64,000 nucleotides of DNA from Candidatus Adlerbacteria bacterium (GTDB lineage Bacteria > Patescibacteriota > Minisyncoccia > Phycocordibacterales > SBAW01): assembly GCA_029288895.1 (NCBI GenBank), contig JARIGK010000004.1, positions 175,866 to 239,865 on the forward strand. The letters are read 5' to 3'. A program made the position numbers and the translations under genes. Shown here one piece after another: positions 1 through 64,000 of this stretch (positions within the stretch are counted from its first letter, which is position 1; the number at the start of each line of letters is the position of its first letter). Below the pieces are notes generated by a model that was not told where the DNA came from, did no database searches, and was given only the letters and a program-made list of their open reading frames with translations.

Positions 1-2
1 CT

Positions 3-185
3 ACAAACTCCGTCACCATCCTCTTTAGACGCCCCAACCCTGATGCGGTATTTGCGACAGATATTCCAAGCGAGCAGTACACAAGCGCGTACGTACAAAT
101 ACGCTCACCTAACGGCACAACGCGCAGCGTGGTCGTTACCTCAGCAGGGCAGATCAGTGTGCAAGCCCCCGGAACATTGCCATGA
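3..185 (+). CDS. 3' end of an upstream ORF (partial, runs off the window start); its stop overlaps the next start (ATGA)
   Basis: Open frame from pos 3 to TGA at 183-185. Overlap suggests translational coupling with the pilin operon; no recognisable domain in the 60 aa seen. Confidence 0.3.
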   Translation, partial: TNSVTILFRRPNPDAVFATDIPSEQYTSAYVQIRSPNGTTRSVVVTSAGQISVQAPGTLP

Positions 186-736
186 GACAGCGAGGCTTTA
201 CCTTAATTGAAATGCTCGTGTCGGTCGCCATCTTTTCGACGGTGATGGTGATTGCGCTTGGTTCGCTCTTGGCATTGTCCGAAGCAAACCGCAAAGCAGA
301 ATTGTTGTCGTCGGTGACGAACAACTTTAACTCGGCGATTGATAGTATGACGCGCGGTATGCGCACTGGCTCGCGTTATCATTGCGGCGGCGGCACATTG
401 ACTACAACCAATGACTGCGCGACGACGGGTTCTGGCCAATTCGCGTTCCTTTCTTCGTCGGGGCAGACGGTTGTCTACCAGCTGCAGACAACGGGGTGTG
501 CAAATAACACGGGGTGTATCATCCGTTCGACTGACGGCGGCGCAACGTATACGAGCATCACGTCGCCCGAAATTGTTGTGACCTCGCTGATGTTTTACGT
601 CTTGGGCTCGTCGAGCAGCGACGCGGTGCAGCCCAAAGTGGTAATGCTCGTGTCGGGCTATGCAACCATCAAGGGCCTTCAGCAAACCACATTCAACCTC
701 CAGACGTCCGTGACGCAACGCTTCTATGATCAATAA
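182..736 (+). CDS. Type IV pilin-like / pseudopilin (prepilin N-terminal cleavage-methylation motif)
   Basis: N-terminus MRQRGFTLIEMLVSVAIF = class III signal peptide with G-FTLIE motif followed by a hydrophobic helix. 11-nt overlap with the next gene. Confidence 0.7.
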   Translation: MRQRGFTLIEMLVSVAIFSTVMVIALGSLLALSEANRKAELLSSVTNNFNSAIDSMTRGMRTGSRYHCGGGTLTTTNDCATTGSGQFAFLSSSGQTVVYQLQTTGCANNTGCIIRSTDGGATYTSITSPEIVVTSLMFYVLGSSSSDAVQPKVVMLVSGYATIKGLQQTTFNLQTSVTQRFYDQ

Positions 737-1304
737 ACTAAAAAAACTCAAACAAGGCTTTACGCTGATCGAGACGCTCTTGGCGATTTTGATTTTGGCG
801 ACGGCGATTGCGGGCCCGATGTCGATTGCAGCAAAAGGGTTGCAGTTGGCGCTCATTTCCAAAGACCAGGTGATTGCGACATTTTTGGCACAAGATGCCA
901 TGGAGTACGTGCGTTTTATCCGCGACACAAACAAGTTGGCAGGTGCAACCGACTGGCTTGCGGGGGTTGATGGTACATCCAATGGCCATACGACAGATGC
1001 AAGCGGCGGGCAGGCGTCGTGTGTTGCGGGTAATGCCTGCATCGTCGACTCACTGGCCGACAAAGTTACCTACTGCGGCGCGTCGGTGGCGGCGTGTGCC
1101 TCAAACTATCTCTACTTCAACTCGAGCACCAACACGTACTCATACACATCGATTGGAAATACGCAGACTATATTCTCGCGCACGGTGCAAATTACTAATA
1201 GCACAACAGACGAGGCGCAAGTGACGGTAACCGTGCAATGGAAAGACGTCGGCGGTATCACGCGCTCTGTGGTGCTCCGCGAAAATATGCTCAACTGGCA
1301 ATAA
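726..1304 (+). CDS. Type IV pilin-like / pseudopilin
   Basis: N-terminus ...KQGFTLIETLLAILILA: prepilin methylation motif with E5. Overlapping start/stop with the previous gene. Confidence 0.7.
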   Translation: MINKLKKLKQGFTLIETLLAILILATAIAGPMSIAAKGLQLALISKDQVIATFLAQDAMEYVRFIRDTNKLAGATDWLAGVDGTSNGHTTDASGGQASCVAGNACIVDSLADKVTYCGASVAACASNYLYFNSSTNTYSYTSIGNTQTIFSRTVQITNSTTDEAQVTVTVQWKDVGGITRSVVLRENMLNWQ

Positions 1305-1306
1305 GT

Positions 1307-1843
1307 ATGAAAAACAAAAACCGCGGCTTTACGATATTTTTTGCAACGCTTGTTGCGTCGTTGGCGCTGGCCATTGGGTTGGCTATCTATGACATAACGG
1401 TGCGCCAGCTCGACTTGTCGACCAATAGTATTCAGTCGCAGTATGCAATTTTTGCCGCGGACTCAGGCGCCGAGTGCGCGCTCTATTGGGATGCAAAGTA
1501 CAGCGGGGCGGGAAGTGCGTTTGCAACATCAAGCAACTCGACCCCGGTAACCTCCGGAGTCACGTGCGGCTCGCTTGATGTGGCGGCGCACGGTACGCCC
1601 CCTGTGCCATATCAAAACACTGTATCGAGCTGGGGTGTGTGGAATGTTGTGTCAGACGCCTCTACCGCAACCACCACCTTTACGATGTCGTTTACCGGGT
1701 TTACCTACTGTGCCGAGGTTGAGGTGGGGAAATATACGGACGCTTCGTCGGTCGTGCACACCACTATCCTTTCGCACGGATATAATACCTGCTACACCAA
1801 CACACAAAACCAGCTCGAGCGCGAGCTGAAGGTGAGCTATTAA
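1307..1843 (+). CDS. Pilin-like protein (minor pilin candidate)
   Basis: First ATG is 2 nt after the previous stop. N-terminus MKNKNRGFTIFFATLVASLALAI resembles a prepilin leader plus hydrophobic helix but lacks E5. Same operon. Confidence 0.5.
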   Translation: MKNKNRGFTIFFATLVASLALAIGLAIYDITVRQLDLSTNSIQSQYAIFAADSGAECALYWDAKYSGAGSAFATSSNSTPVTSGVTCGSLDVAAHGTPPVPYQNTVSSWGVWNVVSDASTATTTFTMSFTGFTYCAEVEVGKYTDASSVVHTTILSHGYNTCYTNTQNQLERELKVSY

Positions 1844-1859
1844 ATACGCCCTCGTGTAG

Positions 1860-3875
<2,016 letters not shown>

Positions 3876-3889
3876 TGTAGTATTGGAGG

Positions 3890-4183
3890 GTGATTTCGAA
3901 AGAAGAAATAGCCAAGCTGGCGGAGCTCTCAAGGATAGAGCTGAGTGATGCGGAAATGGAGTCCTTGCAAAAGGATATTTCTAATATTTTGGACTACGTG
4001 GGCCAAGTGAGCGCTGTTGAAGGCGCAGAAGAAAAAGAAGTAGGTTTGAACCACAACGTTATGCGCGACGATGTGCCGTACGACGAAGGCTCGGCGCTTA
4101 AAGCTGCCCGCGAGGATATTGTGAAAGCATTCCCCAAGAGCGAGCGCGACTATAACGTCGTGCGCAAGATAATTGAGAAGTAA
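3890..4183 (+). CDS. gatC: Asp/Glu-tRNA amidotransferase subunit C
   Basis: 97 aa, MISKEEIAKLAELSRIELSDAEMESL... typical GatC; GTG start; directly upstream of gatA. Confidence 0.8.
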   Translation: MISKEEIAKLAELSRIELSDAEMESLQKDISNILDYVGQVSAVEGAEEKEVGLNHNVMRDDVPYDEGSALKAAREDIVKAFPKSERDYNVVRKIIEK

Positions 4184-4191
4184 GGATTGAT

Positions 4192-5610
4192 ATGAGCAGC
4201 GAACTAGCAAAACTTACTATTGCGGAGGCTTCGAAGAAACTTGCGGCAGGGGAGGTAACCTCTGTCGACTTGGTGCGCGCGTGCCTCGAAGAAGCACAAG
4301 CAAAAAACTCAGAGCTGAATGCATACTTGGAGATTTTTGCAGATGCAGAAGAGCAGGCGAAGATGGCAGACGCGAAGCGTGCAGAGTTGAAGGCTCGAGG
4401 CGAAGAAGCGCACCCATTGCTCGGTATTCCACTTGCAACCAAAGACAATATTTTAATCAAAGGCAAACATGCGTCGGCCTCGAGTAAGATGCTCGAGAAC
4501 TATGTTGCGTCGTACGACGCGACGGTCATTGCAAAATTGAAGGAAGCAGGTGCCGTCTTTGTTGGCCGCACCAACATGGACGAGTTTGCACTTGGGGGTT
4601 CCACAGAAAATTCGGCATTTGGCCCCACAAAAAATCCCTACGATACGTCGCGCGTCGCAGGCGGCACTTCAGGTGGCTCGGCCGCTGCAGTTGCTGCACG
4701 CATGGCGCTTGGGTCGCTTGGCACCGACACCGGTGGCTCGGTCCGCAACCCGGCAAGCTTTTGCGGCGTTGTGGGTTTGAAGCCTACCTACGGCGCAGTC
4801 TCGCGCTTTGGTGTTATTGCGGCAGTGTCGTCGTTTGACCAAGTTGGCCCAATTGCGAAAACAGTCGAAGACGCAGAACTTATCTTCAACACTATTCGCG
4901 GAAAAGATCCGCATGACTCAACTTCAATAGATGAAAGCATCTATACGAATGTTGCGAAGAATAAAAAAATTGGCGTACCGCGTGCATTGCTCAAAGAGGG
5001 TGTCGACAAGGATGTCCTCGCGGCATTTGAAGCGTCGCTTGAGAAATTGAAAGCAGCAGGGTACGAAATTGTTGATATTGAATTACTAAGCCTGCCCTTG
5101 GCGCTTGCCACCTATTACATCACCAACTTTGCCGAAGTATCATCAAACCTTTCGCGTTTTGACGGCGTGCGCTACGGGCTGTCGGTAAAGGGCGACTCGC
5201 TCTTGGGCGACTATGCTACAAGCCGCGCACAAGGCTTTGGCGCAGAGACTCGCCGCCGCATTATGCTTGGCACCTATGTCCTTTCTGCCGGCTACTACGA
5301 CGCCTACTACGGCAAAGCAGGCGCTGCGCGCGCGCAACTCCGCAAAGAATTTGAAGATGCACTAAAAGATGTCGAAGCGATTGCGACACCAACAATGCCA
5401 GGCACTGCATGGCGCGTAGGCGAAAAAGAAGATCCGCTTGCGGCATACTTGGCCGACATCTTTACCGTCACAGCAAACCTCACCGGCAACCCAGCTATCA
5501 GCGTGCCTATGGGCAACGTGAACACTCTGCCTGTTGGTATCCAGTTTACTGCGGCGCATGGCGACGAAGCTACACTCTTCCGCGTGGGGAAGGAGATAAC
5601 CGGCAACTAA
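4192..5610 (+). CDS. gatA: Asp/Glu-tRNA amidotransferase subunit A (amidase)
   Basis: 472 aa with the amidase signature GGSSGGSAAAVAA and Ser-cisSer-Lys context; 8 nt after gatC. Confidence 0.9.
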   Translation: MSSELAKLTIAEASKKLAAGEVTSVDLVRACLEEAQAKNSELNAYLEIFADAEEQAKMADAKRAELKARGEEAHPLLGIPLATKDNILIKGKHASASSKMLENYVASYDATVIAKLKEAGAVFVGRTNMDEFALGGSTENSAFGPTKNPYDTSRVAGGTSGGSAAAVAARMALGSLGTDTGGSVRNPASFCGVVGLKPTYGAVSRFGVIAAVSSFDQVGPIAKTVEDAELIFNTIRGKDPHDSTSIDESIYTNVAKNKKIGVPRALLKEGVDKDVLAAFEASLEKLKAAGYEIVDIELLSLPLALATYYITNFAEVSSNLSRFDGVRYGLSVKGDSLLGDYATSRAQGFGAETRRRIMLGTYVLSAGYYDAYYGKAGAARAQLRKEFEDALKDVEAIATPTMPGTAWRVGEKEDPLAAYLADIFTVTANLTGNPAISVPMGNVNTLPVGIQFTAAHGDEATLFRVGKEITGN

Positions 5611-5641
5611 TTTTCGGCGTACAATAGGGAGGACAGTTTCT

Positions 5642-6223
5642 ATGTTTAGCCCCGACTTTTACGGATTCTTCAAAAATCTCTACGACATCAGCATGGGTAT
5701 CCCGACGGAGGCCCACGGGCTTTACCTTACGCTTTTGACGATTGCGAATGTTGTTACGATTGTGGGGCTCGCGCTTGCACTCATTTTGTTGATACTGATC
5801 GTGTATTTGAGCATCCGGCTTGAACATATGGAACACGCTGGCTTCCATCACTTGGAAATGGCCGAGCATATCCACCACGAAGCGCATGCAGCAGAGCATA
5901 CAGAGGTAAAGAATCCGCGCTGGGAAATGATCTCGACGCTCGCGGCATCAACAAACGAAGGCGATTGGCGCCGCGCAATTATCGATGCCGACATTATGCT
6001 GTCGGATATGCTGCGCGAAAAAGGGTATACAGGTGACACGCTGGGGGATCAGCTCAAGATGGCGAACCCGTTGCAGTTTACGACCATTGATATTGCGTGG
6101 GAGGCGCACCGCATGCGCAATGCACTGGCGCACTTAGGCGAAGCATTCCCGCTCTCTGAGCGTGACGCGCGCGCGACGATAGAACAGTACCGCCGGGTCT
6201 TTGAAGAGTTCGACTATATTTAA
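5642..6223 (+). CDS. Hypothetical membrane protein with a His-rich segment and a C-terminal R-x4-H motif
   Basis: GGGAGG Shine-Dalgarno 8 nt upstream. Hydrophobic stretch (TIVGLALALILLILIVYL), His-rich HMEHAGFHHLEMAEHIHHEAHAAEH, and C-terminal ...EAHRMRNALAHLGE. Confidence 0.5.
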   Translation: MFSPDFYGFFKNLYDISMGIPTEAHGLYLTLLTIANVVTIVGLALALILLILIVYLSIRLEHMEHAGFHHLEMAEHIHHEAHAAEHTEVKNPRWEMISTLAASTNEGDWRRAIIDADIMLSDMLREKGYTGDTLGDQLKMANPLQFTTIDIAWEAHRMRNALAHLGEAFPLSERDARATIEQYRRVFEEFDYI

Positions 6224-6242
6224 TTTTTTGAACGTATCGTGT

Positions 6243-6311
6243 TGCGGGGCCGGGATTTGCACCCGGGTCCCAAGGTTATGAGCCTTGTGAGGTACTACTC
6301 CTCCACCCCGC
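6243..6311 (-). tRNA. tRNA-like element with CAT anticodon; non-canonical, possibly a pseudogene
   Basis: Reverse complement folds as a cloverleaf (acceptor GCGGGGT/CCCCGC, anticodon loop CTCATAA). Only 69 nt, 1-nt 8/9 linker, T-loop TGCAAAT instead of TTCRANY. Confidence 0.35.
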
Positions 6312-6390
6312 TATCTGTTGAAGCGTTGCCACTTCAGTAGTTTCGCTATTCTAGCAAAAAATCCATAAAAATGCTAGTTTGTGTTGTATT

Positions 6391-6467
6391 GTCGGGGTAG
6401 CTCAGATGGTTAGAGCGTAGCATTCATAACGCTAAGGTCGTGGGTTCGACTCCCACCCTCGACACCA
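6391..6467 (+). tRNA. tRNA-Met/Ile2 (CAT), CCA encoded
   Basis: GTCGGGG acceptor, D-arm GCTCAGATGGTTAGAGC, anticodon loop TTCATAA, T-arm GTGGGTTCGACTCCCAC, 3' CCTCGAC-A-CCA. Confidence 0.75.
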
Positions 6468-6516
6468 GTAGAGAAATTGCGCTATATGCGCTAGTATCTA
6501 CGATGTTCCGCAATAT

Positions 6517-6590
6517 GCGGGAGTAGCTCAACTGGTTAGAGCGCTGCCCTGTCACGGCAGAGGTTGCGGGTTCGAGTCCCGTCTCTCGCG
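6517..6590 (+). tRNA. tRNA-Asp (GTC)
   Basis: GCGGGAG acceptor, anticodon stem CTGCC/GGCAG with loop CTGTCAC, T-arm GCGGGTTCGAGTCCCGT; no encoded CCA. Confidence 0.8.
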
Positions 6591-6625
6591 CACTTCATCA
6601 ATACTTCTGGTAAGGCTGGGATACT

Positions 6626-7654
6626 GTGCGGATGAAAATTGCACAGATTGCGCCCATTGTTGAGCGCGTCCCACCGAAGAAATACGGCGGCACCGAACGT
6701 GTAGTCCACGCCCTTGTAGAAGAGCTCGTGCGCCGCGGCCACGAGGTGACGCTGTTTGCCAGCGGCGACTCAGAAACATCCGCGACGCTGCATTCTGTCT
6801 ACCCGCGCGCCTTGCGTGATGCACGTATCGCCGATGTCTATGGTGCCAACTCGTGGACGCTCTTGAACATTGCGATGGCGTACGAGATGCAAGACGAGTT
6901 CGATATCATCCACGACCACACCATACCGTTGTCGCTTCCTACAGCCAACATTGCCACCACGCCTGTTGTTGCCACCATGCACGGGCCCTTTAGCGCCGCG
7001 AACCGCAGACTCTTCCAAACACTACGCGGCCCTGGCATTGTGAGCATTTCTGAATCACAAATATTTTCAGCGCCGGGCATCAACCACGTCGCAACCGTCT
7101 ACAACGGCTTGCCTATGGAACACTACCCGTTTGGCGAAACAGCAGGGGACTATTTGCTCTACGTCGGGCGTTTTTCGATGGAGAAGGGCGTACACTACGC
7201 CATCGAAGTTGCCGAGCAGCTCGACATGCCGCTTATCATTGCGGCAAAGCTCGACCCGGGCGACCAGGCGTATTTTCGAAATTATATCGAGCCTCGACTC
7301 TCGGACCGTGTGCGTTGGGTGGGCGAAGTCGACGAAGAGGAACGCAATAAATTAATGGCGGGTGCTAAATGCTTTTTGCACCCAGTGACGTGGCGTGAGC
7401 CGTTTGGCCTCACGTTGATAGAGGCGATGGCGTGCGGCTGCCCGGTTGTAGCATTTAACCGCGGCTCCATACCAGAAATTGTGCAGACAGGGGTGACGGG
7501 CTTTGTCGTCGAAGATACCGACTCGATGATCGATGCGGTGAGCGCCATCGGCGACATCAGCCGCGCCGCGTGCCGCGAACATGCGCTCTCAAAATTCAAT
7601 GTCAAAAATATGGCCGATGCGTACGAAGCGGTGTACCAAAAGATGGTGCCGTAA
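6626..7654 (+). CDS. Glycosyltransferase, family 4 (GT-B, retaining)
   Basis: 342 aa; N-terminal acceptor domain and a C-terminal EX7E-type motif (EPFGLTLIEAMACGCPVVAF). Confidence 0.8.
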   Translation: MRMKIAQIAPIVERVPPKKYGGTERVVHALVEELVRRGHEVTLFASGDSETSATLHSVYPRALRDARIADVYGANSWTLLNIAMAYEMQDEFDIIHDHTIPLSLPTANIATTPVVATMHGPFSAANRRLFQTLRGPGIVSISESQIFSAPGINHVATVYNGLPMEHYPFGETAGDYLLYVGRFSMEKGVHYAIEVAEQLDMPLIIAAKLDPGDQAYFRNYIEPRLSDRVRWVGEVDEEERNKLMAGAKCFLHPVTWREPFGLTLIEAMACGCPVVAFNRGSIPEIVQTGVTGFVVEDTDSMIDAVSAIGDISRAACREHALSKFNVKNMADAYEAVYQKMVP

Positions 7655-7709
7655 TTACTCCTAGTGCATACAACAGTAGTGAGCAGGTATACGCCATAGC
7701 TGGTAGACT

Positions 7710-8306
7710 ATGTACATGAATTGGCATGTTGCGCTCGCGGCCGTGGCTGCCATCATCAGTCTCTCTTCGCTTATCCCATATGTGCGCGACATTGTGCGCG
7801 GCACTACGCGTCCAAATACAATCACGTGGGGCTTATGGTTTTTTATTCAGGTGATAGCCATCGCTGCCCAGGTCCATGAAGGCGCTTCGTGGTCAATCGT
7901 GTTCGTCATCGTGGACGGAATAACTATTCTTGTGGTGCTTGGTTTCTCTATCGCAGGATATGGATATCGAGAGTGGAATATATTTGATGCATGCTGCGGT
8001 GTGTTGGGAGTTGTCGCAATTGTTGCGTGGCAAACGACAGGGGATGCAATACTCGCACTCATCTTTTCGATACTTGCCGATGGCCTTGCGGCTCTTCCGA
8101 CATTGCGCAAAGCATATACGGATGCGTGGTCAGAACATCCTTGGGGTTGGGCGCTGACTACTCTTGCGGCTACGCTAGGGTTAGCTTCCACCGCTCGCTA
8201 CAATCCAGCAAATATACTTTTCCCAGGCTATCTCATTGCAATTAATTTCCTGACCTTTGTATTCTCATTTCTTGGTAGAAAGGTTCAACCCAAACCGACA
8301 ATGTAA
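7710..8306 (+). CDS. Multi-TM membrane protein, paralog 1 of a 3-member family
   Basis: Shares IPYVRDIVRGTTRP...TW, FD..CGVL..VA...W and LPTLRKAY motifs with 15920..16516 and 16525..17151; two internal half-repeats. Confidence 0.55.
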   Translation: MYMNWHVALAAVAAIISLSSLIPYVRDIVRGTTRPNTITWGLWFFIQVIAIAAQVHEGASWSIVFVIVDGITILVVLGFSIAGYGYREWNIFDACCGVLGVVAIVAWQTTGDAILALIFSILADGLAALPTLRKAYTDAWSEHPWGWALTTLAATLGLASTARYNPANILFPGYLIAINFLTFVFSFLGRKVQPKPTM

Positions 8307-8378
8307 TCCCCACAGTGTGTTTGGGAGGGGAGAAGTCGTGTAATACTTACGAGTGAAGCATTTATTTTTGCACTCACT

Positions 8379-9017
8379 ATGGTAAATCAACAACTTCTCG
8401 ACTATATAAAACAGCAATTGGCCGCCGGTGTTCAGAAGAACGACCTTATGAAAGCGTTGGCCGCGGGCGGATGGAATGCGATTGACGTCGGTGAAGCGTT
8501 TGCGGCGCTTACTCCCGCTCCAGCGACTCCTCCTTCAGCCATGCCTGTGCAACCGGCTTCGACTCCGGCTCCGCAACCTGTCCAACCTGCAGCGCCTGCG
8601 CAACCAATGGCGCCGCACACATCTCCTATCGTGCCGCCAGCAGTCACTATTACGCCAAACCCAGTCTCGACACCGATGACGCCAGCTGCGCCTATGGCGC
8701 CCATGGCACCTACATCGCCGCAAGTGTCTGCTGCTGCGATGGTTGCATCACAACCTGCGGCAAAAAGTTCAAACGCAGGACTCATCGTGTTGATCATCAT
8801 TTTACTTTTGATCTTGGCCGCAGGCGCTGCTGTCATCTTTGTCCCATCCTTAAACAACGCACTGCTCAACATGCTTGTGCCGCCAGTTGCACAGACCAAC
8901 GATACGTCTATGCAGCAGCCGCAACCGGCACCTGCTTCAACAGATACCACTCAAGTAACGGCGACTGCAACGACCACGCCGACTGTTTCTGGTACCGCCT
9001 CCACTACAGTCCACTAG
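8379..9017 (+). CDS. Hypothetical Pro/Ala/Thr-rich membrane-anchored protein
   Basis: Small N-terminal domain, long PAPATPPS low-complexity linker, one TM helix (LIVLIIILLLILAAGAAVIFV) and a Thr-rich tail. Confidence 0.5.
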   Translation: MVNQQLLDYIKQQLAAGVQKNDLMKALAAGGWNAIDVGEAFAALTPAPATPPSAMPVQPASTPAPQPVQPAAPAQPMAPHTSPIVPPAVTITPNPVSTPMTPAAPMAPMAPTSPQVSAAAMVASQPAAKSSNAGLIVLIIILLLILAAGAAVIFVPSLNNALLNMLVPPVAQTNDTSMQQPQPAPASTDTTQVTATATTTPTVSGTASTTVH

Positions 9018-9045
9018 GTGTTTGACTTTTATTTGGATTTGTTAG

Positions 9046-10335
9046 ATGAATAACCCCATGCGTAAAGGGGGATACCTGCCACCGTCAGTCTCGCGCTGGA
9101 AAGACCCGTTTTTGTTGTGCGCCACGATTGTGGGGGCCTATTGGGCATTCTCGCGCTTGGCGATTTCGGACACCGTATTGGCTATGTGCATCGTTATTGT
9201 GTCCATTGCGGTGATGGGTGTGCTTGAAGCGTTCCGAACGCACGTGCCCGCACATACGCACTCGCTCAAACAATCAATGTCGCATGCGCTCGTCACATGG
9301 GCGGGAACACTCGCAGGGCTTGGTTTTGTATTGTTTTTGTGGGGAACACTCACGACGTACTCAAGCTCGTACTACCAACCCTTTTTTCAAGTATTGCCAT
9401 TCTTCCTCGCGGCGTCGATTGTTCTAAGTTTCTTCTACGCTATTGTTGCGTCAAAAGTGCTCGGGCTGTATACGCACGGCGACTATCAACTGGGGCAGTT
9501 GGTGCTTGGGCGCGAAGTTAACTGGAAAGGTGTGCGCGACGCATTACTTGTGTGGGTTATCCGCGGATTTTTCTTGCCGATAAATTTTTGTGAATTGGTT
9601 AACACAATCGATGTCTTCCGCGGCCATGGCCTCTTTTTCTTGCAAGGCCCGTGGATGTCTGTCGAATATTACGTGCTCTTAATTGTCTACGGTTTTATCA
9701 TTGCAGCCGTCACGCCTGGCTATGTGTTTGGTGCGCGCCTCTTTGGCACGCATACACGCGACGTGAGCCACTCGTGGTTTGCGTGGGTTGTGACTCTCAT
9801 CTGCTATGCGCCGCTTGAGCTCGCCGTGTTTAAAGGATGGTTTAACTACAACCCCACGGCAGCGACTCCCGTATGGAACCAGCCGTGGGTAGTACATTTT
9901 GCCAACGCGCCAGTTGTGTTGGAAACCATAGGCGGGCTCCTCGTGTTAGTGTCGCTCGTGCACTTGTGGGGCGAAGCGCAGTTTGGCCTCCGCTCGTCCA
10001 ACATAAGCAACCGCGGCATCATTACGACGGGTGCGTATCGCTACACCAAGCACCCGGTGTACCTCACCAAATGTGTGGGATGGTTTTTAATCTGGCTGCC
10101 GTTTCTTTCAGGCGCTTCGTTTGTCGACAGCATGCGCCTGACATTCCTCTTCTTGTGCATCTGTGCGATATACGCGCTGCGCGCGCTGGCCGAAGAAGAA
10201 CTTTTGAGCGCGGACAAAGACTACGTGGCATATGCGCTGTGGATGGATGAACATGCGTGGACGAAAAAAATAGGGGAGATATTCCCCATCTTCCGCTACT
10301 CGTGGCGTCTGGTGCAGTGGGAAAAAGTGAGGTAA
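9046..10335 (+). CDS. Polytopic membrane protein with a C-terminal ICMT/phospholipid-methyltransferase-family domain
   Basis: C-terminal TTGAYRYTKHPVYLTKCVGWFLIW fits the G-x-Y-x3-RHP-x-Y motif of the ICMT/PEMT family; large N-terminal multi-TM extension. Confidence 0.6.
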   Translation: MNNPMRKGGYLPPSVSRWKDPFLLCATIVGAYWAFSRLAISDTVLAMCIVIVSIAVMGVLEAFRTHVPAHTHSLKQSMSHALVTWAGTLAGLGFVLFLWGTLTTYSSSYYQPFFQVLPFFLAASIVLSFFYAIVASKVLGLYTHGDYQLGQLVLGREVNWKGVRDALLVWVIRGFFLPINFCELVNTIDVFRGHGLFFLQGPWMSVEYYVLLIVYGFIIAAVTPGYVFGARLFGTHTRDVSHSWFAWVVTLICYAPLELAVFKGWFNYNPTAATPVWNQPWVVHFANAPVVLETIGGLLVLVSLVHLWGEAQFGLRSSNISNRGIITTGAYRYTKHPVYLTKCVGWFLIWLPFLSGASFVDSMRLTFLFLCICAIYALRALAEEELLSADKDYVAYALWMDEHAWTKKIGEIFPIFRYSWRLVQWEKVR

Positions 10336-10348
10336 GTTGTAGGGTATC

Positions 10349-10424
10349 GCCGTTGTAGCTCAGTTGGTAGAGCAACGCCATGGTAAGGCGTAGGTCGGCA
10401 GTTCGATCCTGCCCAACGGCTCCA
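10349..10424 (+). tRNA. tRNA-Thr (GGT), CCA encoded
   Basis: GCCGTTG/CAACGGC acceptor, anticodon loop ATGGTAA, T-arm GGCAGTTCGATCCTGCC, T-CCA end. Confidence 0.85.
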
Positions 10425-10447
10425 GCTTCCAGAGATGGGAAGTGTAC

Positions 10448-10523
10448 GCCAGCGTAGCTCAGTTGGTAGAGCAGCGGTATCGTAAACCGCAGGTCGTCGG
10501 TTCAATCCCGACCGCTGGCTCCA
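10448..10523 (+). tRNA. tRNA-Thr (CGT), CCA encoded
   Basis: GCCAGCG/CGCTGGC acceptor, anticodon loop ATCGTAA, T-arm GTCGGTTCAATCCCGAC. Confidence 0.85.
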
Positions 10524-10530
10524 AAAAATA

Positions 10531-10556
10531 AAAAACCGCCTTATTCAGGCGGTGTA
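10531..10556. terminator. Rho-independent terminator for the minus-strand nudix gene; hairpin also follows the plus-strand tRNA-Thr pair (no T-run on that side)
   Basis: ACCGCC-ttattca-GGCGGT hairpin with A-run upstream (T-run on the minus strand); the stop codon of the minus-strand nudix gene lies in the loop. Confidence 0.6.
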
Positions 10557-11003
10557 TCCCAAAAACTCTCTATACAATTTGCGGTGGAGGCCGAAGAAAT
10601 CTGGCATTGCATCGACAAGGTCGATAGGGAATTCCTGAGTTTCAAAAAACTCATCTTCATCTTTACCTGGAAATTTTTTTCCAGATAGGTCCCGAAGACG
10701 GCAATACGGAAGACGTGTTTTGTAGAAATACTGAAGATGAGGATTCGCTCCGTATACGGTATACGGTTTACGGACCTCTTCGATGCATACTTCGGGGTCG
10801 CCTCGGTTGGCGAGCCAAAAGCCACCTTCTTCCCACAGTGCGCGAATCACGGCGTCGATTTCGGACTCGCCTTCGTGCATCCCTTCGCCGATAAATTTCC
10901 ACGCATTCTCCGACTTCTTCAGATCTTTGATGAGCAACAGCGTGTCGGGCTGGCGGCTATAGATGGCGAGCATCATAACCGGGAGCCCAAAGTTTGTGTG
11001 CAT
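10545..11003 (-). CDS. NUDIX hydrolase
   Basis: Nudix box GEGMHEGESEIDAVIRALWEEGG (G-x5-E-x7-R[AE]-x2-EE-x-G), 152 aa. Confidence 0.7.
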   Translation of the reverse strand: MHTNFGLPVMMLAIYSRQPDTLLLIKDLKKSENAWKFIGEGMHEGESEIDAVIRALWEEGGFWLANRGDPEVCIEEVRKPYTVYGANPHLQYFYKTRLPYCRLRDLSGKKFPGKDEDEFFETQEFPIDLVDAMPDFFGLHRKLYREFLGYTA

Positions 11004-11076
11004 GTTTCACCTCTGTGCGCAAAATAGCAGAGAAGCATAGAAAGTCAATACTGTGATACAGTAGTGGCACGAATCT

Positions 11077-11958
11077 ATGGCAGAGAAAGAAGAAATACAA
11101 AAACGGATTGCAGAAATAGAGGCAGCAATGAATGCTGCTGATTTTTGGGCCGTGCCTGCTAAAGCACAGGCGATGATTAAAGAGTTGCAGGATTTGAAAG
11201 CCGAAGCAGAAGGCGGCGGCAAGTACGACCGCGGCAACGCAATCATGATGATCGTCGCAGGTGCCGGCGGAGATGACGCAGAAGACTTTGCGCAGATGCT
11301 ACTCGAGATGTATCGCAAATTTAGCGAGAAAAAGGGCTGGGGTATGCGCGTGTTGCACAGCCACCCCAACGACCACGGCGGCTATCGCAACATTACTGTG
11401 GAAGTCGAAGGTAAGAGCGCCTACGGCACGCTCAAAAACGAGTACGGGGTGCATCGCTTGGTGCGTATCTCGCCATTTAATGCCTCGCAAAAACGGCAAA
11501 CATCATTTGTCTTGGTAGAAGTGCTGCCGGTTGTAGAAAAGGTCGGCGATTTTGAAGTGCCCGAACAAGAATTAGAAATTACCTTTGCCCGCTCGGGCGG
11601 CCCCGGCGGCCAAAACGTCAACAAACGCGAGACAGCAGTGCGCGTAGTGCATACACCGACGGGCATTTCGGCGCACGCCGATGGCGAGCGTTCGCAAAAT
11701 GCCAACCGCGAGAAAGCGCTTGCGATCGTGAAGGCAAAACTATTTCATCGACTGGAGACAGAGCGTAAAGAAACTATTGCAGAACTTTCAACCAATGCAC
11801 AAAAGATAGAATGGGGAAGCCAGATCCGCTCATATGTGCTGCATCCGTACAAACTTGTAAAAGATCACCGCACGGGTGTTGAGGTAGGGAACGCCGAAGG
11901 TGTGCTCGACGGCAACCTGGAACCCTTCATTGCCGCGTTTGACACAACCCAGAAATAG
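11077..11958 (+). CDS. prfB: Peptide chain release factor 2 (N-terminally short form)
   Basis: SPF tripeptide (RISPFNAS), GGQ motif ([11 protein letters not shown]) and conserved C-terminus. Only 293 aa, with just 73 bp upstream to the next gene, so domain 1 is genuinely shortened; no in-frame TGA frameshift site. Confidence 0.85.
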
Positions 11959-12018
11959 TCCTATTGTTTTATTTACGCACGACCCCTCGTGCAATAACCA
12001 CACTTCCGGGAGGAAGTA

Positions 12019-12336
12019 ATGAAGATCTTTTCACTCGTCGCCGCAGTTGCGGCAATTTCTGTACCAGCATTCGCCCAAAGCCATCGTTTTGATCCTGGTG
12101 GCAAAGTGGTCGACGCCCGGGCGGCAATGCGTTGTGGAGTGCCGCCGGATTTTGGCGAAGAACTCCACGGCAGCTTCTTCAGCTGTGGAGGAAGGCTTAT
12201 TTTTGTCCGCAATGCGTATTTGCTGGGCATCATAAAAGCCGATGATATTTTCCTCTGCGAAGTCGGCATTAATGCTGCTGGCGGGGAAGTCGCTGAGAAC
12301 TGCAGGCGGGAACGTACCGTCGCCACAAAAAAGTGA
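12019..12336 (+). CDS. Hypothetical small secreted protein
   Basis: Strong Shine-Dalgarno GGGAGGAAGTAATG, signal-peptide-like N-terminus MKIFSLVAAVAAISVPAFAQ, terminator hairpin right after the stop. Competes with an antisense ORF 11973..12359. Confidence 0.4.
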   Translation: MKIFSLVAAVAAISVPAFAQSHRFDPGGKVVDARAAMRCGVPPDFGEELHGSFFSCGGRLIFVRNAYLLGIIKADDIFLCEVGINAAGGEVAENCRRERTVATKK

Positions 12337-12345
12337 CCAATGAGA

Positions 12346-12377
12346 GGCCGCCCCAGCATAGGGCGGTCTTTTTCTTT
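12346..12377 (+). terminator. Rho-independent terminator
   Basis: GGCCGCCC-cagcata-GGGCGGTC followed by TTTTTCTTT. Confidence 0.5.
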
Positions 12378-12443
12378 ATGCAGGTATTAGATGAAGAACC
12401 CAGTTGCCGGGAGGGCAGAGAAAGGTACAATAGGAAAGTTGTT

Positions 12444-13124
12444 ATGATCTATTTCGACAGAGTCAGCAAGGTCTACGCTGACAACTCAATCGCATTGGAA
12501 GATGTTAGCTTCTCCGTTGAACCGGGCGAATTCATCTCCATCGTCGGCCACTCGGGTGCCGGCAAAACCACCCTCGTCAAAATGCTCTTAGCAGAAGAGA
12601 AGCCAACAGACGGCTCCGTCTTTTTTGAATCTATTAATGTGCACGAGGTGCCTTTGTCGCGCATCAACCACCTGCGCCGCAAGATAGGCACCGTCTTCCA
12701 AGACTTCCGCCTTCTTCCGCAAAAGACCGCGTACGAAAATATTGCATTCGCGATGGAGGCAGCAGGCCGCCACGAAGAGGAGATCCATTCCGATGTGCCG
12801 CACGTGCTCGACCTGGTTGACCTCACAGATAAAGCAAATAATTTTCCTGACGAACTTTCAGGCGGCGAACAGCAGCGTGTGGCTATCGCGCGCGCTATTG
12901 TCAATCAGCCTGACGTCATTATTGCCGACGAGCCCACAGGTAACTTGGACCCGGTCAACACCTTTGAAGTGGTGCAGATCCTCAAGAAAATCAATGACCT
13001 AGGCACTACTATTATCCTCACCACGCACAACAAAGGCGTTATCGACAGCTTAAAGAAGCGCGTTATTACTATGGACCGCGGCCGCATCGTCCGCGACGAC
13101 CGAGAAGGGAAATATATATTGTAA
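12444..13124 (+). CDS. ftsE: Cell division ATP-binding protein FtsE
   Basis: Walker A GHSGAGKTT, ABC signature LSGGEQQRVAIARA, Walker B IIADEPTGNLD; ~226 aa from the first ATG. Confidence 0.9.
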   Translation: MIYFDRVSKVYADNSIALEDVSFSVEPGEFISIVGHSGAGKTTLVKMLLAEEKPTDGSVFFESINVHEVPLSRINHLRRKIGTVFQDFRLLPQKTAYENIAFAMEAAGRHEEEIHSDVPHVLDLVDLTDKANNFPDELSGGEQQRVAIARAIVNQPDVIIADEPTGNLDPVNTFEVVQILKKINDLGTTIILTTHNKGVIDSLKKRVITMDRGRIVRDDREGKYIL

Positions 13125-13133
13125 AATTTGCCT

Positions 13134-14066
13134 ATGAACTGGACTACCGTTAAACGAATATTCCGCTCCGGCCTCCTCGATTTTTGGAGAAACGGGTTCG
13201 TCTCACTCGCATCAATTTTGGTGATGACGGTAACGCTGTTTGTCGTAGGTATGACGCTCTTTGCGGGCGTTATTTTGCAAACGGCATTGAATGATTTGCG
13301 CGATAAAGCGGACGTGAGCGTGTACTTCACGACCAATGCACCCGAAGACAAAATATTGGAATTGCAGAAGTCGGTAAATGCGCTGCCGCAAGTTGAAAGT
13401 ACGCAGTATGTGTCGGCCGACGACGCGCTCGCGAACTTCCGCGAACGCCACCAGAACGACCAGCTTACCCTGCAAGCACTCCAAGAACTTGGCGCAAACC
13501 CGCTCGGCGCTGTGCTTAACATCAAAGCAAAAGATATTTCGCAGTACGACGCTATCGCGCAGTTTTTGGAACAGCAGCAGGCACTGTCCACGGGCAACGC
13601 AAGTATCATCGACAAGATTAACTACTTCGACGCGCAGCACCGCCAGGCGCTTGAGCGTCTGCAGAGCATCACCGACTCGGCAGGGACGCTTGGCCTCGTG
13701 ATTATCCTTATCTTGGTTGCGGTCACGATTGCTATTTCATTTAACACGCTGCGTTTGGCAATTTACACCTCGCGCGAAGAGATCCAGGTGATGCGCTTGG
13801 TGGGGGCGGGCTCGTTCTATATCCGTGCACCGTTTATGGTGGAGGGCGTGCTGTACGGCCTCATTTCGGGGCTCGTGACATTGATCCTCTTCTACCCGCT
13901 GACATACTGGTTGGGGAGCGCAACGGCCGACTTCTTTGGCGGCATCAACGTCTTCTCGTACTACGTATCGCACTTCCTTCAATTCTTCGCTATTATAGTC
14001 GGGACGGGCGTTGTGCTTGGGGCGGCAGCCAGCTACCTGGCGGTGCGCCGATATTTGAAGATTTAA
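13134..14066 (+). CDS. ftsX: Cell division permease-like protein FtsX
   Basis: Follows ftsE by 9 nt; 4-TM FtsX topology with a large extracytoplasmic loop; first ATG at 13134 (the ORF track starts at TTG 13128). Confidence 0.85.
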   Translation: MNWTTVKRIFRSGLLDFWRNGFVSLASILVMTVTLFVVGMTLFAGVILQTALNDLRDKADVSVYFTTNAPEDKILELQKSVNALPQVESTQYVSADDALANFRERHQNDQLTLQALQELGANPLGAVLNIKAKDISQYDAIAQFLEQQQALSTGNASIIDKINYFDAQHRQALERLQSITDSAGTLGLVIILILVAVTIAISFNTLRLAIYTSREEIQVMRLVGAGSFYIRAPFMVEGVLYGLISGLVTLILFYPLTYWLGSATADFFGGINVFSYYVSHFLQFFAIIVGTGVVLGAAASYLAVRRYLKI

Positions 14067-14074
14067 ATTGCTAG

Positions 14075-15739
14075 ATGAAATTTCCTTTTTCTAAATCCGA
14101 AAGCTCGAGCGAGAATCCAAAATATATTTTCGTCGTCGGCGGTGTGATGTCGGGCGTTGGCAAAGGCGTCGCGTCATCATCCATCGGCAAAATTTTGAAA
14201 GCAAAGGGGTTTAAGGTCACCGCGATTAAAATCGACCCCTACATCAACGTGGACGCTGGCACCATGAACCCGACAGAACACGGCGAAGTGTTCGTGTTGG
14301 ACGATGGCTACGAGACCGACCAGGATATGGGTAACTACGAGCGCTTTTTGGATGAGTCGCTGCCGCAGATTAACTACATGACCACCGGCCGCGTGTACCA
14401 GGAAATAATCCGCCGCGAGCGCAATTTGGAGTATGGTGGCAAAAACGTGGAAGTGGTACCGGACGTGCCACTCGAAGTAATTCGCCGCATCAAGCGCGCG
14501 CAAGAAGAAGCGAAGGCAGACATTACGCTTGTGGAAGTGGGCGGCACGATAGGCGAGTACCAGAACATCATCTTCCTCGAAGCGGCGCGTATGCTCAAAC
14601 AAAAGCATCCAAAAGATGTGGCCGTCGTGATGGTGTCGTATGTACCCATTCCGGGCAACATCGGCGAGATGAAGACCAAGCCGACGCAGTATGCGGCGCG
14701 CTCGCTGAACTCTGTCGGCCTCCAGGCGGATGTGATTTTGGCACGCGCACAAGTAGCGCTCGACGAAAAGCGCAAAGAAAAAATCGCTATCTTCTGCAAC
14801 ATCCCGACCGAGCATGTGATTTCGGCACCCGATGTCCAGAGTATTTATGATGTGCCAGGTAATTACGAAGAAGACGGCCTAGGCGACATTTTGACGGACG
14901 TCCTTTCCTTGCCAAAGAAAAAGACAGACCTTTCGGAGTGGAATACGTTTGTACAAAAATCAAAGAAGGCAACACAAGAAGTTGAGATAGCAGTTGTGGG
15001 CAAATACTTCTCATCGGGAGAGTTCGTGCTTTCGGACGTATATATTTCGGTGCTCGAGGCAATCAAGACTGCGGCGTACCACCTCGACCTCAAACCAAAA
15101 ATTACGTACCTGTCGTCGCAGGATTTTGAATCAGGAAAAATGGAATTGTCCGAGCTCGATCGCTTTGGCGGCATCTTGGTGCCGGGCGGCTTTGGCTCAA
15201 CAGGCGTCGAGGGCAAAATAAAAGTGATCCAGTACGCACGTGAGAAGAAGATCCCATATTTTGGCATTTGCTATGGCATGCAGTTGGCGGTGATTGAGTA
15301 TGCGCGCCATGTTGCAGGTATGAAAGATGCACACACACGGGAAATTTCCAAAGACACCGCGCACCCAGTGATCGACATTATGGAATCGCAGAAAGATATT
15401 GTTGAGCAGGGGAACTTTGGCGGCACGATGCGGTTGGGTACGTACCCATGCGTCATCAGAGAGGGGACCGTGGCACACACAGTCTTTGGCACAACAGAAA
15501 TTTCCGAGCGCCACCGCCACCGCTACGAAGTAAACACCGACTATATCGAAGAGATAGAAAAAGCGGGCATGGTCTTTTCGGGCAAGTCACCAAACGGCGT
15601 ACTCATGGAAATCGTTGAGCTTCCGAAAGATGTGCACCCGTTCTTTATGGGTATCCAGTCGCACCCCGAATTCCTCTCGCGCCCACTTACTCCGCACCCG
15701 ATCTTCTCGGCGTTTATAAAGGCCGCAAGCAAAAAATAA
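14075..15739 (+). CDS. pyrG: CTP synthase
   Basis: 554 aa; N-terminal synthetase domain (KYIFVVGGVMSGVGKG) and C-terminal GATase with catalytic Cys (GICYGMQ). Confidence 0.95.
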   Translation: MKFPFSKSESSSENPKYIFVVGGVMSGVGKGVASSSIGKILKAKGFKVTAIKIDPYINVDAGTMNPTEHGEVFVLDDGYETDQDMGNYERFLDESLPQINYMTTGRVYQEIIRRERNLEYGGKNVEVVPDVPLEVIRRIKRAQEEAKADITLVEVGGTIGEYQNIIFLEAARMLKQKHPKDVAVVMVSYVPIPGNIGEMKTKPTQYAARSLNSVGLQADVILARAQVALDEKRKEKIAIFCNIPTEHVISAPDVQSIYDVPGNYEEDGLGDILTDVLSLPKKKTDLSEWNTFVQKSKKATQEVEIAVVGKYFSSGEFVLSDVYISVLEAIKTAAYHLDLKPKITYLSSQDFESGKMELSELDRFGGILVPGGFGSTGVEGKIKVIQYAREKKIPYFGICYGMQLAVIEYARHVAGMKDAHTREISKDTAHPVIDIMESQKDIVEQGNFGGTMRLGTYPCVIREGTVAHTVFGTTEISERHRHRYEVNTDYIEEIEKAGMVFSGKSPNGVLMEIVELPKDVHPFFMGIQSHPEFLSRPLTPHPIFSAFIKAASKK

Positions 15740-15782
15740 AACATTGAGCTTCGGGCATTTTTGGTGTACTTTGGAGCAGTAT

Positions 15783-15853
15783 TGCCAGATCGTCTAATGG
15801 TAGGACAACGGACTCTGAATCCGTTTATCTTGGTTCGAATCCAAGTCTGGCAG
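15783..15853 (+). tRNA. tRNA-Gln (CTG)
   Basis: U1-A72 acceptor TGCCAGA/TCTGGCA, anticodon stem ACGGA/TCCGT with loop CTCTGAA, T-arm CTTGGTTCGAATCCAAG. Confidence 0.8.
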
Positions 15854-15919
15854 CAGCTTAGTTTAGTATCGGACGACCAAGAGGGGTCAGGAGCTAACAA
15901 CTAATGTACTATTCCTAGT

Positions 15920-16516
15920 ATGGAATATAAATTTGTACTTGGCACTCTTGCGGCGCTTTTTGCCATAGGTAGCGCATATCTCTATATTCGGGATATATTC
16001 CGCGGTAATACAAAACCTCATACCTACACATGGATTATATGGTCCATTGTTACCGCCATTGGGTTTCTTGGACAATGGTATACCGGTGGAGGAGCAGGCT
16101 CATGGGCCACAGGGGTGACAGCTTGTTACTGTTTCATCATTCTGTTTCTTTGCTTCAAATATGGAACAAGCGATATTACGAAGTTTGATCTACTGTGTTT
16201 GGTTCTGGCAATTACCTCTATTGTCCCGTGGCTCTTCTCCCACAATATTTTGTGGTCTGTAATTTTAGCAACAATAACTGATCTACTTGGCTTTCTTCCT
16301 ACAATACGAAAAACATGGCGCGCTCCGCGTAGTGAATCACTCGGGTCACTCTGGTTCGACGTTTTTAAACACGGGCTTTCTGTTGCGTCACTTCAAACGT
16401 ATTCACTTACTACATGGTTGTATCCAGCCGCTATTATCATTGCAAAGATGATGCAGGTGGTCGAAATATCGTATTTACGGTTTCTACGAAAGGAACATAA
16501 GGCGGCTCAAGTATAA
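15920..16516 (+). CDS. Multi-TM membrane protein, paralog 2
   Basis: YLYIRDIFRGNTKPHTYTW..., FDLLCLVLAITSIVPW, LPTIRKTWRAP motifs shared with 7710..8306; AT-richer than its neighbours. Confidence 0.55.
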   Translation: MEYKFVLGTLAALFAIGSAYLYIRDIFRGNTKPHTYTWIIWSIVTAIGFLGQWYTGGGAGSWATGVTACYCFIILFLCFKYGTSDITKFDLLCLVLAITSIVPWLFSHNILWSVILATITDLLGFLPTIRKTWRAPRSESLGSLWFDVFKHGLSVASLQTYSLTTWLYPAAIIIAKMMQVVEISYLRFLRKEHKAAQV

Positions 16517-16524
16517 TTATCTAT

Positions 16525-17151
16525 ATGAGCGAAGTATTTTTGGGTTTACCGATTGCACACTGGCTCGTCCTTCTTTCCATCGGCATCAGTTCAACAGGAG
16601 GCATAACCTACCTCCTCAACATGTTTCGAGGAAAATCCAAACCCAACTTGGTTTCGTGGGGTCTGTGGGGCTTGGCCCCACTTATTGCAACAGGAGCGGC
16701 TATTTCGGCTCATGCCGATTTGTGGGGCACTGCACGTGTTTTTATTTCTGGTTTTGTACCGTTCGTTATTTTTATGTTCGGTCTGTTTTTGAAGCAAAGT
16801 TACTGGAAACTCACTCGCTTCGACTTCTTCTGTGGAGTACTTTCCGTAATTGCTCTAATTGCATGGCTTATTGCTCATGCTCCCGTTGCGGCAATTTTGT
16901 TCGCGATAGCTGCAGACTTGTTTGCCTCAGTGCCGACTCTAGTAAAAGGATGGCAAAGCCCTCATACCGAAACGGCAACCGTTTTTCTTACAAGCCTCAT
17001 ATCATCTCTCATCACAATCCCTGCTATCCCAGTTTGGAATCTTGAAAACACCGCATTTCAAGCGTATCTGATTATTGTAAATCTGGCTTTGTTTGGAGTC
17101 ATAACTTTAGGTAAACTCCTAAAGCCAACACAAAGTGTTTCGACTCAATAG
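16525..17151 (+). CDS. Multi-TM membrane protein, paralog 3 (tandem with paralog 2)
   Basis: LNMFRGKSKPNLVSWGLW, FDFFCGVLSVIALIAW, VPTLVKGWQSPHTE motifs. Confidence 0.55.
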   Translation: MSEVFLGLPIAHWLVLLSIGISSTGGITYLLNMFRGKSKPNLVSWGLWGLAPLIATGAAISAHADLWGTARVFISGFVPFVIFMFGLFLKQSYWKLTRFDFFCGVLSVIALIAWLIAHAPVAAILFAIAADLFASVPTLVKGWQSPHTETATVFLTSLISSLITIPAIPVWNLENTAFQAYLIIVNLALFGVITLGKLLKPTQSVSTQ

Positions 17152-17239
17152 TTCCGAACCCATCTAACCATTGCAGCCAGTAAAATTTTTGCAGTGAAAT
17201 AAGGATATTTTGGATAGGATGATTGGATGATCAGAACTG
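17150..17239 (+). repeat. Intergenic repeat element A, copy 1 (supplies the start codon of the downstream gene)
   Basis: AGTTCCGAACCCATCTAACCATTGCAGCCAGTAAAATTTTTGCAGTGAAATAAGGATATTTTGGATAGGATGATTGGATGATCAGAACTG; near-identical copies at 18314, 19177 and a partial copy at 17738. Confidence 0.75.
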
Positions 17240-17685
17240 CTATACTTCCTGTAATGGAAAAGAGAATACCGGCACTTACGCCAGAGTTAAAAATCACTGA
17301 CTTTAAGAAGAGTCTAAAATTTTATACTACACTCGCTGGTTTTGATATTGAGTACGAACGTCCTGAAGACGAATTCGCAATGCTCAGCAAAGGAGATGCA
17401 TGGATTATGATTGAATCCATTAGCGATAAAAGTCGCATAATGAAAGCAGGGGCTCTCGAGTATCCTTTTGGGCGCGGCATGCATTTTCAGATACAGGTTG
17501 AAGATGTGCAGTCGCTCTACGATACTTTTAAAAGCAATTCTCATCCTATCTTCTCCGAAATGGAAGATAAGTGGTATCGAACAGGCGAGACCGAGGGAGG
17601 GAATAGGCAATTTTGGGTACAAGACCCTGACGGCTACATGCTGCGCTTCTATCAGGACTTAGGTTCTAGGCCTTTTCAGAAGTAG
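17227..17685 (+). CDS. VOC-family protein (glyoxalase / bleomycin-resistance-like)
   Basis: 152 aa with beta-alpha-beta-beta-beta-like modules (KITDFKKSLKFYTTLAGFDI..., WVQDPDGYMLRF); start codon lies inside repeat A copy 1. Confidence 0.6.
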   Translation: MIRTAILPVMEKRIPALTPELKITDFKKSLKFYTTLAGFDIEYERPEDEFAMLSKGDAWIMIESISDKSRIMKAGALEYPFGRGMHFQIQVEDVQSLYDTFKSNSHPIFSEMEDKWYRTGETEGGNRQFWVQDPDGYMLRFYQDLGSRPFQK

Positions 17686-17691
17686 CAGTCC

Positions 17692-17765
17692 AGTTCCGAA
17701 CGACACTAAAATAATCAGTATGGATTTGTATCAAATTGATTCCGAACCCATCTAACCATTGCAGC
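17692..17765 (+). repeat. Repeat element A, truncated copy 2: an isolated AGTTCCGAAC half, then ...TTCCGAACCCATCTAACCATTGCAGC fused to the next gene start
   Basis: AGTTCCGAAC at 17692-17701 directly after the VOC stop; the first 26 bp of element A at 17740-17765 are followed immediately by ATG 17767. Confidence 0.6.
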
Positions 17766-17766
17766 A

Positions 17767-18288
17767 ATGAAAAAGATTTATATAACGGGAGTTTCAGGGA
17801 CAGGAAAAACTACCATTGCACATGAATTAGAAAAGAGGGGCTACCTTGTTGTGAGTATTGATGAGGTGTCAGGGCTGTGCTCATGGACGCATCAAGAGAC
17901 AGGAGAAAAACATGGCGGCAAAGATACGCCCCTCACTAAAGAATTTGTTGATGCCCATGATTGGATTGTAGATATCGAACACTTGAATAAACTTCTCGAT
18001 AAAGATGTCGAAGTGGCGTTTGTACTAGGTATGGCTGGTAATCAGAATGAGTTCTTGCCATCATTCGATAAAATCTTATTGCTAGAATGTAACCCCGAAA
18101 CCTTCAGTGCGAGAATTGACGCACGAACAGACAATGATTTTGGTAAAGACCCACAAATCAAAGCTCAAATTCTCAACCGCTATAAAACTTACGGGGAAGA
18201 GATGCGTTCGCGAGGTGCTATTGTTGTAAATACCGATAGGCCTATTGATGCGGTGGTCAAAGATGTTATTGCTCAAGCCAATGCATAA
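17767..18288 (+). CDS. P-loop NTPase, small kinase-like (adenylate/shikimate-kinase fold)
   Basis: Walker A ITGVSGTGKTTIAHEL at the extreme N-terminus; 173 aa. Confidence 0.6.
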   Translation: MKKIYITGVSGTGKTTIAHELEKRGYLVVSIDEVSGLCSWTHQETGEKHGGKDTPLTKEFVDAHDWIVDIEHLNKLLDKDVEVAFVLGMAGNQNEFLPSFDKILLLECNPETFSARIDARTDNDFGKDPQIKAQILNRYKTYGEEMRSRGAIVVNTDRPIDAVVKDVIAQANA

Positions 18289-18313
18289 AAACCTTTGCTT
18301 CTTGCCAGTACGG

Positions 18314-18403
18314 AGTTCTGAACTTATCTAACTCGGGCAGCCAGTAAAATTTTTGCAGTGAAATAAGGATATTTTGGATAGGATGATTGGATTATCAGAA
18401 CTG
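18314..18403 (+). repeat. Repeat element A, copy 3 (internal ATG mutated to ATT)
   Basis: AGTTCTGAACTTATCTAACTCGGGCAGCCAGTAAAATTTTTGCAGTGAAATAAGGATATTTTGGATAGGATGATTGGATTATCAGAACTG. Confidence 0.75.
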
Positions 18404-18474
18404 ATTGATATTAGTTAGTCAGTCTTGTATAACTCCCTACAGCCATAAGTTCCATTTTTTCGAGAGGATGACAG

Positions 18475-19086
18475 ATGAACGATCTTGTTAAAGGTCTCGT
18501 TCGCAAGGAAAATATGTTGCAAGAGCTTCTTTCGTTGCCTCGCGACCAACTGGGCAAGGCGATCCAGAGAATCCAGGCCGAGGCTGAAGCGCAGAGTGCC
18601 TTCAAGTTGGGACAGCTCGTTCGAACTTGCAATTCTCCGGGCATCTCACTCGTGGGTGGCCTCAGCGAACTTCCGCACGACCACAATGACCCAAAGCAGC
18701 ATTCCAATACGCGTGTCGTGGGCTGGAATTCTTTTGGTGAAATTGAAGTCGCCACTTCTTACGGGAGTAACCCACATTGTTGCAAGTGGACGCATAGTGA
18801 AAGCAAGATGATTCCTTGCGAGGACGCCGACTGGGCTACTCAAAGTCTTCGCAAACGCGACGAAAAAGTCTCCTACGTATGGGAGCTTCGCGGATTTTGG
18901 GAGGCTGACAATCATGTCGGTGAAGTGGTGCCGGCGATTCTTGTTGTTCCTCACATTAAGGAAGGAGATTGGATCGTACGCTATGCCAAGCCGCATAAGC
19001 GACACGACTGGATCATCCGCGTCATCAACGAGAAACAGATGCTCCCGTCTCTCCCCGACAACGAGTACCCCGCCTCCGACGAATAG
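18475..19086 (+). CDS. Hypothetical protein
   Basis: 203-aa ORF downstream of repeat A copy 3; no recognisable motif. Confidence 0.5.
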   Translation: MNDLVKGLVRKENMLQELLSLPRDQLGKAIQRIQAEAEAQSAFKLGQLVRTCNSPGISLVGGLSELPHDHNDPKQHSNTRVVGWNSFGEIEVATSYGSNPHCCKWTHSESKMIPCEDADWATQSLRKRDEKVSYVWELRGFWEADNHVGEVVPAILVVPHIKEGDWIVRYAKPHKRHDWIIRVINEKQMLPSLPDNEYPASDE

Positions 19087-19093
19087 TCGTGGG

Positions 19094-19137
19094 CGTTTTT
19101 CTTTTCCTTTGTTCTGAAGCACCTATGTTAAAATTTC
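19094..19137 (+). repeat. Repeat element B, copy 1 (T-rich tract + TTGTTCTGAAGCACCTATGTTAAAATTTC)
   Basis: Shares a ~30-bp identical core with 20012..20054; contains an extended -10-like TGTTAAAAT. Confidence 0.6.
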
Positions 19138-19176
19138 GGTATTGGAAGCTCAGTTGTTGTTTTGAGCCACGAAACT

Positions 19177-19265
19177 GTTCCGAACCCATCTCACCATTGC
19201 AGCCAGTAAAATTTTTGTTAAGAAATAAGGGTATTTTGGATAGGTAAATTGGATGATTAGAACTT
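19177..19265 (+). repeat. Repeat element A, copy 4 (its internal ATG opens a 19-codon mini-ORF, MIRTLERFNLLNAEILFVW)
   Basis: TGTTCCGAACCCATCTCACCATTGCAGCCAGTAAAATTTTTGTTAAGAAATAAGGGTATTTTGGATAGGTAAATTGGATGATTAGAACTT. Confidence 0.7.
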
Positions 19266-19401
19266 TAGAACGATTTAATCTATTAAATGCAGAAATTCTT
19301 TTTGTTTGGTAGCCTGTCAGAGGAGTAATCTTGCTCCAGCTCCGAGCCCTATAGCGGAATGCTGGGCTCATATTGCAGTGGAATACTGCAAGGAGAGAAC
19401 A

Positions 19402-19980
19402 ATGAAAGTCTCAACCGAAGCGCAGATTGCGCAGTTCATTCAAGAGTATCCCATCCTCGAGAAGCCAATTGAGATATTGCGCAGGAGAGCGAGCGGCGGG
19501 AATAATGTCGCCTTGCGTATTCACATCGCGGTCAAACGCATGGATACGCTGATGCCTTACTTTGTGGGGAACCCGACCAAACCACGTGCGTGGATTCCAG
19601 GTGAGGGTATCAACAAGGGTCTCGACGGCACTGAAGAAGCGCGAGCATATGTCTATTGGCCAATGGCGCACGAGCCGCTCCACTTTCTTTTTGAGTGGTC
19701 TCCAGGAGATGCCCATAAACTCGGGAACCTGCTGCTCGGTATCAAACCCGAAGAAATCGGGCACGTGGTCATCGAGACCTGCTATGTCTGGCATGAGCGC
19801 AGGAAGGATATCACATGGGAAAGTATTGTTGGGCGCACTCCCATGCGGGCGATAGAGGCTACGTTCGTAGTCTTGTTACCGCCTAAGAGCGGGACGGTGG
19901 CGGAGCTGTTCGAAAAAGCTAAACGGGAACATCCTGAACTGAAAACACCCAAGGAGCACGTTGAGTTTCTGAATCGTTAG
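19402..19980 (+). CDS. Hypothetical protein
   Basis: Shine-Dalgarno AAGGAGAG 6 nt before ATG 19402; 192 aa; strong terminator follows. Confidence 0.55.
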   Translation: MKVSTEAQIAQFIQEYPILEKPIEILRRRASGGNNVALRIHIAVKRMDTLMPYFVGNPTKPRAWIPGEGINKGLDGTEEARAYVYWPMAHEPLHFLFEWSPGDAHKLGNLLLGIKPEEIGHVVIETCYVWHERRKDITWESIVGRTPMRAIEATFVVLLPPKSGTVAELFEKAKREHPELKTPKEHVEFLNR

Positions 19981-19988
19981 GACATCGC

Positions 19989-20012
19989 GGGCCGCCCTTC
20001 TTTTGGGCGGCC
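19989..20012 (+). terminator. Rho-independent terminator
   Basis: GGGCCGCCC-ttctttt-GGGCGGCC followed by TTTTCTTTTT (the T-run continues into element B). Confidence 0.65.
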
Positions 20013-20054
20013 TTTTCTTTTTAATTTGTTCTGAAGCACCTATGTTAAAATTTC
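20012..20054 (+). repeat. Repeat element B, copy 2
   Basis: CTTTTCTTTTTAATTTGTTCTGAAGCACCTATGTTAAAATTTC, 17 bp before ATG 20072. Confidence 0.6.
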
Positions 20055-20071
20055 AGTTAAGAGCTTAAAGT

Positions 20072-20587
20072 ATGAGAGCCAAAACTGTACGTGTGAATGA
20101 CAGAATGCAGAAAGGGTACAGCTACACCCTGAGCGAGCCCGTGGGCAAAAATTTTGACCCGCGTTTCCAGCCCGACCTTACGCCAAAACAAATGCTCGCA
20201 CTTGGTGTGTTTGGCGGCGTCTACATGCGCGACTGCAGAAAAGAATTTCCAAAGGATTGGTTTGCGAAAGCCAAGTTTCAAACGAAAGGAGTGTATGAAC
20301 AAGATCCAACAATTAATTTTTTTAAGGTGAAGGCGAGTCAGTCGCTTAGCGAATGGAAGAGAAAAGGGTGGATATATAAAGACGACCCGCGCGGATGGTT
20401 CCAATGGTACTGCCGCTACTATATGGGGCGCCGCGGGGAGGATGACGAGCGGCAGATCAAACGCTGGGTTGCTATCCGTCGCCACATTGCGCAAATAGTA
20501 AAGAACTGCCGCAAGGGAGATTTTTCATGCCACTCAAAACAGCGGCAAGCTGTTCTTCACTGGGCGTACGACAGCAGGACGTTATAA
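20072..20587 (+). CDS. Hypothetical protein (Trp/Arg-rich)
   Basis: 171-aa ORF after element B copy 2; no recognisable motif. Confidence 0.5.
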   Translation: MRAKTVRVNDRMQKGYSYTLSEPVGKNFDPRFQPDLTPKQMLALGVFGGVYMRDCRKEFPKDWFAKAKFQTKGVYEQDPTINFFKVKASQSLSEWKRKGWIYKDDPRGWFQWYCRYYMGRRGEDDERQIKRWVAIRRHIAQIVKNCRKGDFSCHSKQRQAVLHWAYDSRTL

Positions 20588-20594
20588 TTGAGGT

Positions 20595-20996
20595 ATGAAA
20601 ACAGCGACGCAATATTTCCATTACAAAAAACCAACATGGGCGCCGCCGTCGTGGCTCTTTGGTCCCGTATGGACCGTGCTCTACATTCTTATCGCGATTT
20701 CGTTTGGATACGTTGGCTACTTGTGGTTTACGAATGCAATCACACCCCAAATACTTCTCCCGTTTGTACTCAACCTCATATTCAATTTTCTGTTTACTCC
20801 AATCCAATTTCGGTTGCGCAATTTTACGCTCGCTGCCGTCGATATCATACTGGTTTGGACAACCCTTGTATGGGCGCTGGTAACTATTTTGCCTATTGCA
20901 TCGTGGGTCGCGTACATTAACTTGCCATACCTTGCGTGGGTGAGCTTCGCCACCGTCTTGCAGTTCACGATTACTGCGATGAATAGAAAGGCGTAG
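20595..20996 (+). CDS. TspO/MBR family (tryptophan-rich sensory protein)
   Basis: KPTWAPPSWLFGPVWTVLYILIAISFGYV matches the TspO signature; 133 aa, 5 TM. Confidence 0.75.
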   Translation: MKTATQYFHYKKPTWAPPSWLFGPVWTVLYILIAISFGYVGYLWFTNAITPQILLPFVLNLIFNFLFTPIQFRLRNFTLAAVDIILVWTTLVWALVTILPIASWVAYINLPYLAWVSFATVLQFTITAMNRKA

Positions 20997-21063
20997 GTAC
21001 TTCACTCGTTCCCCAGAACGGGCAGGTACAATAGAGGGGTTATTTATTTTGTAAGAAAAAACT

Positions 21064-21411
21064 ATGAACAAATATTTCGTTACATTCTCGATGCCGGCTG
21101 CGACTATCCAAAACTGGATGGCGACTGTCGACGAAGAGACTCGCAAAACTCAGACAGAAGACATGATGCAAAAGTGGGAGCAGTGGATGGCCGAGCATGC
21201 AGCGCAGGTTGTCGATAAAGGCATGCCGCTTGGCCGAACAAAGCGCATCACAAGCCAGGGCATTACTGATGTTAAGAACGAACTCAACTTTTACATCATT
21301 GTCGAGGCCGAAAGCCACGACGCTGCGGCAGAGCTACTTCGCACGCATCCGCAGTTAGCTATCATCCCCGACACCTATATCGAGGTGATGACTACAACGG
21401 GCCCGCAGTGA
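21064..21411 (+). CDS. Hypothetical small protein (possibly YciI-like alpha/beta fold)
   Basis: 115 aa; weak resemblance (YIIVEAESHDAAAELLRTHP); not recognised confidently. Confidence 0.45.
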   Translation: MNKYFVTFSMPAATIQNWMATVDEETRKTQTEDMMQKWEQWMAEHAAQVVDKGMPLGRTKRITSQGITDVKNELNFYIIVEAESHDAAAELLRTHPQLAIIPDTYIEVMTTTGPQ

Positions 21412-21436
21412 AGCCCTAATGGTATAGTTGGAGTAT

Positions 21437-23056
21437 ATGAGTATGTTGAGCAGGGTATTTGGCCGTGTCCGCGCGTGGGCATGGTACTCCAAAGTTGCTG
21501 CGGCAGTAGCGGTTGTTGCTGTTGTGGGCGTGGGCGTGCATGCACTGACGCGCACCAATGACGCTACTACTACAACGCCACAAGTGTCGCACGTGCGCGA
21601 AGCATCCGTTGCGAGCCTTTCGTCGCAGAGCGTGGGGCCATTGCCTGTCGTGGGCAACGTGACATCGCTCGATCATGCAACACTGCTTGCGCAAACGTCT
21701 GGTCCTGTGACGAGCCTTTCGAAATCGCTTGGTTCGTACGTCGCCGCGGGCGGCGTGATAGGCGAGCTTGAAAACAGCGCCCAGCGCGCAGCCGTACTCC
21801 AAGCACAAGGTGCGTACGAAGCAGCGCAAGCGTCATTTGCAAACACCAGCGGGACGTCGGCGCAAAACTCTGGCATCGGTGCAAATCAGGCAGTGCAAAA
21901 TGTGGCAAACACACAAGCAAGTGCAAACACTGCGATGCAAAGCCTCTACTCGGCGCTCGACGACGCGGTGCATACCAAAGCCGACCTTTTGTTTACTAAC
22001 CCGCGCACTAATGCAACGCTTTTGCTGACGACAACCGACAGCCAGCTTGCTATTACCTTGCAGAACGAACGTGTCGCACTTGAGCACACGCTTTCGAATG
22101 CAAACAGCAAAGCAAATGCATCAACGCGCGCGGACACTGACGCTGACATCACAACGATGGCCGCGTATGGGCAGGCGACGGTAACCTTCCTTAACCATTT
22201 GGTCGAGGCGGTAAACAAAGCGCTGCCTACAGAAACTGTCACAGCGGCGCAAATTTCCGGGTACCAAACATCCATTGCTGCGGCACGCACCGAAGTAGTG
22301 AGTGCGCTCTCGAGCCTTTCGTCGGCAAAAACAGCGTATGATGCCGCGGTGGCAAGCGCTGCAACGGCAAGCAACACTGCGGGCACTGGCACAGCAAACA
22401 GCATTAGCGCAGCCGGGGCGCAGGTGACGCAGGCACAAGGCGCACTTGATGCTGCACGCTCGGCGCTTGAAAAAACAATCATCCGCTCGCCGATTTCCGG
22501 CACCATTGTAAGTTTGCCCATTACGCGCGGCGGCTTTGTCACTGCGGGCTCGCAAGTGGCAGTCGTCTCAAACCCAGGCGCTTTGGAGGTTGATGCGTAT
22601 GTAACGCCAAGCGATGCGAAGACCATTGTCGTCGGTGGCGTGGCAACCATAGGGCAGGGCACCCGCGGCGTTATCGTTTCTATTGCACCAGCGCTCGACC
22701 CAACCATCGGCAAAATTTTGGTAAAGATTGGTATTCCGGGCAGCCAAGCAGCGCTCACCGATGGTGACACCGTCTCTGTCACACTCGCACGCTCGACGCC
22801 GGCACAGGTCAAACAACAAACAAAGACGCCAGAAGGTACGGTGCTTATTCCGATAGTTGCAGCAAAAATTACGCCTCAAGGCCCCGTCGTCTTCCAAGTG
22901 ACTGCGTCATCGACTTTGCACAGCATCCCTGTGACGCTCGGCACTATTTTGGGCGAACAAGTTACCATCACAAGCGGTCTTACCCCTGACATGAGTATCG
23001 TTACCGATGCGCGCGGGCTCTCCGATGGCGACACGGTCGTCGTCGACACTCAATAA
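21437..23056 (+). CDS. Efflux periplasmic adaptor (HlyD/membrane fusion protein family), long form
   Basis: N-terminal TM helix, very long Ala/Thr/Gln-rich helical region, C-terminal beta-barrel motifs (IRSPISGTIVSL, VVSNPGALEVDAYV); 3 nt upstream of the RND gene. Confidence 0.8.
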   Translation: MSMLSRVFGRVRAWAWYSKVAAAVAVVAVVGVGVHALTRTNDATTTTPQVSHVREASVASLSSQSVGPLPVVGNVTSLDHATLLAQTSGPVTSLSKSLGSYVAAGGVIGELENSAQRAAVLQAQGAYEAAQASFANTSGTSAQNSGIGANQAVQNVANTQASANTAMQSLYSALDDAVHTKADLLFTNPRTNATLLLTTTDSQLAITLQNERVALEHTLSNANSKANASTRADTDADITTMAAYGQATVTFLNHLVEAVNKALPTETVTAAQISGYQTSIAAARTEVVSALSSLSSAKTAYDAAVASAATASNTAGTGTANSISAAGAQVTQAQGALDAARSALEKTIIRSPISGTIVSLPITRGGFVTAGSQVAVVSNPGALEVDAYVTPSDAKTIVVGGVATIGQGTRGVIVSIAPALDPTIGKILVKIGIPGSQAALTDGDTVSVTLARSTPAQVKQQTKTPEGTVLIPIVAAKITPQGPVVFQVTASSTLHSIPVTLGTILGEQVTITSGLTPDMSIVTDARGLSDGDTVVVDTQ

Positions 23057-23059
23057 CCT

Positions 23060-26000
23060 ATGTTGTGGCTGTGGAATTTCTTCCTGGAGCGCAAACAATT
23101 TAGCTACGTCCTTATTGCGACGCTTGTTATTGCAGGGTTCTATGCGCTTTTGCAGATCCCAAAAGAAAATGCGCCGTCTATTGTCATCCCCAACGGCATC
23201 GTTACGGTTGCCTTGCCGGGCGCCTCGGCCGAAGATATCGAGCGCCTCGTCACGAACAAACTCGAAGATCAAATTTCTGGTCTCTCGAACCTCGACACCA
23301 TTTCATCAAACTCAAGCGATGGCGTTTCCGTACTAAACGTACAATTCAGCGCAAACGCCGACGTCAACCAATCGATCCAAGACCTGCGCGACGCAGTAGC
23401 CAAAGCGGTGCCTAACTTGCCGCAAGATGCCACGGCGCCGCAAGTCAGCAAGATCGATATCACCAATCAACCTATTCTTGTTGTTTCGATTTCGGGCGAC
23501 CTGCCATTGCCAGCATTTTCTGCCTTGGGCACATCAGTGTCGGATGACTTGAAGAGCATCCCTGGAGTTTCGGAAGTGGATGTTACTGGCGTGCCAGATA
23601 GAGAGGTGGATGTCATCGTCAGCAAAGAACAGCTCGAGCGATATGGCTTGCGCTTGGTTGATGTGATTGGCGCTATCTCGTCTGCAAACGCTGCGGCACC
23701 TGCAGGCAGCATTTCGATAAACGGCGTTAACTACACCGTGAACTTTAAAGGCGGCATCGACGACCCGTCCGAAATACAAAACATTGCGGTTGGCTCCAAA
23801 AATGGCGTGCCGATTTATGTGCGCGACATAGCAGTCGTCTCCGACGGCCTGGCACCTGCAAAAACATATTCGCGCCTCTCGCTTGGCGGCAAACCAAGCA
23901 ATCAAGCCATGACGCTTATGGTCTACAAGCAGTCGGGCGCGAGTGTGCAAGGTGTTGCCAACGCTGCAAAGAAAAAAGTCGAAGCGTTGAAAGGCACATC
24001 GCTCAAAGGCCTCGATGTGTTTATCTCGCCGTCGACAGACCAGGGCGTGCAGGTTTCAAAGCAGTTGGGCGACTTGGCCGAAACAGGGCTCGAAACTGTC
24101 GCACTCGTGCTCATTGTGCTCTTTATCACTATCGGTTGGCGCGAGTCTGTTGTGGCAGGGCTCGCTATCCCGATGTCCTTCCTTATCGCGTTTATCGGGC
24201 TCTACCTTACCGGCAATACGCTTAACTTTATTTCGCTCTTTGCACTTATTTTAGCCGTCGGCATTTTGGTCGACTCTGGCATCGTCGTGACGGAAGCCAT
24301 CCATGCACGCCGTCCATTATTTAAAGACTCGATGGATGCTGCACGCGCGGCACTCCACGACTACGCGTGGCCGCTTATCGCGGGCACCATGGCGACAGTG
24401 GCCGTGTTCGCACCGCTCTTCTTTATCTCGGGCATCGTTGGCAAATTTATCGCTGGTATTCCGTACACGCTTATCTTTGTGCTCATCGCATCGATCTTCG
24501 TGGCGCTTGGTATTGTGCCGCTCATTGCCGTGCTTTTTTCGTCGAGCCAAACGCAGAGCCGTTTGGAGGAGCTCCAAGAAATGTATACCGAAAAGACAAC
24601 GCATTGGTATAAAGAAAAATTGCGCATCATGCTCGAGAGTAAACGCGCACAGCGCCTCTTCTTGCGCGGGCTTGCGGCGCTCTTTGTGTTGTCGCTCGCG
24701 CTGCCATTTACGGGTTTGGTGCAAACAACATTCTTCCCGCAAGACGACCAAGATTTTGTCTACATAAACATCCAAAAACCAGAAGGCACGACGCTTGCAC
24801 AAACAGATTTGACTGTGCGCGAGGTGGAAGAGATCTTGTACAAAAACAGCGATATCTCGTCGTTTGAAACAACCGTTGGCCAAAGTTCTGGGCTTACGGG
24901 CTCGGGCTCGTCCGGCAGCAACCAAGCAAACATCACAGTAAACTTGCCGCTTGGCCACAAAAAGACAAGCACCAGCATTTCAAACGAATTAACACAGCAG
25001 CTTGGCGTTATCACCGATGCAGATATTCAAGTGCTCCAGGCAAACAATGGGCCATCGTCGGGCGCGCCGATTCAAATACAGTTTAAAGGCGAGAATTTAA
25101 ATGACTTGATCACCGCAGCACAAGCAGGGAAGCGATTGCTTGCAAGTATGCCGGATGTCAAAAATATCACTGACACGACGCAAAACAATGGCACTGCGTT
25201 TGACTTGAGCATTGACCGTGGGAAAGCAACGGCGCTTGGCCTCTCGACACAAATGGTGGCGCAAACATTGCGCGCCGCGATCCAGGGCGCCAAGGCCACA
25301 AGCATCACAGAGCCGCAAAAAGATATCGACGTTATCGTAAAGCTCAACCTAAACACCAACTACATCGACCCGTCCGACACGACGCGCACCACGATTGATG
25401 CAATTAAAAATCTTTCGATCCAAGGCAGCACGGGCCCTGTGCTCTTGGGCTCGGTGCTCACAGACAGCCTGGGGCAGAGCAACGCAGCAATTGCCCACAA
25501 AGACAAAGTACGTATTGAAACAGTATCGGCATACCCGAGCGACAACACAACGGCCAATGCCGTAGTCGGCGCGTTCCAAAAACGCCAAAGCGAACTGATT
25601 TTGCCCGAAGGCGTGACGGCTTCGTATGGCGGCGAAACACAAGACGTAAATAAATCATTTACAGAAATGTTTCTCGCGCTTATCGCGGGGCTCGTGCTTA
25701 TGTTTATGATCCTCATCATTTCATTTAACTCGATCCGCCACACGCTCCAACTGTTGCTTATCGTGCCGCTCTCGCTCATCGGCGTCTTGGATGGTTTGGC
25801 GCTCACGGGGCAGCCGGTGTCGTTTACCTCGCTCCTTGGCATCATTGCGCTCGGCGGCGTCATCATTAACCACGCCATTATATTGATGGACTCAATGATC
25901 CATCAGCTGCATGCGCACCCGGACAAGTCGCTCGTTGATATTGTCGTCGACTCATCTGCAACGCGCTTGCGCCCGATTGTGCTGACAACTATTACTACTG

Positions 26001-26161
26001 TTGTGGGTATGATCCCGCTCGCGCTGTCGAATGCTACATGGGGTCCGCTGGCGTACGCTGTGATGTTTGGCTTGACCTTCGCTATCTGTCTCACGCTTGT
26101 GCTCGTGCCAGTGCTCTTCTTCCGCTATCACACGCGCATGCGCGCAAAAGCAACGCACTAG
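23060..26161 (+). CDS. RND-family efflux transporter permease (AcrB-like)
   Basis: 1033 aa, 12-TM architecture with two large extracytoplasmic loops; AcrB-type motifs (SLFALILAVGILVDSGIVV...). Confidence 0.9.
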   Translation: MLWLWNFFLERKQFSYVLIATLVIAGFYALLQIPKENAPSIVIPNGIVTVALPGASAEDIERLVTNKLEDQISGLSNLDTISSNSSDGVSVLNVQFSANADVNQSIQDLRDAVAKAVPNLPQDATAPQVSKIDITNQPILVVSISGDLPLPAFSALGTSVSDDLKSIPGVSEVDVTGVPDREVDVIVSKEQLERYGLRLVDVIGAISSANAAAPAGSISINGVNYTVNFKGGIDDPSEIQNIAVGSKNGVPIYVRDIAVVSDGLAPAKTYSRLSLGGKPSNQAMTLMVYKQSGASVQGVANAAKKKVEALKGTSLKGLDVFISPSTDQGVQVSKQLGDLAETGLETVALVLIVLFITIGWRESVVAGLAIPMSFLIAFIGLYLTGNTLNFISLFALILAVGILVDSGIVVTEAIHARRPLFKDSMDAARAALHDYAWPLIAGTMATVAVFAPLFFISGIVGKFIAGIPYTLIFVLIASIFVALGIVPLIAVLFSSSQTQSRLEELQEMYTEKTTHWYKEKLRIMLESKRAQRLFLRGLAALFVLSLALPFTGLVQTTFFPQDDQDFVYINIQKPEGTTLAQTDLTVREVEEILYKNSDISSFETTVGQSSGLTGSGSSGSNQANITVNLPLGHKKTSTSISNELTQQLGVITDADIQVLQANNGPSSGAPIQIQFKGENLNDLITAAQAGKRLLASMPDVKNITDTTQNNGTAFDLSIDRGKATALGLSTQMVAQTLRAAIQGAKATSITEPQKDIDVIVKLNLNTNYIDPSDTTRTTIDAIKNLSIQGSTGPVLLGSVLTDSLGQSNAAIAHKDKVRIETVSAYPSDNTTANAVVGAFQKRQSELILPEGVTASYGGETQDVNKSFTEMFLALIAGLVLMFMILIISFNSIRHTLQLLLIVPLSLIGVLDGLALTGQPVSFTSLLGIIALGGVIINHAIILMDSMIHQLHAHPDKSLVDIVVDSSATRLRPIVLTTITTVVGMIPLALSNATWGPLAYAVMFGLTFAICLTLVLVPVLFFRYHTRMRAKATH

Positions 26162-26224
26162 TGCGTGTCGACTTCATCGTTTTACATGACATCAGCGTGA
26201 AGCGTCCTTATACTGGAAGCGCTG

Positions 26225-26824
26225 ATGTACAAAATTCTCATAGGCGGATTGATTATTGTTGTTGCGTTCTGTACGCACCTGCAGTCCGCAAGCCCAAGCG
26301 ATGCTATCCCGCAGATTCCTGATGCGGGCACTGTAGTTTCTACGTCGAGCGCGCCGACATCGCACGAAGACGTCCATGTAACCCCGACCGTAGCGCATGT
26401 ACCTGTGCGTGTGCGCATACCCGCACTCAATCTAAATGATGCGGTGGTGCCAGTTGGGCTTACACAGGACGGCGCTATGGATGTGCCGCCGGGCAACACA
26501 AAGAATGTTGGCTGGTACGAGTACGGCACCGTGCCAGGCGACATAGGAAGTGCGGTGTTTGATGCACATGTGTTTGCTGCATTTTCGAAGCTCTACAAAT
26601 TAAAAGCAGGGGACGACATCTACGTCACGCTCATGGATGGACGCGAAGAGCATTTTACTGTTGAAGAGACAAACGTATACGCACTCGGTGATGTTCCTGC
26701 GGAAGCACTCTTTGCGCGTGCGGATACACAGAGGCTCAACTTGATTACATGCGAAGGCAAACTCACGCGCGACCGCTCGACCTACGACCATAGGCGCATT
26801 ATCTCTGCGACGCTCGTGCAATAA
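26225..26824 (+). CDS. Sortase-family transpeptidase
   Basis: N-terminal anchor, catalytic His context (AVFDAHVF), TLxTC active site (RLNLITCEG) and conserved Arg downstream. Confidence 0.7.
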   Translation: MYKILIGGLIIVVAFCTHLQSASPSDAIPQIPDAGTVVSTSSAPTSHEDVHVTPTVAHVPVRVRIPALNLNDAVVPVGLTQDGAMDVPPGNTKNVGWYEYGTVPGDIGSAVFDAHVFAAFSKLYKLKAGDDIYVTLMDGREEHFTVEETNVYALGDVPAEALFARADTQRLNLITCEGKLTRDRSTYDHRRIISATLVQ

Positions 26825-26828
26825 ACAA

Positions 26829-26856
26829 AGCCCCATAGAAGGGGCTCTGTTGTGTT
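26829..26856. terminator. Terminator hairpin between convergent genes
   Basis: AGCCCC-atagaa-GGGGCT followed by CTGTTGTGTT. Confidence 0.45.
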
Positions 26857-26879
26857 ACGAGAGTTTGGATCGGTTCCGT

Positions 26880-27227
26880 CTATGAGCGAAGTGCGATCTT
26901 GCGCTGGCGTGCTAGATATACTGCAGCGCCGCCCGCGATAAGTGCACTGCCGCCAAGTGTTGCCCATGCGCCAAGTGCATCGCCGCCCAACCCTGTGTTT
27001 GGCGTGCCTGGCGTTGTGCTCATGGTGCCACTCGTGCCTGAGGTGCCAGTAGTTCCGGTTGTGTTAGTAGTGCCCGTTGTTCCCGTTGTGTTTGTGGAAC
27101 CGGTTGTACCAGTCGTACCCGTTGTGCTGCTGCCAGTAGTCTGTGCAAACGCGACGCCGCTGCCCAAGAGCAACGTTAGTGCGACTGCGGCACTTCCTGC
27201 TTTAATCCCAAGTGTGCGTAGAGTCAT
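26880..27227 (-). CDS. Small secreted Thr/Gly-rich repetitive protein with a C-terminal PNTG sorting signal (sortase substrate)
   Basis: Signal peptide MTLRTLGIKAGSAAVALTLLLGSGVAFAQT; TTGTTG-type tandem repeats; C-terminus TPNTG + hydrophobic stretch + RQRK. Confidence 0.6.
   Translation of the reverse strand: MTLRTLGIKAGSAAVALTLLLGSGVAFAQTTGSSTTGTTGTTGSTNTTGTTGTTNTTGTTGTSGTSGTMSTTPGTPNTGLGGDALGAWATLGGSALIAGGAAVYLARQRKIALRS
27040..27160. repeat. Short in-frame tandem repeat tract (9-12-bp GT/AC-rich units) inside the 26880..27227 gene
   Basis: Visible reiteration ...ccagtagttccggttgtgttagtagtgcccgttgttcccgttgtgtttgtggaaccggttgtaccagtcgtacccgttgtg... Confidence 0.6.
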
Positions 27228-27380
27228 AGAAGATGTAGTGTTAGCGAGTTAGTAATTCGTAATTCGCACATGAGAGTCCAGTATAGGTTGCATGTACTGA
27301 ACGCGAGGTGAACGAACGCATGATTTGCTCACTCAAAAACTCGTGGTTGAGCTTGATTCATCAAATCTACAGAATGTAAG

Positions 27381-27962
27381 ATGGAGGTAATGCAAAAAAC
27401 TACATCACGTTCGATTGCTTCAAATATAATTTTTACTCCCATCTTGCCATCGCGCACTCGTACTGTTCGTTACATTGGCGGCGTGACGCGCATGCAGAAC
27501 GAACGAATCCTGTCGCATATAGAAAAACTGTTGCACAAAAACGAAGAGGAAATTGGTTTGTTTGTGACATCACCGGGCGGGGCTACAGGTGCCGCGATGA
27601 GCTTTTATGACACCGTGCGCCATATTTTAAAACCTGCGCTTGTGACGATTGGCTCAGGCGACGTCGACTCATCCGGCATTGTTATCTTTTTGTCGGGCAC
27701 ACGCCGTTATGTGAGCCGCCGTACAACATTTTTGTTGCACCCAGCAGGCCGCGTCTTTGGTAACCAGCGCTATACGACAGCCGAAATGGCCGCGATGCTC
27801 GCCGAAGACAAACTCAAAGACGAACAGTACGCGAGTGTTGTTGCAGATAATTCTCGCGGGAATCTTTCTGTGCAGGATGTGCTCCTCATGATGGAGAAAC
27901 ATACCGTTTGTTCTGCGGATGATTTTCTACGAATGGGTCTCGTCGACGGCGTGCTTGAATAG
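27381..27962 (+). CDS. ClpP/crotonase-fold serine protease-like protein (divergent ClpP)
   Basis: VTSPGGATGAAMSFYDTVRHI resembles the ClpP INSPGG...IYDTM motif; candidate Ser (GSGDVDSSG) and His (LLHPAG). Confidence 0.5.
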   Translation: MEVMQKTTSRSIASNIIFTPILPSRTRTVRYIGGVTRMQNERILSHIEKLLHKNEEEIGLFVTSPGGATGAAMSFYDTVRHILKPALVTIGSGDVDSSGIVIFLSGTRRYVSRRTTFLLHPAGRVFGNQRYTTAEMAAMLAEDKLKDEQYASVVADNSRGNLSVQDVLLMMEKHTVCSADDFLRMGLVDGVLE

Positions 27963-28046
27963 CTGCCTTAACCTGCGCTTAATGTTGCCTCAGCTAGAGT
28001 GACTACAGGTCGATGTTATTGGCTAGCAGCTAAAATTGAAAAAGCA

Positions 28047-28293
28047 TATGGCAAACAACAATAGCGGTAACAACGGTAACGGTCGTGATGGTCGTGGCTT
28101 TGCTGGAATGGATCCAGAAAAGCAGCGCGAGATAGCAAGCAAAGGCGGCAAGGCCGCTCATGAGAAAGGGACTGCGCACGAGTTCGACTCGCAGGAAGCG
28201 CAGGAAGCGGGCCGCAAAGGCGGTAAAGCCGCTCACTCAAATTCGAGGGAAGACAACAGTAGCGATGACGAACGATCATCAGACGACGACTGA
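28047..28293 (+). CDS. KGG-repeat general stress protein
   Basis: GGKAAHEKG ... GRKGGKAAH repeats, acidic Ser/Asp tail; 82 aa from ATG 28047. Confidence 0.6.
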
Positions 28294-28316
28294 CCGGAGC
28301 CTCCCGTTCTTCCCCC

Positions 28317-28342
28317 AAACATCCCGCATTCGCGGGATGTTT
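28317..28342 (+). terminator. Stem-loop (possible terminator or attenuator) between the KGG gene and the next gene
   Basis: Perfect 11-bp stem AAACATCCCGC-attc-GCGGGATGTTT, followed by palindromic GCATATATGC. Confidence 0.4.
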
Positions 28343-28416
28343 GCATATATGCATGAAGACGCCCCATATGTGGATTTCTTTCAGTGGGCTGCCTGGTATA
28401 GTGAAATCAGGTTTTT

Positions 28417-29565
28417 ATGGCGGCGAAGAAGAAAACATTTTTAAAGACACACGATGCTCTACTGTACGCCGCAGCTATTCTCTTTGGATGTGCTCTGTGC
28501 TGCGGGCTCGCGTACGCGGCAAGTTACGTGAGCCCCTTTGCCGTGAAGTATGTGGGCGGCGCGGCCGCCGCGGACGCTGCTACAACCACCGCGGGGAGTG
28601 CTACGCAGCCATCATCACAGCCTCCGCTCGACATCAATGCATATAACACCAAGCTTCTTTTCTTGGCGCACGTTGCAACATCAAGTTCGTGGTACCAATA
28701 CTTTTTGACAGGCACCACAACTGGCACCACGACGCCAAAAAAACAATTGTGGCCGGTGAAGACTACGTACCCGAACCCTGGCGCATTACTGCCGAACAAT
28801 CGCATCGTCGCGTATTACGGCAACTTCTACTCCAAAGGTATGGGTGTGCTCGGCGAGTATCCAGAAGATGTCATGATCCAAAAACTGAAGGATGCGGTAG
28901 CGGGGTGGCAAGCGGCCGACCCGTCAACGCCTGTTATCCCCGCAATTGATTACATCGATGTCACGGCACAGGGGAGCCCGGGCAAAGACGGCAAGTATCG
29001 CTTGCGCATGCCCGACAGCCAAATCGATAAAGCGATTGAGATCGCAAACAAAGTACACGGCATTGTGATTTTGGATGTGCAGGTTGGGTTGAGCAATTTG
29101 CAAAGCGAACTGCCGTTGCTTTCGACATACTTGGCGATGCCGAATGTGCACCTCGCAATTGACCCTGAGTTTGCGATGCACGGCGGCACCCCGCCTGGCC
29201 GTGTTATTGGGACGATGAGCTCGGCCGATGTAAACTACGCTGCCAATTTCTTGGCCGACCTGGTGAAGAAAAATAATCTGCCGCCAAAAATTTTGATTGT
29301 GCACCGATTTACAGAAGAGATGGTGACGGGATACGGGAATATCAAACCATTGCCTGAGGTGCAGATCGTGATGGACATGGACGGCTGGGGCTTTCCGGCA
29401 AAAAAGATTAATACGTACAATTCGGTTATCTATTCTGAGCCCGTACAGTTCACTGGCTTTAAACTCTTCTACAAAAACGACATCAAACCGCCAAGCAAGG
29501 CGATGATGACTCCTGCCGAAGTACTCAAGCTCACACCTGCGCCGTTATTTATTCAGTATCAATAA
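28417..29565 (+). CDS. Hypothetical membrane-anchored extracellular protein
   Basis: N-terminal TM (LLYAAAILFGCALCCGLAYAA), Thr-rich linker, ~280-aa globular domain (possibly TIM-barrel hydrolase-like; not recognised confidently). Confidence 0.5.
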   Translation: MAAKKKTFLKTHDALLYAAAILFGCALCCGLAYAASYVSPFAVKYVGGAAAADAATTTAGSATQPSSQPPLDINAYNTKLLFLAHVATSSSWYQYFLTGTTTGTTTPKKQLWPVKTTYPNPGALLPNNRIVAYYGNFYSKGMGVLGEYPEDVMIQKLKDAVAGWQAADPSTPVIPAIDYIDVTAQGSPGKDGKYRLRMPDSQIDKAIEIANKVHGIVILDVQVGLSNLQSELPLLSTYLAMPNVHLAIDPEFAMHGGTPPGRVIGTMSSADVNYAANFLADLVKKNNLPPKILIVHRFTEEMVTGYGNIKPLPEVQIVMDMDGWGFPAKKINTYNSVIYSEPVQFTGFKLFYKNDIKPPSKAMMTPAEVLKLTPAPLFIQYQ

Positions 29566-29569
29566 AAAA

Positions 29570-29590
29570 CACAGCCCAGAAAGGGCTGTG
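29570..29590. terminator. Rho-independent terminator for the minus-strand 29605..29997 gene; hairpin also follows the plus-strand 28417..29565 gene (no T-run on that side)
   Basis: CACAGCCC-agaaa-GGGCTGTG with an A-run upstream, which is a T-run for the minus-strand gene. Confidence 0.6.
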
Positions 29591-29604
29591 AGGGTGCCGA
29601 AGAA

Positions 29605-29997
29605 TTATTTCTGTGGTGCGGTGGCGCGCCAGTAATGGCCATGTTCCGACAAGTGCACTATTTTTAGTGTTTGTGCGGCGGGGCCAATGAAGATCTCGAC
29701 CGTATGCTCTGGGTTGATATAGACCTGCGCTCCTTCCTCTGATGTTCGGATCCGTGACACGAGTTTGCACCCGATCTCGTCGTCCGAATAGAGTGCCATA
29801 GCCATGTCCACGTCGATATATGTCGCATTCACAGGGTCCTGCGCGACGCCTCCATTTTTTATCGTAAGGGCAGCGCGATGCGTATCGCGCCCTTGGAGAG
29901 AGTCGCACTGGAATTTTCCTGATTCAGGAATTCCCCAGTACATGAGTGCAAGAACCGAGCCGCTAACGCCAGCTATCTGCGCAAGTGTGCCAAACAT
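29605..29997 (-). CDS. Hypothetical protein
   Basis: ORF on the minus strand; start chosen at the ATG with a GGGGG Shine-Dalgarno (MFGTLAQIAG...). The longer ORF-track version to 30138 would overlap the helicase gene. Confidence 0.4.
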   Translation of the reverse strand: MFGTLAQIAGVSGSVLALMYWGIPESGKFQCDSLQGRDTHRAALTIKNGGVAQDPVNATYIDVDMAMALYSDDEIGCKLVSRIRTSEEGAQVYINPEHTVEIFIGPAAQTLKIVHLSEHGHYWRATAPQK

Positions 29998-30116
29998 ACA
30001 TAACCCCCGATTGGAAAGAACAACTCTACAATTCTGCACTCGTGCTCCCAAAGGTGGCATGAAGAGAATATGGCCACATTTGACAAAATCATTGCAATAT
30101 ATTATTATTGTTGGCA

Positions 30117-31418
30117 ATGCCAGAACGCAGTCATACAAAGCCGTTTAGCGGCCGCCGTTTCGGAAAGAAGCCTGGAAACAGGGCTTTTTCGACATCGCGT
30201 CCGTCGTACGGTGGAAGCCGCCCTTCATTTGGCGGTGGTCGCCCGCAGTTTAAGAAGCGCCCATTTTCAGGTGGCGCTAAGGGTGGCTCTCGCGGCGGTT
30301 TCAAAGGAGGTTCCTTCTTTGACCTTTCGCAATTCGTAAACAAAGCGGTCATCACCGAAGAAGTTGAGAAGTTTATCCCCGAACACAAGTTTACCGATTT
30401 CCACATCGAACCGCGTTTGAAAGACGCAATTGTGTCGAAGGGCTATATCGCGCCGACCCCAATTCAGGATCGCGCTATTCCGCATGTGTTGATGGGCCAG
30501 GATGTCGTGGGTATTGCAAACACGGGTACCGGCAAGACAGCAACATTCCTCATCCCGCTCATCAATAAAATTTTGAAAAATAAAAACGAGCGTGTGCTCG
30601 TGATGGTGCCGACGCGCGAACTTGCGGTGCAAATAGGCGACGAACTTCGCGGCTTTACGCCAGGCCTCGGTATCTACTCGGCCATTTGCGTGGGTGGTGC
30701 AAGCATCGGCCCGCAGATTTCGCAGCTCCGCCGCCGCCCCAACTTTGTTATTGGTACTCCTGGCCGCCTCAAAGATTTGCTCGAGCGCCGTGCACTCAAC
30801 CTTTCTGACTTTGGCACCGCAGTCTTGGACGAAGCAGACCGCATGCTCGACATGGGCTTCATTAATGATATGAAGACTATTCTCGCACTTTTGCCGAGCC
30901 CTCGCCATACGCTCTTCTTCTCGGCGACGTTGTCGAAAGAAATCGAAAATCTCATTGGCCAGTTCTTGAAAGAACCGGTCCGTATCTCCGTCAAAACACG
31001 AGAGACCTCGGCCTCAATCGACCAGGACGTTGTCCGCGTACCGAAGGGTGGCGATAAGCTCACTGTGCTCCACGACCTGCTTCTTAAGCCTGGGTTTGAA
31101 AAGGTGCTTATCTTCGGCCGCACCAAACACGGCGTCGAGAAGCTTTCCAAGATGCTTGTACAGCGCGGATTTAAATCAGAATCGATCCACGGCAATAAAA
31201 CCCAAAATGCACGCCAGCGCGCACTTGATGGGTTCAAAAAAGGCCACACTAACATTTTGGTTGCGACAGACGTTGCAGCCCGTGGGTTGGATATCTCGGG
31301 TGTTTCTCACGTCATCAACTACGACTTGCCAGCGTCGCGCGAAGACTACGTCCACCGCATCGGCCGCACGGGTCGTGCAGGCAAGCGCGGTATGGCGCTC
31401 ACCTTTATCGAGGCGTAA
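30117..31418 (+). CDS. DEAD-box ATP-dependent RNA helicase with an N-terminal Arg/Gly-rich extension
   Basis: Q-motif, Walker A (ANTGTGKT), DEAD (VLDEADRML), SAT, HRIGRTGR. ~75-aa N-terminal low-complexity RGG/FGG region (SRPSYGGSRPSFGGGRPQFKK...GGSRGGFKGG). Confidence 0.85.
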   Translation: MPERSHTKPFSGRRFGKKPGNRAFSTSRPSYGGSRPSFGGGRPQFKKRPFSGGAKGGSRGGFKGGSFFDLSQFVNKAVITEEVEKFIPEHKFTDFHIEPRLKDAIVSKGYIAPTPIQDRAIPHVLMGQDVVGIANTGTGKTATFLIPLINKILKNKNERVLVMVPTRELAVQIGDELRGFTPGLGIYSAICVGGASIGPQISQLRRRPNFVIGTPGRLKDLLERRALNLSDFGTAVLDEADRMLDMGFINDMKTILALLPSPRHTLFFSATLSKEIENLIGQFLKEPVRISVKTRETSASIDQDVVRVPKGGDKLTVLHDLLLKPGFEKVLIFGRTKHGVEKLSKMLVQRGFKSESIHGNKTQNARQRALDGFKKGHTNILVATDVAARGLDISGVSHVINYDLPASREDYVHRIGRTGRAGKRGMALTFIEA

Positions 31419-31448
31419 CGTCCTGGCTTTCAGCGAACAACAAACCGT

Positions 31449-31739
31449 ATGAAAAACACGAAAGTAAAACCTAAAATTGTAAAAGCTACGAAAGTAGTAA
31501 AGAAGGGGAGCATTGTTAAAAAAGCTCTCATGGCTAAGCCGTTGGCAGGTGAGCCGATGCGCCCCAACGCGCAGCTCCAGGGCCCGCACAAAACTTTCCA
31601 GCAAGACGGCCACTGGATCGAAAAGCCAAACAAGACGCAGATCCTTATCTGCACCTGCGGCAACCGCTACTTGAAGACCCGCCCTCGCCAAGAAAAGTGC
31701 CTCCGCTGCGTCTCCGCAACCCTCACCATCCGCCGCTAA
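31449..31739 (+). CDS. Small Lys-rich protein with a C4 zinc-ribbon
   Basis: KVKPKIVKATKVVKKGSIVKK N-terminus and CTCGN...CLRC; 30 nt downstream of the helicase; terminator follows. Confidence 0.5.
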   Translation: MKNTKVKPKIVKATKVVKKGSIVKKALMAKPLAGEPMRPNAQLQGPHKTFQQDGHWIEKPNKTQILICTCGNRYLKTRPRQEKCLRCVSATLTIRR

Positions 31740-31740
31740 A

Positions 31741-31770
31741 ACTCCCCTTCTCGGGGAGTTTTTGTTTTGT
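31741..31770 (+). terminator. Rho-independent terminator
   Basis: ACTCCCC-ttctc-GGGGAGT + TTTTTGTTTTG. Confidence 0.7.
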
Positions 31771-31851
31771 CGAGGACGGTCCTCGACATTCGCAATTTTT
31801 GAAGTGTCTGGTATTGTCTCAAACAGATTTCTTTTAGATAGGGAGACAGCA

Positions 31852-32679
31852 ATGGGTAGAGTCTTTTCGTGGCCTGATATTGAAGCGGGCCAGATTCCAA
31901 AAATTACTGATTTTCCGGTGGTTGTTCGACATATACGGAAGGTCATTGAAGCCGAAGATTCAATCGCAGGAGCCCTTCTTTGTGGTTCCGTACTGCGCGG
32001 TGATCACAATTGCCGAAGCGACATCGACTGTGTCGTGATCTATAACACTAAGTCTGAGCGCAGGGCTATGGAAGTGCTGCAGGGCATAACCGAGTTTGCA
32101 TCAAAGCGGTACGTGCCTGTTGGGTTTGTCCCGTGTGACTCGTCTACGGTGCTGACGAGGTTCCACCATTTGGGCCCTGCATTCTGTATCCATTTGCAGA
32201 CAGCGATACAGAATGGCGGTGTCATTAGCGCGAACCCTCTTGATCTTTTAGGTGAAGAAGGCGGCGATATGATTTCAGAGGTTGAGTGGTACCTTCGAAC
32301 TAAGCTTTATCGTCTCCAAGAGGGCCTCGCAAAATATCCTTCCATGTCGATGGAACGGAAGTGCGGGTTCTTGCAAAAATCGCTTGAAGCTCCGTCACAT
32401 GTAGCCCGTAAAATGCTTCACTTGTTCGACAAGGACAAGAATGATTCAAAGAAGGCCATCGTCGACAGATACTGTGCCGTTATGCCGCATGAACTTGGTC
32501 AACGTCTTGTGTTTCTAACCTCGACTGATGCGGACTATACAAGACGGCTGCGTGAGCAACTCAAGCATCCTGATAGGGAACAGTATCAAGATGCATGGGA
32601 GATCATCGAACAAACCCCTTACTGGGCGCTTAACTTCCTTCGGGAAAGTATTGTTCAAGTAAACAAGCTTCGCGCGTAA
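31852..32679 (+). CDS. Nucleotidyltransferase (Pol-beta superfamily) domain protein with a helical C-terminal domain
   Basis: GS-x10-DIDxV motif (LLCGSVLRGDHNCRSDIDCVVIY); ~276 aa from ATG 31852; visibly lower GC than its flanks. Confidence 0.55.
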   Translation: MGRVFSWPDIEAGQIPKITDFPVVVRHIRKVIEAEDSIAGALLCGSVLRGDHNCRSDIDCVVIYNTKSERRAMEVLQGITEFASKRYVPVGFVPCDSSTVLTRFHHLGPAFCIHLQTAIQNGGVISANPLDLLGEEGGDMISEVEWYLRTKLYRLQEGLAKYPSMSMERKCGFLQKSLEAPSHVARKMLHLFDKDKNDSKKAIVDRYCAVMPHELGQRLVFLTSTDADYTRRLREQLKHPDREQYQDAWEIIEQTPYWALNFLRESIVQVNKLRA

Positions 32680-32761
32680 TGTGCGGGGCTTTTTCTTTTC
32701 CACAGTCCCGCTTGCATTATTTTACCTAGTACCTTAGTATAAAAAGGTACTGAATTTAGAT

Positions 32762-33100
32762 ATGGCAGAAGACACCGACAAAGATGTATTTAGCCCGCTT
32801 CGCAAAGGCTTGCTTGAGCTCGTTGTACTCAAGGTAATTTCTGCGCGCCGCGCATACGCTGCTGATATTTTGGCGCGCTTGGCAGAGACCGAATTTGCGA
32901 CACAAGAAGGGACGCTGTATCCGCTGCTGTCGAAGCTGCGCCGCGACGGGGCCGTCGACTATGAATGGGTCGAATCGGAACAAGGCCCGCCGCGCAAATA
33001 TTATTCTCTGACGGCAAAAGGCAAAGAGAGGGCAGACGAATTGGACACCTATTGGAAGACATTACACGAAACAATTATCAAACTTAGTAAAAAAGCATGA
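32762..33100 (+). CDS. PadR-family transcriptional regulator
   Basis: Winged HTH with conserved GTLYPLLSKLRRDGAV...KYYSLT; 112 aa. Confidence 0.8.
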   Translation: MAEDTDKDVFSPLRKGLLELVVLKVISARRAYAADILARLAETEFATQEGTLYPLLSKLRRDGAVDYEWVESEQGPPRKYYSLTAKGKERADELDTYWKTLHETIIKLSKKA

Positions 33101-34014
33101 ACAAGGTTGTAACAGTTAACTTAAATGGGCGCTCGTACGAGTTCGAGGAAGGCGCATACGATGCATTGCGCCGCTACTTGGATGCTGCCGAACATAAGCT
33201 CGCCGATAACCCCGACAAGCAGGAAATCCTGTCCGACTTGGAGCAGGCTATTGCTGAAAAGTGCGACCTCTACCGAACTCCGCACAAAAACGTAATCATT
33301 GGGGCTGATATGGACGCAGTGCTCAAACAGATGGGCGATGTTGATGGCGAGCAGGGTGAGCATGCGTCGCACGAAGGCGCGCATACTGGTACGCACACGC
33401 CGCGCCGCTTGTACCGCCTGCACGAGGGCCGTGTCTTCCTTGGCGTTTGTTCTGGGTTGGCTGCGTATTTTAATGTCGACGTCACACTCATCCGCGTGTT
33501 GTTTGTGATCTTGGCATTTATCACGCACGGCGGGTTTGCGTTTGGGTATGTGCTCATCGGTATCTTTATCCCTGAAGCCGACACGCCCGAGCAAAAAGCG
33601 CAGGCCTATGGCGCAGCATCAGTCACCGCAAACGACCTCATCAACCGCGCACACAAAACATACGAAGATTTTAAAAACAGCCGCGATTGGCATAAAGCGA
33701 CTCATGACGCTCATGAAATTCGCAAACAAGCCGCTGAGCACGCAAAAGAATGGAAGCAGATGTGGAAGGCAGAGCGCCGCAAACAGCGCCGCCAACACCG
33801 CGCCTATTCGTACAACTATCAATACCGCATGTCGCCCATGTGGGAGGCAGTGCACTCAATAATCGGGATGGCGTGGTTCCTCCTTATTGTGTATGTGGGC
33901 TGGCTGCTCTATACCCATGTGCCTGCAGCACACCATGATATCGACGTCATAGCAGCATGGCTCCACGGTTTGTTGCTCCATATAGGGTCGTGGGTCGCCG
34001 CGCGTATCCACTAG
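33097..34014 (+). CDS. PspC-domain membrane protein
   Basis: RLYRLHEGRVFLGVCSGLAAYFNVDVTLIRVLFVI = PspC domain; 4-nt overlap with padR. Confidence 0.7.
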   Translation: MNKVVTVNLNGRSYEFEEGAYDALRRYLDAAEHKLADNPDKQEILSDLEQAIAEKCDLYRTPHKNVIIGADMDAVLKQMGDVDGEQGEHASHEGAHTGTHTPRRLYRLHEGRVFLGVCSGLAAYFNVDVTLIRVLFVILAFITHGGFAFGYVLIGIFIPEADTPEQKAQAYGAASVTANDLINRAHKTYEDFKNSRDWHKATHDAHEIRKQAAEHAKEWKQMWKAERRKQRRQHRAYSYNYQYRMSPMWEAVHSIIGMAWFLLIVYVGWLLYTHVPAAHHDIDVIAAWLHGLLLHIGSWVAARIH

Positions 34015-34054
34015 CCGTTTGGGGCAGGGGTAAAAACGGGGGTACTATTGGGGT

Positions 34055-34534
34055 ATGTCACCTGACCAAATCCCGCCCTTGGCTGGCCGCTCGACCATTA
34101 CCACCGTTGTCGTTGTTGTTATCTTGATAGCGCTTTGTCTCGTTGCATGGGCATACCGCAATACACCGCCGTTCTCAAACTTCTTGGGTTCGAGTGTGTC
34201 GAATGTTATGCCTGCCGAAACTGCAAAACCAATAAACACCGTCTCGTACTCGTGCGACCAAAACAAAGTTCTTATCGCACAGTACTATGAGGGTCCGTCG
34301 ACTGTTGCAGCAAACGGTATGCCAATCCCTGGCGGCCATGTGGTGCTCACACTCGCGAACGGTTCGATGATGAGCGTGCCGCAAACCGTTTCTGCAGATG
34401 GTGCACGCTATGCAAATGCAGATGAGTCGTTTGTCTTTTGGAGCAAAGGCAATGGTGCGTTTGTAACCGAAGGTGCAAACCAAACACAGACGTACACCAA
34501 CTGCGTTGTAAAAAGCCAAACCGCTGGGCAGTAG
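34055..34534 (+). CDS. MliC-like (membrane-bound lysozyme inhibitor of C-type lysozyme) family protein
   Basis: N-terminal anchor, then YSCDQNKVLIAQYY...SADGARYANADESFVFWSKGNGAFVTEG...C resembles the MliC S-x-SGA-x-Y / W-x-KG core. Confidence 0.55.
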   Translation: MSPDQIPPLAGRSTITTVVVVVILIALCLVAWAYRNTPPFSNFLGSSVSNVMPAETAKPINTVSYSCDQNKVLIAQYYEGPSTVAANGMPIPGGHVVLTLANGSMMSVPQTVSADGARYANADESFVFWSKGNGAFVTEGANQTQTYTNCVVKSQTAGQ

Positions 34535-34597
34535 CATCCATCGCGAAACGCTGTATAGTGATGCCAGTCTGGTCCTAAAGAAAAGAAAGGAGAAAGA

Positions 34598-34954
34598 ATG
34601 GCCTATAGAGGTCAGAAGAATAACCGCCAGAAGCGTTTTGATGATCAGCGATTCCCAGGCAAGGGAAAGCAACGCAAGACGGTGCGGACAGGTGAGCAGG
34701 CTGCGCGCATCAAAGATGCGCAAAGAGCCGCTGTGGCAAAGACAACGGATGTCGACGCTCCAGAGAAGTCCTACAAAAAGGGCGAAACGGTCAGCGTGGA
34801 TGGTTTCCCTTTGGCGTGGTACGTCGGGAAAGCAAAAGAAAAAGGCTATCTGCAGATTCTGGTCTCCGGGCATGAAGATGAAGGGCCTATCCTTGTTGCT
34901 GAAGAGCGCGTTGACGTGTCCGATATCCAAGTGCCATTCCCTCAGAAGATATAA
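34598..34954 (+). CDS. Hypothetical basic protein
   Basis: Strong Shine-Dalgarno AAAGGAGAAAGAATG; terminator follows. Confidence 0.55.
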   Translation: MAYRGQKNNRQKRFDDQRFPGKGKQRKTVRTGEQAARIKDAQRAAVAKTTDVDAPEKSYKKGETVSVDGFPLAWYVGKAKEKGYLQILVSGHEDEGPILVAEERVDVSDIQVPFPQKI

Positions 34955-34961
34955 CTCATAT

Positions 34962-34990
34962 GCTCCGCCACGTGCGGAGCGTTTTTTTGT
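34962..34990 (+). terminator. Rho-independent terminator
   Basis: GCTCCGC-cacgt-GCGGAGC + GTTTTTTTG. Confidence 0.7.
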
Positions 34991-35061
34991 TGGATATTGA
35001 TAGCCGCGTTGCGAGGTATATACTTATATATATGTATATGCATCACTGGGGCGTGGGGGAT

Positions 35062-35337
35062 ATGTGGTTTATTAATATGCCATTTGGGCTTGCTGCATTG
35101 TTTGGCGGCTTGGTATTAGTTGCAGTGCTCTGGTCGATTATTTGGAAGGGCTTGGCGCTCTGGCACAGTGCACGCCGCGGCCAGCCGTGGTGGTTTGTCA
35201 TTATGCTTGTGGTTAACAGCCTCGGCATTTTGGAGATCATCTACCTCTTTGGCGTAGCAAAACTAAAATTTGACCAACTCTTCTCGAAAGACTCGCACCG
35301 CCACAACGACCACACCCACACGCATCACCACAACTAA
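35062..35337 (+). CDS. Small 2-TM membrane protein with a His-rich C-terminus
   Basis: MWFINMPFGLAALFGGLVLVAVLW...WWFVIMLVVNSLGILEIIYLFGV, tail HRHNDHTHTHHHN; alternative in-frame starts at 35032/35038. Confidence 0.45.
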   Translation: MWFINMPFGLAALFGGLVLVAVLWSIIWKGLALWHSARRGQPWWFVIMLVVNSLGILEIIYLFGVAKLKFDQLFSKDSHRHNDHTHTHHHN

Positions 35338-35349
35338 ATAAAGAAAAAA

Positions 35350-35375
35350 CCGCCGGGTACAAGCCCGGCGGTTTG
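35350..35375. terminator. Bidirectional terminator
   Basis: CCGCCGGG-tacaag-CCCGGCGG flanked by an A-run and a T-run. Confidence 0.6.
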
Positions 35376-35774
35376 CTATCCGCCCGAATAGAGATGCATG
35401 TTGAGGTGCTCGAGCGCCAGAAGAATGGTCCCAGTCTCGATCCGACCCTCCCTGCCGCGCAAGGGTTCGATATCGCTTTCCTCCCAATGGAAGAAATTGA
35501 TGATGTCGCCGATGCTTTCGACCGCGATACCGTTCTTGGTGAGGACACGTTGGAAGTCGGCCCAAAACGTCGTGCCCATCGGGAACCTCTTCAGCTCCTC
35601 GAACGTCAGGTGCGTATTGTGGCGGTGAGGCGTGGGCCAGAGCGCATCATCGAGGTCGGCGTGTACCATCCCCAGATAGTGCGTGATGAGCAGATTCAAT
35701 ACCCGCTTTTGCTCGCTCGCCTGGTCGAGAACCTGGCCAGGCTGCGGAGGCGAGATAGGGTACACATTGGTCAT
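35376..35774 (-). CDS. Hypothetical protein
   Basis: 132-aa ORF downstream of and co-directional with alkB. Confidence 0.5.
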   Translation of the reverse strand: MTNVYPISPPQPGQVLDQASEQKRVLNLLITHYLGMVHADLDDALWPTPHRHNTHLTFEELKRFPMGTTFWADFQRVLTKNGIAVESIGDIINFFHWEESDIEPLRGREGRIETGTILLALEHLNMHLYSGG

Positions 35775-35822
35775 GAGAATCCCCTTGTGTGTTTCGTCTG
35801 CGGCAACTGTAGCAACAGAAGT

Positions 35823-36428
35823 TTATTTCGACAACTGAGGAGGTAATGTTCGAAACGTGATTGAATAGCGCAGGTCGGGGACAGGCATGACACTATGCTG
35901 CCATTCCCATCGCACCTGGCCTTGCATAATGTAGGCCGAGCGCGGCTCAAGTTCGAGGGTGATGATGTCGTTTTTATTTCTACTGCGAAGCGGGCGGAAG
36001 CGGATGCGCGACCAGCTACCAAGCGAAATGCCAACGATTGTCTCAAACGACTCATTGTCGACGTGCCAGCCTAATTGTGTCCCTTTTGAGTATTCGGTAA
36101 TCAAGGCTTCTGCGACGCGGCGCTTTTCAATCCCCAGCCACTTAGCGATTTTGTACTGCACAGGTTTTAAAAACGTTGGCAGTTCGGGCCCTGGGACGAG
36201 TCGATTCTTCCGGAAGTCGAACGACCACCCAAAGTTCATAATGCGGCGGTTGGCTGTGTACTCGCGGTACGGCGCATGGAAGAGGGGTAGGTTGCCGATG
36301 TAGGCCAACAAAATCTCTTCTTCATCCCGCGTCAGAAAATCCGGCTTGTATACAAGGCCGTTTGGCAGTGAGCGGGGTGTATCAAAGAGGATGAGTTGGT
36401 TGTTGGTGCGGTTCACGGTGTTATCCAC
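35823..36428 (-). CDS. alkB: AlkB-like 2OG-Fe(II) dioxygenase (alkylated DNA/RNA repair)
   Basis: HVDNE (HxD) ...IVGISLG...LELEPRSAYIMQG..R..WQHSV...RYSITFR matches the AlkB core. Confidence 0.75.
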   Translation of the reverse strand: MDNTVNRTNNQLILFDTPRSLPNGLVYKPDFLTRDEEEILLAYIGNLPLFHAPYREYTANRRIMNFGWSFDFRKNRLVPGPELPTFLKPVQYKIAKWLGIEKRRVAEALITEYSKGTQLGWHVDNESFETIVGISLGSWSRIRFRPLRSRNKNDIITLELEPRSAYIMQGQVRWEWQHSVMPVPDLRYSITFRTLPPQLSK

Positions 36429-36444
36429 AGATTAGTGTACCTTG

Positions 36445-36457
36445 TGTATAGTATACA
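36445..36457. promoter_or_regulatory. Perfect 13-bp palindrome TGTATAgTATACA in the alkB<>lexA divergent intergenic region; candidate LexA operator
   Basis: Only 53 bp separate the two start codons; the palindrome sits 25 bp upstream of the lexA ATG. Confidence 0.35.
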
Positions 36458-36481
36458 TACATCGCGTGGTAGGATATACAC

Positions 36482-37150
36482 ATGAACATCCAACATCTAC
36501 TAACCTTCAAGCAGCAGCGAGTGCTTGATGCGGTGCGTGAATATATTAATGAGGAAGATAGGTCGCCTACGCTCGAGCAATTGCGTGCAACGCTCGGCTT
36601 TTCGTCACTGCGCACCGTAACCCAGTATTTGGACATCTTGGAGCGGAAGGGCTACATCGTCCGCCGCAAAAATGCTGCGCGTAATATCGAACTGCGCAAC
36701 GTCGATGGTGCGTGGGGGACAGTCTCTATCCCTGTTATTGCCAACGTAGGCTGCGACGACCTTTCTGTTTTTGCACAAAATTCAAACTCGGCTGACGAGT
36801 TTTTGGAAGTCGACAAGCGCATTGTCGATGAAGAGGAAGGCGATATTGTGGCGGTGCGCGCCATCGGCGACAGTATGAATGACGCCGGCATTAACACTGG
36901 CGACTACGTGCTTATTCGCTTTACCAACGACGTGCGTGATGGCGACCGTGTGGCTGCAATCGTCAACGACATGGTGACGGTCAAACGTTTGGAGCGCCGC
37001 GACGGCATGACCATCCTGTGGCCGCAGTCTAAAGACCCGAAATTCAAACCCATCATTTTGAAGGATGATTTTAAAATCGCCGGCAAAGTGCTCTGCGTGA
37101 TCCCAAGCAACCAGATGGAAATGACAGAGGTTGTACCGCTTGAGGATTAA
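36482..37150 (+). CDS. lexA: LexA repressor (S24 peptidase)
   Basis: N-terminal wHTH, Ala-Gly cleavage region, catalytic Ser in GDSM and Lys in the C-terminal domain. Confidence 0.85.
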   Translation: MNIQHLLTFKQQRVLDAVREYINEEDRSPTLEQLRATLGFSSLRTVTQYLDILERKGYIVRRKNAARNIELRNVDGAWGTVSIPVIANVGCDDLSVFAQNSNSADEFLEVDKRIVDEEEGDIVAVRAIGDSMNDAGINTGDYVLIRFTNDVRDGDRVAAIVNDMVTVKRLERRDGMTILWPQSKDPKFKPIILKDDFKIAGKVLCVIPSNQMEMTEVVPLED

Positions 37151-37173
37151 ACACCCCGAACTATACTGGACGT

Positions 37174-37857
37174 ATGCGGAACCTCTTCCGATGGGCGATA
37201 CTCGGCGTCTTATGCGGCATCCTTATAGGTATTGCTGCGGTCGCATATGTCGATGTTTCAACTGCCCACTCTATCTACGAGCCATCCCAGGCACCCAAAG
37301 CGCAAGTTGCGATGGTGCTTGGTGCGTCTGTCGCATCAAGCGGCAAACTCTCGCCAGTTCTTAAAGAACGTGCCGACGTGGCTGCCTGGCTCTACGAGCA
37401 CCATGTTGTTTCAAAGATATTAGTCACAGGCGACAACTCGACCCTTCAATATGACGAGGTGTATCCGGTGGGCAAATATTTGCTGGCGCTTGGTATCCCG
37501 CAAAAGGATATCTTCCTCGACTATGCAGGGTTTGATACCTATAGCAGTATGTACCGTGCGCGCGACGTCTTCCGCGTAACGTCACTCCTTATTATTTCGC
37601 AGCGCTTCCATTTGCCGCGCGCTATATTTATCGCGCGCTCGCTTGGGCTCGATGCGCGGGGTATTGACGCTGCTGCCCCAGGCGAGAAGTATTTTGTGTA
37701 CTCGCTTCGCGAGATCCCTGCGTCTTTCAAAGCCACGCTCGATGTTTTGTTTGCGCGTACGCCAAAATACCTAGGCGCCCAGTTCCCGGTCTCGGGGAGT
37801 AGTGATGCAACGTGGGTCGGCGGAAGTGCGCAGATGGTATACTTTAAATCTCAATAG
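37174..37857 (+). CDS. DUF218 / SanA-ElyC-like membrane-anchored protein
   Basis: N-terminal TM, then conserved ILVTGDNS...YDEV...LLIISQRFHLPRA typical of the YdcF/SanA (DUF218) fold. Confidence 0.6.
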   Translation: MRNLFRWAILGVLCGILIGIAAVAYVDVSTAHSIYEPSQAPKAQVAMVLGASVASSGKLSPVLKERADVAAWLYEHHVVSKILVTGDNSTLQYDEVYPVGKYLLALGIPQKDIFLDYAGFDTYSSMYRARDVFRVTSLLIISQRFHLPRAIFIARSLGLDARGIDAAAPGEKYFVYSLREIPASFKATLDVLFARTPKYLGAQFPVSGSSDATWVGGSAQMVYFKSQ

Positions 37858-37859
37858 GT

Positions 37860-38486
37860 ATGGATAAAGGGCGTCTTGAAGCATTTAGTGACAGCGTATT
37901 TTCAATTGTCATTACGCTTTTCATTTTTAATATCCACGTACCGGAACTCCCGCCGCCTGTGACTGACGCGGCGCTCTGGTCGGCGCTCGGGGCAATGTTC
38001 CCTGTGTTTGCAATCTTCATTACTACCTTTGCCGTACTGTCTGTGTTTTGGATCAACCACCATTTTCTGTTCCACAGCATGGTAAAGACCGTCGATCGCA
38101 GGCTGAACTTGCTTAACCTCGTGTACCTTATGTTTGTGACATTCTTGCCCTTTAGCGCAAGCTTGTTGGGTACCTACCATGCGACGCGCCAACCGGCAGC
38201 TATCATCTACGGGCTCAATGTGCTCGCTATCGTACTTCTTTCGTCAATAATGCTTTCGTACGTGCGGCATCGCCCTGCCATCATGATGGATGATGTGTCG
38301 TCGCGTACGCTCACGCAGGCACGAGTGCGCGGAGGAGTATCGCTGTGCTTGTATGCGCTTGGGCTCGTGTGCACCTTCTTTTCTGCACCGCTAAGCGTCT
38401 TCTTCTACACTGTGCCGGTCGTATTCAACATTATTCCAGGTACGCTCAACCTCGTGGAGCGCATATTTGGATTTACTCTCGTATAA
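37860..38486 (+). CDS. DUF1211 / TMEM175-like putative K+ channel
   Basis: [19 protein letters not shown] signature in TM1, 6 TM; 3 nt after the previous gene. Confidence 0.65.
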
Positions 38487-38508
38487 CCTGGTTTGCTATA
38501 CTGACCAT

Positions 38509-38886
38509 ATGGATGAAAAAGAATTTAAAGACAAACTAACGCCCGAGCAGTACGAAGTCCTCCGCCAAAAGGGGACCGAGGCGCCGTTTAGCGGCAAGCT
38601 TTTGCACGAGAAACGCGACGGCATGTATGCGTGTGCCGCGTGCGGCAACCAGCTCTTTTCGTCAGATACTAAATTTGATTCTGGCACGGGTTGGCCATCG
38701 TTCGACCAGGCTATTCCAGGGTCCACCAAAATTATCGAAGACACCTCGCATGGTATGCACCGGGAAGAGGTGGTGTGCGCGCGTTGTGGCTCGCACTTGG
38801 GCCATGTCTTTAACGACGGCCCTACGGAAACAGGTAAGCGCTACTGCATCAATTCGGTCTGTTTGGACCTAGAGGCAAAGGAGTAG
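38509..38886 (+). CDS. msrB: Peptide-methionine (R)-S-oxide reductase
   Basis: CxxC...CxxC zinc site (CAACGNQLF...[16 protein letters not shown]) and the catalytic region. Confidence 0.85.
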
Positions 38887-38946
38887 CCAAGCCCGAGGAG
38901 GGCGGTATACTAAAGAGGTACTCACTAACTTTGTAGTTTTTTACCT

Positions 38947-39249
38947 ATGACTCTTGCAATACGTTGGATTATCGCGATTATTGTTTTGGCAGCCTTGGGC
39001 TGGCTTGTATGGTGGAGCGGTTGGCTCACGCCTAAAACGCCAGGCACGCCCATGGGCCAGGCTACAACTGCGTCTACGACTCCTACCACTCAACAGGACG
39101 CGCCTATTAATGGCATGAGCGCATCAAACGATGCCTCTGATGCTGCTGTGGCACAGGACACTGCAGCAATCGATGCGCAGATGAATGCATACACAACAGA
39201 TACCTCGGGCGTTGACTCGAGCATGAACGATAAAGCTATCAGCCAGTAA
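38947..39249 (+). CDS. Small membrane-anchored protein (shares a DTAAIDAQ motif with 39261 and 58796)
   Basis: TM helix plus Thr/Ala-rich tail. Confidence 0.45.
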   Translation: MTLAIRWIIAIIVLAALGWLVWWSGWLTPKTPGTPMGQATTASTTPTTQQDAPINGMSASNDASDAAVAQDTAAIDAQMNAYTTDTSGVDSSMNDKAISQ

Positions 39250-39260
39250 TCACATCCTGT

Positions 39261-40076
39261 ATGACTATCAAAAAGATTTCCTACATTCTCGCAGTGCTTG
39301 GGTTTGGAATGACATTGGCGCCGGCATTTGCAATGGCACAGACGGCAGGCGTTGGTGTCTCGGCTAACGCAACTGTTACAACGCCTGCAGCAAAGGTAGA
39401 AATGAGCGCAACTGCCATGACAAATGCGAAGGCGCGTGGCGATAAAGAACTCGACCGCCGCGTACAAGCACTCACCGATGCAAACATCCGCGTTCAGGCG
39501 ATGCAGAAGGTAACGCCAACCTTTAAAGACAACTTGGCAACGGCGCTCCAGACACAGATCACTGCATTTAATGCACTCAAGGCAAAGATCGATGCAGATA
39601 CTGATGCTGCAACATTGAAGGCAGATATACAGTCGATCACTCAGTCATACCGCGTATACGCGCTCGTGCTCCCGCAGGTACACATTGCAGCTGCGGCAGA
39701 CCGCGCAGTCGCTATCTCTTCGATGATGCAGACGCTTGGCACTAAGTTGGCAGCACGCATCCAGGCAGCAGGGCAGGCAGGTGCGGATGTCACTGCGCTC
39801 AATGCAACCTTGTCTGACTTGGGCACCAAGATCTCGGATGCAAATACGCAGGCACAGGCTGCTGTTACCGTAAGCGCAGCACTTGCCCCAGACAATGGCG
39901 ACAAAGACAAAATGGCATCAAATAATGCAGCACTTAAAACGGCACGCACTGATTTGACCACTGCAGGTGCTGACTTGAAGGCAGCTCGCAAAGACATCGA
40001 CACGCTCGTCAAAGGGCTGAAGAAGGTAGAAGCAAGTGCCTCGGCTACGAGCACTGCGTCGACTACCACGCACTAA
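39261..40076 (+). CDS. Secreted Ala-rich coiled-coil protein
   Basis: Signal peptide MTIKKISYILAVLGFGMTLAPAFAMA, heptad-like Ala/Thr/Gln/Asp/Lys-rich sequence. Confidence 0.5.
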   Translation: MTIKKISYILAVLGFGMTLAPAFAMAQTAGVGVSANATVTTPAAKVEMSATAMTNAKARGDKELDRRVQALTDANIRVQAMQKVTPTFKDNLATALQTQITAFNALKAKIDADTDAATLKADIQSITQSYRVYALVLPQVHIAAAADRAVAISSMMQTLGTKLAARIQAAGQAGADVTALNATLSDLGTKISDANTQAQAAVTVSAALAPDNGDKDKMASNNAALKTARTDLTTAGADLKAARKDIDTLVKGLKKVEASASATSTASTTTH

Positions 40077-40083
40077 CTACTCC

Positions 40084-40803
40084 ATGCCGCTTGTTATTGG
40101 CATCGCTGCAGCTCTCTCAACGCTTGTTGGGGGAGCTGTTGCGTTACGATTGCGCGACCGCTTGCACTTGATATTGGGGTTTAGCGCGGGGGCAGTTATT
40201 GCTGTTGCATTCTTTGACCTATTGCCTGAAGCGCTCACGTTGGGCGGCAGAGCGCACGAGCTTTCGACTGTCACGTCATTCGTGGCGCTTGGCTTCTTAC
40301 TCTACTTGTTGCTCGACCGGTTGCTTGTATTGCACAGCCACGGCCATGCGGACGATGCCGAGCATGATCATTCGCGCGGCCACGTGCGTGCAGGCTCACT
40401 TTCGCTCCACAGTTTTCTCGACGGTGTAGGTATTGGTTTGGCATTCCATGTGTCGCCCACGGTTGGCTTCCTTGTTGCGGCAGCGGTCTTGGCGCACGAT
40501 TTCTCGGACGGCATCAATACAGTTAATGTCTTGGTACGCCACGGCGGCACAAAAGCACAGGCAATGCGATGGCTTGTTGTCGACGCACTCGCGCCCATTG
40601 CGGGCATCATACTGACGATGTTTATAAATGTGGGCGAAGGTACGCTTGGCCTGCTTCTTGCGCTCTTCTCTGGCTTCTTCCTCTACATTGGCGCGTCGGA
40701 CTTGATTCCCGAAAGCCATCACGTACACCCAACCTTCTGGACTACCTTTATGACCCTCTTGGGCGCACTCGTTCTCTTTGTCGCAATCTCAATCGCAGGC
40801 TAA
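40084..40803 (+). CDS. ZIP-family metal transporter (ZupT-like)
   Basis: His-rich loop HSHGHADDAEHDHSRGH, HSFLDGVGIG and LAHDFSDG metal-binding TM motifs. Confidence 0.75.
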   Translation: MPLVIGIAAALSTLVGGAVALRLRDRLHLILGFSAGAVIAVAFFDLLPEALTLGGRAHELSTVTSFVALGFLLYLLLDRLLVLHSHGHADDAEHDHSRGHVRAGSLSLHSFLDGVGIGLAFHVSPTVGFLVAAAVLAHDFSDGINTVNVLVRHGGTKAQAMRWLVVDALAPIAGIILTMFINVGEGTLGLLLALFSGFFLYIGASDLIPESHHVHPTFWTTFMTLLGALVLFVAISIAG

Positions 40804-42290
40804 GCCTCGACCATAATAGGTTCGTCCAATTTCTTTTCGGGGACGCGGAGGAAGAGTGCTGCAAAGGCGCCTACGGCAAGAAGGGAAGCGGCGGTGATAA
40901 ATATCACGGCGTACGCGTCTATCTGCGCTTTTAATTCGATAAGTGTAATAAACTGTTGCGTCGCAGCTTTGGTGTGTACGTTGAGCAGGCTGTTTTGAGC
41001 GATCTTGAGCACGTTGTTGTTTGTGGTGCTCTGGAGCAATGTGCCAAAGAGCGCGATGCCGAATGCGCCCGCGATATTTCTGCCAAGCGCCAAGATAGAT
41101 GATGCGACGCCGATTTCTTCCTGCGGCACAATCGCAGCAATCGCGTTTGTGCGCTGCGCCATACCAAAGCCCAACCCAAAGGCCATTACGAACATGGGGA
41201 TCATAATGTCGATGGCCGTGGAACGTACATCAATAAATGAGAAAAGGTAGAGGCCAAACGCCGCAACAATCGTTGATGCAAAAATCACATAGCGCGGCTG
41301 CACGCGGCCTGTGAGTGCGCCGCCGATGGGCGCCGCAAACATCATTGCAAATGCCATCGGCATAAAAAGGTAGCCCGACTCCGTGGCATCGTATGCAAGG
41401 AATGTTTGTGCAAATACGGGGATAAGGAAGATGCTGCCCATAAGGCCCATAAAGACGAGGAAGTTGTTGCCAAGCGTGTTGATGAAGGTCCAGTTTTTAA
41501 AGAACTTCAAATCCACGATTGGCTCCGGATGTCGTTGTTCGATATATACAAAGATGGTTGTGGCAACAACAACGGTGATATAGCAGAGGATGCTGTTAAG
41601 CGAGAGCCAGCCCCAGTCGGTACCTTGGTCGAGCACAAAGACGAGGCTCGATAGCGCAATGCCCAATACCGACGCGCCCCACCAGTCGAAGCCTTTTGGC
41701 TTCTTTTCGTTTTTTGATTCCTCGATATAGATGATTGCCAAAATCATGCCGATGACGCCCACCGGGATGTTGATGAGGAAGACCGAGCGCCAGCCAAAGC
41801 TGTCGATAAGCGGGCCGCCTACAAGCGGGCCAAACACTGCTGCAGCGGCAAACGACGACGACCAAATGCCGAGTGCCTGCGCGCGCTCTTTACCCTCGCG
41901 GAAGGTAAACGCGATGATTGCCATGGCGGTGGGGTAGTCGGCGGAACCTGCAATTGCTTGGATGACGCGGAAGACAATCATGGAACCCAAGTTCCACGAA
42001 AGGCCTGCGAGCGCCGAGCCCACGATAAACATCGCAAAGCCTGTGAGATAGACGCGTTTGCGCCCTATGGTGTCGCCGAGCTTGCCCCAAATCGGCACAA
42101 AGACTGCGTTAGCCAAGATATAGGCAGTTGCGATCCAGCCTGCGGCCGAGACCGTGATCGAAAAGTCATTGATAATTTTGGGCAGCGCCAAGTTAACGAT
42201 GGTCTGGTCGAGCCGACCAAGAAACGTACCCATTATCACCGTCAGCAATATCATCCAACGGTACGGATTTTGCGTCGTACCTTCTGGCAT
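40800..42290 (-). CDS. MFS transporter, DHA2 (EmrB/QacA) family, 14 TM
   Basis: 496 aa; motif A-like GRLDQTIVNLALPKI, G-x-LGDTIGRKR. Confidence 0.85.
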   Translation of the reverse strand: MPEGTTQNPYRWMILLTVIMGTFLGRLDQTIVNLALPKIINDFSITVSAAGWIATAYILANAVFVPIWGKLGDTIGRKRVYLTGFAMFIVGSALAGLSWNLGSMIVFRVIQAIAGSADYPTAMAIIAFTFREGKERAQALGIWSSSFAAAAVFGPLVGGPLIDSFGWRSVFLINIPVGVIGMILAIIYIEESKNEKKPKGFDWWGASVLGIALSSLVFVLDQGTDWGWLSLNSILCYITVVVATTIFVYIEQRHPEPIVDLKFFKNWTFINTLGNNFLVFMGLMGSIFLIPVFAQTFLAYDATESGYLFMPMAFAMMFAAPIGGALTGRVQPRYVIFASTIVAAFGLYLFSFIDVRSTAIDIMIPMFVMAFGLGFGMAQRTNAIAAIVPQEEIGVASSILALGRNIAGAFGIALFGTLLQSTTNNNVLKIAQNSLLNVHTKAATQQFITLIELKAQIDAYAVIFITAASLLAVGAFAALFLRVPEKKLDEPIMVEA

Positions 42291-42293
42291 AGA

Positions 42294-42941
42294 TTAGTTT
42301 TTGTAGACCCAGATCTTTGCGGACATACCGTTTTTGAGTTCGGGATGTGCCGCGGTGTCGAAGCGAACTTTGACGTCGAAGTCTTGTTCTTGGCGTTTGT
42401 CGGAGATGTTAAAGACAACATCGCCCGACTCTGCGCTTGGGGCGACCTCGTCAACAATGCCGGTATATTTTTGCCCGCCGAATGCATCGACAGTAAACTC
42501 TGCGCGTTGGCCAGCATGGATATCGACGAGGCCTTTGTCTTCTGCAATTTGGCCTACGACGCGCAACTGTGTCGGGTCGATTACTGCGACGACTGTTTCG
42601 TTTTGGCCAATTGATTTGCCGATGTTGTTATTGGTGGTGATCACAAGCCCGCCGTTTTGCGATTTGATAAGTTCGGTGCCGACCTGTGCTACTACAGTGT
42701 TTGGCGCAATAGTGTCGCCTTCGTGCACATAGACTGCTTTTAATATGCCGCTTGCGCCAGGGCCCAAGTCGACAACAGGCGCTTCGATCTGCGATTTGTC
42801 GATGTAGACAGTCTTCGATGCCGCGGCAAGGTATGCAGCGCCTGCGATGCCGCCGCCTATGACGATGACAAGGAACGCGGCAAGGACAAGCACGCGGCGA
42901 TCAAGACCTTTCTTTTCTTCTGTTGGTTGTGTAGGTGCCAT
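42294..42941 (-). CDS. HlyD/EmrA-like membrane fusion protein, short form
   Basis: N-terminal TM, biotinyl-lipoyl-like hairpin (ILKAVYVHEGDTIAPNTVVAQV) and beta-barrel C-terminus; 215 aa; 3 nt upstream of the MFS gene. Confidence 0.7.
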   Translation of the reverse strand: MAPTQPTEEKKGLDRRVLVLAAFLVIVIGGGIAGAAYLAAASKTVYIDKSQIEAPVVDLGPGASGILKAVYVHEGDTIAPNTVVAQVGTELIKSQNGGLVITTNNNIGKSIGQNETVVAVIDPTQLRVVGQIAEDKGLVDIHAGQRAEFTVDAFGGQKYTGIVDEVAPSAESGDVVFNISDKRQEQDFDVKVRFDTAAHPELKNGMSAKIWVYKN

Positions 42942-42946
42942 AAAAA

Positions 42947-44521
42947 TTATTTTGAATTCACGAGATACTGGTCGCCCGCAGAAAGACCCGAGGTAACTTC
43001 AATGTTGGTATCGTCAGCGATGCCTGTTTGGATTTGTTTCTCGATTGGGGTTTTGCCGCCCGGCACGAGCACGAATGTGTTTGCGCCATTTTGCAATACT
43101 GCGCTTTTCTGTATCACCACAACGTTCTGTTTCTGTGCAGCTAAGATCGTCGCATTCGCACCCATGCCTGTTGAGATGCTTTCGTCATTGTTTGTAAACT
43201 GGAGTACGACTTTGTACCCAGACATGCCGCTCTCTGTCGTAGGGGAGCGGTCGATAGACGCAACCGTTGCGGGGAAGATCTTGCCGCTGCCGTAGGCATC
43301 GAGCGTCACCTGCGCGCTGTCTCCCGTCTGTAACTTTGCAACATCAACTTCGCTCACGTAGAGCTTCACCTGCAAGGCGCTTTGTGGTGTAAGCGACACG
43401 GCAACGGTATTTGGTGCGACTGTTTGGCCCGCCTTTACATTGACGCTGGCGACAGTGCCGGAAAACGGCGCGACGATAATATTATTTGCAATTTGTGCTT
43501 CTATACTTGCGACCTGCGCCTTTGCTGCATCAACTTGCGCTGTCTGTGCTGCGATGTCTTGGCTCGTTGCGCCAGCTTGGATCTTGTTGAGTGCATCTTG
43601 TGCCGACTGCACTGCCAATTTGCCCGATGCAATTTGCTGCTGCGCGCCTTGCAGAGAAAGTATGAGTGAACTTGCGGTGCTGTTGAGTGTGCTGACTGAC
43701 GTTTGTGCTGTTGCAATCTGTGCGGCAGTGAAATTGCTTGACGGTACGGCATTTGCAAGTGCTTGGAGAAGCGTGCTCGTGTATGTGCGCACGTTTGTCA
43801 GTTGTACGATAGAGGCAGAGAGCGCTGCATCAATTGTGTGGGCGTCAGATGCGGTGTTGAGCGAATCTATCGTCGAACTCCAGGATGGAAGCTGCACATT
43901 CAAGGTGGTGCGAGCATTCGAAGCATCCACCGCAGCCTGGCTGTTTGATGTTTGGAAGGTAACGGTAGGCTGCGGCATCGTTGGTTGGTTAAAGAGTGCG
44001 TCTGTATTTTGGCGCACGCCATTGTAGGTTTTGTTGTATGCGTCTGTCAGCGTTGCGGGGATGTTGGCGTATACATTGGCAAGCGACTGCTGTGCTTGTG
44101 CGACTGCAGTTTGGCCTGATTGGACATCGGTGGCGCGGGCGCCTGCGTTTAAGGAGTCGAGCTTTGCCTGTGCTGCTTCGACATTAGCCTCTGCCATTGC
44201 TTCTTGCGCATGCAAACTTGCGGTGTCGAGTGCTGCGAGTACCTGGCCTTGGTACACCTGTGCACCAACGGATGCATGGACTGAAACGACACGGCCGCCG
44301 CCTACAAATGCGAGATTAGGGTTTTGTGAAGGTTCGACAGTGCCTGAGCCCGTGACAGTTTCGTTAATTGAACCCATCTCAACCGTAGCAACAGACGACT
44401 GGGGTGAGCGAGTTGAGACGAAGTAATACACACCGCTACCCAAGGCGATGACAACAACCGCTCCAAGCGCACTCATAACAAGCGGGTGGGCGAGAACTTC
44501 TTTTTCAAAAAATGATTTCAT
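42947..44521 (-). CDS. HlyD-family periplasmic adaptor, long coiled-coil form
   Basis: 524 aa; N-terminal TM, lipoyl-like (GTVEPSQNPNLAFVGGGRVVSVHASVGAQVYQGQVLAAL), ~300-aa Ala/Gln-rich coiled coil, C-terminal barrel. Confidence 0.7.
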   Translation of the reverse strand: MKSFFEKEVLAHPLVMSALGAVVVIALGSGVYYFVSTRSPQSSVATVEMGSINETVTGSGTVEPSQNPNLAFVGGGRVVSVHASVGAQVYQGQVLAALDTASLHAQEAMAEANVEAAQAKLDSLNAGARATDVQSGQTAVAQAQQSLANVYANIPATLTDAYNKTYNGVRQNTDALFNQPTMPQPTVTFQTSNSQAAVDASNARTTLNVQLPSWSSTIDSLNTASDAHTIDAALSASIVQLTNVRTYTSTLLQALANAVPSSNFTAAQIATAQTSVSTLNSTASSLILSLQGAQQQIASGKLAVQSAQDALNKIQAGATSQDIAAQTAQVDAAKAQVASIEAQIANNIIVAPFSGTVASVNVKAGQTVAPNTVAVSLTPQSALQVKLYVSEVDVAKLQTGDSAQVTLDAYGSGKIFPATVASIDRSPTTESGMSGYKVVLQFTNNDESISTGMGANATILAAQKQNVVVIQKSAVLQNGANTFVLVPGGKTPIEKQIQTGIADDTNIEVTSGLSAGDQYLVNSK

Positions 44522-44543
44522 ACGTTGTTTGTAAAATATTGCG

Positions 44544-44957
44544 CTAATTGGTTTCTAATATCTTTTTCAATATTCGCTGCATATCGCTATGGTCTTTATC
44601 CGAGAGGCTCTGTAGCATACCGTGGAGGATTTTCTTGCGCTTATTCATAATTGTTGCAAGCTCCGTCGTCGCCTTCTTCGTTACTTTGATATGTACTTGC
44701 CTGCGGTCGTCCTTATTTGTCTCACGCACAAGATAGCCTCCGTCTACAAGTTGGTTTACCAGCGCCGTGGCCGATGGCGCGCGGATGTGGAGGTGTATGG
44801 CTACAGCGCTCATAAGAGGGGAGCCTTGTTCTTGGACAAAGCGCAGCACTTCAGCCTGGGTAAATGACACGCCATCTTCGACGGCGACCAGTTTCTTTTT
44901 CATTTTTCGTCCAGCGTCCAGAAACAGCTCGACGGTTGTTTCGCTTTTGTTCGACAT
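44544..44957 (-). CDS. MarR-family transcriptional regulator
   Basis: wHTH QAEVLRFVQEQGSPLMSAVAIHLHIRAPSATALVNQLVDGGYLVRETNKDDRR. Confidence 0.8.
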   Translation of the reverse strand: MSNKSETTVELFLDAGRKMKKKLVAVEDGVSFTQAEVLRFVQEQGSPLMSAVAIHLHIRAPSATALVNQLVDGGYLVRETNKDDRRQVHIKVTKKATTELATIMNKRKKILHGMLQSLSDKDHSDMQRILKKILETN

Positions 44958-44970
44958 GCAAATAGTTAGA

Positions 44971-44985
44971 TATACTAAGTATATA
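44971..44985. promoter_or_regulatory. Palindrome ATATACTaAGTATAT immediately upstream of the marR start; candidate MarR operator
   Basis: Perfect 7-bp arms 13 bp upstream of the marR start codon. Confidence 0.3.
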
Positions 44986-45159
44986 GGGATAGAGATGGAG
45001 TGTCAATGAAGCCTTCGTATACTGGTCTCGTGCCAGGGCCTTGTAATTTCTAAATAAAGTGGTAGTCTGGCTGCCAGATTCGCCCGCCTGTGTGGCGGGT
45101 TCATCGGGAACTCATCCCATTCAAGCCAGTATTAGTATCTAATTAACCCTTTATTTAAT

Positions 45160-46074
45160 ATGACATTCCGCCCACTCGTAGTTTCATTGATTGCCGCTGC
45201 TGCGGTAGCTATGCCGTTTGTTGCGTCAGCACAGACTGCGCCGTATTCGCAACTTATGATTACAACCCACGTGGCGCCTGGCACGCCAGCTCCCCAGGTG
45301 GCGCCGATTGTCACCATCCAGGCGACTATCCCGCAAATTTCGAATGTTGCGAATACAAGCTCGTCGCAGGCAAGCTATCCTGCAAACTTTAACGGCGAAG
45401 TGCGCACGGTAAACTTTGTTCCGGGCAGCTACGCTGTGTGGGCCTCTGGCGCTCCGGGGTACTACTTTACGTACTCGCAGGATTGCTCGGGCTTTACTCC
45501 TGCAAATGGCGGCAATGGTATCCGCGGCTGCACTATTACACTTTCCAACACGCCGCCTCCGCCTGCGTACAATTGCATTACCTGGTTTGGTAGCAATTCG
45601 TGCATGGCGCCCGTTGTCCCGTACTCGGGGCCTCTTGGCCAATCGCAGCTTACCTGCGCACCGACCTACCAGACTATTTCTGCAGGCCGCCCGGCAACCT
45701 TTACTGCTGAGGGTGGTAACCAGGGTGGGTACAACTGGACCACGACCGACCGCACCTCGCTTAACGTCGGCACGTCGTTTACAACCGTGCTCCAGACCAC
45801 GGGCGTACAAACTGTCATCGTTTCCAATGGCGTACAAAATGCGACCTGCACCGTAAACGTTGTCGCGGGTGCAGCAGGCACAGCTATTACTTACGCTGGC
45901 TCGCAGACTGGCGCACCATCTGTTACCTCAAACTACATCCCAGCATACTTGCCGAACACAGGCTTTGGCCCGCTTGATAGCGCATCGCTCGCATTTGCGC
46001 TCGTCCTCCTCTTGGCTGTTGGTTTCGTCACTGCCCCATATGTCAGAAAAGCCCTTACTGCTGCCCTCGGCTAA
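45160..46074 (+). CDS. Cell-surface protein with a C-terminal LPNTG sorting signal
   Basis: Signal peptide, Thr/Pro-rich region, C-terminus YLPNTGFGPL + hydrophobic stretch + RK tail; sortase gene starts 2 nt downstream. Confidence 0.65.
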   Translation: MTFRPLVVSLIAAAAVAMPFVASAQTAPYSQLMITTHVAPGTPAPQVAPIVTIQATIPQISNVANTSSSQASYPANFNGEVRTVNFVPGSYAVWASGAPGYYFTYSQDCSGFTPANGGNGIRGCTITLSNTPPPPAYNCITWFGSNSCMAPVVPYSGPLGQSQLTCAPTYQTISAGRPATFTAEGGNQGGYNWTTTDRTSLNVGTSFTTVLQTTGVQTVIVSNGVQNATCTVNVVAGAAGTAITYAGSQTGAPSVTSNYIPAYLPNTGFGPLDSASLAFALVLLLAVGFVTAPYVRKALTAALG

Positions 46075-46075
46075 G

Positions 46076-46747
46076 ATGGCAACGCTTGTTCGTGAGTCGG
46101 AAGTCCGCGCATGGGCACGGATGGTTCTTATCGCTGTCGGGTTTGCTGTCATTGCGCTTGGTGTGTTTGCCGCACTGAACAAACTCTCGTCGTATGTCAG
46201 CGTTGATGCAACGCAAACAGCATTTGCGCCGCTTGGTACGCTCACGACAAAAAATATAAATATCGCGGCACTGCCCGCATATGTCTCGACGACGACGCCC
46301 ATTACGCCGGTGCGTTTGAAGATCCCGTCGATTGGCGTGGATGCGCACGTAGAGCGTGTTGGCAAAAAAGCCGATGGCTCGATGGCAACTCCAACGTCCT
46401 TTGAAGATGCTGGCTGGTACGAATTGGGTGCGCACCCAGGGCAGGCGGGCAACGCAGTCATTGCGGGCCACGTCAACAATGCGCTCACCAAGGCAGGAGT
46501 ATTTGAACATTTGAACGCCGTAAAAGTAGGCGACTATGTGACTGTTACAGACGCTTCGGGAAAGACGCTTGTGTACGTTGTTTCAGAAACGCATCAGTAC
46601 GCAACAAACGAAGCACCTACAGCATCTATCTTTGCGGTTACGGGCCCATCACAGCTCGTGCTCATCACTTGCGACGGGGCCTGGGATGACGCATCGCACT
46701 CCTACGACAAGCGCCTTGTCGTCTTTGCCCGCCTCACGTCTAAATAA
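46076..46747 (+). CDS. Sortase-family transpeptidase
   Basis: N-terminal TM, catalytic His (NAVIAGH), TLxTC (LVLITCDG), conserved Arg (FARL). Confidence 0.75.
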   Translation: MATLVRESEVRAWARMVLIAVGFAVIALGVFAALNKLSSYVSVDATQTAFAPLGTLTTKNINIAALPAYVSTTTPITPVRLKIPSIGVDAHVERVGKKADGSMATPTSFEDAGWYELGAHPGQAGNAVIAGHVNNALTKAGVFEHLNAVKVGDYVTVTDASGKTLVYVVSETHQYATNEAPTASIFAVTGPSQLVLITCDGAWDDASHSYDKRLVVFARLTSK

Positions 46748-46891
46748 GTTCTCTACCTCATCTTTATTGCAATTTCATCTAAGGTATGGTCTACTAGAGG
46801 CGTTCGAGTAAGTTTCTCCATGTGCCAAGTTTAGGCGTCAGGAGGGTCGCCTTACGAAGGACAGTATTAATCCAATTGTTTTTCGCACACT

Positions 46892-47140
46892 ATGGCACGC
46901 AAATTGTTCATCGGTGGCCTTCCTTACCGCACTACGGGGGATGAGCTCCGTGACGCGTTCGCACAGGCAGGTGAAGTCGTTTCGGCTTCTATCGTCACCG
47001 ATCGCGAAACCGGCCGCTCACGCGGTTTCGGCTTCGTCGAAATGGCAGATGATGCTGCAGACAACGCTATCGCTATGTGGAACGGCAAGGACTTCGGTGG
47101 TCGTATGCTCACCGTTTCCGATGCACGTCCTAAGGCGTAA
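46892..47140 (+). CDS. RRM-domain RNA-binding protein
   Basis: RNP-2 KLFIGGL and RNP-1 RGFGFVEM; 82 aa; long AT-rich 5' leader. Confidence 0.8.
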   Translation: MARKLFIGGLPYRTTGDELRDAFAQAGEVVSASIVTDRETGRSRGFGFVEMADDAADNAIAMWNGKDFGGRMLTVSDARPKA

Positions 47141-47164
47141 GCTTCTCTAAGCTAGTCTTCAAAA

Positions 47165-47200
47165 CGCCTCGAGGCTTCGGCCCCGGGGTGTTTTGTTTTT
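47165..47200 (+). terminator. GC-rich palindromic region + T-run (terminator)
   Basis: GCCTCGAGGC...CCCCGGGG followed by TGTTTTGTTTTT. Confidence 0.45.
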
Positions 47201-47203
47201 GGT

Positions 47204-47935
47204 ATGATTGCAGCGATGCTACGAGAGCTTAAACGCTTCTACAAAAAAGAGGGTAGATCACATCTTCCTTGGAGGAAGACCAAAGACCCGTACAAAATTT
47301 TGGTGTCAGAGTTGATGCTGCAGCAGACGCAAGTCGCTCGTGTCATACCGAAATACGAGCGTTTCATACAGGTGTTCCCGAGTTTCGCAGCACTCGCCAA
47401 AGCACCGCTTTCAAACGTACTGCTCGAGTGGCAAGGGTTGGGCTACAACCGCCGCGCAAAATTTTTGCATGAGACAGCAAAGATAATCACAAAAGAGTTT
47501 AAAGGTAAATTCCCAAACACAGCAGAAGAGATAGAAGAACTTCCCGGGATTGGGCATTACACGGCGGGCGCTATTTCTGCCTTCGCCTTTAACAAACCAG
47601 AAGTATTTATCGAAACCAATATCCGTACCGTCTTTACCCATCACTATTTTGAGCAAGGTCCGACCTTGCTCACTAAGAAAATAGACGATAAAGAGTTACT
47701 GCCATTGATAGAGCGGGATTTGAAGAAATCGAAGATGGAGCCAAGGGATTTCTATGCAGCATTGATGGACTACGGCTCATACCTCAAAGCCTCCGGCATC
47801 CGCATCAATAACAAAAGCAAACACTACACCAAGCAGTCCAAGTTCGAAGGCTCTACACGCCAAAAGCGCGCAGCAGCACTGCGTGATGCTCTTAAGAAAG
47901 GCGTGTCTGAGAAAGACTTACTGAAATTCTTATAG
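47204..47935 (+). CDS. HhH-GPD base-excision DNA glycosylase (MutY/EndoIII-like, no Fe-S cluster motif seen)
   Basis: HhH motif ELPGIGHYTAGAISAF and the catalytic Asp region; the C-x6-C-x2-C-x5-C cluster is absent. Confidence 0.65.
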   Translation: MIAAMLRELKRFYKKEGRSHLPWRKTKDPYKILVSELMLQQTQVARVIPKYERFIQVFPSFAALAKAPLSNVLLEWQGLGYNRRAKFLHETAKIITKEFKGKFPNTAEEIEELPGIGHYTAGAISAFAFNKPEVFIETNIRTVFTHHYFEQGPTLLTKKIDDKELLPLIERDLKKSKMEPRDFYAALMDYGSYLKASGIRINNKSKHYTKQSKFEGSTRQKRAAALRDALKKGVSEKDLLKFL

Positions 47936-47986
47936 TAAAAAGAAAATGGCCGCCGACCCGGAGAGGGAGGGCGGCCACTGGTCGTT

Positions 47987-48442
47987 TTAGGCTTCGTCAA
48001 GATAGAAGCCGTGCTCCTGCTGAATCCTAAGATTCAGGCACAGGAGCGTGAGCGCCGCTGTGATGCTCCACTGGACTGCATCCGTGAGAATACCTTCGTA
48101 CGCCAGGCCGATGTAGTAGTACCTGGGCACCGGGCCGAACAGGCTCGTCATGTCCGTTGGCACAAGCAGCCATGACCGGCCGGCAAGTGACACAATGCAG
48201 ATCAGGATGACAGCCTCCAAGGTCGGCGGCCTCATGCCGTACTTCCGCCAGATCGCGATGGCGAGGAGCAGAAACGGCATGACGATCAGGAACTGAATCC
48301 TGTACCCGTCCAGGCCGTCGTCGTTGGCATATGGCAGCAGCGCCCGCCAATACATGATTCCCCAGAAGTAGAACGGGTAGAACCACATCTTGGGGTAGTC
48401 GGCGAAGAGAGGGCGGAATGCCCTCCAATAGTCTCTGAACAT
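47987..48442 (-). CDS. Hypothetical Trp/Tyr-rich membrane protein
   Basis: Shine-Dalgarno GGAGGAGGG upstream; 3-4 TM helices. Confidence 0.5.
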   Translation of the reverse strand: MFRDYWRAFRPLFADYPKMWFYPFYFWGIMYWRALLPYANDDGLDGYRIQFLIVMPFLLLAIAIWRKYGMRPPTLEAVILICIVSLAGRSWLLVPTDMTSLFGPVPRYYYIGLAYEGILTDAVQWSITAALTLLCLNLRIQQEHGFYLDEA

Positions 48443-48512
48443 CCAACCCTCCTCCGGGGAATCCGGTAAGTTGAAGTGAGGATATCATACATTATTTTAC
48501 ATTTTTGTCAAA

Positions 48513-48538
48513 TAAAATAAGCCCTTAAAAGGGCCTAT
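48513..48538 (-). terminator. Weak terminator hairpin downstream of rnj
   Basis: GCCC-ttaaaa-GGGC with T-rich flank on the minus strand. Confidence 0.35.
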
Positions 48539-48562
48539 TTTAGAACATTATTTTTCAGGAAA

Positions 48563-50428
48563 TTAGACGCCTAGCACTACCGGAATCACGATAGGGCGCT
48601 TGTTGGTTTTTTCGAAGAGGAAGCGGGCGACAGCGTCGGTGACGTTGTTTTTGACGTAGTCGAAGTTGACTGGGTTCATGCCGCGAGTCGTATCCTCGAT
48701 GGTCTTCTTGATAAGAAGACGAGTCTGCTGAAGTAGGTCTTGGTTTTCGCGGAGGTAGACGAAGCCACGCGAGATAATGTCTGGCGATTTGCGCAGGCGG
48801 CCGTTCTTTGGGTTGACGGTCGCGATAATGACGAACATACCTTCTTGTGCGAGTACCGAGCGGTCGCGGATAACCACCTCCTGTATGTCGCCAATAGAGA
48901 AGCCGTCAACGAGGCGAAGTGAGTTCGGCGCATGCTCTTTCAAGCGCACGACAGACTGGCCTTCGTCGCGGATTTCGATAACCGTACCATTGTCGGGGAT
49001 GATGACTTCGTCCTCGCGGCGGCCGCAGGCCTTGGCAATTTCGCCATGGGTGCGGAGCATGTAGTGGTAGCCGTGCATCGGCATAAAGAAGCGCGGGTTT
49101 ACGTGCATGTGGATCCAGACGAGTTCGTCGCGGTTTGCGTGGCCCGAGGCATGGATGTCCATCGTCTTGCGGTGGATAATCTTGGCACCCTGGCGCGAGA
49201 TGTTGTCTTTCAATTTTTGCACTGCGCGTTCGTTGCCTGGGATAACAGATGACGAAAGGAGGACAATGTCTGTTGGCTTCAATTTGATGTATTTGTGCGT
49301 CTTCATCGCGACACGCATAAGCGCTGCAAATTCGTCGCCCTGCGCACCCGTGGCCAAGATAAGGATCTTGTTGTCAGGCAAGTGCTCCAACTCTTGTGCG
49401 CTGATGAACGTCTTTTCAGGGACCTTCAACATGCCAAGCTGTTTGACGATATCGATGTTGACCTTCATCGAACGGCCTTCGACAAGCACATGCTTGCCTG
49501 CATTTGCAGCCGTTTCAACAATGTGGATGATGCGCTCGAGCTGCGACGAGAAGGTGCCGATGATAAGGCGGCCTTTGGTCGAGGTAATAACCTCTTCCAT
49601 GTTTTTGCGCACCGTGCGCTCTGGAAGCGAGAAGCCAGGCTCTTCGCAGTTGGTCGAGTCTGCCATGAGCATAAGCACGTTCATGTCTTTAAAGATGGAC
49701 CACTCTTTTTCTTCCTGCTCTGTTGGGACGCCGTTGATGTGGTCGAGCTTCAAGTCGCCGGTTGCAACGATATTGCCGTGCGGCGTTTCGATGATGATGC
49801 CCATCGAGTCGGGGATAGTGTGGGTCACAGAGAAGAAACGAATCTTCAATTTGCCCGCGCGGACGCTCTCGTTCTTTTCTACTTCGTGGATAGTAAGAGG
49901 CTTCAAGTTCGGGAATTCTTCCTGGCGCTTCTTAACCATGATTGAGGTAAGAAGGCGGGTGTAGACAGGCGGGTAACCGATGCGGTCGATAACGTACGGG
50001 ATGCCGCCGATGTGGTCGAGGTGGCCGTGCGTAATAAAGAGGCCACGGATTTTATCGCGGCGCTCTTCCAAGTAGCGCGTGTTCGGCAAGATGTAGTCGA
50101 TGCCTGGCGTATCATCTTCGCGGAATTGGAAACCGCAGTCGATGATAACAATGTCATCGCCGTACTCGACGGCCGTCATGTTGCGACCGATTTCTTCCAC
50201 GCCGCCAAGCGGGATGATGCGGATGTTACCTGGCTCGAGCGGTGGAACTGGCTTTTCGTCCGGGTTGGCAGTGTTTTGCCCCGGTTCGAATTCTTTTATC
50301 TCGCGCACTGGGTGCGGCTGATGAGGCTTAGGACCTTCGCGGCGGAAATCATTCCGGCGCCCACGCCCACCGCGGCCTCCGCGGCCGCGACCTGCGCCAC
50401 CTCTGGGAGCTTTCTTCTTCTCTTCCAT
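48563..50428 (-). CDS. rnj: Ribonuclease J with an N-terminal Arg/Gly-rich extension
   Basis: Metallo-beta-lactamase HxHxDH (ITHGHLDHIGG), beta-CASP and C-terminal domains; first ~45 aa are RGGAGRGRGGRGGRGRRNDFRREG. Confidence 0.9.
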   Translation of the reverse strand: MEEKKKAPRGGAGRGRGGRGGRGRRNDFRREGPKPHQPHPVREIKEFEPGQNTANPDEKPVPPLEPGNIRIIPLGGVEEIGRNMTAVEYGDDIVIIDCGFQFREDDTPGIDYILPNTRYLEERRDKIRGLFITHGHLDHIGGIPYVIDRIGYPPVYTRLLTSIMVKKRQEEFPNLKPLTIHEVEKNESVRAGKLKIRFFSVTHTIPDSMGIIIETPHGNIVATGDLKLDHINGVPTEQEEKEWSIFKDMNVLMLMADSTNCEEPGFSLPERTVRKNMEEVITSTKGRLIIGTFSSQLERIIHIVETAANAGKHVLVEGRSMKVNIDIVKQLGMLKVPEKTFISAQELEHLPDNKILILATGAQGDEFAALMRVAMKTHKYIKLKPTDIVLLSSSVIPGNERAVQKLKDNISRQGAKIIHRKTMDIHASGHANRDELVWIHMHVNPRFFMPMHGYHYMLRTHGEIAKACGRREDEVIIPDNGTVIEIRDEGQSVVRLKEHAPNSLRLVDGFSIGDIQEVVIRDRSVLAQEGMFVIIATVNPKNGRLRKSPDIISRGFVYLRENQDLLQQTRLLIKKTIEDTTRGMNPVNFDYVKNNVTDAVARFLFEKTNKRPIVIPVVLGV

Positions 50429-50484
50429 ATCTGCTGATTAACTAACGTTACTACTTATACGATTAATAATTTGAAAGACTCTTT

Positions 50485-52239
50485 TTAGTGCGCAAACGGG
50501 GGCCATACCTGGTCTGTCTCTTTGTGCCAGCCCCTGATGCTCAAAAATCGGTCGCTTGGAGTTTCGATAAACCCGAGATCTACCCCAGCGAGGTCGTTAG
50601 GTACAATATACACGAAATCGGGCGCATAGAGAAATACGGCAGGGTTGTCTTTGGAAAGCTCGCCAGCAAATTGCTGGTAGAGCGAGAGGCGCTTCTGTTC
50701 GTCGCTGGTCTGGCGCAATGCCTCGAGTGTTTTGTCTGCTGTGGCATTTGCGTACATAGCGATGTTGAGCCCCGGGTCATTGCGCTGGCTCGAATCCCAG
50801 AAGGCAAAGAGGTCGAGCTCGCGGCCGACAACTTCGCCAAACAACAGTGCGTCGTACTTACGCGGGCGGATAACATTTTGTGAGAGGTCGCCTTGGTCGT
50901 AAATTTGAATGTCTACTTTGATACCAACTTTGGCCCAGGTAGTTTTGACATATTCTGCTGCTGCGCGAAGTTCGGGCACATTGCCTGTGGCCAAGCTAAA
51001 TTCAAGCGTTGTAGTTTTTGCGCTCTTGCCCGAGCCGCTCACTTTTTGCATAAAACCATCCGGGCCCATCTTCCACCCGGCGCGCGTAAGCTCGTTTTGC
51101 GCTTTTGCGATTGCTTGGTCTTGTGAGCTTGTTGCCGCACCGATTGTTGTGCCCGAGATAATGCTTGGCGGGACAGGGCCCGACAGTGCAGTGCCGTAGC
51201 CGCCCAACACTTGTGCCACAAGCGCCTGGCGGTCGAGCGAATCGTTGAGTGCTTGGCGCACGGCCCCGTCGCGAAGCACAACGGATTGGTTTTGATTAAA
51301 GAAGACGCCGAAGACACGGTTTAAGGGTGCCTGTTCGACGCGGAAGCCGTTCAAGGTCGACAGTGCCGCAGGTGAGATGCTGCTTGCCGATTCAATCGAG
51401 CCGCCTTTGAGTGCCGTCACTAAATCATCCTCATTTTGGTAAAAGCGGAGCGTGACATGTTCGAGGTAGGGCGCGCCCAATGTGTATTTTGAGAAGCCAT
51501 CAAGCTCGTACGATGAGGGGATGCCAGATGACGTGCGCGAAATCGACGCAATCTTAAATGGCCCTGAACCTACAGGCGAGGTGTTTAAGTCGCTGAAGGG
51601 GAATTCGTCATCGCTGATGTTTTGCCACAAACTCTTCGGGATAATGCCAAGTGTGAGGTTTGCAATAAAGGGTGCGTACGGGGCTTTCAATGTAAATTGC
51701 ACGGTTTCTGGGTCGACTTCTGTGACGACAACGCCGTCCCAGTTTGCGCGCACAGGGCTCTTCAATTGCGGGTCCTGTGTTTTTTGGATGGTAAAGACGA
51801 CGTCGTCGGCAGTCACGTGCGTGCCGTTATGGAAGGTCGCGTCAGGGCGCAGGTGGAAGGTGTACGTGCGGCCGTCGGGAGAGATATCGTAGGATGCCGC
51901 CAAGTCGTCGGTGTAGTCGCCGTCTGGCGTTGCGCGTAAGAGGCCAGAGTACACAAGTGACGAAAGGTCGCGGTCGGCATCAGACACGGCCAACACGGGG
52001 TTTATAAAGCGAGGCGCGCCGACGATACCTTCTGCAAGTGAGCCGCCGTGCGCTGGCACTCGTACGAGCAATGCTGCGTTCAATATATAGACGAGGCCGA
52101 CAACGCTTACGACCAAGAGCCCTGCAAAGAATAAAAAGAGGGCACGACCGCTGGCCGAAAAGGTGTGGTACGTATCTTGCGCGCGGGCAAGTAGAGGGAA
52201 GCGAGGAGTGTTAGTTTGATTGCGCCAAAACGAACGCAT
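50485..52239 (-). CDS. ABC transporter substrate-binding protein, family 5 (oligopeptide/dipeptide-binding-like)
   Basis: ~585 aa from the internal ATG 52239 (MRSFWRNQ...); N-terminal TM anchor then an SBP_bac_5-type fold. The upstream part of the ORF-track reading frame overlaps secG and is rejected. Confidence 0.75.
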   Translation of the reverse strand: MRSFWRNQTNTPRFPLLARAQDTYHTFSASGRALFLFFAGLLVVSVVGLVYILNAALLVRVPAHGGSLAEGIVGAPRFINPVLAVSDADRDLSSLVYSGLLRATPDGDYTDDLAASYDISPDGRTYTFHLRPDATFHNGTHVTADDVVFTIQKTQDPQLKSPVRANWDGVVVTEVDPETVQFTLKAPYAPFIANLTLGIIPKSLWQNISDDEFPFSDLNTSPVGSGPFKIASISRTSSGIPSSYELDGFSKYTLGAPYLEHVTLRFYQNEDDLVTALKGGSIESASSISPAALSTLNGFRVEQAPLNRVFGVFFNQNQSVVLRDGAVRQALNDSLDRQALVAQVLGGYGTALSGPVPPSIISGTTIGAATSSQDQAIAKAQNELTRAGWKMGPDGFMQKVSGSGKSAKTTTLEFSLATGNVPELRAAAEYVKTTWAKVGIKVDIQIYDQGDLSQNVIRPRKYDALLFGEVVGRELDLFAFWDSSQRNDPGLNIAMYANATADKTLEALRQTSDEQKRLSLYQQFAGELSKDNPAVFLYAPDFVYIVPNDLAGVDLGFIETPSDRFLSIRGWHKETDQVWPPFAH

Positions 52240-52273
52240 AAATATAAGTGGCCCATACGGGCCATTGAGTTGC

Positions 52274-52504
52274 TTAGTGGATGACGAGAGCGACGAACGC
52301 TGAGGCAGCGAACAAGATACCCACAATGATGGTTGTACGGAAGAGGTACTTTTCGAGACCGCGGCGTGTGTGGTACGCAGCGCTGAAGTTGTCGGCGCCG
52401 AATGCGCCGCCCAAGGATGCGCCTGTTTGCTGCAACAAGATGCAGACAATAAGCACGACCGAAAGCACTATTTGTATATAGGGCAATGCGCCCGCTATCG
52501 TCAT
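52274..52504 (-). CDS. secG: Preprotein translocase subunit SecG
   Basis: 76 aa, MTIAGALPYIQIVLSVVLIVCILLQQTGASLGGAFG...: 2 TM with a Gly-rich loop typical of SecG. Confidence 0.65.
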   Translation of the reverse strand: MTIAGALPYIQIVLSVVLIVCILLQQTGASLGGAFGADNFSAAYHTRRGLEKYLFRTTIIVGILFAASAFVALVIH

Positions 52505-52545
52505 TAGAAATAGCCTAACACAGCCATATGAGCCCCGCAACCCAT

Positions 52546-52569
52546 GTTTCTTGACCGTTCTTGATCCTT
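52546..52569. promoter_or_regulatory. Inverted repeat TTGATC-N10-GATCAA upstream of groES (no CIRCE present)
   Basis: cTTGATCcttgtttcccGATCAAg, 30 bp upstream of the groES ATG in the secG<>groES divergent region. Confidence 0.3.
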
Positions 52570-52598
52570 GTTTCCCGATCAAGTAAACTTTCTTCACT

Positions 52599-52970
52599 AT
52601 GAAGAAGGCTAAAAAAAGTGTGAAAAAAGCAGTAAAGCCTGCTGCGAAGAAAAAGGCTGTTTTGAAGACTGGTTCTACGAAGAGTGCTCTTGGCCGCCCG
52701 TACGGCGACCGTGTGTTGGTAAAGCCCACACCGATGGAACAGACGACATCGTTTGGCCTTATCATCCCAGACTCGACTAAAGAGAAGCCAGAAACAGGTG
52801 TTGTTGTGGCGGTGGGCGATGGCCGCATTTCGGCAGACGGCAAAGTAATGCCGATGCGCGTGCAGGTTGGCGACACGATTATGTTTTCTAAGTACGGCTA
52901 CGACGAGGTCAAAGTACAGGGCACAGACTATTACTTGATCCGCGAAGAGAGCATCACATACATCTTCTAG
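52599..52970 (+). CDS. groES: Co-chaperonin GroES with a ~30-aa Lys-rich N-terminal extension
   Basis: GDRVLVKP...GLIIPDSTKEKP..GVVVAVGDG...VGDTIMFSKYGYDEVKV...YYLIREESI; preceded by MKKAKKSVKKAVKPAAKKKAVLK. Confidence 0.85.
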   Translation: MKKAKKSVKKAVKPAAKKKAVLKTGSTKSALGRPYGDRVLVKPTPMEQTTSFGLIIPDSTKEKPETGVVVAVGDGRISADGKVMPMRVQVGDTIMFSKYGYDEVKVQGTDYYLIREESITYIF

Positions 52971-52980
52971 TTATTTCTAA

Positions 52981-54642
<1,662 letters not shown>

Positions 54643-54664
54643 CCTATCTTAAAAGGAAGGCAGA

Positions 54665-54692
54665 AATGGGGCTGTACAAAGCCCCATTTTTT
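54665..54692 (+). terminator. Rho-independent terminator
   Basis: AATGGGGCT-gtacaa-AGCCCCATT + TTTT. Confidence 0.75.
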
Positions 54693-54785
54693 ATACCTGC
54701 GCAATATTGACATATAGCTATATAATGTTATTATGTATAACGGAACTCGTGTTTGGGTTCGTAACAGAAAATAGGAGAAGTGAGA

Positions 54786-55241
54786 ATGGCTCGTAGCCAT
54801 CCTGTTGACGTCCATGTCGGCGCTCGTATGCGCCAGCGGCGCTCGCTGCTCGGAATGAGCCAGACCCACCTCGGTAACGCGGTTGGGCTGACATTCCAGC
54901 AGATCCAGAAGTACGAACGCGGCTCCAACCGCATCGGCTCGTCGCGGCTCTTCGAGTTCGCGAAGGTGCTCGATGTGCAGGTCTCGTACTTCTTCGACGA
55001 AATGCCGTCGAACGCGCTTGCCGGCCGGCCCATGTCGGGCCGTGGCCGCAAGCACGGCGAAGAGGCGACTCCGTTCGAACAGGAGAAGGATCCGCTGGTC
55101 AAGCGCGAAACCCTCGAGCTGGTTCGCGCCTACTACAAGATCCGCGAAGGCCGCGTCCGCAAGCGCATCTTCGAAATGGTGAAGGCGGTCGGTGCCGCCA
55201 GCCATGCCGAGGTGCTGGGCGGTCGCAAAGGTCGTCGCTAA
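54786..55241 (+). CDS. XRE-family helix-turn-helix transcriptional regulator
   Basis: HTH_3-like LLGMSQTHLGNAVGLTFQQIQKYERGSNR; Shine-Dalgarno AGGAGAAG before ATG 54786. Confidence 0.6.
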   Translation: MARSHPVDVHVGARMRQRRSLLGMSQTHLGNAVGLTFQQIQKYERGSNRIGSSRLFEFAKVLDVQVSYFFDEMPSNALAGRPMSGRGRKHGEEATPFEQEKDPLVKRETLELVRAYYKIREGRVRKRIFEMVKAVGAASHAEVLGGRKGRR

Positions 55242-55251
55242 ACCAACAATG

Positions 55252-55297
55252 TCCGCGTCGTTCCAACTAGGGGATGACGCGGACTTTCTTTTTTTCA
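55252..55297 (+). terminator. Rho-independent terminator
   Basis: GTCCGCGTC-(16 nt)-GACGCGGAC + TTTCTTTTTTTC. Confidence 0.65.
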
Positions 55298-55350
55298 TGG
55301 AAACTTCTACCTCATCTGCTACGTATATATAGTAGAGGGAGATATGTTCT

Positions 55351-55530
55351 ATGGAAAACAACGATAGTCTTCTGATTATCGAGGCGCGGCGACCGCGAAG
55401 AGTTTCGACAGACGGGACTCTCAAAGTTTCGCCAGATCTCGAGGATAGGCTCGCTAGGCTTCGCGATAGACGAATTGCGCAATGGCGAGGAAAAAATTCT
55501 GAGACCACACCAAGGGCAGCTTCTGAATAG
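55351..55530 (+). CDS. Possible small protein (59 aa, Arg-rich); absent from the ORF track because it is <60 aa
   Basis: Shine-Dalgarno GAGGGAGA upstream; uninterrupted frame; stop codon sits in the loop of a strong terminator (GGCAGC...GCTGCC + T-run, 55515..55549). Confidence 0.25.
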   Translation: MENNDSLLIIEARRPRRVSTDGTLKVSPDLEDRLARLRDRRIAQWRGKNSETTPRAASE

Positions 55531-55570
55531 AGGCTGCCTTTTTCTTTTTGTGCTATATTCTGCATGCATT

Positions 55571-55660
55571 GGAGGCGTCGCATAGTGGTCTAGTGCACCG
55601 CCTTGGAAAGGCGGCATCGGGGAAACCTGATCGAGAGTTCGAATCTCTCCGCCTCCGCCA
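55571..55660 (+). tRNA. tRNA-Ser (GGA), long variable arm, CCA encoded
   Basis: GGAGGCG/CGCCTCC acceptor, anticodon stem CCGCC/GGCGG with loop TTGGAAA, variable arm ~18 nt, T-arm GAGAGTTCGAATCTCTC. Confidence 0.8.
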
Positions 55661-55687
55661 CGATGTGCTGTTTAACCAATTGAACAG

Positions 55688-56143
55688 ATGGGGCGTACTA
55701 CAATAGTATTTATGGCCACTATCAACGTACATATCAACTTTAATGGAAATGCAGAAGAAGCATTCAATTTTTATAAGTCAGTATTTGGCGGAGAATTTTC
55801 AAAAATTAGCCGTTTCAAGGATTTAGCAAGTGCTGACTTTACACCGGCACCGGAGGAAGGGAATAAAATAATGGTTATCGAGTTGCCTATTGGTAACAAT
55901 ATATTGAGCGCAAACGATGTCCCACAGCATTTGGGGCGTACAAACGAACACGAAAACAGAAGCAAGATTGCAGTTGCTGCAGAGAGCCGCGAAGAAGCAG
56001 AAACGCTATTCAACGGGCTTTCAGTTGGGGGAGAAGTAGAAATGCCGCTTGGCGATAGCCCTTGGGGGACCTACTTCGCAATGTTCCGAGATAGGTACGG
56101 CATCGAATGGATGATTGAGTTTGATTCAAAAAATATAGATTAA
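55688..56143 (+). CDS. VOC-family protein (PhnB / glyoxalase-like)
   Basis: INVHINFNGNAEEAFNFYKSVFGG...PWGTYFAMFRDRYGIEWMI typical of PhnB-like VOC proteins; strongly AT-rich. Confidence 0.6.
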   Translation: MGRTTIVFMATINVHINFNGNAEEAFNFYKSVFGGEFSKISRFKDLASADFTPAPEEGNKIMVIELPIGNNILSANDVPQHLGRTNEHENRSKIAVAAESREEAETLFNGLSVGGEVEMPLGDSPWGTYFAMFRDRYGIEWMIEFDSKNID

Positions 56144-56201
56144 GGATAGAGCGTGCGTGTGTGCGAGGCGAGGTACAATACCTTGAATAAGGACGAGAGG
56201 T

Positions 56202-57089
56202 ATGAAGAAGCACGCTCGCGCAAAGAAAAAAATACTAAGCACTTCGCGTGTGTGGATGATTTTTGCTGCCGTGGCCACCCTTGCCACCCTTTCGCTCTAT
56301 GTGGTTGTGCAGGGAGCCCGCAGCAAAGAAGTCGTCTCGGATATACCGCCCGAAATTGAATCGGCAACACTAATGGAGGCGCTCTTTCAAATGCGGCCTG
56401 AAGAATTGCCAACGAAAGACTCAGTTAAAATCCCGATTTTTATTTACCACAGCATCCGCCCCATCGACCCAAACGATTCGAGCGCGGTAAAAACGTACGA
56501 AATCAGCCCCGAACTTTTTGAAGAGCAATTGAAATACCTCCGCGATAATGGCTACACCACAGTTTCGCTCGACGACGTTGTAGACGATATCAAGATCCAT
56601 TCAACAGGAAGTGTCAAAAAACCCGTTGTGCTCACATTCGACGACGGATGGGAAAATCAATACAAATACGCCTTTCCGCTGCTTAAGAAATATCACATGA
56701 CGGGAACGTTCTACGTGTATACAAACCCAATTAGCAAAGTCGATCACTGGCTTACCTGGGATCAGCTCAAAGAAATGCAAGCCGCAGGTATGACGATTGA
56801 AGACCATACACTTTCGCACCCGCTTTTTAAACACACGTCAACCGACCAGATCAAAACCGAAGTCACCCAAAGTAAAAAAATATTGGAACAACATCTGGGA
56901 ACCCACGTCGACCATTTTGCATCTCCGTACGGATACTGGACAGAAAGTATTGCGGATATTGTGCGCGGGGCAGGGTATGCAACCTACCGCACGACATATA
57001 AAGGTGTGTACCAAGACAACCCGATGCGCTTGCGCGGCATACTTGTCACAAACGACCTTAATTATTTTATTGAAATGCTCAATCGCTAG
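56202..57089 (+). CDS. Polysaccharide deacetylase (CE4, NodB homology domain)
   Basis: N-terminal TM, TFDDGWENQY (motif 1), HTLSHP (His motif); 295 aa. Confidence 0.8.
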   Translation: MKKHARAKKKILSTSRVWMIFAAVATLATLSLYVVVQGARSKEVVSDIPPEIESATLMEALFQMRPEELPTKDSVKIPIFIYHSIRPIDPNDSSAVKTYEISPELFEEQLKYLRDNGYTTVSLDDVVDDIKIHSTGSVKKPVVLTFDDGWENQYKYAFPLLKKYHMTGTFYVYTNPISKVDHWLTWDQLKEMQAAGMTIEDHTLSHPLFKHTSTDQIKTEVTQSKKILEQHLGTHVDHFASPYGYWTESIADIVRGAGYATYRTTYKGVYQDNPMRLRGILVTNDLNYFIEMLNR

Positions 57090-57124
57090 CTACCCTAGGT
57101 GGTAGTATCAGGGTACAGACTCAC

Positions 57125-58762
57125 ATGCTGTATTTTTTAAAGACTCTTTGTGCGGTATCTTTGTGTGCTGCAGCGGCTGCGGTAAACCATTTGCCCGCTG
57201 TGTTTACGCCACCGCCCATGCCGCCCACGGCCTCGTTTGAGCAATCTTCTGTTTTGTCACTGCAGGCAAACCCGACACTTGTTGGTACTGCCGCTAATAT
57301 AAAAGCCCCGCTTATTCTTTCGATTGCGGCGCAAACGCCCCTTGATGCGTCCATCAGTACAACAACATCGCTTGCTGTAGCAGGGGGAAAGTGGGGCGCA
57401 GTGCTTCCGCCTCTCGTAAATGGGCGCTACCTCCTTTCTCTTCGCTCGGGCACAACAACATTGGCAACCAGCACGCTTGCAGTGGGTCTCAAGTCTTTGC
57501 CGGCGCTGCTTGCCGTACCATTGCCTGTCTATGATGTGGCGGATGGGCGATTGTCGCGTTTTAGCATTACCGCTGGTGCGGGCGGCCCCGTCACCATTGG
57601 GCGCATCGGGTTTTTTGTCGCAAGCAACAATGCAGATGTATCGGAGCTTGCGTTGTATGGGTTTAGCGACTCGTCCTACACCACCTCGCTTCTTGGATCG
57701 TCGACGCCGCTTAACAGCGCGCCTGTCGACCTCGACGGGCAGGTTGCATCAATCTCGCCCGACGAGCCATTGTCTATACCAACGGGGCAGACCTACTATT
57801 TTGAACTTGATGGCACAGTCACCCCAGGCGACACATCGTATACGGTTATAACAACGTTGCTTGCAGACCATACACAGCTTTCGCCCACGACGCTTGCGTC
57901 ATCGACAGGAAATTTTATCTGGACACCAAATACATTTGGTACCTCGACAGAACTCGCAGCAGACTGGCTCAATGGTTCGATGTTGTCGATTCCGCAAAAC
58001 GGTATTGTTGAAGGGCGCTCTGGTGCGCCAGTGCCTACGCCGCCCACCTGTACGCTAAACGCGAGCACCAATGTGGTGAGCAGCCAGCCCGTGGTTGTCT
58101 CATGGACAAGCTCGGACGCCGACTATGCAGTATGGAATAACAGTACGCGCGTTGGAGTCAGCGGCACGCAAACCTTTGCCAGCATCCCTGCGCCCACAAC
58201 CTACGTGCTGACGTTCTATGGAAAATACGGCACGGTAAGTTGTACAGCCGCGTTTTCGTCGACTGCGTCACAAGTGGCAAGTGGTGTTGCAACAACAAGT
58301 GCGACAACAACTCAAACAGGGGGCGGTGGTGGCACGCAGGCAAGTAGCACTTCGCCTATTGTGGATTCTTTGTTGGCGTCGACAACGTCCGGAGTCGCAC
58401 CGCTGTCGGTCAAATTTACAACCACCGTCAACACTGCAAAGTCGTGTGCTGCACTTACCTATAGTCTGGGCTACGGCGACAATTCGACAAGCACTATTTC
58501 GGTAAGCAAAAATACCTGTAAACAAGTAGTGTCGACATTTACGCACACATACCTGCGGGCCGGCACGTACACGGCGGCGCTCTATAGGGCAGGTGGAACA
58601 AGCACAAACGAACTGATCCAAAAAATCACTATTACGTCAAAAGTATCTTTTATTGATAGGGCCGGGGCGATGCTTGCAGGTGCCTCTGCTGCTATCCCCA
58701 TGGCTCTTCATGCCGTTTTCATGAAGACGGTATACTTGCTCTACGGGGCGATTAGTAAGTAG
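57125..58762 (+). CDS. Large secreted Thr/Ser-rich protein with a PKD-like domain and a C-terminal TM anchor
   Basis: Signal peptide; LSVKFTTTVNTAKSCAALTYSLGYGDNST...HTYLRAGTYTAALY resembles a PKD domain; C-terminal hydrophobic segment. Confidence 0.55.
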   Translation: MLYFLKTLCAVSLCAAAAAVNHLPAVFTPPPMPPTASFEQSSVLSLQANPTLVGTAANIKAPLILSIAAQTPLDASISTTTSLAVAGGKWGAVLPPLVNGRYLLSLRSGTTTLATSTLAVGLKSLPALLAVPLPVYDVADGRLSRFSITAGAGGPVTIGRIGFFVASNNADVSELALYGFSDSSYTTSLLGSSTPLNSAPVDLDGQVASISPDEPLSIPTGQTYYFELDGTVTPGDTSYTVITTLLADHTQLSPTTLASSTGNFIWTPNTFGTSTELAADWLNGSMLSIPQNGIVEGRSGAPVPTPPTCTLNASTNVVSSQPVVVSWTSSDADYAVWNNSTRVGVSGTQTFASIPAPTTYVLTFYGKYGTVSCTAAFSSTASQVASGVATTSATTTQTGGGGGTQASSTSPIVDSLLASTTSGVAPLSVKFTTTVNTAKSCAALTYSLGYGDNSTSTISVSKNTCKQVVSTFTHTYLRAGTYTAALYRAGGTSTNELIQKITITSKVSFIDRAGAMLAGASAAIPMALHAVFMKTVYLLYGAISK

Positions 58763-58795
58763 GTATTATAAGGTATTCGTACCAATACGATTTTT

Positions 58796-59359
58796 ATGTC
58801 AAAGAAGTGGGTATGGGCGGTAATTGTGATCGTGGTCGTCGCAGTAGGTGCGTGGTATTACATGTCGCACAAGGAAATAGGCATGACTGATGCAAAAGAA
58901 ACTGCAGCAGTAGGGAATGCTATGCCGTCGTCAACGTCAGTATTGCCAACGGACACAGCAGCAATTGATGCACAGGTTACTGCGATGTCGGCAGCAGTAA
59001 GCGCACTTAGCAAAACATCATCACCTAAAGATGTTGCTGCAGCGGCAGCGATGATTGATTCGACAACGGTACTGATGAGCAAGGTCGCTCCTAAACTCCA
59101 GGCGATGATCTCGACTGCGCAAAATGCAAAGAAGGACGTTGCTGCCCTCCAGGCTGCTATGAAGGACTTGGGAACCCAGGTTGCGTCTGCAGGCTCTATT
59201 TCAAAGAGCGTTTCGAACAACGCAAACAATGCTAAGAAGCCGATGGATGCGGCTGGTGTTGCTGCTGCGGAAGCACAGCTTTCTACAGCGGTGAGCTATA
59301 TCGTTAAAGCACAGAACGATATCCACACAGTTGCAGCTGGCTTGAGCGCACTCAAGTAA
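58796..59359 (+). CDS. Membrane-anchored Ala-rich coiled-coil protein (paralog of 39261)
   Basis: N-terminal TM WVWAVIVIVVVAVGAWYY, then Ala-rich helical sequence; shares TDTAAIDAQ with 38947/39261. Confidence 0.5.
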   Translation: MSKKWVWAVIVIVVVAVGAWYYMSHKEIGMTDAKETAAVGNAMPSSTSVLPTDTAAIDAQVTAMSAAVSALSKTSSPKDVAAAAAMIDSTTVLMSKVAPKLQAMISTAQNAKKDVAALQAAMKDLGTQVASAGSISKSVSNNANNAKKPMDAAGVAAAEAQLSTAVSYIVKAQNDIHTVAAGLSALK

Positions 59360-59380
59360 GCCTCCTCGTTTTTGGTCTCC

Positions 59381-59410
59381 AAAACCCCGCCCATGTGGCG
59401 GGGTTTTGCT
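59381..59410 (+). terminator. Rho-independent terminator
   Basis: AAAACCCCGCC-catgt-GGCGGGGTTTT. Confidence 0.75.
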
Positions 59411-59483
59411 TGTAACATAGCTCTGCTTCTGGTGTTATAGACTCCGGAAGACCTTCACACATTCATCACGAAAGGAAACACAC

Positions 59484-61313
59484 ATGTGCGGAATCATTGG
59501 CTATGCCGGCAGCCGGAACGCAGCGCCTCTGCTGCTCCAAGGCCTTCGTCGGCTCGAGTACCGCGGGTACGATAGCGCAGGGGTTGCAACACTTACATGC
59601 GAAGGTATTGCTCATCGTCGTGCGGTGGGTAAGCTCGTTAATCTCGAAGCATTGCTCGAAAAGGAGCCCCTCCTTGGCACTGTTGGCATCGGCCACAACC
59701 GGTGGGCAACCCACGGCAAGCCGACTGTTGAAAACGCCCACCCGCACACCTCGTGCAACGGGCGGGTCGCGGTGGTGCACAACGGCACCATCGAGAACTA
59801 TATCGAACTCCGCAAGGAACTTGAGGCAGAAGGGTGTACCTTCAGCTCAGAGACGGATACGGAAGTTGTCGCGCACCTTGTTGAACGGGCGCTGCGTACG
59901 GGAGTTCCGTCACTTGAAGATGCGGTGGCTGCATCGCTCACGCATCTGCGTGGTGCGTATGCACTGGCTATTATCTCTGCTGAGCATCCAGGGGAGATTG
60001 TGGCTGCACGTTTGAGCAGCGCGTTGTTCATTGGGTTCGGGGCCGAAGGCGTGATGCTTTCGTCCGACGAAGTCGGGTTCAACGGGTCAGCGTCCGAGGT
60101 GTTGGCATTAGAGGATGGCGAAGTTGCCACTCTTTGTGCCGACGGCTCGCGTCGTCTGCGCGGAGTTTCCGCCGAGGATATGCAGGCACGTATCACCCCT
60201 CCGAGCGTGTCACTGGACGACATCGACAAGGGCGGCTACCCGCACTTGATGCTCAAGGAGATCGATGAGCAACCCGACGCCATTCGCAATGTGCTGCGCG
60301 GAAGGCTTGGGACAAATAGCATCAAACTCGGAGGTGTCGAGGCTATCAAAGGACGTCTTGCTGATTCGCGACGCATATATATGGTCGCGTGCGGCACGTC
60401 CTATCACGCTGCGTTGTTCGGCAAGCGCCTCATTGAAGGGCTTGTGCGCATACCAGTCGAAGTTGCGCTTGCGTCCGAGTTCTTCCACGAAGATGTGCTT
60501 GTCGACAAAAGAGACTCCGTCATTGGTGTCTCACAGTCGGGGTCGACCTTCGATACGCTGCGTGCTATCGAGCTCGCCAAAAAGCGCAAGGCGTTGACGT
60601 TCGGCATCACCAACCGTGTCGGGTCTGAACTCGCCCAGCTCACTGGTGCGGGAATCTACCTGCATGTGGGGCCCGAATGCGCAGTCGCATCGACGAAGGC
60701 TTTCACTGGTCAGGCGACAGCGTTTGCACTTTTGGCATTGCGGTTGGCATACGAACGTGGGTACATGCAAGACATCCAGCCGCTCATCCGAGGGTTGGCG
60801 ATGTTGCCGAAGTGGGTTGAACAAGCCCTTCGAACCCGTGCGCAGATACAGTCGATCGTTGCGTCCATTTCCAAGGCGCAGCGAGCGATCTTTATCGGCC
60901 GAGGGTATGGCGTGCCGCTTGCACTTGAGGGCGCGCTGAAGCTCAAAGAAGTTGCCTATATCGATGCACACGGCTATGCCGCGGGCGAACTCAAACACGG
61001 GCCGCTGGCCTTGGTTGAAGAGGGTACGCCCGTTGTTGCCGTCGCACTTCGTTCAAAAGTGCATACAGCAATGCTTGCCAACATGGAAGAAGCAAAGGCG
61101 CGAGGGGCGCATGTCATTGCTCTTGCAACACAAGGTGACTATGAGGTGCCGTGTGTTGCAGACGAGTGCATTGAGCTTCCGGACATCCCGGAAGAACTCA
61201 TGGCCATCGTCGGTGCCATCCCTTTGCAACTGCTTGCCTATGAGTGGGGAGTAGCGAAAGGTTTGGACGTCGATCAGCCGCGTAACTTGGCTAAATCAGT
61301 TACCGTTGGGTAA
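59484..61313 (+). CDS. glmS: Glutamine--fructose-6-phosphate aminotransferase
   Basis: MCGIIGY N-terminal nucleophile, two SIS domains, C-terminal ...KSVTVG; 609 aa. Confidence 0.95.
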   Translation: MCGIIGYAGSRNAAPLLLQGLRRLEYRGYDSAGVATLTCEGIAHRRAVGKLVNLEALLEKEPLLGTVGIGHNRWATHGKPTVENAHPHTSCNGRVAVVHNGTIENYIELRKELEAEGCTFSSETDTEVVAHLVERALRTGVPSLEDAVAASLTHLRGAYALAIISAEHPGEIVAARLSSALFIGFGAEGVMLSSDEVGFNGSASEVLALEDGEVATLCADGSRRLRGVSAEDMQARITPPSVSLDDIDKGGYPHLMLKEIDEQPDAIRNVLRGRLGTNSIKLGGVEAIKGRLADSRRIYMVACGTSYHAALFGKRLIEGLVRIPVEVALASEFFHEDVLVDKRDSVIGVSQSGSTFDTLRAIELAKKRKALTFGITNRVGSELAQLTGAGIYLHVGPECAVASTKAFTGQATAFALLALRLAYERGYMQDIQPLIRGLAMLPKWVEQALRTRAQIQSIVASISKAQRAIFIGRGYGVPLALEGALKLKEVAYIDAHGYAAGELKHGPLALVEEGTPVVAVALRSKVHTAMLANMEEAKARGAHVIALATQGDYEVPCVADECIELPDIPEELMAIVGAIPLQLLAYEWGVAKGLDVDQPRNLAKSVTVG

Positions 61314-61317
61314 CACC

Positions 61318-61360
61318 ATCGCCGACTCTCTCACGAGAGCCGGCGATTTTTCTTTTTTCG
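61318..61360 (+). terminator. Rho-independent terminator
   Basis: ATCGCCGACTCTC-tcac-GAGAGCCGGCGAT + TTTTCTTTTTTC. Confidence 0.8.
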
Positions 61361-61457
61361 TAACACTTGACGAAGTTTTTACGGAAGAACAAGAAATAAA
61401 TAATAGCTGCCACAAAAGAAAAACCGTCGCCTCAGGGAGAGGCAACGGCTCTAATAT

Positions 61458-61802
61458 CTAACCGCCCAGATCGATGTGGTGATATATCTTCACGTCTGTT
61501 GTGATTTTATTTTCACGGAAGATCTGGCAAACTTTCTCACACATATCGAGTGCGCTCTTTGTGAGGGTGGGGTCGTATTCGCCGGGGCCTTTGCTTGCAG
61601 GGAGCCAATCAAGCTCAAGAACTTTGACGCCGCTACCGACAAGGTCTCCGTGCATATAGATACGCTCAAACCTGAGGCCGTCGTAATTAACCGCTTCGGC
61701 GTCATAGAACAGCCTCGTTATAAACGGGTTGTCCTTGTCGACCTCTTCGAGGCGGTCATTCCTGACACCTACCCAGATGAAGTAGCAGGCATACGTCGTC
61801 AT
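61458..61802 (-). CDS. Hypothetical protein
   Basis: Shine-Dalgarno AAAGGAG 7 nt before the ATG; 114 aa. Confidence 0.5.
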   Translation of the reverse strand: MTTYACYFIWVGVRNDRLEEVDKDNPFITRLFYDAEAVNYDGLRFERIYMHGDLVGSGVKVLELDWLPASKGPGEYDPTLTKSALDMCEKVCQIFRENKITTDVKIYHHIDLGG

Positions 61803-61967
61803 CGTGTTGCTCCTTTAGGATTGAGTATCGGACCGGAGGCGGTCCTCATATACAAGAGGTACCGTTGTGTAAGCGCCTCCTGAGCACCATATTCTTTTAT
61901 TTTTGTATAATAAAACTATTGAATAGTCAATTATCCCTATTGTTCGTTATAAAGATTGGAAAAATAT

Positions 61968-62693
61968 ATGAGAACAAAAACTCAAGAACAGATCGAAATG
62001 ATACGCCAGGTCCAGAAGGCGACCGAGGCTGCGATGGCAGCAGTTATTGAGTACGTAAAGACAGCAGATGAGCCGACATCAGAAAATGCACACAAAATTA
62101 TTGACCAAGTACTCGAGGCGCATGACTGCGAATCGCCCGAAGGAAACATTGTCGCAAGCGGCGAACAGGGTGTTGAGCCACACGACATAGGGAGCGGAAT
62201 AATACAAAAAGGCACAGTCGTTGTTATTGATATTTACCCGCGCTCAAAGACGAATGCGTATTTTGCTGATATGACACGTACGGTGTGTGTCGGCGAAGCG
62301 CCCCCGGCACTCAAAGATATGTATAGGGTAGTACTTGAAGCGCAAACGCTCGGCATATCTCTGCTGCGGCCTGGTGCGTCGTGCGGTGAGATCCATGCTG
62401 CGGTTGCAAAAGTCTTTACTGACGCGGGTTATGTAACGTCAGGAAAAGGGAAAGAATTTCCATTTGCAGAAGGGTTCGTGCACGGCGTTGGACATGGCGT
62501 TGGTTTAGAGATCCACGAAGCGCCAAGTATTTCAAGAAATAGTACCGACATCCTCCAAGAAGGGGATGTTGTCACGGTAGAGCCCGGGCTCTATTACAAA
62601 GGTGTTGGTGGCATCCGTTTGGAAGACATGCTTTTGATAACTCCCAATGGGGCAGAAAATCTTACTGATTTTCCAAAAGTATTTGAGATATAA
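61968..62693 (+). CDS. M24-family metallopeptidase (Xaa-Pro aminopeptidase / prolidase-like, catalytic domain only)
   Basis: Pita-bread metal ligands: D (VIDIYPR..YFADMTRT), HGVGHGVGLEIHE, VEPGLY, GGIRLED. Confidence 0.75.
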   Translation: MRTKTQEQIEMIRQVQKATEAAMAAVIEYVKTADEPTSENAHKIIDQVLEAHDCESPEGNIVASGEQGVEPHDIGSGIIQKGTVVVIDIYPRSKTNAYFADMTRTVCVGEAPPALKDMYRVVLEAQTLGISLLRPGASCGEIHAAVAKVFTDAGYVTSGKGKEFPFAEGFVHGVGHGVGLEIHEAPSISRNSTDILQEGDVVTVEPGLYYKGVGGIRLEDMLLITPNGAENLTDFPKVFEI

Positions 62694-62821
62694 AATGTTA
62701 CGAAAGGTTCAAAAGAAAGTATTGAAGACTCCCTCCATACATGGAGGGTTTTTCTTTTTCACCTCGCGTTCAGTGACACTCATGCATACTTTGGATGTTT
62801 ATGAGAAGGGGAATGTCATTG

Positions 62822-63682
62822 ATGACTTTTTTTGTTGCGCTCCTGATGATGGCCATACTGCCGGCATCTGTCATTGCGCAAGGTACATCTGCCACGACAG
62901 GGCAGACGCCTGATTTCGTTCCTGCAGAAGACGCTGGCACGTCTGCAAACTGGGCGGGCTATGCCGCGCAAAAAGATGGAAACGTGTACACCGGAGTGTC
63001 TGCGAGCTGGACTATACCGACTGTTGTGGCAACGGGCACGGCACCGGTGCAAGCTGATGCAACATGGGTTGGCGTTGGTGGAGTTGTGTCGCGCGATTTG
63101 ATTCAAGCAGGTACGCAAGCAGTGGTGCAGAATGGACGCGTGCAATACGAAGCGTGGTACGAATTGTTGCCCGACTATCAAACGCATATTTCTTTGCCTG
63201 TGCATGCAGATGATTCTATAAGTGTTTCGATTTCAGAAGTTGCAGAAAATAATTGGAGTATAGTGTTCGTCAATAACACAACAGGGAAGACATACCAAAA
63301 AACACTCGAGTACGAATCATCAAAATCTTCGGCCGAATGGATACAAGAGATGCCTGTCGGTGGCGTGGGAAGAGTGCTCTCGTACTTACCGCTCGATGAC
63401 TTCGGGCAGGTCGCATTTGCTAACGCAAACGCAACGGTGGATGGCCAGGTAGAGTCTGCACGGGAGGCCGACGCACAAGCGCTCACCATGGTCCAAGGCC
63501 GGGGGCACCTCCTTGCCCGACCTTCGACGTTTGGGTCTGATGGTGCGGGGTTTAGTGTCGCGCGTGCATCTGGAGGTGCGCGTATGGCAGAAAATTCGAT
63601 GCTCGGCTTGCCGAGAAATGTTGCAAACAAATCATTTTTTATCTTGTTTGGTGGCGGCCAGTTTATTTTGGTCTTCCGGTAG
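62822..63682 (+). CDS. Peptidase G1 (scytalidoglutamic/aspergilloglutamic peptidase)-like secreted protein with a C-terminal hydrophobic tail
   Basis: SANWAGYAA...VSASWTIP...ATWVGVGG...LIQAG...YEAWYELLP resembles the G1 beta-sandwich motifs; Shine-Dalgarno GAGAAGGGGA; alternative start 62795. Confidence 0.5.
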   Translation: MTFFVALLMMAILPASVIAQGTSATTGQTPDFVPAEDAGTSANWAGYAAQKDGNVYTGVSASWTIPTVVATGTAPVQADATWVGVGGVVSRDLIQAGTQAVVQNGRVQYEAWYELLPDYQTHISLPVHADDSISVSISEVAENNWSIVFVNNTTGKTYQKTLEYESSKSSAEWIQEMPVGGVGRVLSYLPLDDFGQVAFANANATVDGQVESAREADAQALTMVQGRGHLLARPSTFGSDGAGFSVARASGGARMAENSMLGLPRNVANKSFFILFGGGQFILVFR

Positions 63683-64000
63683 GTTGATGCTGGTAACGCT
63701 GTCTCTGCTGATACGTGCAGCATCTTTGTGCTTCTCCTGTATCGATGAGATGCAGGAGCCGTTCTATGTATTAGCTACTGATATCCACACCAACAAAGAA
63801 AAAGCGTTATATCACAACGCGTAATTCTTTAGTATGATTATCTGCATACAGGGCAATCGCACGTCGCGGTATGCCTTTTCTTTTTTCTCATAAAAAACTA
63901 GCAGCTCAATTCTCGAATACCTTTGCTCAGAGGTATTTTTTGCTACAAAAAACAGTCACGTGTGTGACGGTGCTTTCGCTCGTCTTTAGCACCTACGCTG

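Follow-up and report, generated by a model that had tools for sequence, protein, structure and literature searches.

Three related genes in the 64-kb stretch of DNA analysed here (the window) probably encode old members of a large family of inner-membrane proteins of ~200 aa that have the SWEET/PQ-loop fold and work as small-solute carriers. The genes, referred to below as A, B and C, are:

7710..8306, + strand: paralogue A, 198 aa, a seven-helix (7-TM) protein of predicted SWEET/PQ-loop fold (ORF, predicted fold)
15920..16516, + strand: paralogue B, 198 aa, leading gene of a tandem pair (ORF, BLASTP, family HMM)
16525..17151, + strand: paralogue C, 208 aa, of the same family, beginning 8 nt past the stop codon of B

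A sequence-only reading of this DNA had described three related genes at these positions. The ORF ends were found to be exact and the kinship was significant in pairwise BLASTP (A vs B, E 5e-21, 28% identity; A vs C, E 4e-25, 29%; B vs C, E 9e-18, 23%). A family HMM, which B matches at E 1.8e-68, detects exactly these three copies in the window. The same reading had suggested that the family is being amplified, which our comparison with other organisms contradicts. Judged from this comparison, A, B and C are three anciently diverged subfamilies, because each has many relatives at 40–62% identity elsewhere (the nearest relative of B, P0122, is 50% identical) and these outrank the siblings in the same genome, which come 47th to 89th of 119.

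The family, which falls into at least 4,648 clusters when grouped at 50% identity (E ≤ 1e-3), is large and under selection. It is bacterial and includes cyanobacterial members (L028, L029). No match was found among viral contigs. The plasmid collection yielded two matches, a truncated “hypothetical protein” from a Rhodococcus plasmid and a weaker, partial one from a plasmid of Lactiplantibacillus. Some longer members carry SUKH or DUF1214 as fusion partners; these are isolated and uninformative cases. Two alignments, A3 and A4, were too diverse for scanning loci.

Scanning A, B, C, 120 members and the consensus against Pfam, NCBIfam and PHROGs returned only noise. PF04193 matched neither A, B, C nor the consensus at E ≤ 10, at full length or as halves, and none of the 120 members at E ≤ 1; PF03083 and PF00810 gave no match either. 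By sequence, the proteins thus fall outside the PQ-loop and MtN3 families of Pfam. PDB sequences, cystinosin included, gave nothing relevant with profiles of three or 120 sequences. The C-terminal half scored 15.8 against a SemiSWEET profile (shuffle maximum 14.3) with PT-I-R-K aligned over PQ-F-I-K, which is a marginal signal from a shallow profile (120 Bradyrhizobium-type SemiSWEETs, PF04193+PF03083, Neff 1.2); the N-terminal half scored a non-significant 9.9 against the same profile. Because no sequence model detects the family, its homology to PQ-loop, MtN3 and KDEL receptor (KDELR) proteins rests on the fold together with this marginal profile signal. On these searches, A, B and C form a separate sequence family without a database model, inside a known fold superfamily.

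Two confident predicted models, of A and C, both show seven helices in a 3+1+3 plan. On these models, the fold is that of the SWEET/PQ-loop (cystinosin)/KDEL-receptor superfamily, in which two three-helix bundles are joined by a linker helix. TM1 of A is interrupted at residue 20, directly ahead of P23 (DSSP on the predicted model). Across 120 members, the mean number of Lys and Arg residues is 2.1 in loop 1-2, 2.0 in loop 3-4 and 1.5 at the C-terminus, and at most 0.4 in the other loops. The predicted topology therefore has the N-terminus outside and the C-terminus and both motif loops in the cytoplasm. Aligning the N-terminal with the C-terminal half by hhalign gave a score of 19.2 (P 0.0024), above the best of 30 column shuffles (13.6), and placed xY-I-R-D on PT-I-R-K; the signal is weak, and with a shallower alignment the repeat was not significant (E 0.16). 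The helix plan and topology predicted here and the internal duplication are those of the superfamily (Pfam clan CL0141, MtN3-like), in agreement with the 3+1+3 duplication proposed earlier. Given the confident prediction of a SWEET/cystinosin/KDEL receptor fold, the family is most likely a small-solute transporter. The superfamily includes non-transporters (KDEL receptor, MPDU1), and the fold is therefore no proof of transport.

Each of the three proteins carries one motif per half:

7776..7817, + strand: motif 1 of A, PYVRDIVRGTTRPN, at the cytoplasmic end of TM1 and in the TM1-TM2 loop (translation)
8097..8135, + strand: motif 2 of A, PTLRKAYTDAWSE, at the cytoplasmic end of TM5 and in the TM5-TM6 loop (translation)
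15980..16021, + strand: motif 1 of B, LYIRDIFRGNTKPH (translation)
16298..16336, + strand: motif 2 of B, PTIRKTWRAPRSE (translation)
16606..16647, + strand: motif 1 of C, TYLLNMFRGKSKPN (translation)
16933..16971, + strand: motif 2 of C, PTLVKGWQSPHTE (translation)

The PQ motif has been published as a hinge on TM1 and TM5, the helices that open the two 3-TM repeats (PMC4309421, PMC9385667). Our proteins have their proline-containing motif, with a basic residue at its end, at this place, which supports the resemblance noted in the sequence-only reading. In 120 diverse members, the conserved residues of half 1 are Y (99%), G (88%), P (99%), W (83%) and W (96%), and those of half 2 are P (98%), T (95%), K (97%), P (97%) and E (97%); motif 2 of A has Ala where 97% of the members have the second Pro. 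The location is right, but the pair itself is not Pro-Gln: TM5 has Pro-Thr, and on TM1 the Tyr is preceded by Pro in only 43% of members, among them A but not B or C, so that the hinge proline is retained in repeat 2 only. Of the description given in the sequence-only reading, the two half-repeat motifs were thus recovered in all three proteins, but “PY” holds for A alone. Similarly, the Trp-rich helix said to follow each motif is present behind motif 1 (W45/W48, C numbering) and matched only loosely in half 2, which has aromatic residues at 143 and 154 and no conserved Trp.

Two acidic positions outside the motifs are conserved in all three proteins:

16915..16917, + strand: Asp131 of C, mid-TM5, candidate substrate or proton site (88% of 120 members)
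8079-8081, + strand: D124 of A, counterpart of C Asp131
16280-16282, + strand: D121 of B, counterpart of C Asp131
16822..16824, + strand: Asp100 of C, at the cytoplasmic start of the linker helix TM4 (97% conserved)
7986-7988, + strand: D93 of A, counterpart of C Asp100
16187-16189, + strand: D90 of B, counterpart of C Asp100

Asp131 sits inside helix 120-144 of the predicted model. Also conserved within helices are Q59 and N186 (62% each; C numbering, 120 members), and TM4 further carries C103 (75%) and W114 (91%). In the 120 members, most invariant residues gather on the cytoplasmic side rather than within the membrane core.

These features could be combined as follows. A, B and C would be monomeric alternating-access carriers of a small solute, whose two bundles would rock around hinges where TM1 ([P]-Y) and TM5 (P-T-x-x-K) reach the cytoplasm; SemiSWEET and cystinosin have their Pro-Gln hinge there. 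The near-invariant residues of the cytoplasmic loops (G-x-T-K-P, P-x-x-E and the Asp with which TM4 begins) would form an inner gate, and the mid-membrane Asp of TM5 with the Gln of TM2 and the Asn of TM7 a binding or proton-coupling site. We infer these equivalences for gate and binding site from helix boundaries only. The buried Asp would favour a cationic or proton-coupled substrate (a basic amino acid, nucleoside or vitamin) over a neutral sugar. CPR bacteria are auxotrophs, and three diverged paralogues, probably with three specificities, would fit an auxotrophic, scavenging organism of the CPR type.

A bacterial full-length SWEET acting as a neutral-sugar uniporter is, by comparison, very improbable. 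The MtN3_slv and PQ-loop Pfam models match 0 of 120 members and not the consensus, cystinosin and the KDELR match equally well or better, and sugar-metabolism neighbours do not recur. The conservation of the buried Asp at 88% also speaks against it, such a residue not being known as a feature of SWEET sugar sites. The sugar pocket of EcSemiSWEET is formed by the conserved Trp50/Asn66 (PMC4309421). The candidate equivalent here is N186 on TM7 only, and TM3 has no conserved Asn. A sugar substrate, as suggested earlier, thus finds no support, and the glycosyltransferase of the GT4 family encoded upstream of A adds none, since GT4 lies beside the family gene in 0 of 91 related loci.

The surroundings of A bear on another alternative, in which the same fold would serve not a carrier but an envelope-biogenesis helper for lipid-linked sugars or lipids (MPDU1- or scramblase-like), or a receptor or scaffold that binds a partner at the cytoplasmic face. 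The PQ-loop family does include trafficking receptors and lipid flippases (PMC9385667, PMC3281891), A sits between the GT4 gene and two downstream genes for membrane proteins, of which one shows a borderline ICMT-like domain, and the invariant residues at the cytoplasmic face could equally belong to a surface that binds a partner or has enzymatic activity. However, neither GT4 nor the other window neighbours of A recur in any of the 91 related loci, three 74%-identical A orthologues included, and neighbour clustering revealed no recurrent envelope-synthesis partner. That A follows GT4 is true of the window, but GT4 was ruled out as a conserved neighbour. The conserved polar residues within TM5, TM2 and TM7 fit a solute site, and we hold the non-carrier alternative to be rather unlikely. 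Family genes mostly stand alone, and no operon partner is conserved beside them, a pattern typical of transporters. The HAD hydrolase signal of 10 loci came from alternative-frame ORFs that overlap the family gene and was discarded as an artefact; true neighbours of this kind occur in ~3 loci. Locus L004 has unannotated neighbours of ~200 aa that lie outside the family.

Kinase genes near family members would suit a substrate-specific version of the carrier reading, a PnuC-like facilitator through which a nucleoside or vitamin diffuses in and is trapped by a small P-loop kinase encoded nearby. In the window, a small kinase of the AAA_17/AAA_18 type, with weak similarity to dNK and thymidylate kinase, is encoded at 17767-18288, two genes past C. 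Others of this type are close to family genes in L001 and L044, and a block of SecD, SecF, kinase and family gene is syntenic in L033-L035 and L039; L041 keeps this order, but with the kinase ~1.2 kb from the family gene. Nucleotide-metabolism genes (NUDIX, HD, HAD) lie close by in L001, L002, L011 and L012, and the auxotrophy of CPR bacteria would also fit. These amount, however, to three or four independent contexts among ~88 loci, and chance is plausible for the kinase neighbours, as small genomes often carry genes of this type. Rfam detected no riboswitch, either in the window or at 11 loci, the predicted fold does not match PnuC (TM 0.22), and neither the PF04973 sequence model nor PnuC-type helix connectivity was found. 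We consider the PnuC-like version improbable.

Around the tandem pair the following context was found:

15783..15854, + strand: tRNA-Gln(CTG), with 65 bp between it and the downstream gene B; listed as context, outside the protein family (ARAGORN, Rfam)
15600..18600, no strand: segment of lower GC content (0.41-0.45; mean of the window 0.52)

Besides B and C, the segment contains one VOC/bleomycin-resistance-like and one AAA_18 kinase-like gene. The tandem pair had been read as opening a tRNA-Gln island; the tRNA and the GC dip are real, but the 3′ 24-mer of the tRNA has no second copy at ≤3 mismatches, no integrase domain occurs in the Pfam-scanned ORFs across 17-30 kb, and two Saccharibacteria MAGs (L012, L024) show the same synteny, with a C-type gene behind tRNA-Gln. 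A classical integrative island was thus rejected. A tRNA gene lies ≤500 bp upstream of the family gene in 13 of 76 loci. Promoter and terminator scans gave signals at or below background.

More tentatively, the family may be the main bacterial branch of fused 7-TM SWEET/PQ-loop/KDELR proteins, with a Pro-Thr/Tyr hinge replacing Pro-Gln and a conserved, functional TM4, especially expanded in CPR/Patescibacteria, where each genome would have several paralogues that import cationic metabolites of the host (such as nucleosides, vitamins and basic amino acids) by proton-coupled or facilitated transport; we put this forward as a possibility that may well turn out otherwise. If it were true, the branch would have been overlooked because no sequence model detects it, and its frequent location right behind tRNA genes would mean constitutive co-transcription or repeated horizontal insertion. 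CPR/Patescibacteria rely on scavenged metabolites and few of their importers have been identified; with three diverged paralogues in a single small genome, itself probably of CPR/Patescibacteria, the family would offer a concrete candidate. A family model would give at least a fold-level annotation to thousands of “hypothetical proteins”.

Among the known systems that the family resembles are the PQ-loop/LCT proteins (cystinosin, PQLC2/Ypq; PF04193, TCDB 2.A.43). Both have seven helices in a 3+1+3 plan with N-out/C-in topology, a cytoplasm-facing Pro-x motif with a basic residue on TM1 and TM5, and a conserved Asp within the membrane, a feature of proton-coupled cystinosin (PMC9385667). The present family differs in having Thr in repeat 2 and Tyr in repeat 1 in place of Gln, in its incomplete repeat 1 Pro, in a strongly conserved linker helix TM4 (D 97%, W 91%), in the absence of a PF04193 match, and in being bacterial, ~200 aa long and without extra domains. 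PnuC (PF04973; TCDB 4.B.1) is likewise bacterial with a 3+1+3-type pore, and facilitated uptake followed by kinase trapping would be a possible functional analogy. The KDEL receptor (ER_lumen_recept, PF00810) serves in the eukaryotic secretory pathway as a pH-dependent receptor of peptides, whereas our proteins are bacterial and share neither a sequence match nor an equivalent cellular context with it. Bacterial SWEET relatives are mostly 3-TM half-transporters (PMC5742349). Unlike SWEET/SemiSWEET (MtN3_slv, PF03083; TCDB 2.A.123), A, B and C are full 7-TM fusions with a conserved buried Asp and no PF03083 match. Bacterial relatives of the SWEET/PQ-loop proteins are usually seen as dimerising 3-TM halves and the full 7-TM form as essentially eukaryotic; a large pool of fused bacterial members would bear on the origin of the eukaryotic forms. 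In 2012 a few prokaryotic exceptions with seven helices were described, with the remark that “nothing is known” of them (PMC3281891). That survey counted 24 prokaryotic 7-TM “PQ-loop” proteins, for example B2JBF6 of Nostoc punctiforme (Saudek, 2012; PMC3281891), against the thousands of clusters here. Both sets consist of full-length superfamily members and both include cyanobacteria.

The three paralogous genes were located exactly where the sequence-only reading had placed them, all on the + strand, and a family HMM run on the 64-kb window found exactly these three copies.

A, 7710-8306, + strand: ORF, 198 aa
B, 15920-16516, + strand: ORF, 198 aa
C, 16525-17151, + strand: ORF, 208 aa

Their relatedness was confirmed by BLASTP, significant across the entire length (E = 5e-21 for A/B, 4e-25 for A/C and 9e-18 for B/C; identity 23–29%). 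Both Pro-containing loop motifs claimed for each paralogue, motif 1 in the N half and motif 2 in the C half, were found in A, B and C with verified coordinates, and they are the best-conserved protein regions in A3, an alignment of 120 diverse homologues. In C numbering, conservation in A3 is highest at Y29 (99%), G36 (88%), P40 (99%), W45 (83%) and W48 (96%) in half 1, D100 (97%) and W114 (91%) in the linker helix, and D131 (88%), P137 (98%), T138 (95%), K141 (97%), P146 (97%) and E149 (97%) in half 2. Two details of the motif description hold in part: the Pro of the “PY” in motif 1 occurs in just 43% of members (A has it, B and C do not), and a Trp-rich helix follows motif 1 but not motif 2, after which there are just one or two aromatic positions.

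The AlphaFold2 model of C, based on a 38-sequence alignment (pLDDT 93.2, pTM 0.87), contains seven helices at residues 10–34, 42–61, 66–86, 98–115, 120–144, 151–167 and 173–199. An independent run for A with a 120-sequence alignment (pLDDT 94.9, pTM 0.89) gave the same helix plan, with a break in transmembrane helix (TM) 1 at residue 20, immediately before P23.

Structure comparison with known proteins (two values per row)
Arabidopsis cystinosin: 11.8 / 12.1
KDEL receptor 2: 12.1 / 11.2
SWEET2b: 10.7 / 11.0
SWEET13: 10.2 / 10.9
Human cystinosin: 9.8 / 10.0

Foldseek agrees with these rows, its top 12 being KDELR, cystinosin and SWEET13 (TM-score 0.51–0.60, probability ~1), whereas PnuC is a poor fold match (0.22). 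The KDELR, cystinosin and SWEET families form one recognized superfamily, Pfam clan CL0141, the hallmark of which is a duplicated three-helix bundle with a linker helix between (PMC7176098, PMC3281891). The PQ-loop-like architecture proposed from raw sequence was essentially correct, and the family very probably belongs to the SWEET/PQ-loop/KDELR structural superfamily.

Profile alignment of the N half with the C half scored 19.2 (P = 0.0024; ≤13.6 in 30 column shuffles), with xY-I-R-D in register with PT-I-R-K; using the shallower 38-sequence alignment the comparison was not significant (E = 0.16). The SemiSWEET comparator came from a search seeded with a SemiSWEET sequence that matches a Bradyrhizobium diazoefficiens entry (PF04193+PF03083) at 100% identity. 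Against this very shallow profile the C half scored 15.8, compared with a shuffle maximum of 14.3, placing PT-I-R-K on PQ-F-I-K, and the N half aligned in register without significance. The profile likeness to SemiSWEETs is suggestive only, and the putative homology to clan CL0141 is mainly fold-based.

None of A, B and C was recognized by Pfam, NCBIfam or PHROGs. Pfam gave no consistent match on 120 family members, on the family consensus or on the consensus halves, and profile searches across all PDB sequences came back empty. A word-indexed search with C yielded 303 homologues, none with a Pfam domain; the few that are named are hypothetical or uncharacterized membrane proteins, with Parcubacteria or Moraniibacteriota MAGs as the source of some. 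When 1.84 billion 50%-identity representatives were searched exhaustively with HMMER, 4,648 proteins passed E ≤ 1e-3 and 2,725 passed E ≤ 1e-10, nearly all 190–210 aa long. Among species-representative genomes, most occurrences of the C-type subfamily are in Patescibacteria/CPR (Saccharibacteria, Paceibacterota, Harrison-, Nomura-, Lloyd-, Morani- and Peribacteria), and outside CPR in Pyrinomonadaceae, Cyanobacteria (including the cultured Vacuolonema iberomarrocanum LEGE 07170), Myxococcota, Bdellovibrionota and Leucobacter. No member was found on phage or viral contigs; in a plasmid collection, a Rhodococcus plasmid carries a single truncated “hypothetical protein”, and a Lactiplantibacillus plasmid gave a weaker, partial match. 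In 2012, 24 prokaryotic “PQ-loop” proteins of full length were noted, about which “nothing is known” (PMC3281891); a handful of bacterial SWEETs with 6–7 TM followed in 2017 (PMC5742349). We found no paper tying the SWEET/PQ-loop/KDELR fold to CPR/Patescibacteria. This is a large sequence family without an annotation model; its hinge motif is a variant (PT/Y for PQ) and its linker helix is conserved. It is of value for annotation, SWEET/PQ-loop evolution and CPR physiology.

The suggestion that the family is being amplified did not hold, as each paralogue has many nearer relatives elsewhere than in its own genome. In our comparison set of homologues, A is 62% identical to P0121 (next ~41%), B 50% to P0122, and C 45% to P0123, its closest in that set; soil metagenome loci L036–L038 carry A orthologues at 74%, and database homologues of C reach 75%. 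The in-genome siblings rank 47th–89th of 119. We therefore regard A, B and C as three old subfamilies rather than a recent amplification. Multi-copy arrangements recur in other loci, and in a Saccharibacteria MAG (L025) 1.7 kb separates a C-type copy from a B-like one. Elsewhere we observed a recent tandem duplicate of a family gene on a high-GC soil contig (L071, 1669-3325), a Nomurabacteria MAG in which the family gene is broken into two ORFs (L018, 2349-3008; frameshift or pseudogene), and a C-type copy with a ~100-aa C-terminal extension resembling two more TM segments (L017, 7980-8897).

B starts 65 bp after the end of a tRNA-Gln(CTG) gene, and the surroundings had been read as a tRNA-Gln island.

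15600-18600: lower-GC block (GC 0.41–0.45 vs 0.52) with B, C, the VOC gene and the AAA_18 kinase
17227-17685: VOC/bleomycin-resistance-like gene
17767-18288: AAA_18 small kinase, weak dNK and thymidylate-kinase similarity
21428-26161: HlyD-type membrane-fusion protein, then full-length AcrB/RND pump (E = 2e-179)
26225-26824: sortase, downstream of the pump
27381-27962: ClpP, downstream of the sortase

The GC dip is present (0.42–0.45 in B, C, the VOC gene and the kinase vs 0.52 in the window), but no second copy of the tRNA-Gln 3′ end was found as an att-like repeat, and no integrase domain was seen in Pfam-scanned ORFs across 17–30 kb, where the nameable ORFs are HlyD/AcrB efflux, sortase and ClpP. 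The genome encoding this full-length efflux pump appears to be CPR/Saccharibacteria-related. The ORFs at 18475-19086, 19306-19980 and 20072-20587 had no Pfam or PHROG match. Window positions 11077-15739 are syntenic with L012 318-4692, from a Saccharibacteria MAG, over PrfB-FtsE-FtsX-PyrG (protein identity 46–74%), the strongest pointer to where the window belongs taxonomically. The order PyrG, tRNA-Gln(CTG), C-type gene is shared by two Saccharibacteria MAGs, L012 and L024. This shared order indicates that C occupies an inherited position. An integrative island of the classical kind at tRNA-Gln is not supported.

Of 76 loci, 13 have a tRNA ≤500 bp upstream of the family gene (window 15783-15920, L007, L009, L010, L017, L020, L022, L026, L027, L048, L050, L061 and L062). 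From the tRNA density in the flanks of these loci, 1.75 would be expected (binomial P ~2e-8, with the caveat that the loci lack phylogenetic independence). Six identities are represented (Gln, Trp, Ser, Asp, Val, Thr), and 11 of the 13 tRNAs are co-oriented. Co-transcription with the tRNA and repeated insertion beside tRNAs are candidate explanations. An ORF family containing ...GGIAFTNSDPNLVRTFLRLLRECF... lies just upstream of the tRNA and family-gene unit in six loci (L009 6820-7680, L018 220-942, L045, L048, L049 and L050), often following dnaX, and might be a homing-endonuclease-like gene.

In the window, A is flanked by the following genes.

6626-7654: GT4 glycosyltransferase, upstream of A
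8379-9017: downstream of A, Pro/Ala/Thr-rich protein of 212 aa, one TM segment, no Pfam match
9046-10335: next gene, multi-TM protein of 429 aa, C-terminus exactly at the ICMT methyltransferase model cut-off (24.0 bits)

The proposed GT4 link is not supported, as GT4 adjoins a family gene in 0 of 91 related loci; the two downstream proteins were likewise found beside it in none of the 91. Neighbour clustering across all loci gave no general partner gene, and Rfam scans of the window and of 11 loci found no riboswitch. A HAD hydrolase partner “in 10 loci” was a false signal from alternative-frame ORFs over the conserved family gene. Such ORFs (loci L009–L031; window 16656-17045, +2 frame over C) have enough cross-genome similarity to form BLASTP clusters, which calls for caution in ORF-based neighbour clustering. 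Weak recurrence was seen for VOC/bleomycin-resistance-like proteins (~five loci, window included), for NUDIX, HD and HAD genes (a few loci), and for small AAA_17/18 P-loop kinases (the window, L001, L044 and a five-locus SecD-SecF block). The kinases hint at an “uptake then phosphorylation” scheme like that of PnuC, with only three or four independent contexts. In the five-locus block (L033, L034, L035, L039 and L041; Paceibacterota, Adlerbacteria and metagenome contigs), SecD, SecF and an AAA_17/AAA_18 P-loop kinase precede the family gene, extending from ~4–6 kb upstream to the gene start. In four of the five the kinase lies directly beside the family gene, and in L041 it is ~1.2 kb off, a possible transporter-kinase pairing.

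Mean K+R counts in 120 members are 2.1 in loop 1-2, 2.0 in loop 3-4 and 1.5 at the C-terminus, and ≤0.4 elsewhere. By the positive-inside rule these three regions are cytoplasmic, which gives an N-out/C-in topology, the one that SWEETs and cystinosin have. Motif 1 therefore comprises the cytoplasmic end of TM1 and loop 1-2, and motif 2 that of TM5 and loop 5-6, so that P-T (TM5) and [P]-Y (TM1) sit at the PQ positions. In the PQ motif, a binder-clip motion hinges on the Pro, and the next loop is braced by the Gln (PMC4309421, PMC9385667). Taken together, prediction shows a seven-helix SWEET/PQ-loop/KDELR fold, N-out/C-in, with hinge-position motifs conserved on TM1 and TM5, and acidic residues conserved within TM5 and where TM4 begins.

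A solute-carrier function appears reasonably probable. The protein would be a carrier that acts as a monomer by alternating access, its two bundles rocking about P137/T138 and Y29, and also P28 in members that have it. The near-invariant loops (G36-x-T-K-P40, K141, P146-x-x-E149 and D100) would form a cytoplasmic gate, and D131, Q59 and N186 a central site. The buried Asp would make a cationic or proton-coupled substrate likelier than a neutral sugar; the sugar transport first proposed is not supported, and sugar as the specific substrate is very improbable. The main rival is a non-transport role like that of KDELR or MPDU1, a role that would fit the clustering of invariant residues at the cytoplasmic face.

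What the first reader, a model, noticed from the sequence alone, without database searches (positions are those of the whole stretch)
15783..20594. AT-rich island after tRNA-Gln built as a repeat-delimited array of small unrelated genes (candidate novel cassette/hypervariable locus)
Directly downstream of tRNA-Gln(CTG), base composition becomes visibly AT-richer than the flanking pyrG and hlyD regions. The block holds two tandem paralogous multi-TM genes, then five small unrelated genes: a VOC/glyoxalase-like protein, a P-loop small kinase and three hypotheticals. Each small gene is preceded by a copy of one of two conserved intergenic elements (A: 17150, 17692/17738, 18314, 19177; B: 19094, 20012). 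Housekeeping content resumes with tspO. This mimics integron or super-integron cassette arrays, and VOC proteins and small kinases are common cassette cargo. Here, though, the repeats sit at the 5' side of each gene, carry promoter- and start-codon-like features, and no integrase or attC R''/R' core sites are visible. It could therefore be an undescribed cassette-capture or promoter-shuffling locus rather than a classical integron.
Basis: partly seen in the sequence, partly recalled or inferred. Interest (0 to 1): 0.85.

Follow-up and report, generated by a model that had tools for sequence, protein, structure and literature searches.

The report
Repeat-delimited gene cassette array beside tRNA-Gln
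Downstream of a tRNA-Gln gene in an uncultured Adlerbacteria (CPR) genome, small accessory genes are separated by copies of a conserved, oriented repeat that also bounds the same and other gene modules in related genomes. The layout works like an integron cassette array, but it has no integron integrase and no classical attC sites.

Summary
Element A (90 nt) occurs three times, with a 29-nt solo copy and a 10-nt stub. Element B (30 nt exact) occurs twice. All copies lie in intergenic spacers at 17.1-20.1 kb and nowhere else in the 64 kb.

The repeats are not a private promoter duplication. The first ~31 nt of A (the "core", GTTCYGAAC..ATCTAAC..GCAGCCAG) belongs to a repeat family found in at least 12 other Paceibacterota contigs. 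One contig carries a 16-copy array with one repeat in every spacer between small accessory genes.

Cores usually lie downstream of, and co-oriented with, a tRNA-Gln. Among tRNAs, they resemble only tRNA-Gln 3' ends.

Two window modules recur elsewhere between cores but with different neighbours. The block A3-hyp5-B1-A4 is 84% identical in contig L093, with homology ending exactly at the outer ends of the two A copies. The kinase ORF is core-flanked in L088 and L092.

The closest relatives keep the pyrG and hlyD-acrB flanks but have an entirely different interior. No recombinase is encoded in the window, and no RYYYAAC...GTTRRRY pairs are present.

Best reading: a tRNA-Gln-anchored, integron-like modular array. 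The recombination enzyme is unidentified, so the mechanism is inferred rather than shown.

The parts
15783..15854 (+). tRNA-Gln(CTG), the upstream anchor of the variable interval
   Evidence: ARAGORN and Rfam tRNA at 66 bits. In 9 loci the core repeats lie downstream of, and co-oriented with, a tRNA-Gln.
15920..17151 (+). TM1 (15920-16516) and TM2 (16525-17151): paralogous multi-pass membrane proteins with low GC3 (0.38 and 0.41). First module after the tRNA.
   Evidence: No Pfam or NCBIfam hit. A 33%-identical homologue exists in L028.
17150..17239 (+). Element A1. The core (17150-17180) overlaps the TM2 stop codon TAG. The 3' part carries an SD-like GGATAGG and the ATG used by the VOC ORF.
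17227..17685 (+). VOC/glyoxalase-bleomycin-resistance-like protein (GC3 0.44)
   Evidence: Pfam PF00903, E 2.6e-8; NCBIfam hits are weak.
17692..17701 (+). 10-nt stub AGTTCCGAAC (the start of a core), followed by 36 unrelated nt: a candidate empty spacer or recombination scar
17738..17766 (+). Solo core A2, ending 0 nt before the kinase ATG
   Evidence: Cores also sit just before the kinase ATG in L088 and L092.
17767..18288 (+). P-loop small kinase (AAA_18), GC3 0.36. The family is widespread in Paceibacterota.
   Evidence: The ORF is core-flanked in L088 (81% aa) and L092 (80% aa).
18314..18403 (+). Element A3, a chimera. Its core is closest to the L081 core (81%), while its 3' part is 98% identical to that of A1.
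18475..19086 (+). hyp5, a rare protein (8 clusters in 5.8 billion). The model shows a helical hairpin plus SH3/Tudor-like barrels, with only weak fold matches.
   Evidence: An 88%-identical copy sits inside the same A-hyp5-B-A block in L093.
19087..19140 (+). Element B1: terminator T-tract plus GTTCTGAAG plus an extended -10-like TGTTAAAAT
   Evidence: It is conserved after hyp5 in L093.
19176..19265 (+). Element A4. Its core is 94% identical to A1, and a 19-codon mini-ORF starts at the conserved ATG.
19402..19980 (+). hyp6, a very rare protein (5 clusters in 1.84 billion representatives)
19989..20057 (+). Intrinsic terminator hairpin (19989-20013) plus element B2 (20009-20057), the likely hyp7 promoter
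   Evidence: A B-like sequence lies upstream of hyp7 in L001.
20072..21411 (+). hyp7 (20072-20587), tspO (20595-20996) and a YCII-like gene (21064-21411). All are widely distributed, but all are absent from the pyrG-hlyD interval of the closest relative.

Best explanation
The pyrG-hlyD interval is a tRNA-Gln-anchored flexible region built from small gene modules. The modules are separated by copies of a conserved, oriented site, the 'core': about 31 nt, with 27 nt from GTTC to CAG.

In this lineage the core is embedded in a 90-nt imperfect palindrome, element A. The core is related to the 3' end and trailer of tRNA-Gln.

Modules are gained, lost and exchanged between genomes as units whose edges lie at these sites. 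The most likely mechanism is site-specific recombination by a recombinase encoded elsewhere in the genome. That is integron-like logic with an att-like site in place of attC.

Element B is a terminator-plus-promoter module that travels with hyp5 and also serves hyp7. The 3' part of A adds an SD and ATG, and possibly expression signals.

- **Shown:** the repeats, their family, their orientation and tRNA-Gln linkage, the shared modules with repeat-coincident boundaries, the chimeric repeats, and the foreign composition of four genes.
- **Inferred:** that recombination acts at the cores, and which enzyme does it.
For: 1. **A real repeat family beyond this genome.**
   - A full element A lies downstream of tRNA-Gln in L081.
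   - There are two full and two solo copies in L093.
   - Solo cores occur in L009, L004, L005, L086, L018, L063 (3 copies), L068 and L090, and in L088 (16 copies, one per spacer, spacing 171-1119 nt).
   - Intermediates such as L086 (GGTTCTAACATCGTCTAAGACGCGCAGCCAGTTT) bridge the two sequence types.
2. **Module sharing.**
   - Window 18315-19266 matches L093 9840-10796 at 84% identity, which is exactly A3-hyp5-B1-A4. There is no homology outside that block, and the neighbouring genes differ.
   - Kinase homology is confined to the ORF, with cores on both sides, in the window, L088 and L092.
3. **A hypervariable interval.** L084 (PyrG 92%) keeps ftsE-ftsX-pyrG and hlyD-acrB but shares none of the interior genes.
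4. **Orientation.** Cores stay in one orientation around minus-strand genes in L088, and they start at or just after stop codons.
5. **tRNA-Gln link.**
   - Cores are downstream of and co-oriented with the tRNA in 9 loci, even where the tRNA is inverted relative to pyrG.
   - The core HMM hits 21 of 62 tRNA-Gln genes and 0 of 127 other tRNAs.
   - The element's last five bases before the trailer match each genome's own tRNA-Gln acceptor end: GGCAG, GCCAG and CCCAG.
6. **Chimeric A3 and within-genome homogenisation**.
7. **Foreign or rare cargo.** GC3 is 0.36-0.44 for four genes. hyp5 and hyp6 are extremely rare.
Against: - No recombinase or transposase was found in the 64-kb window, and none recurs next to the arrays.
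- No excision circle, empty site or strain-level cassette polymorphism with identical flanks was observed.
- The core has no obvious dyad symmetry of the kind simple tyrosine or serine recombinase sites have.
- The L088-type cores show no significant similarity to tRNA-Gln.
- In L088 and L093 the array does not start at the tRNA (L093 has no tRNA in 15 kb).
- The A palindrome pairs in 89% of cells but shows no compensatory changes.
- Only about 9 of 62 tRNA-Gln loci examined carry a core.
Confidence: 0.5

Rival explanations
1. REP/REPIN-like repeats. The core is a REP singlet and element A is a REP doublet hairpin, spread by a RAYT-type HUH transposase or kept as structural or terminator elements. 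They simply accumulate in dispensable, gene-poor flexible regions. Module sharing then comes from ordinary homologous recombination or transformation.
For: - A folds end to end as an imperfect palindrome with two 7-bp stems, and 89% of cells pair at the correct register.
- Solo 5' arms exist.
- A RAYT-like Y1 transposase lies inside the L088 array. It scores NF047646 at E 5e-17, against IS200 at 1e-5. A 49%-identical homologue lies 1.9 kb from tRNA-Gln in L068.
- Copies within a genome are homogenised.
Against: - Copies are clustered, not dispersed. There are none in the other 59 kb of the window, and none in L088 outside 6.7-15 kb.
- All copies share one orientation, unlike the inverted REP pairs that flank RAYTs.
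- The L068 RAYT is flanked by different inverted repeats (GGGACAGGCACATTTATTTT), not by cores.
- The window has no RAYT.
- Placement exactly at stop codons, and the tRNA-Gln specificity, are not REP features.
Confidence: 0.17
2. The cores are passive scars: decayed att sites (displaced tRNA-Gln 3' ends) left by serial integration of integrase-bearing islands at tRNA-Gln. The recombinase modules were later deleted, as in tycheposon or Islander-type tDNA islands. Under this view no dedicated cassette system exists.
For: - A large serine recombinase abuts tRNA-Gln(TTG) in L063, with true tRNA 3' duplicates at 16967 and 17863.
- There is a recombinase remnant near tRNA-Gln in L088.
- Partial tRNA-Gln copies occur in L010.
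- The core resembles tRNA-Gln specifically.
- Prochlorococcus islands show partial tRNAs scattered through tRNA-linked islands (bioRxiv 10.1101/2020.12.28.424599).
Against: - The core has its own conserved consensus, 5 nt longer than the tRNA 3' end. It is shared across genomes whose PyrG is only 60-70% identical, whereas neutral scars would have decayed.
- The modules are single genes of 0.2-1.1 kb.
- In L088, 16 tightly packed copies abut stop and start codons.
- In L063 the cores are distinct from the genuine att duplicates.
Confidence: 0.15
3. Local duplication of a regulatory unit. A and B are copies of a promoter, operator or 5' leader that co-regulates the small genes, with GTTCYGAA as a shared operator. 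They have no role in gene mobility.
For: - B has a conserved extended -10-like TGTTAAAAT after a terminator, and it resembles the native hyp7 upstream region in L001.
- The 3' end of A carries an SD-like GGAKAGG plus ATGATCAGAACT in 4 of 6 full copies, and it supplies the VOC start codon.
- GTTCYGAA is shared by A and B.
Against: - The sigma-70 scan finds no promoter in A.
- Solo cores abut ATGs with no room for a promoter.
- Cores keep their orientation around minus-strand genes in L088.
- The same element bounds unrelated genes in other genomes and other loci.
- This idea does not explain the variable interval or the tRNA-Gln link.
Confidence: 0.1
4. A classical integron remnant: a CALIN, meaning a cluster of attC sites lacking an integrase.
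For: - The array consists of co-oriented repeats after small, mostly co-directional accessory genes.
- A is 90 nt and palindromic, with two nested stems.
- It contains a perfect inverse-core-like ATCTAAC.
Against: - There is no RYYYAAC...GTTRRRY pair on either strand. The 3' partner is ATTGGAT, which lacks the GTT.
- The outer stem has the opposite polarity (GTT outside).
- Most family members are 30-nt solos that cannot fold.
- No IntI is present, and Rfam gives no hit.
Confidence: 0.03

Closest known systems
Sedentary chromosomal integron cassette arrays and CALINs (attC clusters without an integrase)
   Same: - Co-oriented, genome-specific, homogenised repeats separate small, mostly promoterless, unrelated accessory genes.
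- Each repeat starts at or just after the stop codon.
- Some cassettes are reversed or empty.
- VOC, GNAT, NUDIX and small-kinase genes are typical cargo.
- The same cassette is found in different arrays.
   Different: - There is no IntI, and no R''/R' (RYYYAAC/GTTRRRY) cores.
- The conserved unit is a ~31-nt non-palindromic site. Only the Adlerbacteria version (A) is a 90-nt palindrome, and its stem polarity is unlike attC.
- The site is related to a tRNA-Gln 3' end.
- The host is a CPR bacterium.
tRNA-gene-anchored genomic islands with partial-tRNA repeats (Islander model; Prochlorococcus tycheposon islands, bioRxiv 10.1101/2020.12.28.424599)
   Same: - The variable region sits next to a tRNA gene in a small, streamlined genome.
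- Direct repeats resembling the tRNA 3' end are scattered through it.
- Flanks are conserved while the interior differs between relatives.
- Serine recombinases target the same tRNA in related genomes.
   Different: - Modules are single genes without integration or replication modules.
- The repeat has its own conserved consensus rather than being a true tRNA fragment.
- There are up to 16 repeats in 8 kb.
- No integrase lies in or near the window array.
REP/REPIN elements with RAYT transposases
   Same: - These are short intergenic repeats, and element A is a doublet-like hairpin of about 90 nt.
- Singlets also occur.
- A RAYT-like gene lies in one array (L088).
   Different: - Copies are clustered in one array rather than dispersed.
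- All copies share one orientation.
- The RAYT is not flanked by inverted cores.
- Copies are linked to tRNA-Gln and to gene-module boundaries.
pdif modules of Acinetobacter plasmids (gene modules bounded by XerC/D sites)
   Same: Small gene modules are bounded by short conserved sites, and recombination would rely on a recombinase encoded elsewhere.
   Different: pdif sites have an 11-6-11 dyad and alternate in orientation. The cores have no such dyad and are all direct. This comparison rests on my own knowledge of pdif, not on a tool test.

Membership tests
Integron / CALIN | attC sites with complementary R'' (RYYYAAC) and R' (GTTRRRY) cores 40-130 nt apart | tested here: not met
   A regex on both strands found 0 pairs in 15-21.5 kb and only 4 in the whole window, all elsewhere. 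A has ATCTAAC, but its partner is ATTGGAT.
Integron / CALIN | Integron integrase (IntI tyrosine recombinase) adjacent to the array (an integron needs it; a CALIN lacks it) | tested here: not met
   No Phage_integrase or other recombinase Pfam hit in the window ORFs tested. The rest of the 298-kb contig and the genome were not available.
Integron / CALIN | Array of co-oriented repeats separating small unrelated ORFs, with the repeat 3' of each ORF | tested here: met
   cores begin at or within 0-25 nt of stop codons. L088 has 16 copies and the window has 4-5.
Integron / CALIN | Score above threshold with the IntegronFinder attC covariance model | not testable with these tools
   The model is not available here. 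Rfam gave no hit on the repeats at E<=5.
tDNA genomic island (Islander-type) | Integrase gene next to the target tRNA | tested here: not met
   None in the window. It is present in the relative L063 as a large serine recombinase abutting tRNA-Gln(TTG).
tDNA genomic island (Islander-type) | Displaced tRNA 3' fragment as a direct repeat at the distal island end | tested here: inconclusive
   The core HMM hits only tRNA-Gln among 189 tRNAs, but weakly (at most 10.3 bits). Pairwise shuffle p is 0.006-0.05. Clear fragments occur in L010 and L063. The core is 5 nt longer than the tRNA segment.
REP/RAYT (REPtron) | RAYT gene flanked by inverted REPs, with many dispersed extragenic copies | tested here: not met
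   The window has no RAYT, and copies are confined to 2.1 kb. The L088 RAYT-like gene is flanked by same-orientation cores. Whole genomes were not available.
MITE | Terminal inverted repeats plus target-site duplications and dispersed copies | tested here: not met
   An 8-nt TIR-like AGTTCYGA/TCAGAACT is present. No target-site duplication is visible at any copy (flanks), and copies are not dispersed.
CRISPR array | Short, regularly spaced repeats with 25-50-nt spacers | tested here: not met
   Spacing is 0.05-1.2 kb, and the spacers are protein-coding genes.

The most novel reading that the evidence does not exclude
Paceibacterota (CPR bacteria) carry an integron analogue. An oriented ~31-nt site that mimics the tRNA-Gln 3' end serves as the recombination site for a so-far unidentified trans-acting recombinase. 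This enzyme captures, shuffles and exchanges single-gene cassettes. Arrays reach at least 16 cassettes, and the window holds a small 4-5-site example.
Probability: 0.3. Interest if true: 0.85.

Novelty: new variant of a known kind. Interest (0 to 1): 0.66.

Why it matters
CPR bacteria have tiny genomes, and little is known about how they gain flexible genes. A conserved, oriented repeat that bounds exchangeable single-gene modules next to tRNA-Gln would be a concrete, testable route of gene flux in this radiation. It would also be a possible second, independent invention of the integron principle.

It gives a simple search handle, the core motif, for finding flexible gene pools in thousands of Paceibacterota MAGs.

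I found no paper describing such arrays in four full-text searches. These covered only the held library.

Tried and rejected
- **Exact-protein look-ups** of window PyrG, kinase and hyp7 found nothing on record. The source genome could not be fetched, although 100% matches from a 298-kb NCBI contig appear in protein searches.
- **Rfam** finds only the tRNA and nothing on A or B.
- **Sigma-70 and terminator scan** finds no promoter call in A or B, and only the terminator before B2.
- **Viral-contig scans.**
  - The A core pattern and the B pattern each gave 0 hits.
  - The L088-type core pattern gave more than 120 hits. Nearly all lie inside one conserved high-GC phage coding region whose reverse strand reads ...VVWDDVGTFDG...GYPCQPFS by hand translation. 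I take this to be a C5 DNA methyltransferase, though it was not run through a tool. It counts as one chance family match, not a relative of the element.
- **Metagenome hits L082 and L083** are chance matches.
- **RNA structure of A.** Fold z-scores are weak (-1.6 to +0.5). Alignment folds show conserved stems but essentially no compensatory change. My first structure string was off by one column; the -1 slide is the true register.
- **LexA box.** GTTC-N-GAAC has the wrong arrangement for GAAC-N4-GTTC, so this was rejected by inspection. It rests on my own knowledge of the LexA box.
- **dif/Xer-like dyad:** none seen by inspection.
- **Defence systems.** PADLOC gave only a weak kinase hit to VakA.
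- **hyp5 structure.** pLDDT 78, with only weak Tudor/SH3-like matches at E>=2e-3 and TM<=0.3, so no function was assigned.
- **Recurrent neighbour search** found no recombinase family shared by core-bearing loci.
- **Kinase homologues in L089, L090 and L091** are not core-flanked, so the kinase is not always a cassette.

Full report
**Organism and setting**

PyrG (14075-15739) is 85% identical to that of Candidatus Adlerbacteria RIFOXYC1_FULL_48_26. All 80 best genome loci are Patescibacteria or Paceibacterota MAGs. The window therefore comes from an uncultured Adlerbacteria-like CPR bacterium. ftsE-ftsX-pyrG and the upstream tRNA cluster are syntenic across these relatives.

**Check of the observation**

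- tRNA-Gln(CTG) lies at 15783-15854.
- Downstream, all on the + strand, lie TM1 and TM2, a VOC/glyoxalase protein, an AAA_18 P-loop kinase, and hyp5, hyp6 and hyp7. These are followed by tspO, a YCII-like gene and hlyD-acrB.
- TM1 and TM2 are paralogues (23% identity, E 9e-18).
- Element A has three 90-nt copies (17150, 18314, 19176; 87-91% identical), a solo 5' module at 17738-17766 that runs straight into the kinase ATG, and a 10-nt stub at 17692.
- Element B has two copies, with 30 nt exactly identical.
- Shuffled sequence gives no such matches. Neither element occurs elsewhere in the 64 kb.
- The octamer GTTCYGAA occurs seven times in the window. Six of these are in the island's spacers, including both B copies.
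- AT-richness is real only for the first four genes (GC3 0.36-0.44, against about 0.6 for pyrG, hyp5, hyp6 and hyp7).

**The interval is hypervariable**

The closest relative with both flanks is L084 (PyrG 92%). It keeps ftsE-ftsX-pyrG on one side and hlyD-acrB (63% and 79% aa) on the other. The 4.1 kb between holds an inverted tRNA-Gln and five unrelated genes (GIY-YIG, HAD, DKNYY, DUF1697 and one other), and shares nothing with the window's interior. L086 and L087 (PyrG 87-88%) differ again.

hyp7 is not an orphan. It is 66-80% identical in five other loci and lies beside tspO in L010 and L026.

**The repeats are a family, not a private duplication**

- A degenerate pattern for the 5' part of A found a full-length, gap-free homologue 0.8 kb downstream of tRNA-Gln in a metagenome Adlerbacteria contig, L081. 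A 5' module alone was found in L009.
- Following the kinase to its 81%-identical homologue led to L088. There a ~30-40-nt repeat (TAAAAAGGTTCCAACGTCGTACCAAACACCCAGT) occurs 16 times in 8.2 kb.
  - One copy sits in every spacer between small accessory genes: GNAT, the kinase, CYTH, NADAR, NUDIX, a RAYT-like gene and hypotheticals.
  - The copies are always in the same orientation, even around three minus-strand genes.
  - They usually start at the stop codon and often end a few bases before the next ATG.
- An HMM of this repeat finds further intergenic copies in L004, L005, L009, L018, L063, L068, L086 and L090 (E 1e-4 to 1e-8 in 1.36 Mb).
- Copies such as L086 (GGTTCTAACATCGTCTAAGACGCGCAGCCAGTTT) and L009 (AGTTCCAACATCGTACCAGACGGCCAGCCAGTTT) connect the L088 type to the window type (AGTTCTGAACTTATCTAACTCGGGCAGCCAGTAAA).
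- In all of the cores compared by hand, the distance from GTTC to CAG is 27 nt. I call this unit the core.

**Modules recur between cores in other contexts**

The rare protein hyp5 (8 clusters in 5.8 billion) has an 88%-identical homologue in L093.

- The DNA match is window 18315-19266 against L093 9840-10796 at 84% identity. This runs from the first base of A3 to the last base of A4 (A-hyp5-B-A), with no similarity beyond.
- The neighbours in L093 are unrelated: a 184-aa protein, a Ser-hydrolase-like protein and a 344-aa protein upstream, and sigma-70-like and ParB_N-like proteins downstream. No other L093 protein has a match in the window.
- L093 has four elements: two full A copies and two solo cores. 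It also shows similar compositional patchiness.

The kinase ORF is bracketed by cores in the window, L088 and L092 (80% aa), each time with different neighbours and with homology limited to the ORF. It is not core-flanked in L089, L090 or L091.

**Internal anatomy of A**

Six full copies from three genomes share three features:

- the core;
- a ~45-nt variable centre;
- a 3' arm (ATTGGATGATCAGAAC) that is an inverted, imperfect copy of the start of the core.

This gives two 7-bp stems. 89% of cells pair at the true register, against 20-45% when the register is slid. There are almost no compensatory changes, so a hairpin is plausible but unproven.

The 3' arm contains an SD-like GGAKAGG and an ATG (ATGATCAGAACT) in four of six copies. 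In A1 this ATG starts the VOC ORF.

A3 is a chimera. Its core is closest to the L081 core (81%), but its 3' part is 98% identical to A1. The two L093 copies are 91% identical to each other and 74-84% identical to the window copies. This means exchange inside the element and homogenisation within genomes.

**Link to tRNA-Gln**

- In the window, L081, L009, L004, L005, L086, L018, L063 and L088, the cores lie 0.5-5.3 kb downstream of, and co-oriented with, a tRNA-Gln (CTG or TTG). This holds even where the tRNA is inverted relative to pyrG.
- Exceptions are L068 (downstream of tRNA-Met), and L090 and L093 (no tRNA in the fetched stretch).
- The window-type core HMM matches 21 of 62 tRNA-Gln genes and none of 127 other tRNAs, though only weakly.
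- Pairwise alignments to the tRNA 3' end beat shuffles (p 0.0002-0.05).
- The last five bases of the core follow each genome's own tRNA-Gln acceptor end: GGCAG, GCCAG and CCCAG.
- In L009 the tRNA trailer CAGCCAGTTT equals the core's end.
- tRNA-Gln is an integration hotspot in this group.
  - L063 has a large serine recombinase abutting the tRNA, with true 3' duplicates.
  - L010 has partial tRNA-Gln copies.
  - L088 has a recombinase remnant.

**What it is not**

- No RYYYAAC...GTTRRRY pair is present.
- There is no Rfam hit.
- None of the window ORFs tested contains a recombinase, transposase or RAYT domain. Large serine recombinase, RAYT and TnpB queries also fail by tblastn.
- No recombinase family recurs next to core-bearing loci.
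- The RAYT-like gene in L088 (NF047646, E 5e-17, below the cutoff) has a 49%-identical homologue in L068 that is flanked by different inverted repeats. It is therefore probably cargo or an independent insertion.
- The many viral-contig hits to the L088-type pattern are one coding-sequence family, read by hand as a C5 methyltransferase, and so are a chance match.

**Element B**

B is the T-tract of a terminator, followed by GTTCTGAAG and an extended -10-like TGTTAAAAT.

- It follows hyp5 in both the window and L093.
- It precedes hyp7 in the window.
- A similar sequence precedes hyp7 in L001.

I read it as a terminator-promoter module. One copy belongs to the hyp5 module.

**Interpretation**

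The evidence fits a tRNA-Gln-anchored array of exchangeable gene modules whose edges are marked by a conserved, oriented site. In architecture and behaviour this resembles a chromosomal integron or CALIN. It also resembles tRNA-linked islands with partial-tRNA repeats, such as the tycheposon islands of Prochlorococcus. It fails the defining tests for integron membership.

Conservation of the core across genomes whose PyrG is only 60-70% identical argues that it is a functional site rather than a decaying scar.

The enzyme and the reaction are not shown. REP-like repeats, passive att scars and a regulatory role remain possible, and the 3' part of A and element B may well carry expression signals in addition.

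I put about 0.5 on the cassette-recombination reading, and about 0.3 on the stronger claim of a dedicated CPR integron analogue.

Noticed in passing
L088:6741-14968 (GCA_043780835.1, JAYWCB010000012.1): A 16-copy array of the core repeat, one per intergenic spacer, between about 13 small accessory genes. It lies 2.3 kb downstream of tRNA-Gln(TTG) and includes a RAYT-like Y1 transposase gene (11906-12688) next to a GNAT 3'-end remnant (12748-12854).
   Followed up: partly
L063:16770-16995 and 17659-17892: Two copies of a ~210-nt composite: core, long hairpin, AGTCCGGGGGACT hairpin and a tRNA-Gln 3'-end-like tail. The alignment fold has 13 compensatory pairs, so this may be a tRNA-like structured RNA or the right end of serine-recombinase elements. 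A similar tRNA-like unit follows tRNA-Gln in L068:11740-11915.
   Followed up: partly
L063:14303-14411: A LOOT RNA (RF03000, 66 bits, above gathering) lies inside the island integrated at tRNA-Gln(TTG), next to a 500-aa large serine recombinase (12175-13677, minus strand) whose 3' end overlaps the tRNA.
   Followed up: no
L086:5995-8900: In a close relative (PyrG 88%), a TnpB-like (HTH_OrfB_IS605) gene, a Cas1 gene and a run of at least 8 repeats spaced about 72 nt apart are inserted between ftsE and ftsX.
   Followed up: no
L084 versus L085: Two contigs from different samples encode identical PyrG but differ next to the inverted tRNA-Gln. L084 has a 78-aa GIY-YIG gene in front of a shortened HAD gene (199 aa against 258 aa). 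Small GIY-YIG genes also sit near tRNA-Gln in L081 and L087.
   Followed up: no
L010:12081-12125 and 13418-13441: Partial copies of tRNA-Gln(CTG) lie just downstream of the intact gene: an anticodon-arm-to-3'-end copy 68 nt after the original, and a 3'-end copy 1.38 kb away at 83% identity. This is the signature of integration at this tRNA.
   Followed up: partly
L060:1075-7505: A different family of intergenic repeats: CGCCATTATTCAATCCCAACCCCCATCGCTTCGG in 7 copies, with an adjoining hairpin GTTAGAT..ATCTAACGGGGCAGGCAGG. It shares the ATCTAAC..GGGCAG.CAG stretch with window element A3.
   Followed up: no
window 55571-56143: A second VOC/glyoxalase gene (55688-56143, PF00903/PF06983) lies directly after tRNA-Ser(GGA) at 55571-55660. 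It is 66% identical at the DNA level to a gene in L089.
   Followed up: no
window 36482-37150: A LexA homologue (LexA_DNA_bind plus Peptidase_S24). GTTC-N-GAAC in the core is not the usual GAAC-N4-GTTC LexA box.
   Followed up: no
window 20072-20996; L010:14040-14920; L026:10458-11821: hyp7 (171 aa, no family match) and tspO form a conserved adjacent pair in several Paceibacterota. The L001 and L087 loci have hyp7 but no tspO match.
   Followed up: partly
L068:13560-14350: A RAYT-like gene (49% identical to the L088 one) is flanked by inverted repeats AGGGGACAGGCACATTTATTTT / AAAATAAATGTGCCTGTCCCTTT. Related AATATTGTCCCTG motifs lie at 11940 and 12600. This looks like a REPtron unrelated to the cores.
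   Followed up: no
L094-L173 (IMG/VR): The 20-mer GTTCCAACNTCGTMCCARAC occurs in more than 120 viral contigs. It falls, on the reverse strand, inside a conserved coding region that reads ...VVWDDVGTFDG...GYPCQPFS by hand translation. I take this to be a C5 DNA methyltransferase of high-GC prophages, but it was not confirmed with a tool. It is a warning that short degenerate patterns can hit one abundant coding family.
   Followed up: yes

What the first reader, a model, noticed from the sequence alone, without database searches (positions are those of the whole stretch)
17150..19265. Element A: ~90-bp repeat with palindromic 5' core, matching 3' half-site and an embedded start codon
Consensus: AGTTCCGAACCCATCTAACCATTGCAGCCAGTAAAATTTTTGCAGTGAAATAAGGATATTTTGGATAGGATGATTGGATGATCAGAACTG. 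The 5' end is a near-palindrome GTTC(C/T)GAAC. The 3' end, ATCAGAACTG, contains the matching half-site CAGAAC, so each element is bounded by related inverted motifs like a recombination site pair. The internal ATGATCAGAACT supplies the MIRT start of the VOC gene in copy 1. In copy 4 the same ATG opens only a 19-codon mini-ORF. In copy 3 it is mutated to ATT. In copy 2 the element is truncated after TTGCAGC and fused to the kinase ATG, with an orphan AGTTCCGAAC left at 17692-17701. This pattern suggests a modular 5' cassette end or mobile promoter-RBS-start module that recombines at the GTTC/GAAC core.
Basis: seen in the sequence. Interest (0 to 1): 0.75.

Follow-up and report, generated by a model that had tools for sequence, protein, structure and literature searches.

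The report
tRNA-Gln-like junction sites of gene cassettes
The ~90-bp repeat is real. It is best read as the junction site of a small array of single-gene cassettes next to a glutamine tRNA gene in a candidate-phyla-radiation bacterium, because its first 28 bases imitate the 3' end of that tRNA; this hints at an integron-like way of swapping accessory genes in these tiny genomes.

Summary
There are three full ~90-nt copies (17150-17239, 18314-18403, 19176-19265), a 28-nt truncated copy (17738-17765) and an orphan AGTTCCGAAC (17692-17701). All lie on the + strand, in a low-GC stretch just downstream of tRNA-Gln(CTG) (15783-15854) in an Adlerbacteria-like Patescibacterium.

Three points are new.
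1. The first 28 nt ("left arm", GTTCYGAAC..ATCTAAC....GCAGC) resemble the 3' end of tRNA-Gln: 15-17 of 20 positions match, and it is the best match among 7 tRNAs.
2. The same left-arm family (12 sites, 6 genomes) follows cargo genes in related genomes. Sequence continuity breaks right after GCAGC(CAG), the same point where the tRNA-Gln flank becomes variable in 8 genomes.
3. One cassette (a 203-aa gene), with Element A on both sides, recurs at 85% identity at a different locus in another genome. The VOC gene sits directly behind tRNA-Gln in a third genome.

The embedded ATG is not the VOC start; ten homologs start at 17254. I found no promoter, Rfam family, significant fold, target duplication or nearby recombinase.

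Best reading (about 0.5): these are att-like recombination junctions of an integron-like cassette array, with the enzyme unknown and acting in trans. It is a new variant of a known kind.

The parts
15783..15854 (+). tRNA-Gln(CTG) gene. Its 3' end (..ATCCAAGTCTGGCAGC) is the natural counterpart of the Element A left arm, and the variable array starts directly after it.
   Evidence: ARAGORN; Rfam tRNA 66 bits. The flanks of this tRNA differ from GCAGC onward in 8 genomes.
15920..17151 (+). First cargo block: two paralogous membrane-protein genes (198 and 208 aa). The stop codon of the second overlaps the first base of Element A copy 1.
   Evidence: ORFs; no Pfam hit; 23% identity, E=1e-17 to each other, and absent from the loci of relatives.
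17150..17177 (+). Element A copy 1, left arm (type I): AGTTCCGAACCCATCTAACCATTGCAGC, resembling the tRNA-Gln 3' end.
17178..17239 (+). Element A copy 1, right arm (R1). It is A/T-rich with GGAT repeats and ends in TCAGAACT, an inverted copy of the left-arm start. It contains the non-conserved ATG at 17227.
17254..17685 (+). VOC / bleomycin-resistance-like cargo gene. The probable true start is 17254; the annotated start is 17227.
   Evidence: Pfam Glyoxalase; homolog alignment. The same gene lies 20 nt behind tRNA-Gln in L032.
17692..17737 (+). Orphan AGTTCCGAAC (17692-17701) plus a 36-nt filler. This is either a truncated left arm or a B-like piece, lying 6 nt after the VOC stop.
   Evidence: In L032 a left-arm homolog starts 3 nt after the VOC stop.
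17738..17765 (+). Element A copy 2: left arm only (type I). It is joined at GCAGC|A to the kinase ATG.
17767..18288 (+). P-loop kinase (AAA_18) cargo gene.
   Evidence: Pfam.
18314..18341 (+). Element A copy 3, left arm (type II): AGTTCTGAACTTATCTAACTCGGGCAGC. It is the copy closest to tRNA-Gln (17 of 20) and to the L007 left arm.
18342..18403 (+). Element A copy 3, right arm (R1). It differs from the copy 1 right arm at one position.
18475..19086 (+). 203-aa cargo gene of unknown function. It recurs in L037 with flanking Element A copies.
19092..19140 (+). Element B copy 1: a T-rich tail, then GTTCTGAAG, then TGTTAAAAT (like an extended -10 box). It is conserved behind the 203-aa gene in L037.
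19176..19265 (+). Element A copy 4: left arm type I at 19176-19203 and right arm at 19204-19265. It is the most diverged copy.
19402..19980 (+). 192-aa cargo gene of unknown function.
19989..20057 (+). Terminator-like hairpin (19989-20013) and Element B copy 2 (20009-20057). This is the last repeat before the conserved gene at 20072.
   Evidence: The 171-aa gene at 20072 is conserved in L029 and L030.

Best explanation
Element A is the junction site of a small array of mobile gene cassettes that begins at the tRNA-Gln gene.

Each element has two halves with separate histories.
- The left arm is 28 nt (GTTCYGAAC-NN-ATCYAAC-NNNN-GCAGC). It mimics the T-loop-to-3'-end of tRNA-Gln and ends the cassette upstream.
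- The right arm is about 62 nt. It begins the cassette downstream and ends in an inverted copy of the left-arm start.

Inferred mechanism: a site-specific recombinase that is not encoded in this window binds the inverted half-sites and exchanges strands in the short core GCAGC/CAG. This would let one-gene circles enter, leave or swap at the tRNA-Gln 3' end and at any existing junction. The cassettes are co-oriented with the tRNA and may be read through from upstream.

Shown here: the repeat, its likeness to the tRNA, the break points, and the recurrence of cassettes in other genomes.

Inferred only: the enzyme, the circular intermediates and present-day activity.
For: 1. tRNA likeness. Copy 3's ATCTAACTCGGGCAGCCAGT matches the tRNA-Gln end plus flank ATCCAAGTCTGGCAGCCAGT at 17 of 20 positions; copies 1 and 4 match at 15 of 20. 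None of 200 shuffles reached these scores. All 8 left arms tested score best against tRNA-Gln among the window's 7 tRNAs.

2. Position and orientation. All copies lie downstream of tRNA-Gln and in the same orientation, within a 41-49% GC stretch against 52% background. No other copy exists in the 64 kb.

3. A conserved family. There are 12 left arms in 6 genomes, each starting 0-30 nt after the stop of a cargo gene in most cases. They stay 75-90% alike while the neighbouring genes are unrelated.

4. Break points at one spot.
- Copy 1 versus copy 3: 7 of 8 differences fall in nt 1-23 (P=2e-4).
- Copy 3 and the L007 left arm differ at 3 of 28 positions, but their right arms are only about 55% alike.
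- Copy 2 and L037 p2 lose similarity right after GCAGC. L037 p2 is identical to L037 A1 over 38 of 38 nt before that point.
- The tRNA-Gln flanks of 8 genomes diverge from the same GCAGC.

5. Interchangeable partners. The right-hand sequence CAGTTTGAG(A/C)TAG follows tRNA-Gln in L031 and L028. It also follows left arms in L028 and L037.

6. Cassette recurrence.
- The block A, 203-aa gene, B, A is 85% identical over 966 nt between the window and L037. L037 is a different locus, next to purL/purM and with no tRNA. Homology falls to background exactly at the outer ends of the two elements.
- The VOC gene lies 20 nt after tRNA-Gln in L032 and is again followed by a left arm.

7. Variable content. 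The gene content between tRNA-Gln and the conserved genes differs in every relative.
Against: - No recombinase was found among 50 window ORFs or among the array ORFs of L037 and L028.
- No circular or empty-site form was observed.
- Right arms are more alike within a genome than between genomes (98% between copies 1 and 3, against about 75% between window and L037). That fits gene conversion as well as site-specific exchange.
- The window's own tRNA-Gln is not followed by an R1 right arm.
- The left arm is 5 nt longer than the tRNA segment, so it is not a simple displaced tRNA end.
- Four close relatives (L026, L029, L030, L031) show no full element within 10 kb.
- Only three genomes carry the full 90-nt form.
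Confidence: 0.5

Rival explanations
1. The elements are inert scars. They would be worn remains of old, larger integrative islands (tycheposon- or ssrA-island-like) that inserted one after another into the tRNA-Gln 3' end and then lost their integrases and most of their content. The copies would be kept similar only by gene conversion.
For: - No integrase is nearby.
- There are truncated and diverged copies (copy 2, copy 4, the orphan).
- Partial tRNAs scattered through tRNA-linked islands are described for Prochlorococcus (10.1101/2020.12.28.424599).
- Right arms are homogenised within a genome.
Against: - Left arms share the same 5-nt insertion relative to the tRNA, and the same length, in 6 genomes. 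They therefore descend from a site family, not from repeated displacement of the resident tRNA end.
- They are conserved while their surroundings are unrelated.
- The 203-aa cassette with both flanking sites occurs at a locus without a tRNA in L037.
- The units are single genes, not island-sized.
Confidence: 0.22
2. The element is a regulatory module: a promoter, operator or 5' leader with a palindromic GTTCnGAAC operator at each end for a dimeric regulator. It would have been copied in front of several accessory genes by duplication and homologous recombination.
For: - Two copies of a 9-bp palindrome lie about 78 bp apart.
- The interior is A/T-rich with TAAAAT and AGGA motifs.
- Elements lie upstream of co-oriented genes.
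- Element B carries TGTTAAAAT.
Against: - No sigma-70-like match falls inside Element A.
- The candidate -10 and -35 boxes, the RBS and the ATG are not conserved between the window, L007 and L037.
- The left arm alone occurs directly after stop codons and fused to an ATG (copy 2).
- The window's LexA has a different box upstream of its own gene.
- This reading does not explain the tRNA-Gln likeness or the shared break point.
Confidence: 0.13
3. The element is a miniature inverted-repeat transposable element (MITE), moved by a transposase encoded elsewhere.
For: It is about 90 bp long and has 8-bp perfect terminal inverted repeats extending to about 17 nt. There are several copies per genome. 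One compensatory change keeps the outermost pair, A-T in the window and G-C in L007.
Against: - No target-site duplication flanks any copy.
- All copies sit in one 2.1-kb cluster, in one orientation, at gene ends. None occurs elsewhere in 64 kb.
- Half-copies end at the internal GCAGC, not at the termini.
- There are no hits in phage, plasmid or viral collections.
Confidence: 0.05
4. The elements are integron attC sites, forming a CALIN-type array without an integrase, and recombine as folded single strands.
For: The array holds co-oriented single-gene cassettes separated by 60-140-nt sites with imperfect terminal inverted repeats and a variable middle.
Against: - The R boxes do not fit. The element starts with GTT and ends with AAC, which is the reverse of RYYYAAC...GTTRRRY.
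- Single-strand folds are no better than shuffles (z = +0.1 to +2.5).
- The break point lies 28 nt inside the element, not at its 3' end.
- No IntI is present.
Confidence: 0.03

Closest known systems
Tandem genomic islands at tRNA/tmRNA genes with partial-tRNA att repeats (Prochlorococcus tycheposons, 10.1101/2020.12.28.424599; Dehalococcoides ssrA islands, PMC3146451)
   Same: - A variable, low-GC region starts at the 3' end of a tRNA gene.
- Direct repeats resembling that 3' end separate successive cargo blocks.
- Newer insertions push older ones outward.
- The host genome is streamlined, with few classical mobile elements.
   Different: - The units here are single genes of 0.5-1.2 kb without integrase or replication genes.
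- The repeats are not copies of the resident tRNA end. They form a distinct family that is 5 nt longer and carries its own 62-nt right arm and inverted termini.
- One array (L037) is not at a tRNA.
Integron cassette arrays and CALINs (attC sites)
   Same: - Co-oriented one-gene cassettes, often promoterless.
- Each junction is a hybrid site of about 60-140 nt with imperfect inverted ends.
- The same cassette is found in different arrays.
- An entry site sits at a fixed gene, and read-through expression is possible.
   Different: - The attC consensus boxes are absent.
- There is no significant single-strand hairpin.
- The break point is internal.
- No IntI is present.
- The site imitates a tRNA 3' end.
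pdif / Xer-dependent modules of Acinetobacter plasmids (recalled from my own knowledge, not tested)
   Same: Small one- or few-gene modules bounded by about 28-bp recombination sites, moved by a recombinase encoded elsewhere in the genome.
   Different: - The left arm is not an 11-6-11 palindrome like dif.
- The sites here are in direct orientation, not alternating.
- The arrays are chromosomal and linked to a tRNA.
Large serine recombinase att sites (recalled from my own knowledge)
   Same: The compact site at tRNA-Gln in L031 is about 49 bp: two roughly 19-nt imperfect inverted half-sites around CTGGCAGCCAG. Junctions look like hybrid left/right half-site combinations. The L037 contig encodes a 474-aa Resolvase+Recombinase+Zn-ribbon protein about 7 kb from its array.
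   Different: In Element A the inverted right half-site lies about 45 nt from the core. No such enzyme is encoded in the window. The link has not been tested.

Membership tests
att repeats of tRNA-targeting integrative elements | A direct repeat of the 3' part of the target tRNA gene lies downstream of that gene, in the same orientation. | tested here: met
   15-17 of 20 positions match the tRNA-Gln 3' end, and tRNA-Gln is the best of 7 tRNAs. All copies lie on the + strand downstream of the tRNA. The repeat is imperfect and 5 nt longer than the tRNA segment.
att repeats of tRNA-targeting integrative elements | An integrase gene lies inside the bounded segment, next to one att site. | tested here: not met
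   No Phage_integrase, Resolvase or Recombinase domain was found in 50 window ORFs or in the array ORFs of L037 and L028.
att repeats of tRNA-targeting integrative elements | The bounded segments are variable and foreign in composition between related genomes. | tested here: met
   GC is 41-49% against 52%. Gene content after tRNA-Gln differs in all relatives.
Integron attC | R''/R' boxes RYYYAAC ... GTTRRRY lie at the two ends. | tested here: not met
   The element reads 5' GTTCYGAAC ... TCAGAAC 3'. Neither strand fits both boxes (read).
Integron attC | A stable hairpin forms in the folded single strand. | tested here: not met
   DNA folds range from -1.8 to -7.2 kcal/mol, with z scores of +0.09 to +2.5 against shuffles.
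Integron attC | An adjacent IntI integrase with attI and Pc. | tested here: not met
   No integrase is present in the window.
Integron attC | A match to the attC covariance model (IntegronFinder/HattCI). | not testable with these tools
   That model is not in Rfam. The Rfam scan of 14000-23000 found only the tRNA.
MITE | Terminal inverted repeats. | tested here: met
   An 8-bp perfect inverted repeat in copy 3 and L007, conserved in 4 of 4 aligned copies.
MITE | Target-site duplications and dispersed copies. | tested here: not met
   No duplicated flanks are present. All copies sit in one cluster, and none occurs elsewhere in the 64 kb.
Sigma-70 promoter module | -35 and -10 hexamers with 16-18 nt spacing, conserved among copies. 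| tested here: not met
   No site in Element A was found by the scan. Candidate boxes differ between the window, L007 and L037. Promoters of another type cannot be excluded.
Known structured RNA (Rfam) | A match to a curated covariance model, or a conserved fold with covariation. | tested here: not met
   No Rfam hit at E<=1. The consensus fold is -10 kcal/mol with a covariation term of -0.4, based on four sequences.

The most novel reading that the evidence does not exclude
Adlerbacteria-like CPR bacteria carry an integron-like gene-cassette system with three features:
- Its recombination site mimics the tRNA-Gln 3' end.
- The tRNA-Gln gene itself serves as the entry site, and perhaps as the promoter.
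- The recombinase acts in trans from elsewhere in the genome.

Single accessory genes (resistance-like VOC, kinase, defence-like, sigma factor) would then be captured, shuffled and exchanged between genomes without phages, plasmids or transposons.
Probability: 0.25. Interest if true: 0.8.

Novelty: new variant of a known kind. Interest (0 to 1): 0.6.

Why it matters
CPR/Patescibacteria have tiny genomes and few recognisable mobile elements, yet their gene content varies between strains. How they gain and lose genes is largely unknown.

This locus shows a repeated, conserved site family that resembles a tRNA end. It marks the borders of single-gene cargo units at a tRNA-linked hot spot, and at least one unit is shared between genomes at different loci. 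If the sites are active, this would be a compact cassette-exchange mechanism comparable to integrons or tycheposons, but with different sites and an unknown enzyme.

The 28-nt left arm also gives a concrete search key. It can be used to map such arrays and to find the recombinase by co-occurrence across genomes.

Tried and rejected
- **Rfam scan, 14000-23000.** It found only tRNA-Gln.
- **Single-strand DNA folds of three copies, both strands.** They were not better than shuffles, so an attC-like hairpin is rejected.
- **Consensus folds of four copies.** Only the terminal stem is conserved, and four sequences are too few for covariation.
- **Promoter scan.** No site falls in Element A.
- **LexA as the binder of GTTCnGAAC.** The window has a lexA gene, but its own upstream palindrome is TGTATAGTATACA-like, and GAAC-N4-GTTC is not enriched. 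Rejected.
- **Genome-collection scan with the 26-nt left-arm pattern.** It gave one chance hit in a Phycisphaerae MAG. The source species is not among the representative genomes.
- **Metagenome scan.** It gave 24 loci, of which only L007 is homologous. Nineteen peat-bog contigs share just the pattern. They are Acidobacteria, sit next to an rve-type IS end, and the nearby tRNA is Ala. I treat them as unrelated.
- **Viral, phage and plasmid searches.** All were empty.
- **Exact-protein look-ups of four window proteins.** All failed.
- **Kinase orthology.** The window kinase and the kinase directly behind tRNA-Gln in L026/L027 might have been orthologs, which would prove that copy 2 stands in for the tRNA end. 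Only the P-loop matches, so this argument was dropped.
- **Recombinase hunt by Pfam.** Fifty window ORFs and ten ORFs of the L037 and L028 arrays were scanned, and none was found.
- **The orphan plus 36 nt (17692-17737) as a third Element B copy.** The alignment is weak, so this is left open.
Full report
**1. The observation**

The repeat is real and far beyond chance.
- The repeat finder gives three 90-nt copies at 17150-17239, 18314-18403 (91% to the first) and 19176-19265 (87%).
- A fourth copy shares only the first ~28-34 nt (17740-17773) and then runs into the ATG of the next gene.
- Sub-patterns of 27 and 21 nt match three times each, where shuffles give none.
- GTTCYGAAC occurs five times in the window against one expected. 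Four of these are in the cluster, including the orphan at 17693-17701.
- The 3' end TCAGAACT is the reverse complement of the 5' AGTTCTGA, and the inverted repeat continues imperfectly to about 17 nt.

**2. Setting**

The closest relatives of the pyrG product (14075-15739) are CTP synthases of Candidatus Adlerbacteria, Paceibacterota and Patescibacteria. The window therefore comes from a CPR bacterium.

Element A lies in a 41-49% GC stretch, against about 52% elsewhere. This stretch begins right after tRNA-Gln(CTG) at 15783-15854. The genes in it are small, all on the + strand and functionally unrelated:
- two paralogous membrane proteins
- a VOC / bleomycin-resistance-like protein
- an AAA_18 kinase
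- two proteins of unknown function

Conserved genes resume at about 20072. The 171-aa gene is found in L029 and L030, the YCII-like gene in L028, and HlyD/RND in L026. Six relatives fetched through pyrG all have ftsE-ftsX-pyrG and a nearby tRNA-Gln, but each has a different gene set next to the tRNA. In three of them the tRNA is inverted relative to pyrG.

**3. What the element is not**

- No Rfam family matches it.
- Single-strand DNA folds of three copies on both strands are no better than shuffles (z = +0.1 to +2.5).
- Consensus folding of the four full-length copies keeps only the terminal 7-8-bp stem, with one compensatory pair.
- No sigma-70-like promoter lies in it.
- The window's LexA has a different palindrome in front of its own gene.
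- Phage, plasmid and viral collections hold nothing similar.
- The embedded ATG is not a conserved start. It is ATT in copy 3, missing in L007, and opens 5-codon ORFs in L037.
- All ten closest VOC homologs start at the residue matching Met10, which is ATG 17254, 15 nt after the element ends. The same ATGGAAAAGA start is visible in L036.

**4. The 5' part mimics the tRNA-Gln 3' end**

- Local alignment of the elements against tRNA-Gln plus flank from seven genomes gave ATCTAACTCGGGCAGCCAGT (copy 3) against ATCCAAGTCTGGCAGCCAGT (the T-loop end, T-stem, acceptor strand, discriminator, CCA and GT of the L031 gene). That is 17 of 20 positions.
- Copies 1 and 4 match at 15 of 20. None of 200 shuffles reached these scores.
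- Against the last 30 nt of all seven window tRNAs, each of eight left arms from four genomes scores highest with tRNA-Gln: 13-25, against 8-15 for the others.
- With a gap, GTTC of the T-loop also aligns. All elements are 5 nt longer than the tRNA between GTTC and the T-stem. They therefore form a site family of their own and are not displaced copies of the resident tRNA end.

**5. The family in other genomes**

A position weight matrix of the left arm finds 12 sites in 6 genomes and nothing else in the 64-kb window.
- **L007.** This syntenic relative came from the metagenome scan. It has tRNA-Gln, one gene, then a full-length element with the same ends (GGTTCTGAAC...ATCAGAACC).
- **L032.** The VOC gene (76% identical) starts 20 nt after tRNA-Gln. 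It is followed 3 nt after its stop by GGTTCCAACATCGTCCAAGACAGTCAGCA. The next gene is followed by a 93%-identical copy of that sequence.
- **L028.** Three genes follow tRNA-Gln, then comes a left arm.
- **L031.** The flank just 3' of the tRNA is an inverted left-arm-like half-site. This gives a ~49-bp imperfect palindrome centred on CTGGCAGCCAG.
- **L037.** The 203-aa gene (88% identical) is flanked by two full Element A copies and an Element B. Two left-arm-only copies lie 2.4 kb upstream and 2.1 kb downstream. The locus is next to purL/purM, has no tRNA, and is again low in GC.
- **Extent of the shared block.** Window-to-L037 homology (85% over 966 nt) spans exactly 18311-19265 and falls to background at the outer ends of the two elements.

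**6. Where continuity breaks**

- Copy 1 and copy 3 differ at eight positions, seven of them in nt 1-23 (hypergeometric P = 2e-4). Their right arms differ once.
- Copy 3 and the L007 element differ at 3 of the first 28 nt, but are only about 55% alike afterwards.
- Copy 2 is identical to copy 1 from nt 3 to 28, then unrelated.
- L037 p2 is identical to L037 A1 over 38 nt up to GCAGC, then unrelated.
- The flanks of tRNA-Gln in eight genomes diverge from the same GCAGC.
- The right-hand sequence CAGTTTGAG(A/C)TAG follows tRNA-Gln in L031 and L028. It also follows left arms in L028 and L037.
- Left halves (whether the tRNA end or a left arm) and right halves therefore occur in several combinations, joined at GCAGC/CAG.
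- The orphan at 17692 and the B elements (GTTCTGAAG followed by other sequence) hint at a second, rarer break at the palindrome.

**7. Interpretation**

These facts fit a site-specific exchange system. I propose a recombinase that recognises the ~17-19-nt half-site GTTCYRAAC-NN-ATCYAAC, which is present inverted at the far end of R1 or directly after the core in the compact sites. It would cut in the GCAGC/CAG core.

A circular cassette carrying left arm plus right arm could then enter at the tRNA-Gln end or at any junction. Every junction in the array would be a hybrid of two cassettes, as observed.

The left arm belongs to the gene upstream. It begins 0-30 nt after that gene's stop in most cases, and it travels with VOC in two genomes.

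The enzyme, the circles and present-day activity are inferred, not shown. No recombinase lies in the window or in the arrays. The only one seen is a large serine recombinase at the edge of the L037 locus.

Gene conversion among copies clearly also acts, since right arms are 98% alike within the window and about 75% alike between genomes. The rival reading, that the sites are inert scars of older integrations, therefore keeps real weight.

**8. Comparison with known systems**

The closest known pattern is the tRNA- or tmRNA-linked island built by successive integrations and punctuated by partial tRNA repeats. Examples are the tycheposons of Prochlorococcus (10.1101/2020.12.28.424599) and the ssrA islands of Dehalococcoides (PMC3146451).

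The organisation into co-oriented one-gene units with hybrid junction sites is that of integron arrays. However, the attC-defining boxes, hairpin and IntI were tested and not met.

Literature searches found no description of such arrays in Patescibacteria.

I file the finding as a new variant of a known kind. It is interesting because it offers a testable route of gene flux in CPR genomes, but it rests on comparative sequence evidence from few genomes.

Noticed in passing
window 19092-19140 and 20009-20057; L037 about 10620-10670: Element B is a second repeat (88% identity). It consists of a T-rich tail, GTTCTGAAG and TGTTAAAAT (like an extended -10 box), and sits behind two cargo genes. It is conserved behind the 203-aa gene in L037. 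It may be a read-out promoter or a decayed Element A.
   Followed up: partly
L031 5500-5550 and 6368-6397: The flank 3' of tRNA-Gln is an inverted left-arm-like half-site, so the tRNA end sits in a ~49-bp imperfect palindrome centred on CTGGCAGCCAG. A second inverted copy lies beyond the adjacent ClpP gene.
   Followed up: partly
L037 1-95 (gene runs off the locus): A 474-aa large serine recombinase (Resolvase, Recombinase and Zn-ribbon domains) lies about 7 kb from the L037 array, with purM and purL in between. It is a candidate enzyme, but the link is untested.
   Followed up: no
L007 3581-3820; L026 6305-6541; L029 15193-15432: A small GIY-YIG nuclease-family gene (78-79 aa) lies next to tRNA-Gln in L007 and L026, and about 6 kb downstream of it in L029. 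It is absent from the window.
   Followed up: no
L028 5995-8179: An IS605 OrfB/TnpB-like gene and a Cas1 gene are inserted between ftsE and ftsX in this relative.
   Followed up: no
window 36440-36470, upstream of lexA (36482-37150): The palindrome TGTATAGTATACA lies in front of lexA. It is a likely LexA box for this lineage and differs from the Gram-positive GAAC-N4-GTTC box.
   Followed up: partly
L007 3826-5500: pyrG is split into two overlapping ORFs (406 and 214 aa) in this metagenome contig. This is either a frameshift or an assembly error.
   Followed up: no
L026 6155-6226 and L027 7174-7245: A P-loop kinase-like gene starts 2 nt after the tRNA-Gln 3' end (GGCAGCAAATG). The arrangement mirrors window copy 2 plus its kinase (TTGCAGCAATG), although the two kinases share only the P-loop.
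   Followed up: yes
L037 7513-8547: The first cargo gene of the L037 array has a sub-threshold match to the Shedu SduA C-terminal nuclease domain (E=3e-4, 21.5 bits against a cut-off of 27). This hints at defence cargo.
   Followed up: no
L002-L024 (peat-bog metagenome contigs): Nineteen Acidobacteria contigs share TTCTGAACCAATCTAACAGCCGCAGCC next to the end of an rve-type insertion sequence, and many of them end about 45 nt beyond the match. I judged this a chance match to the search pattern.
   Followed up: partly
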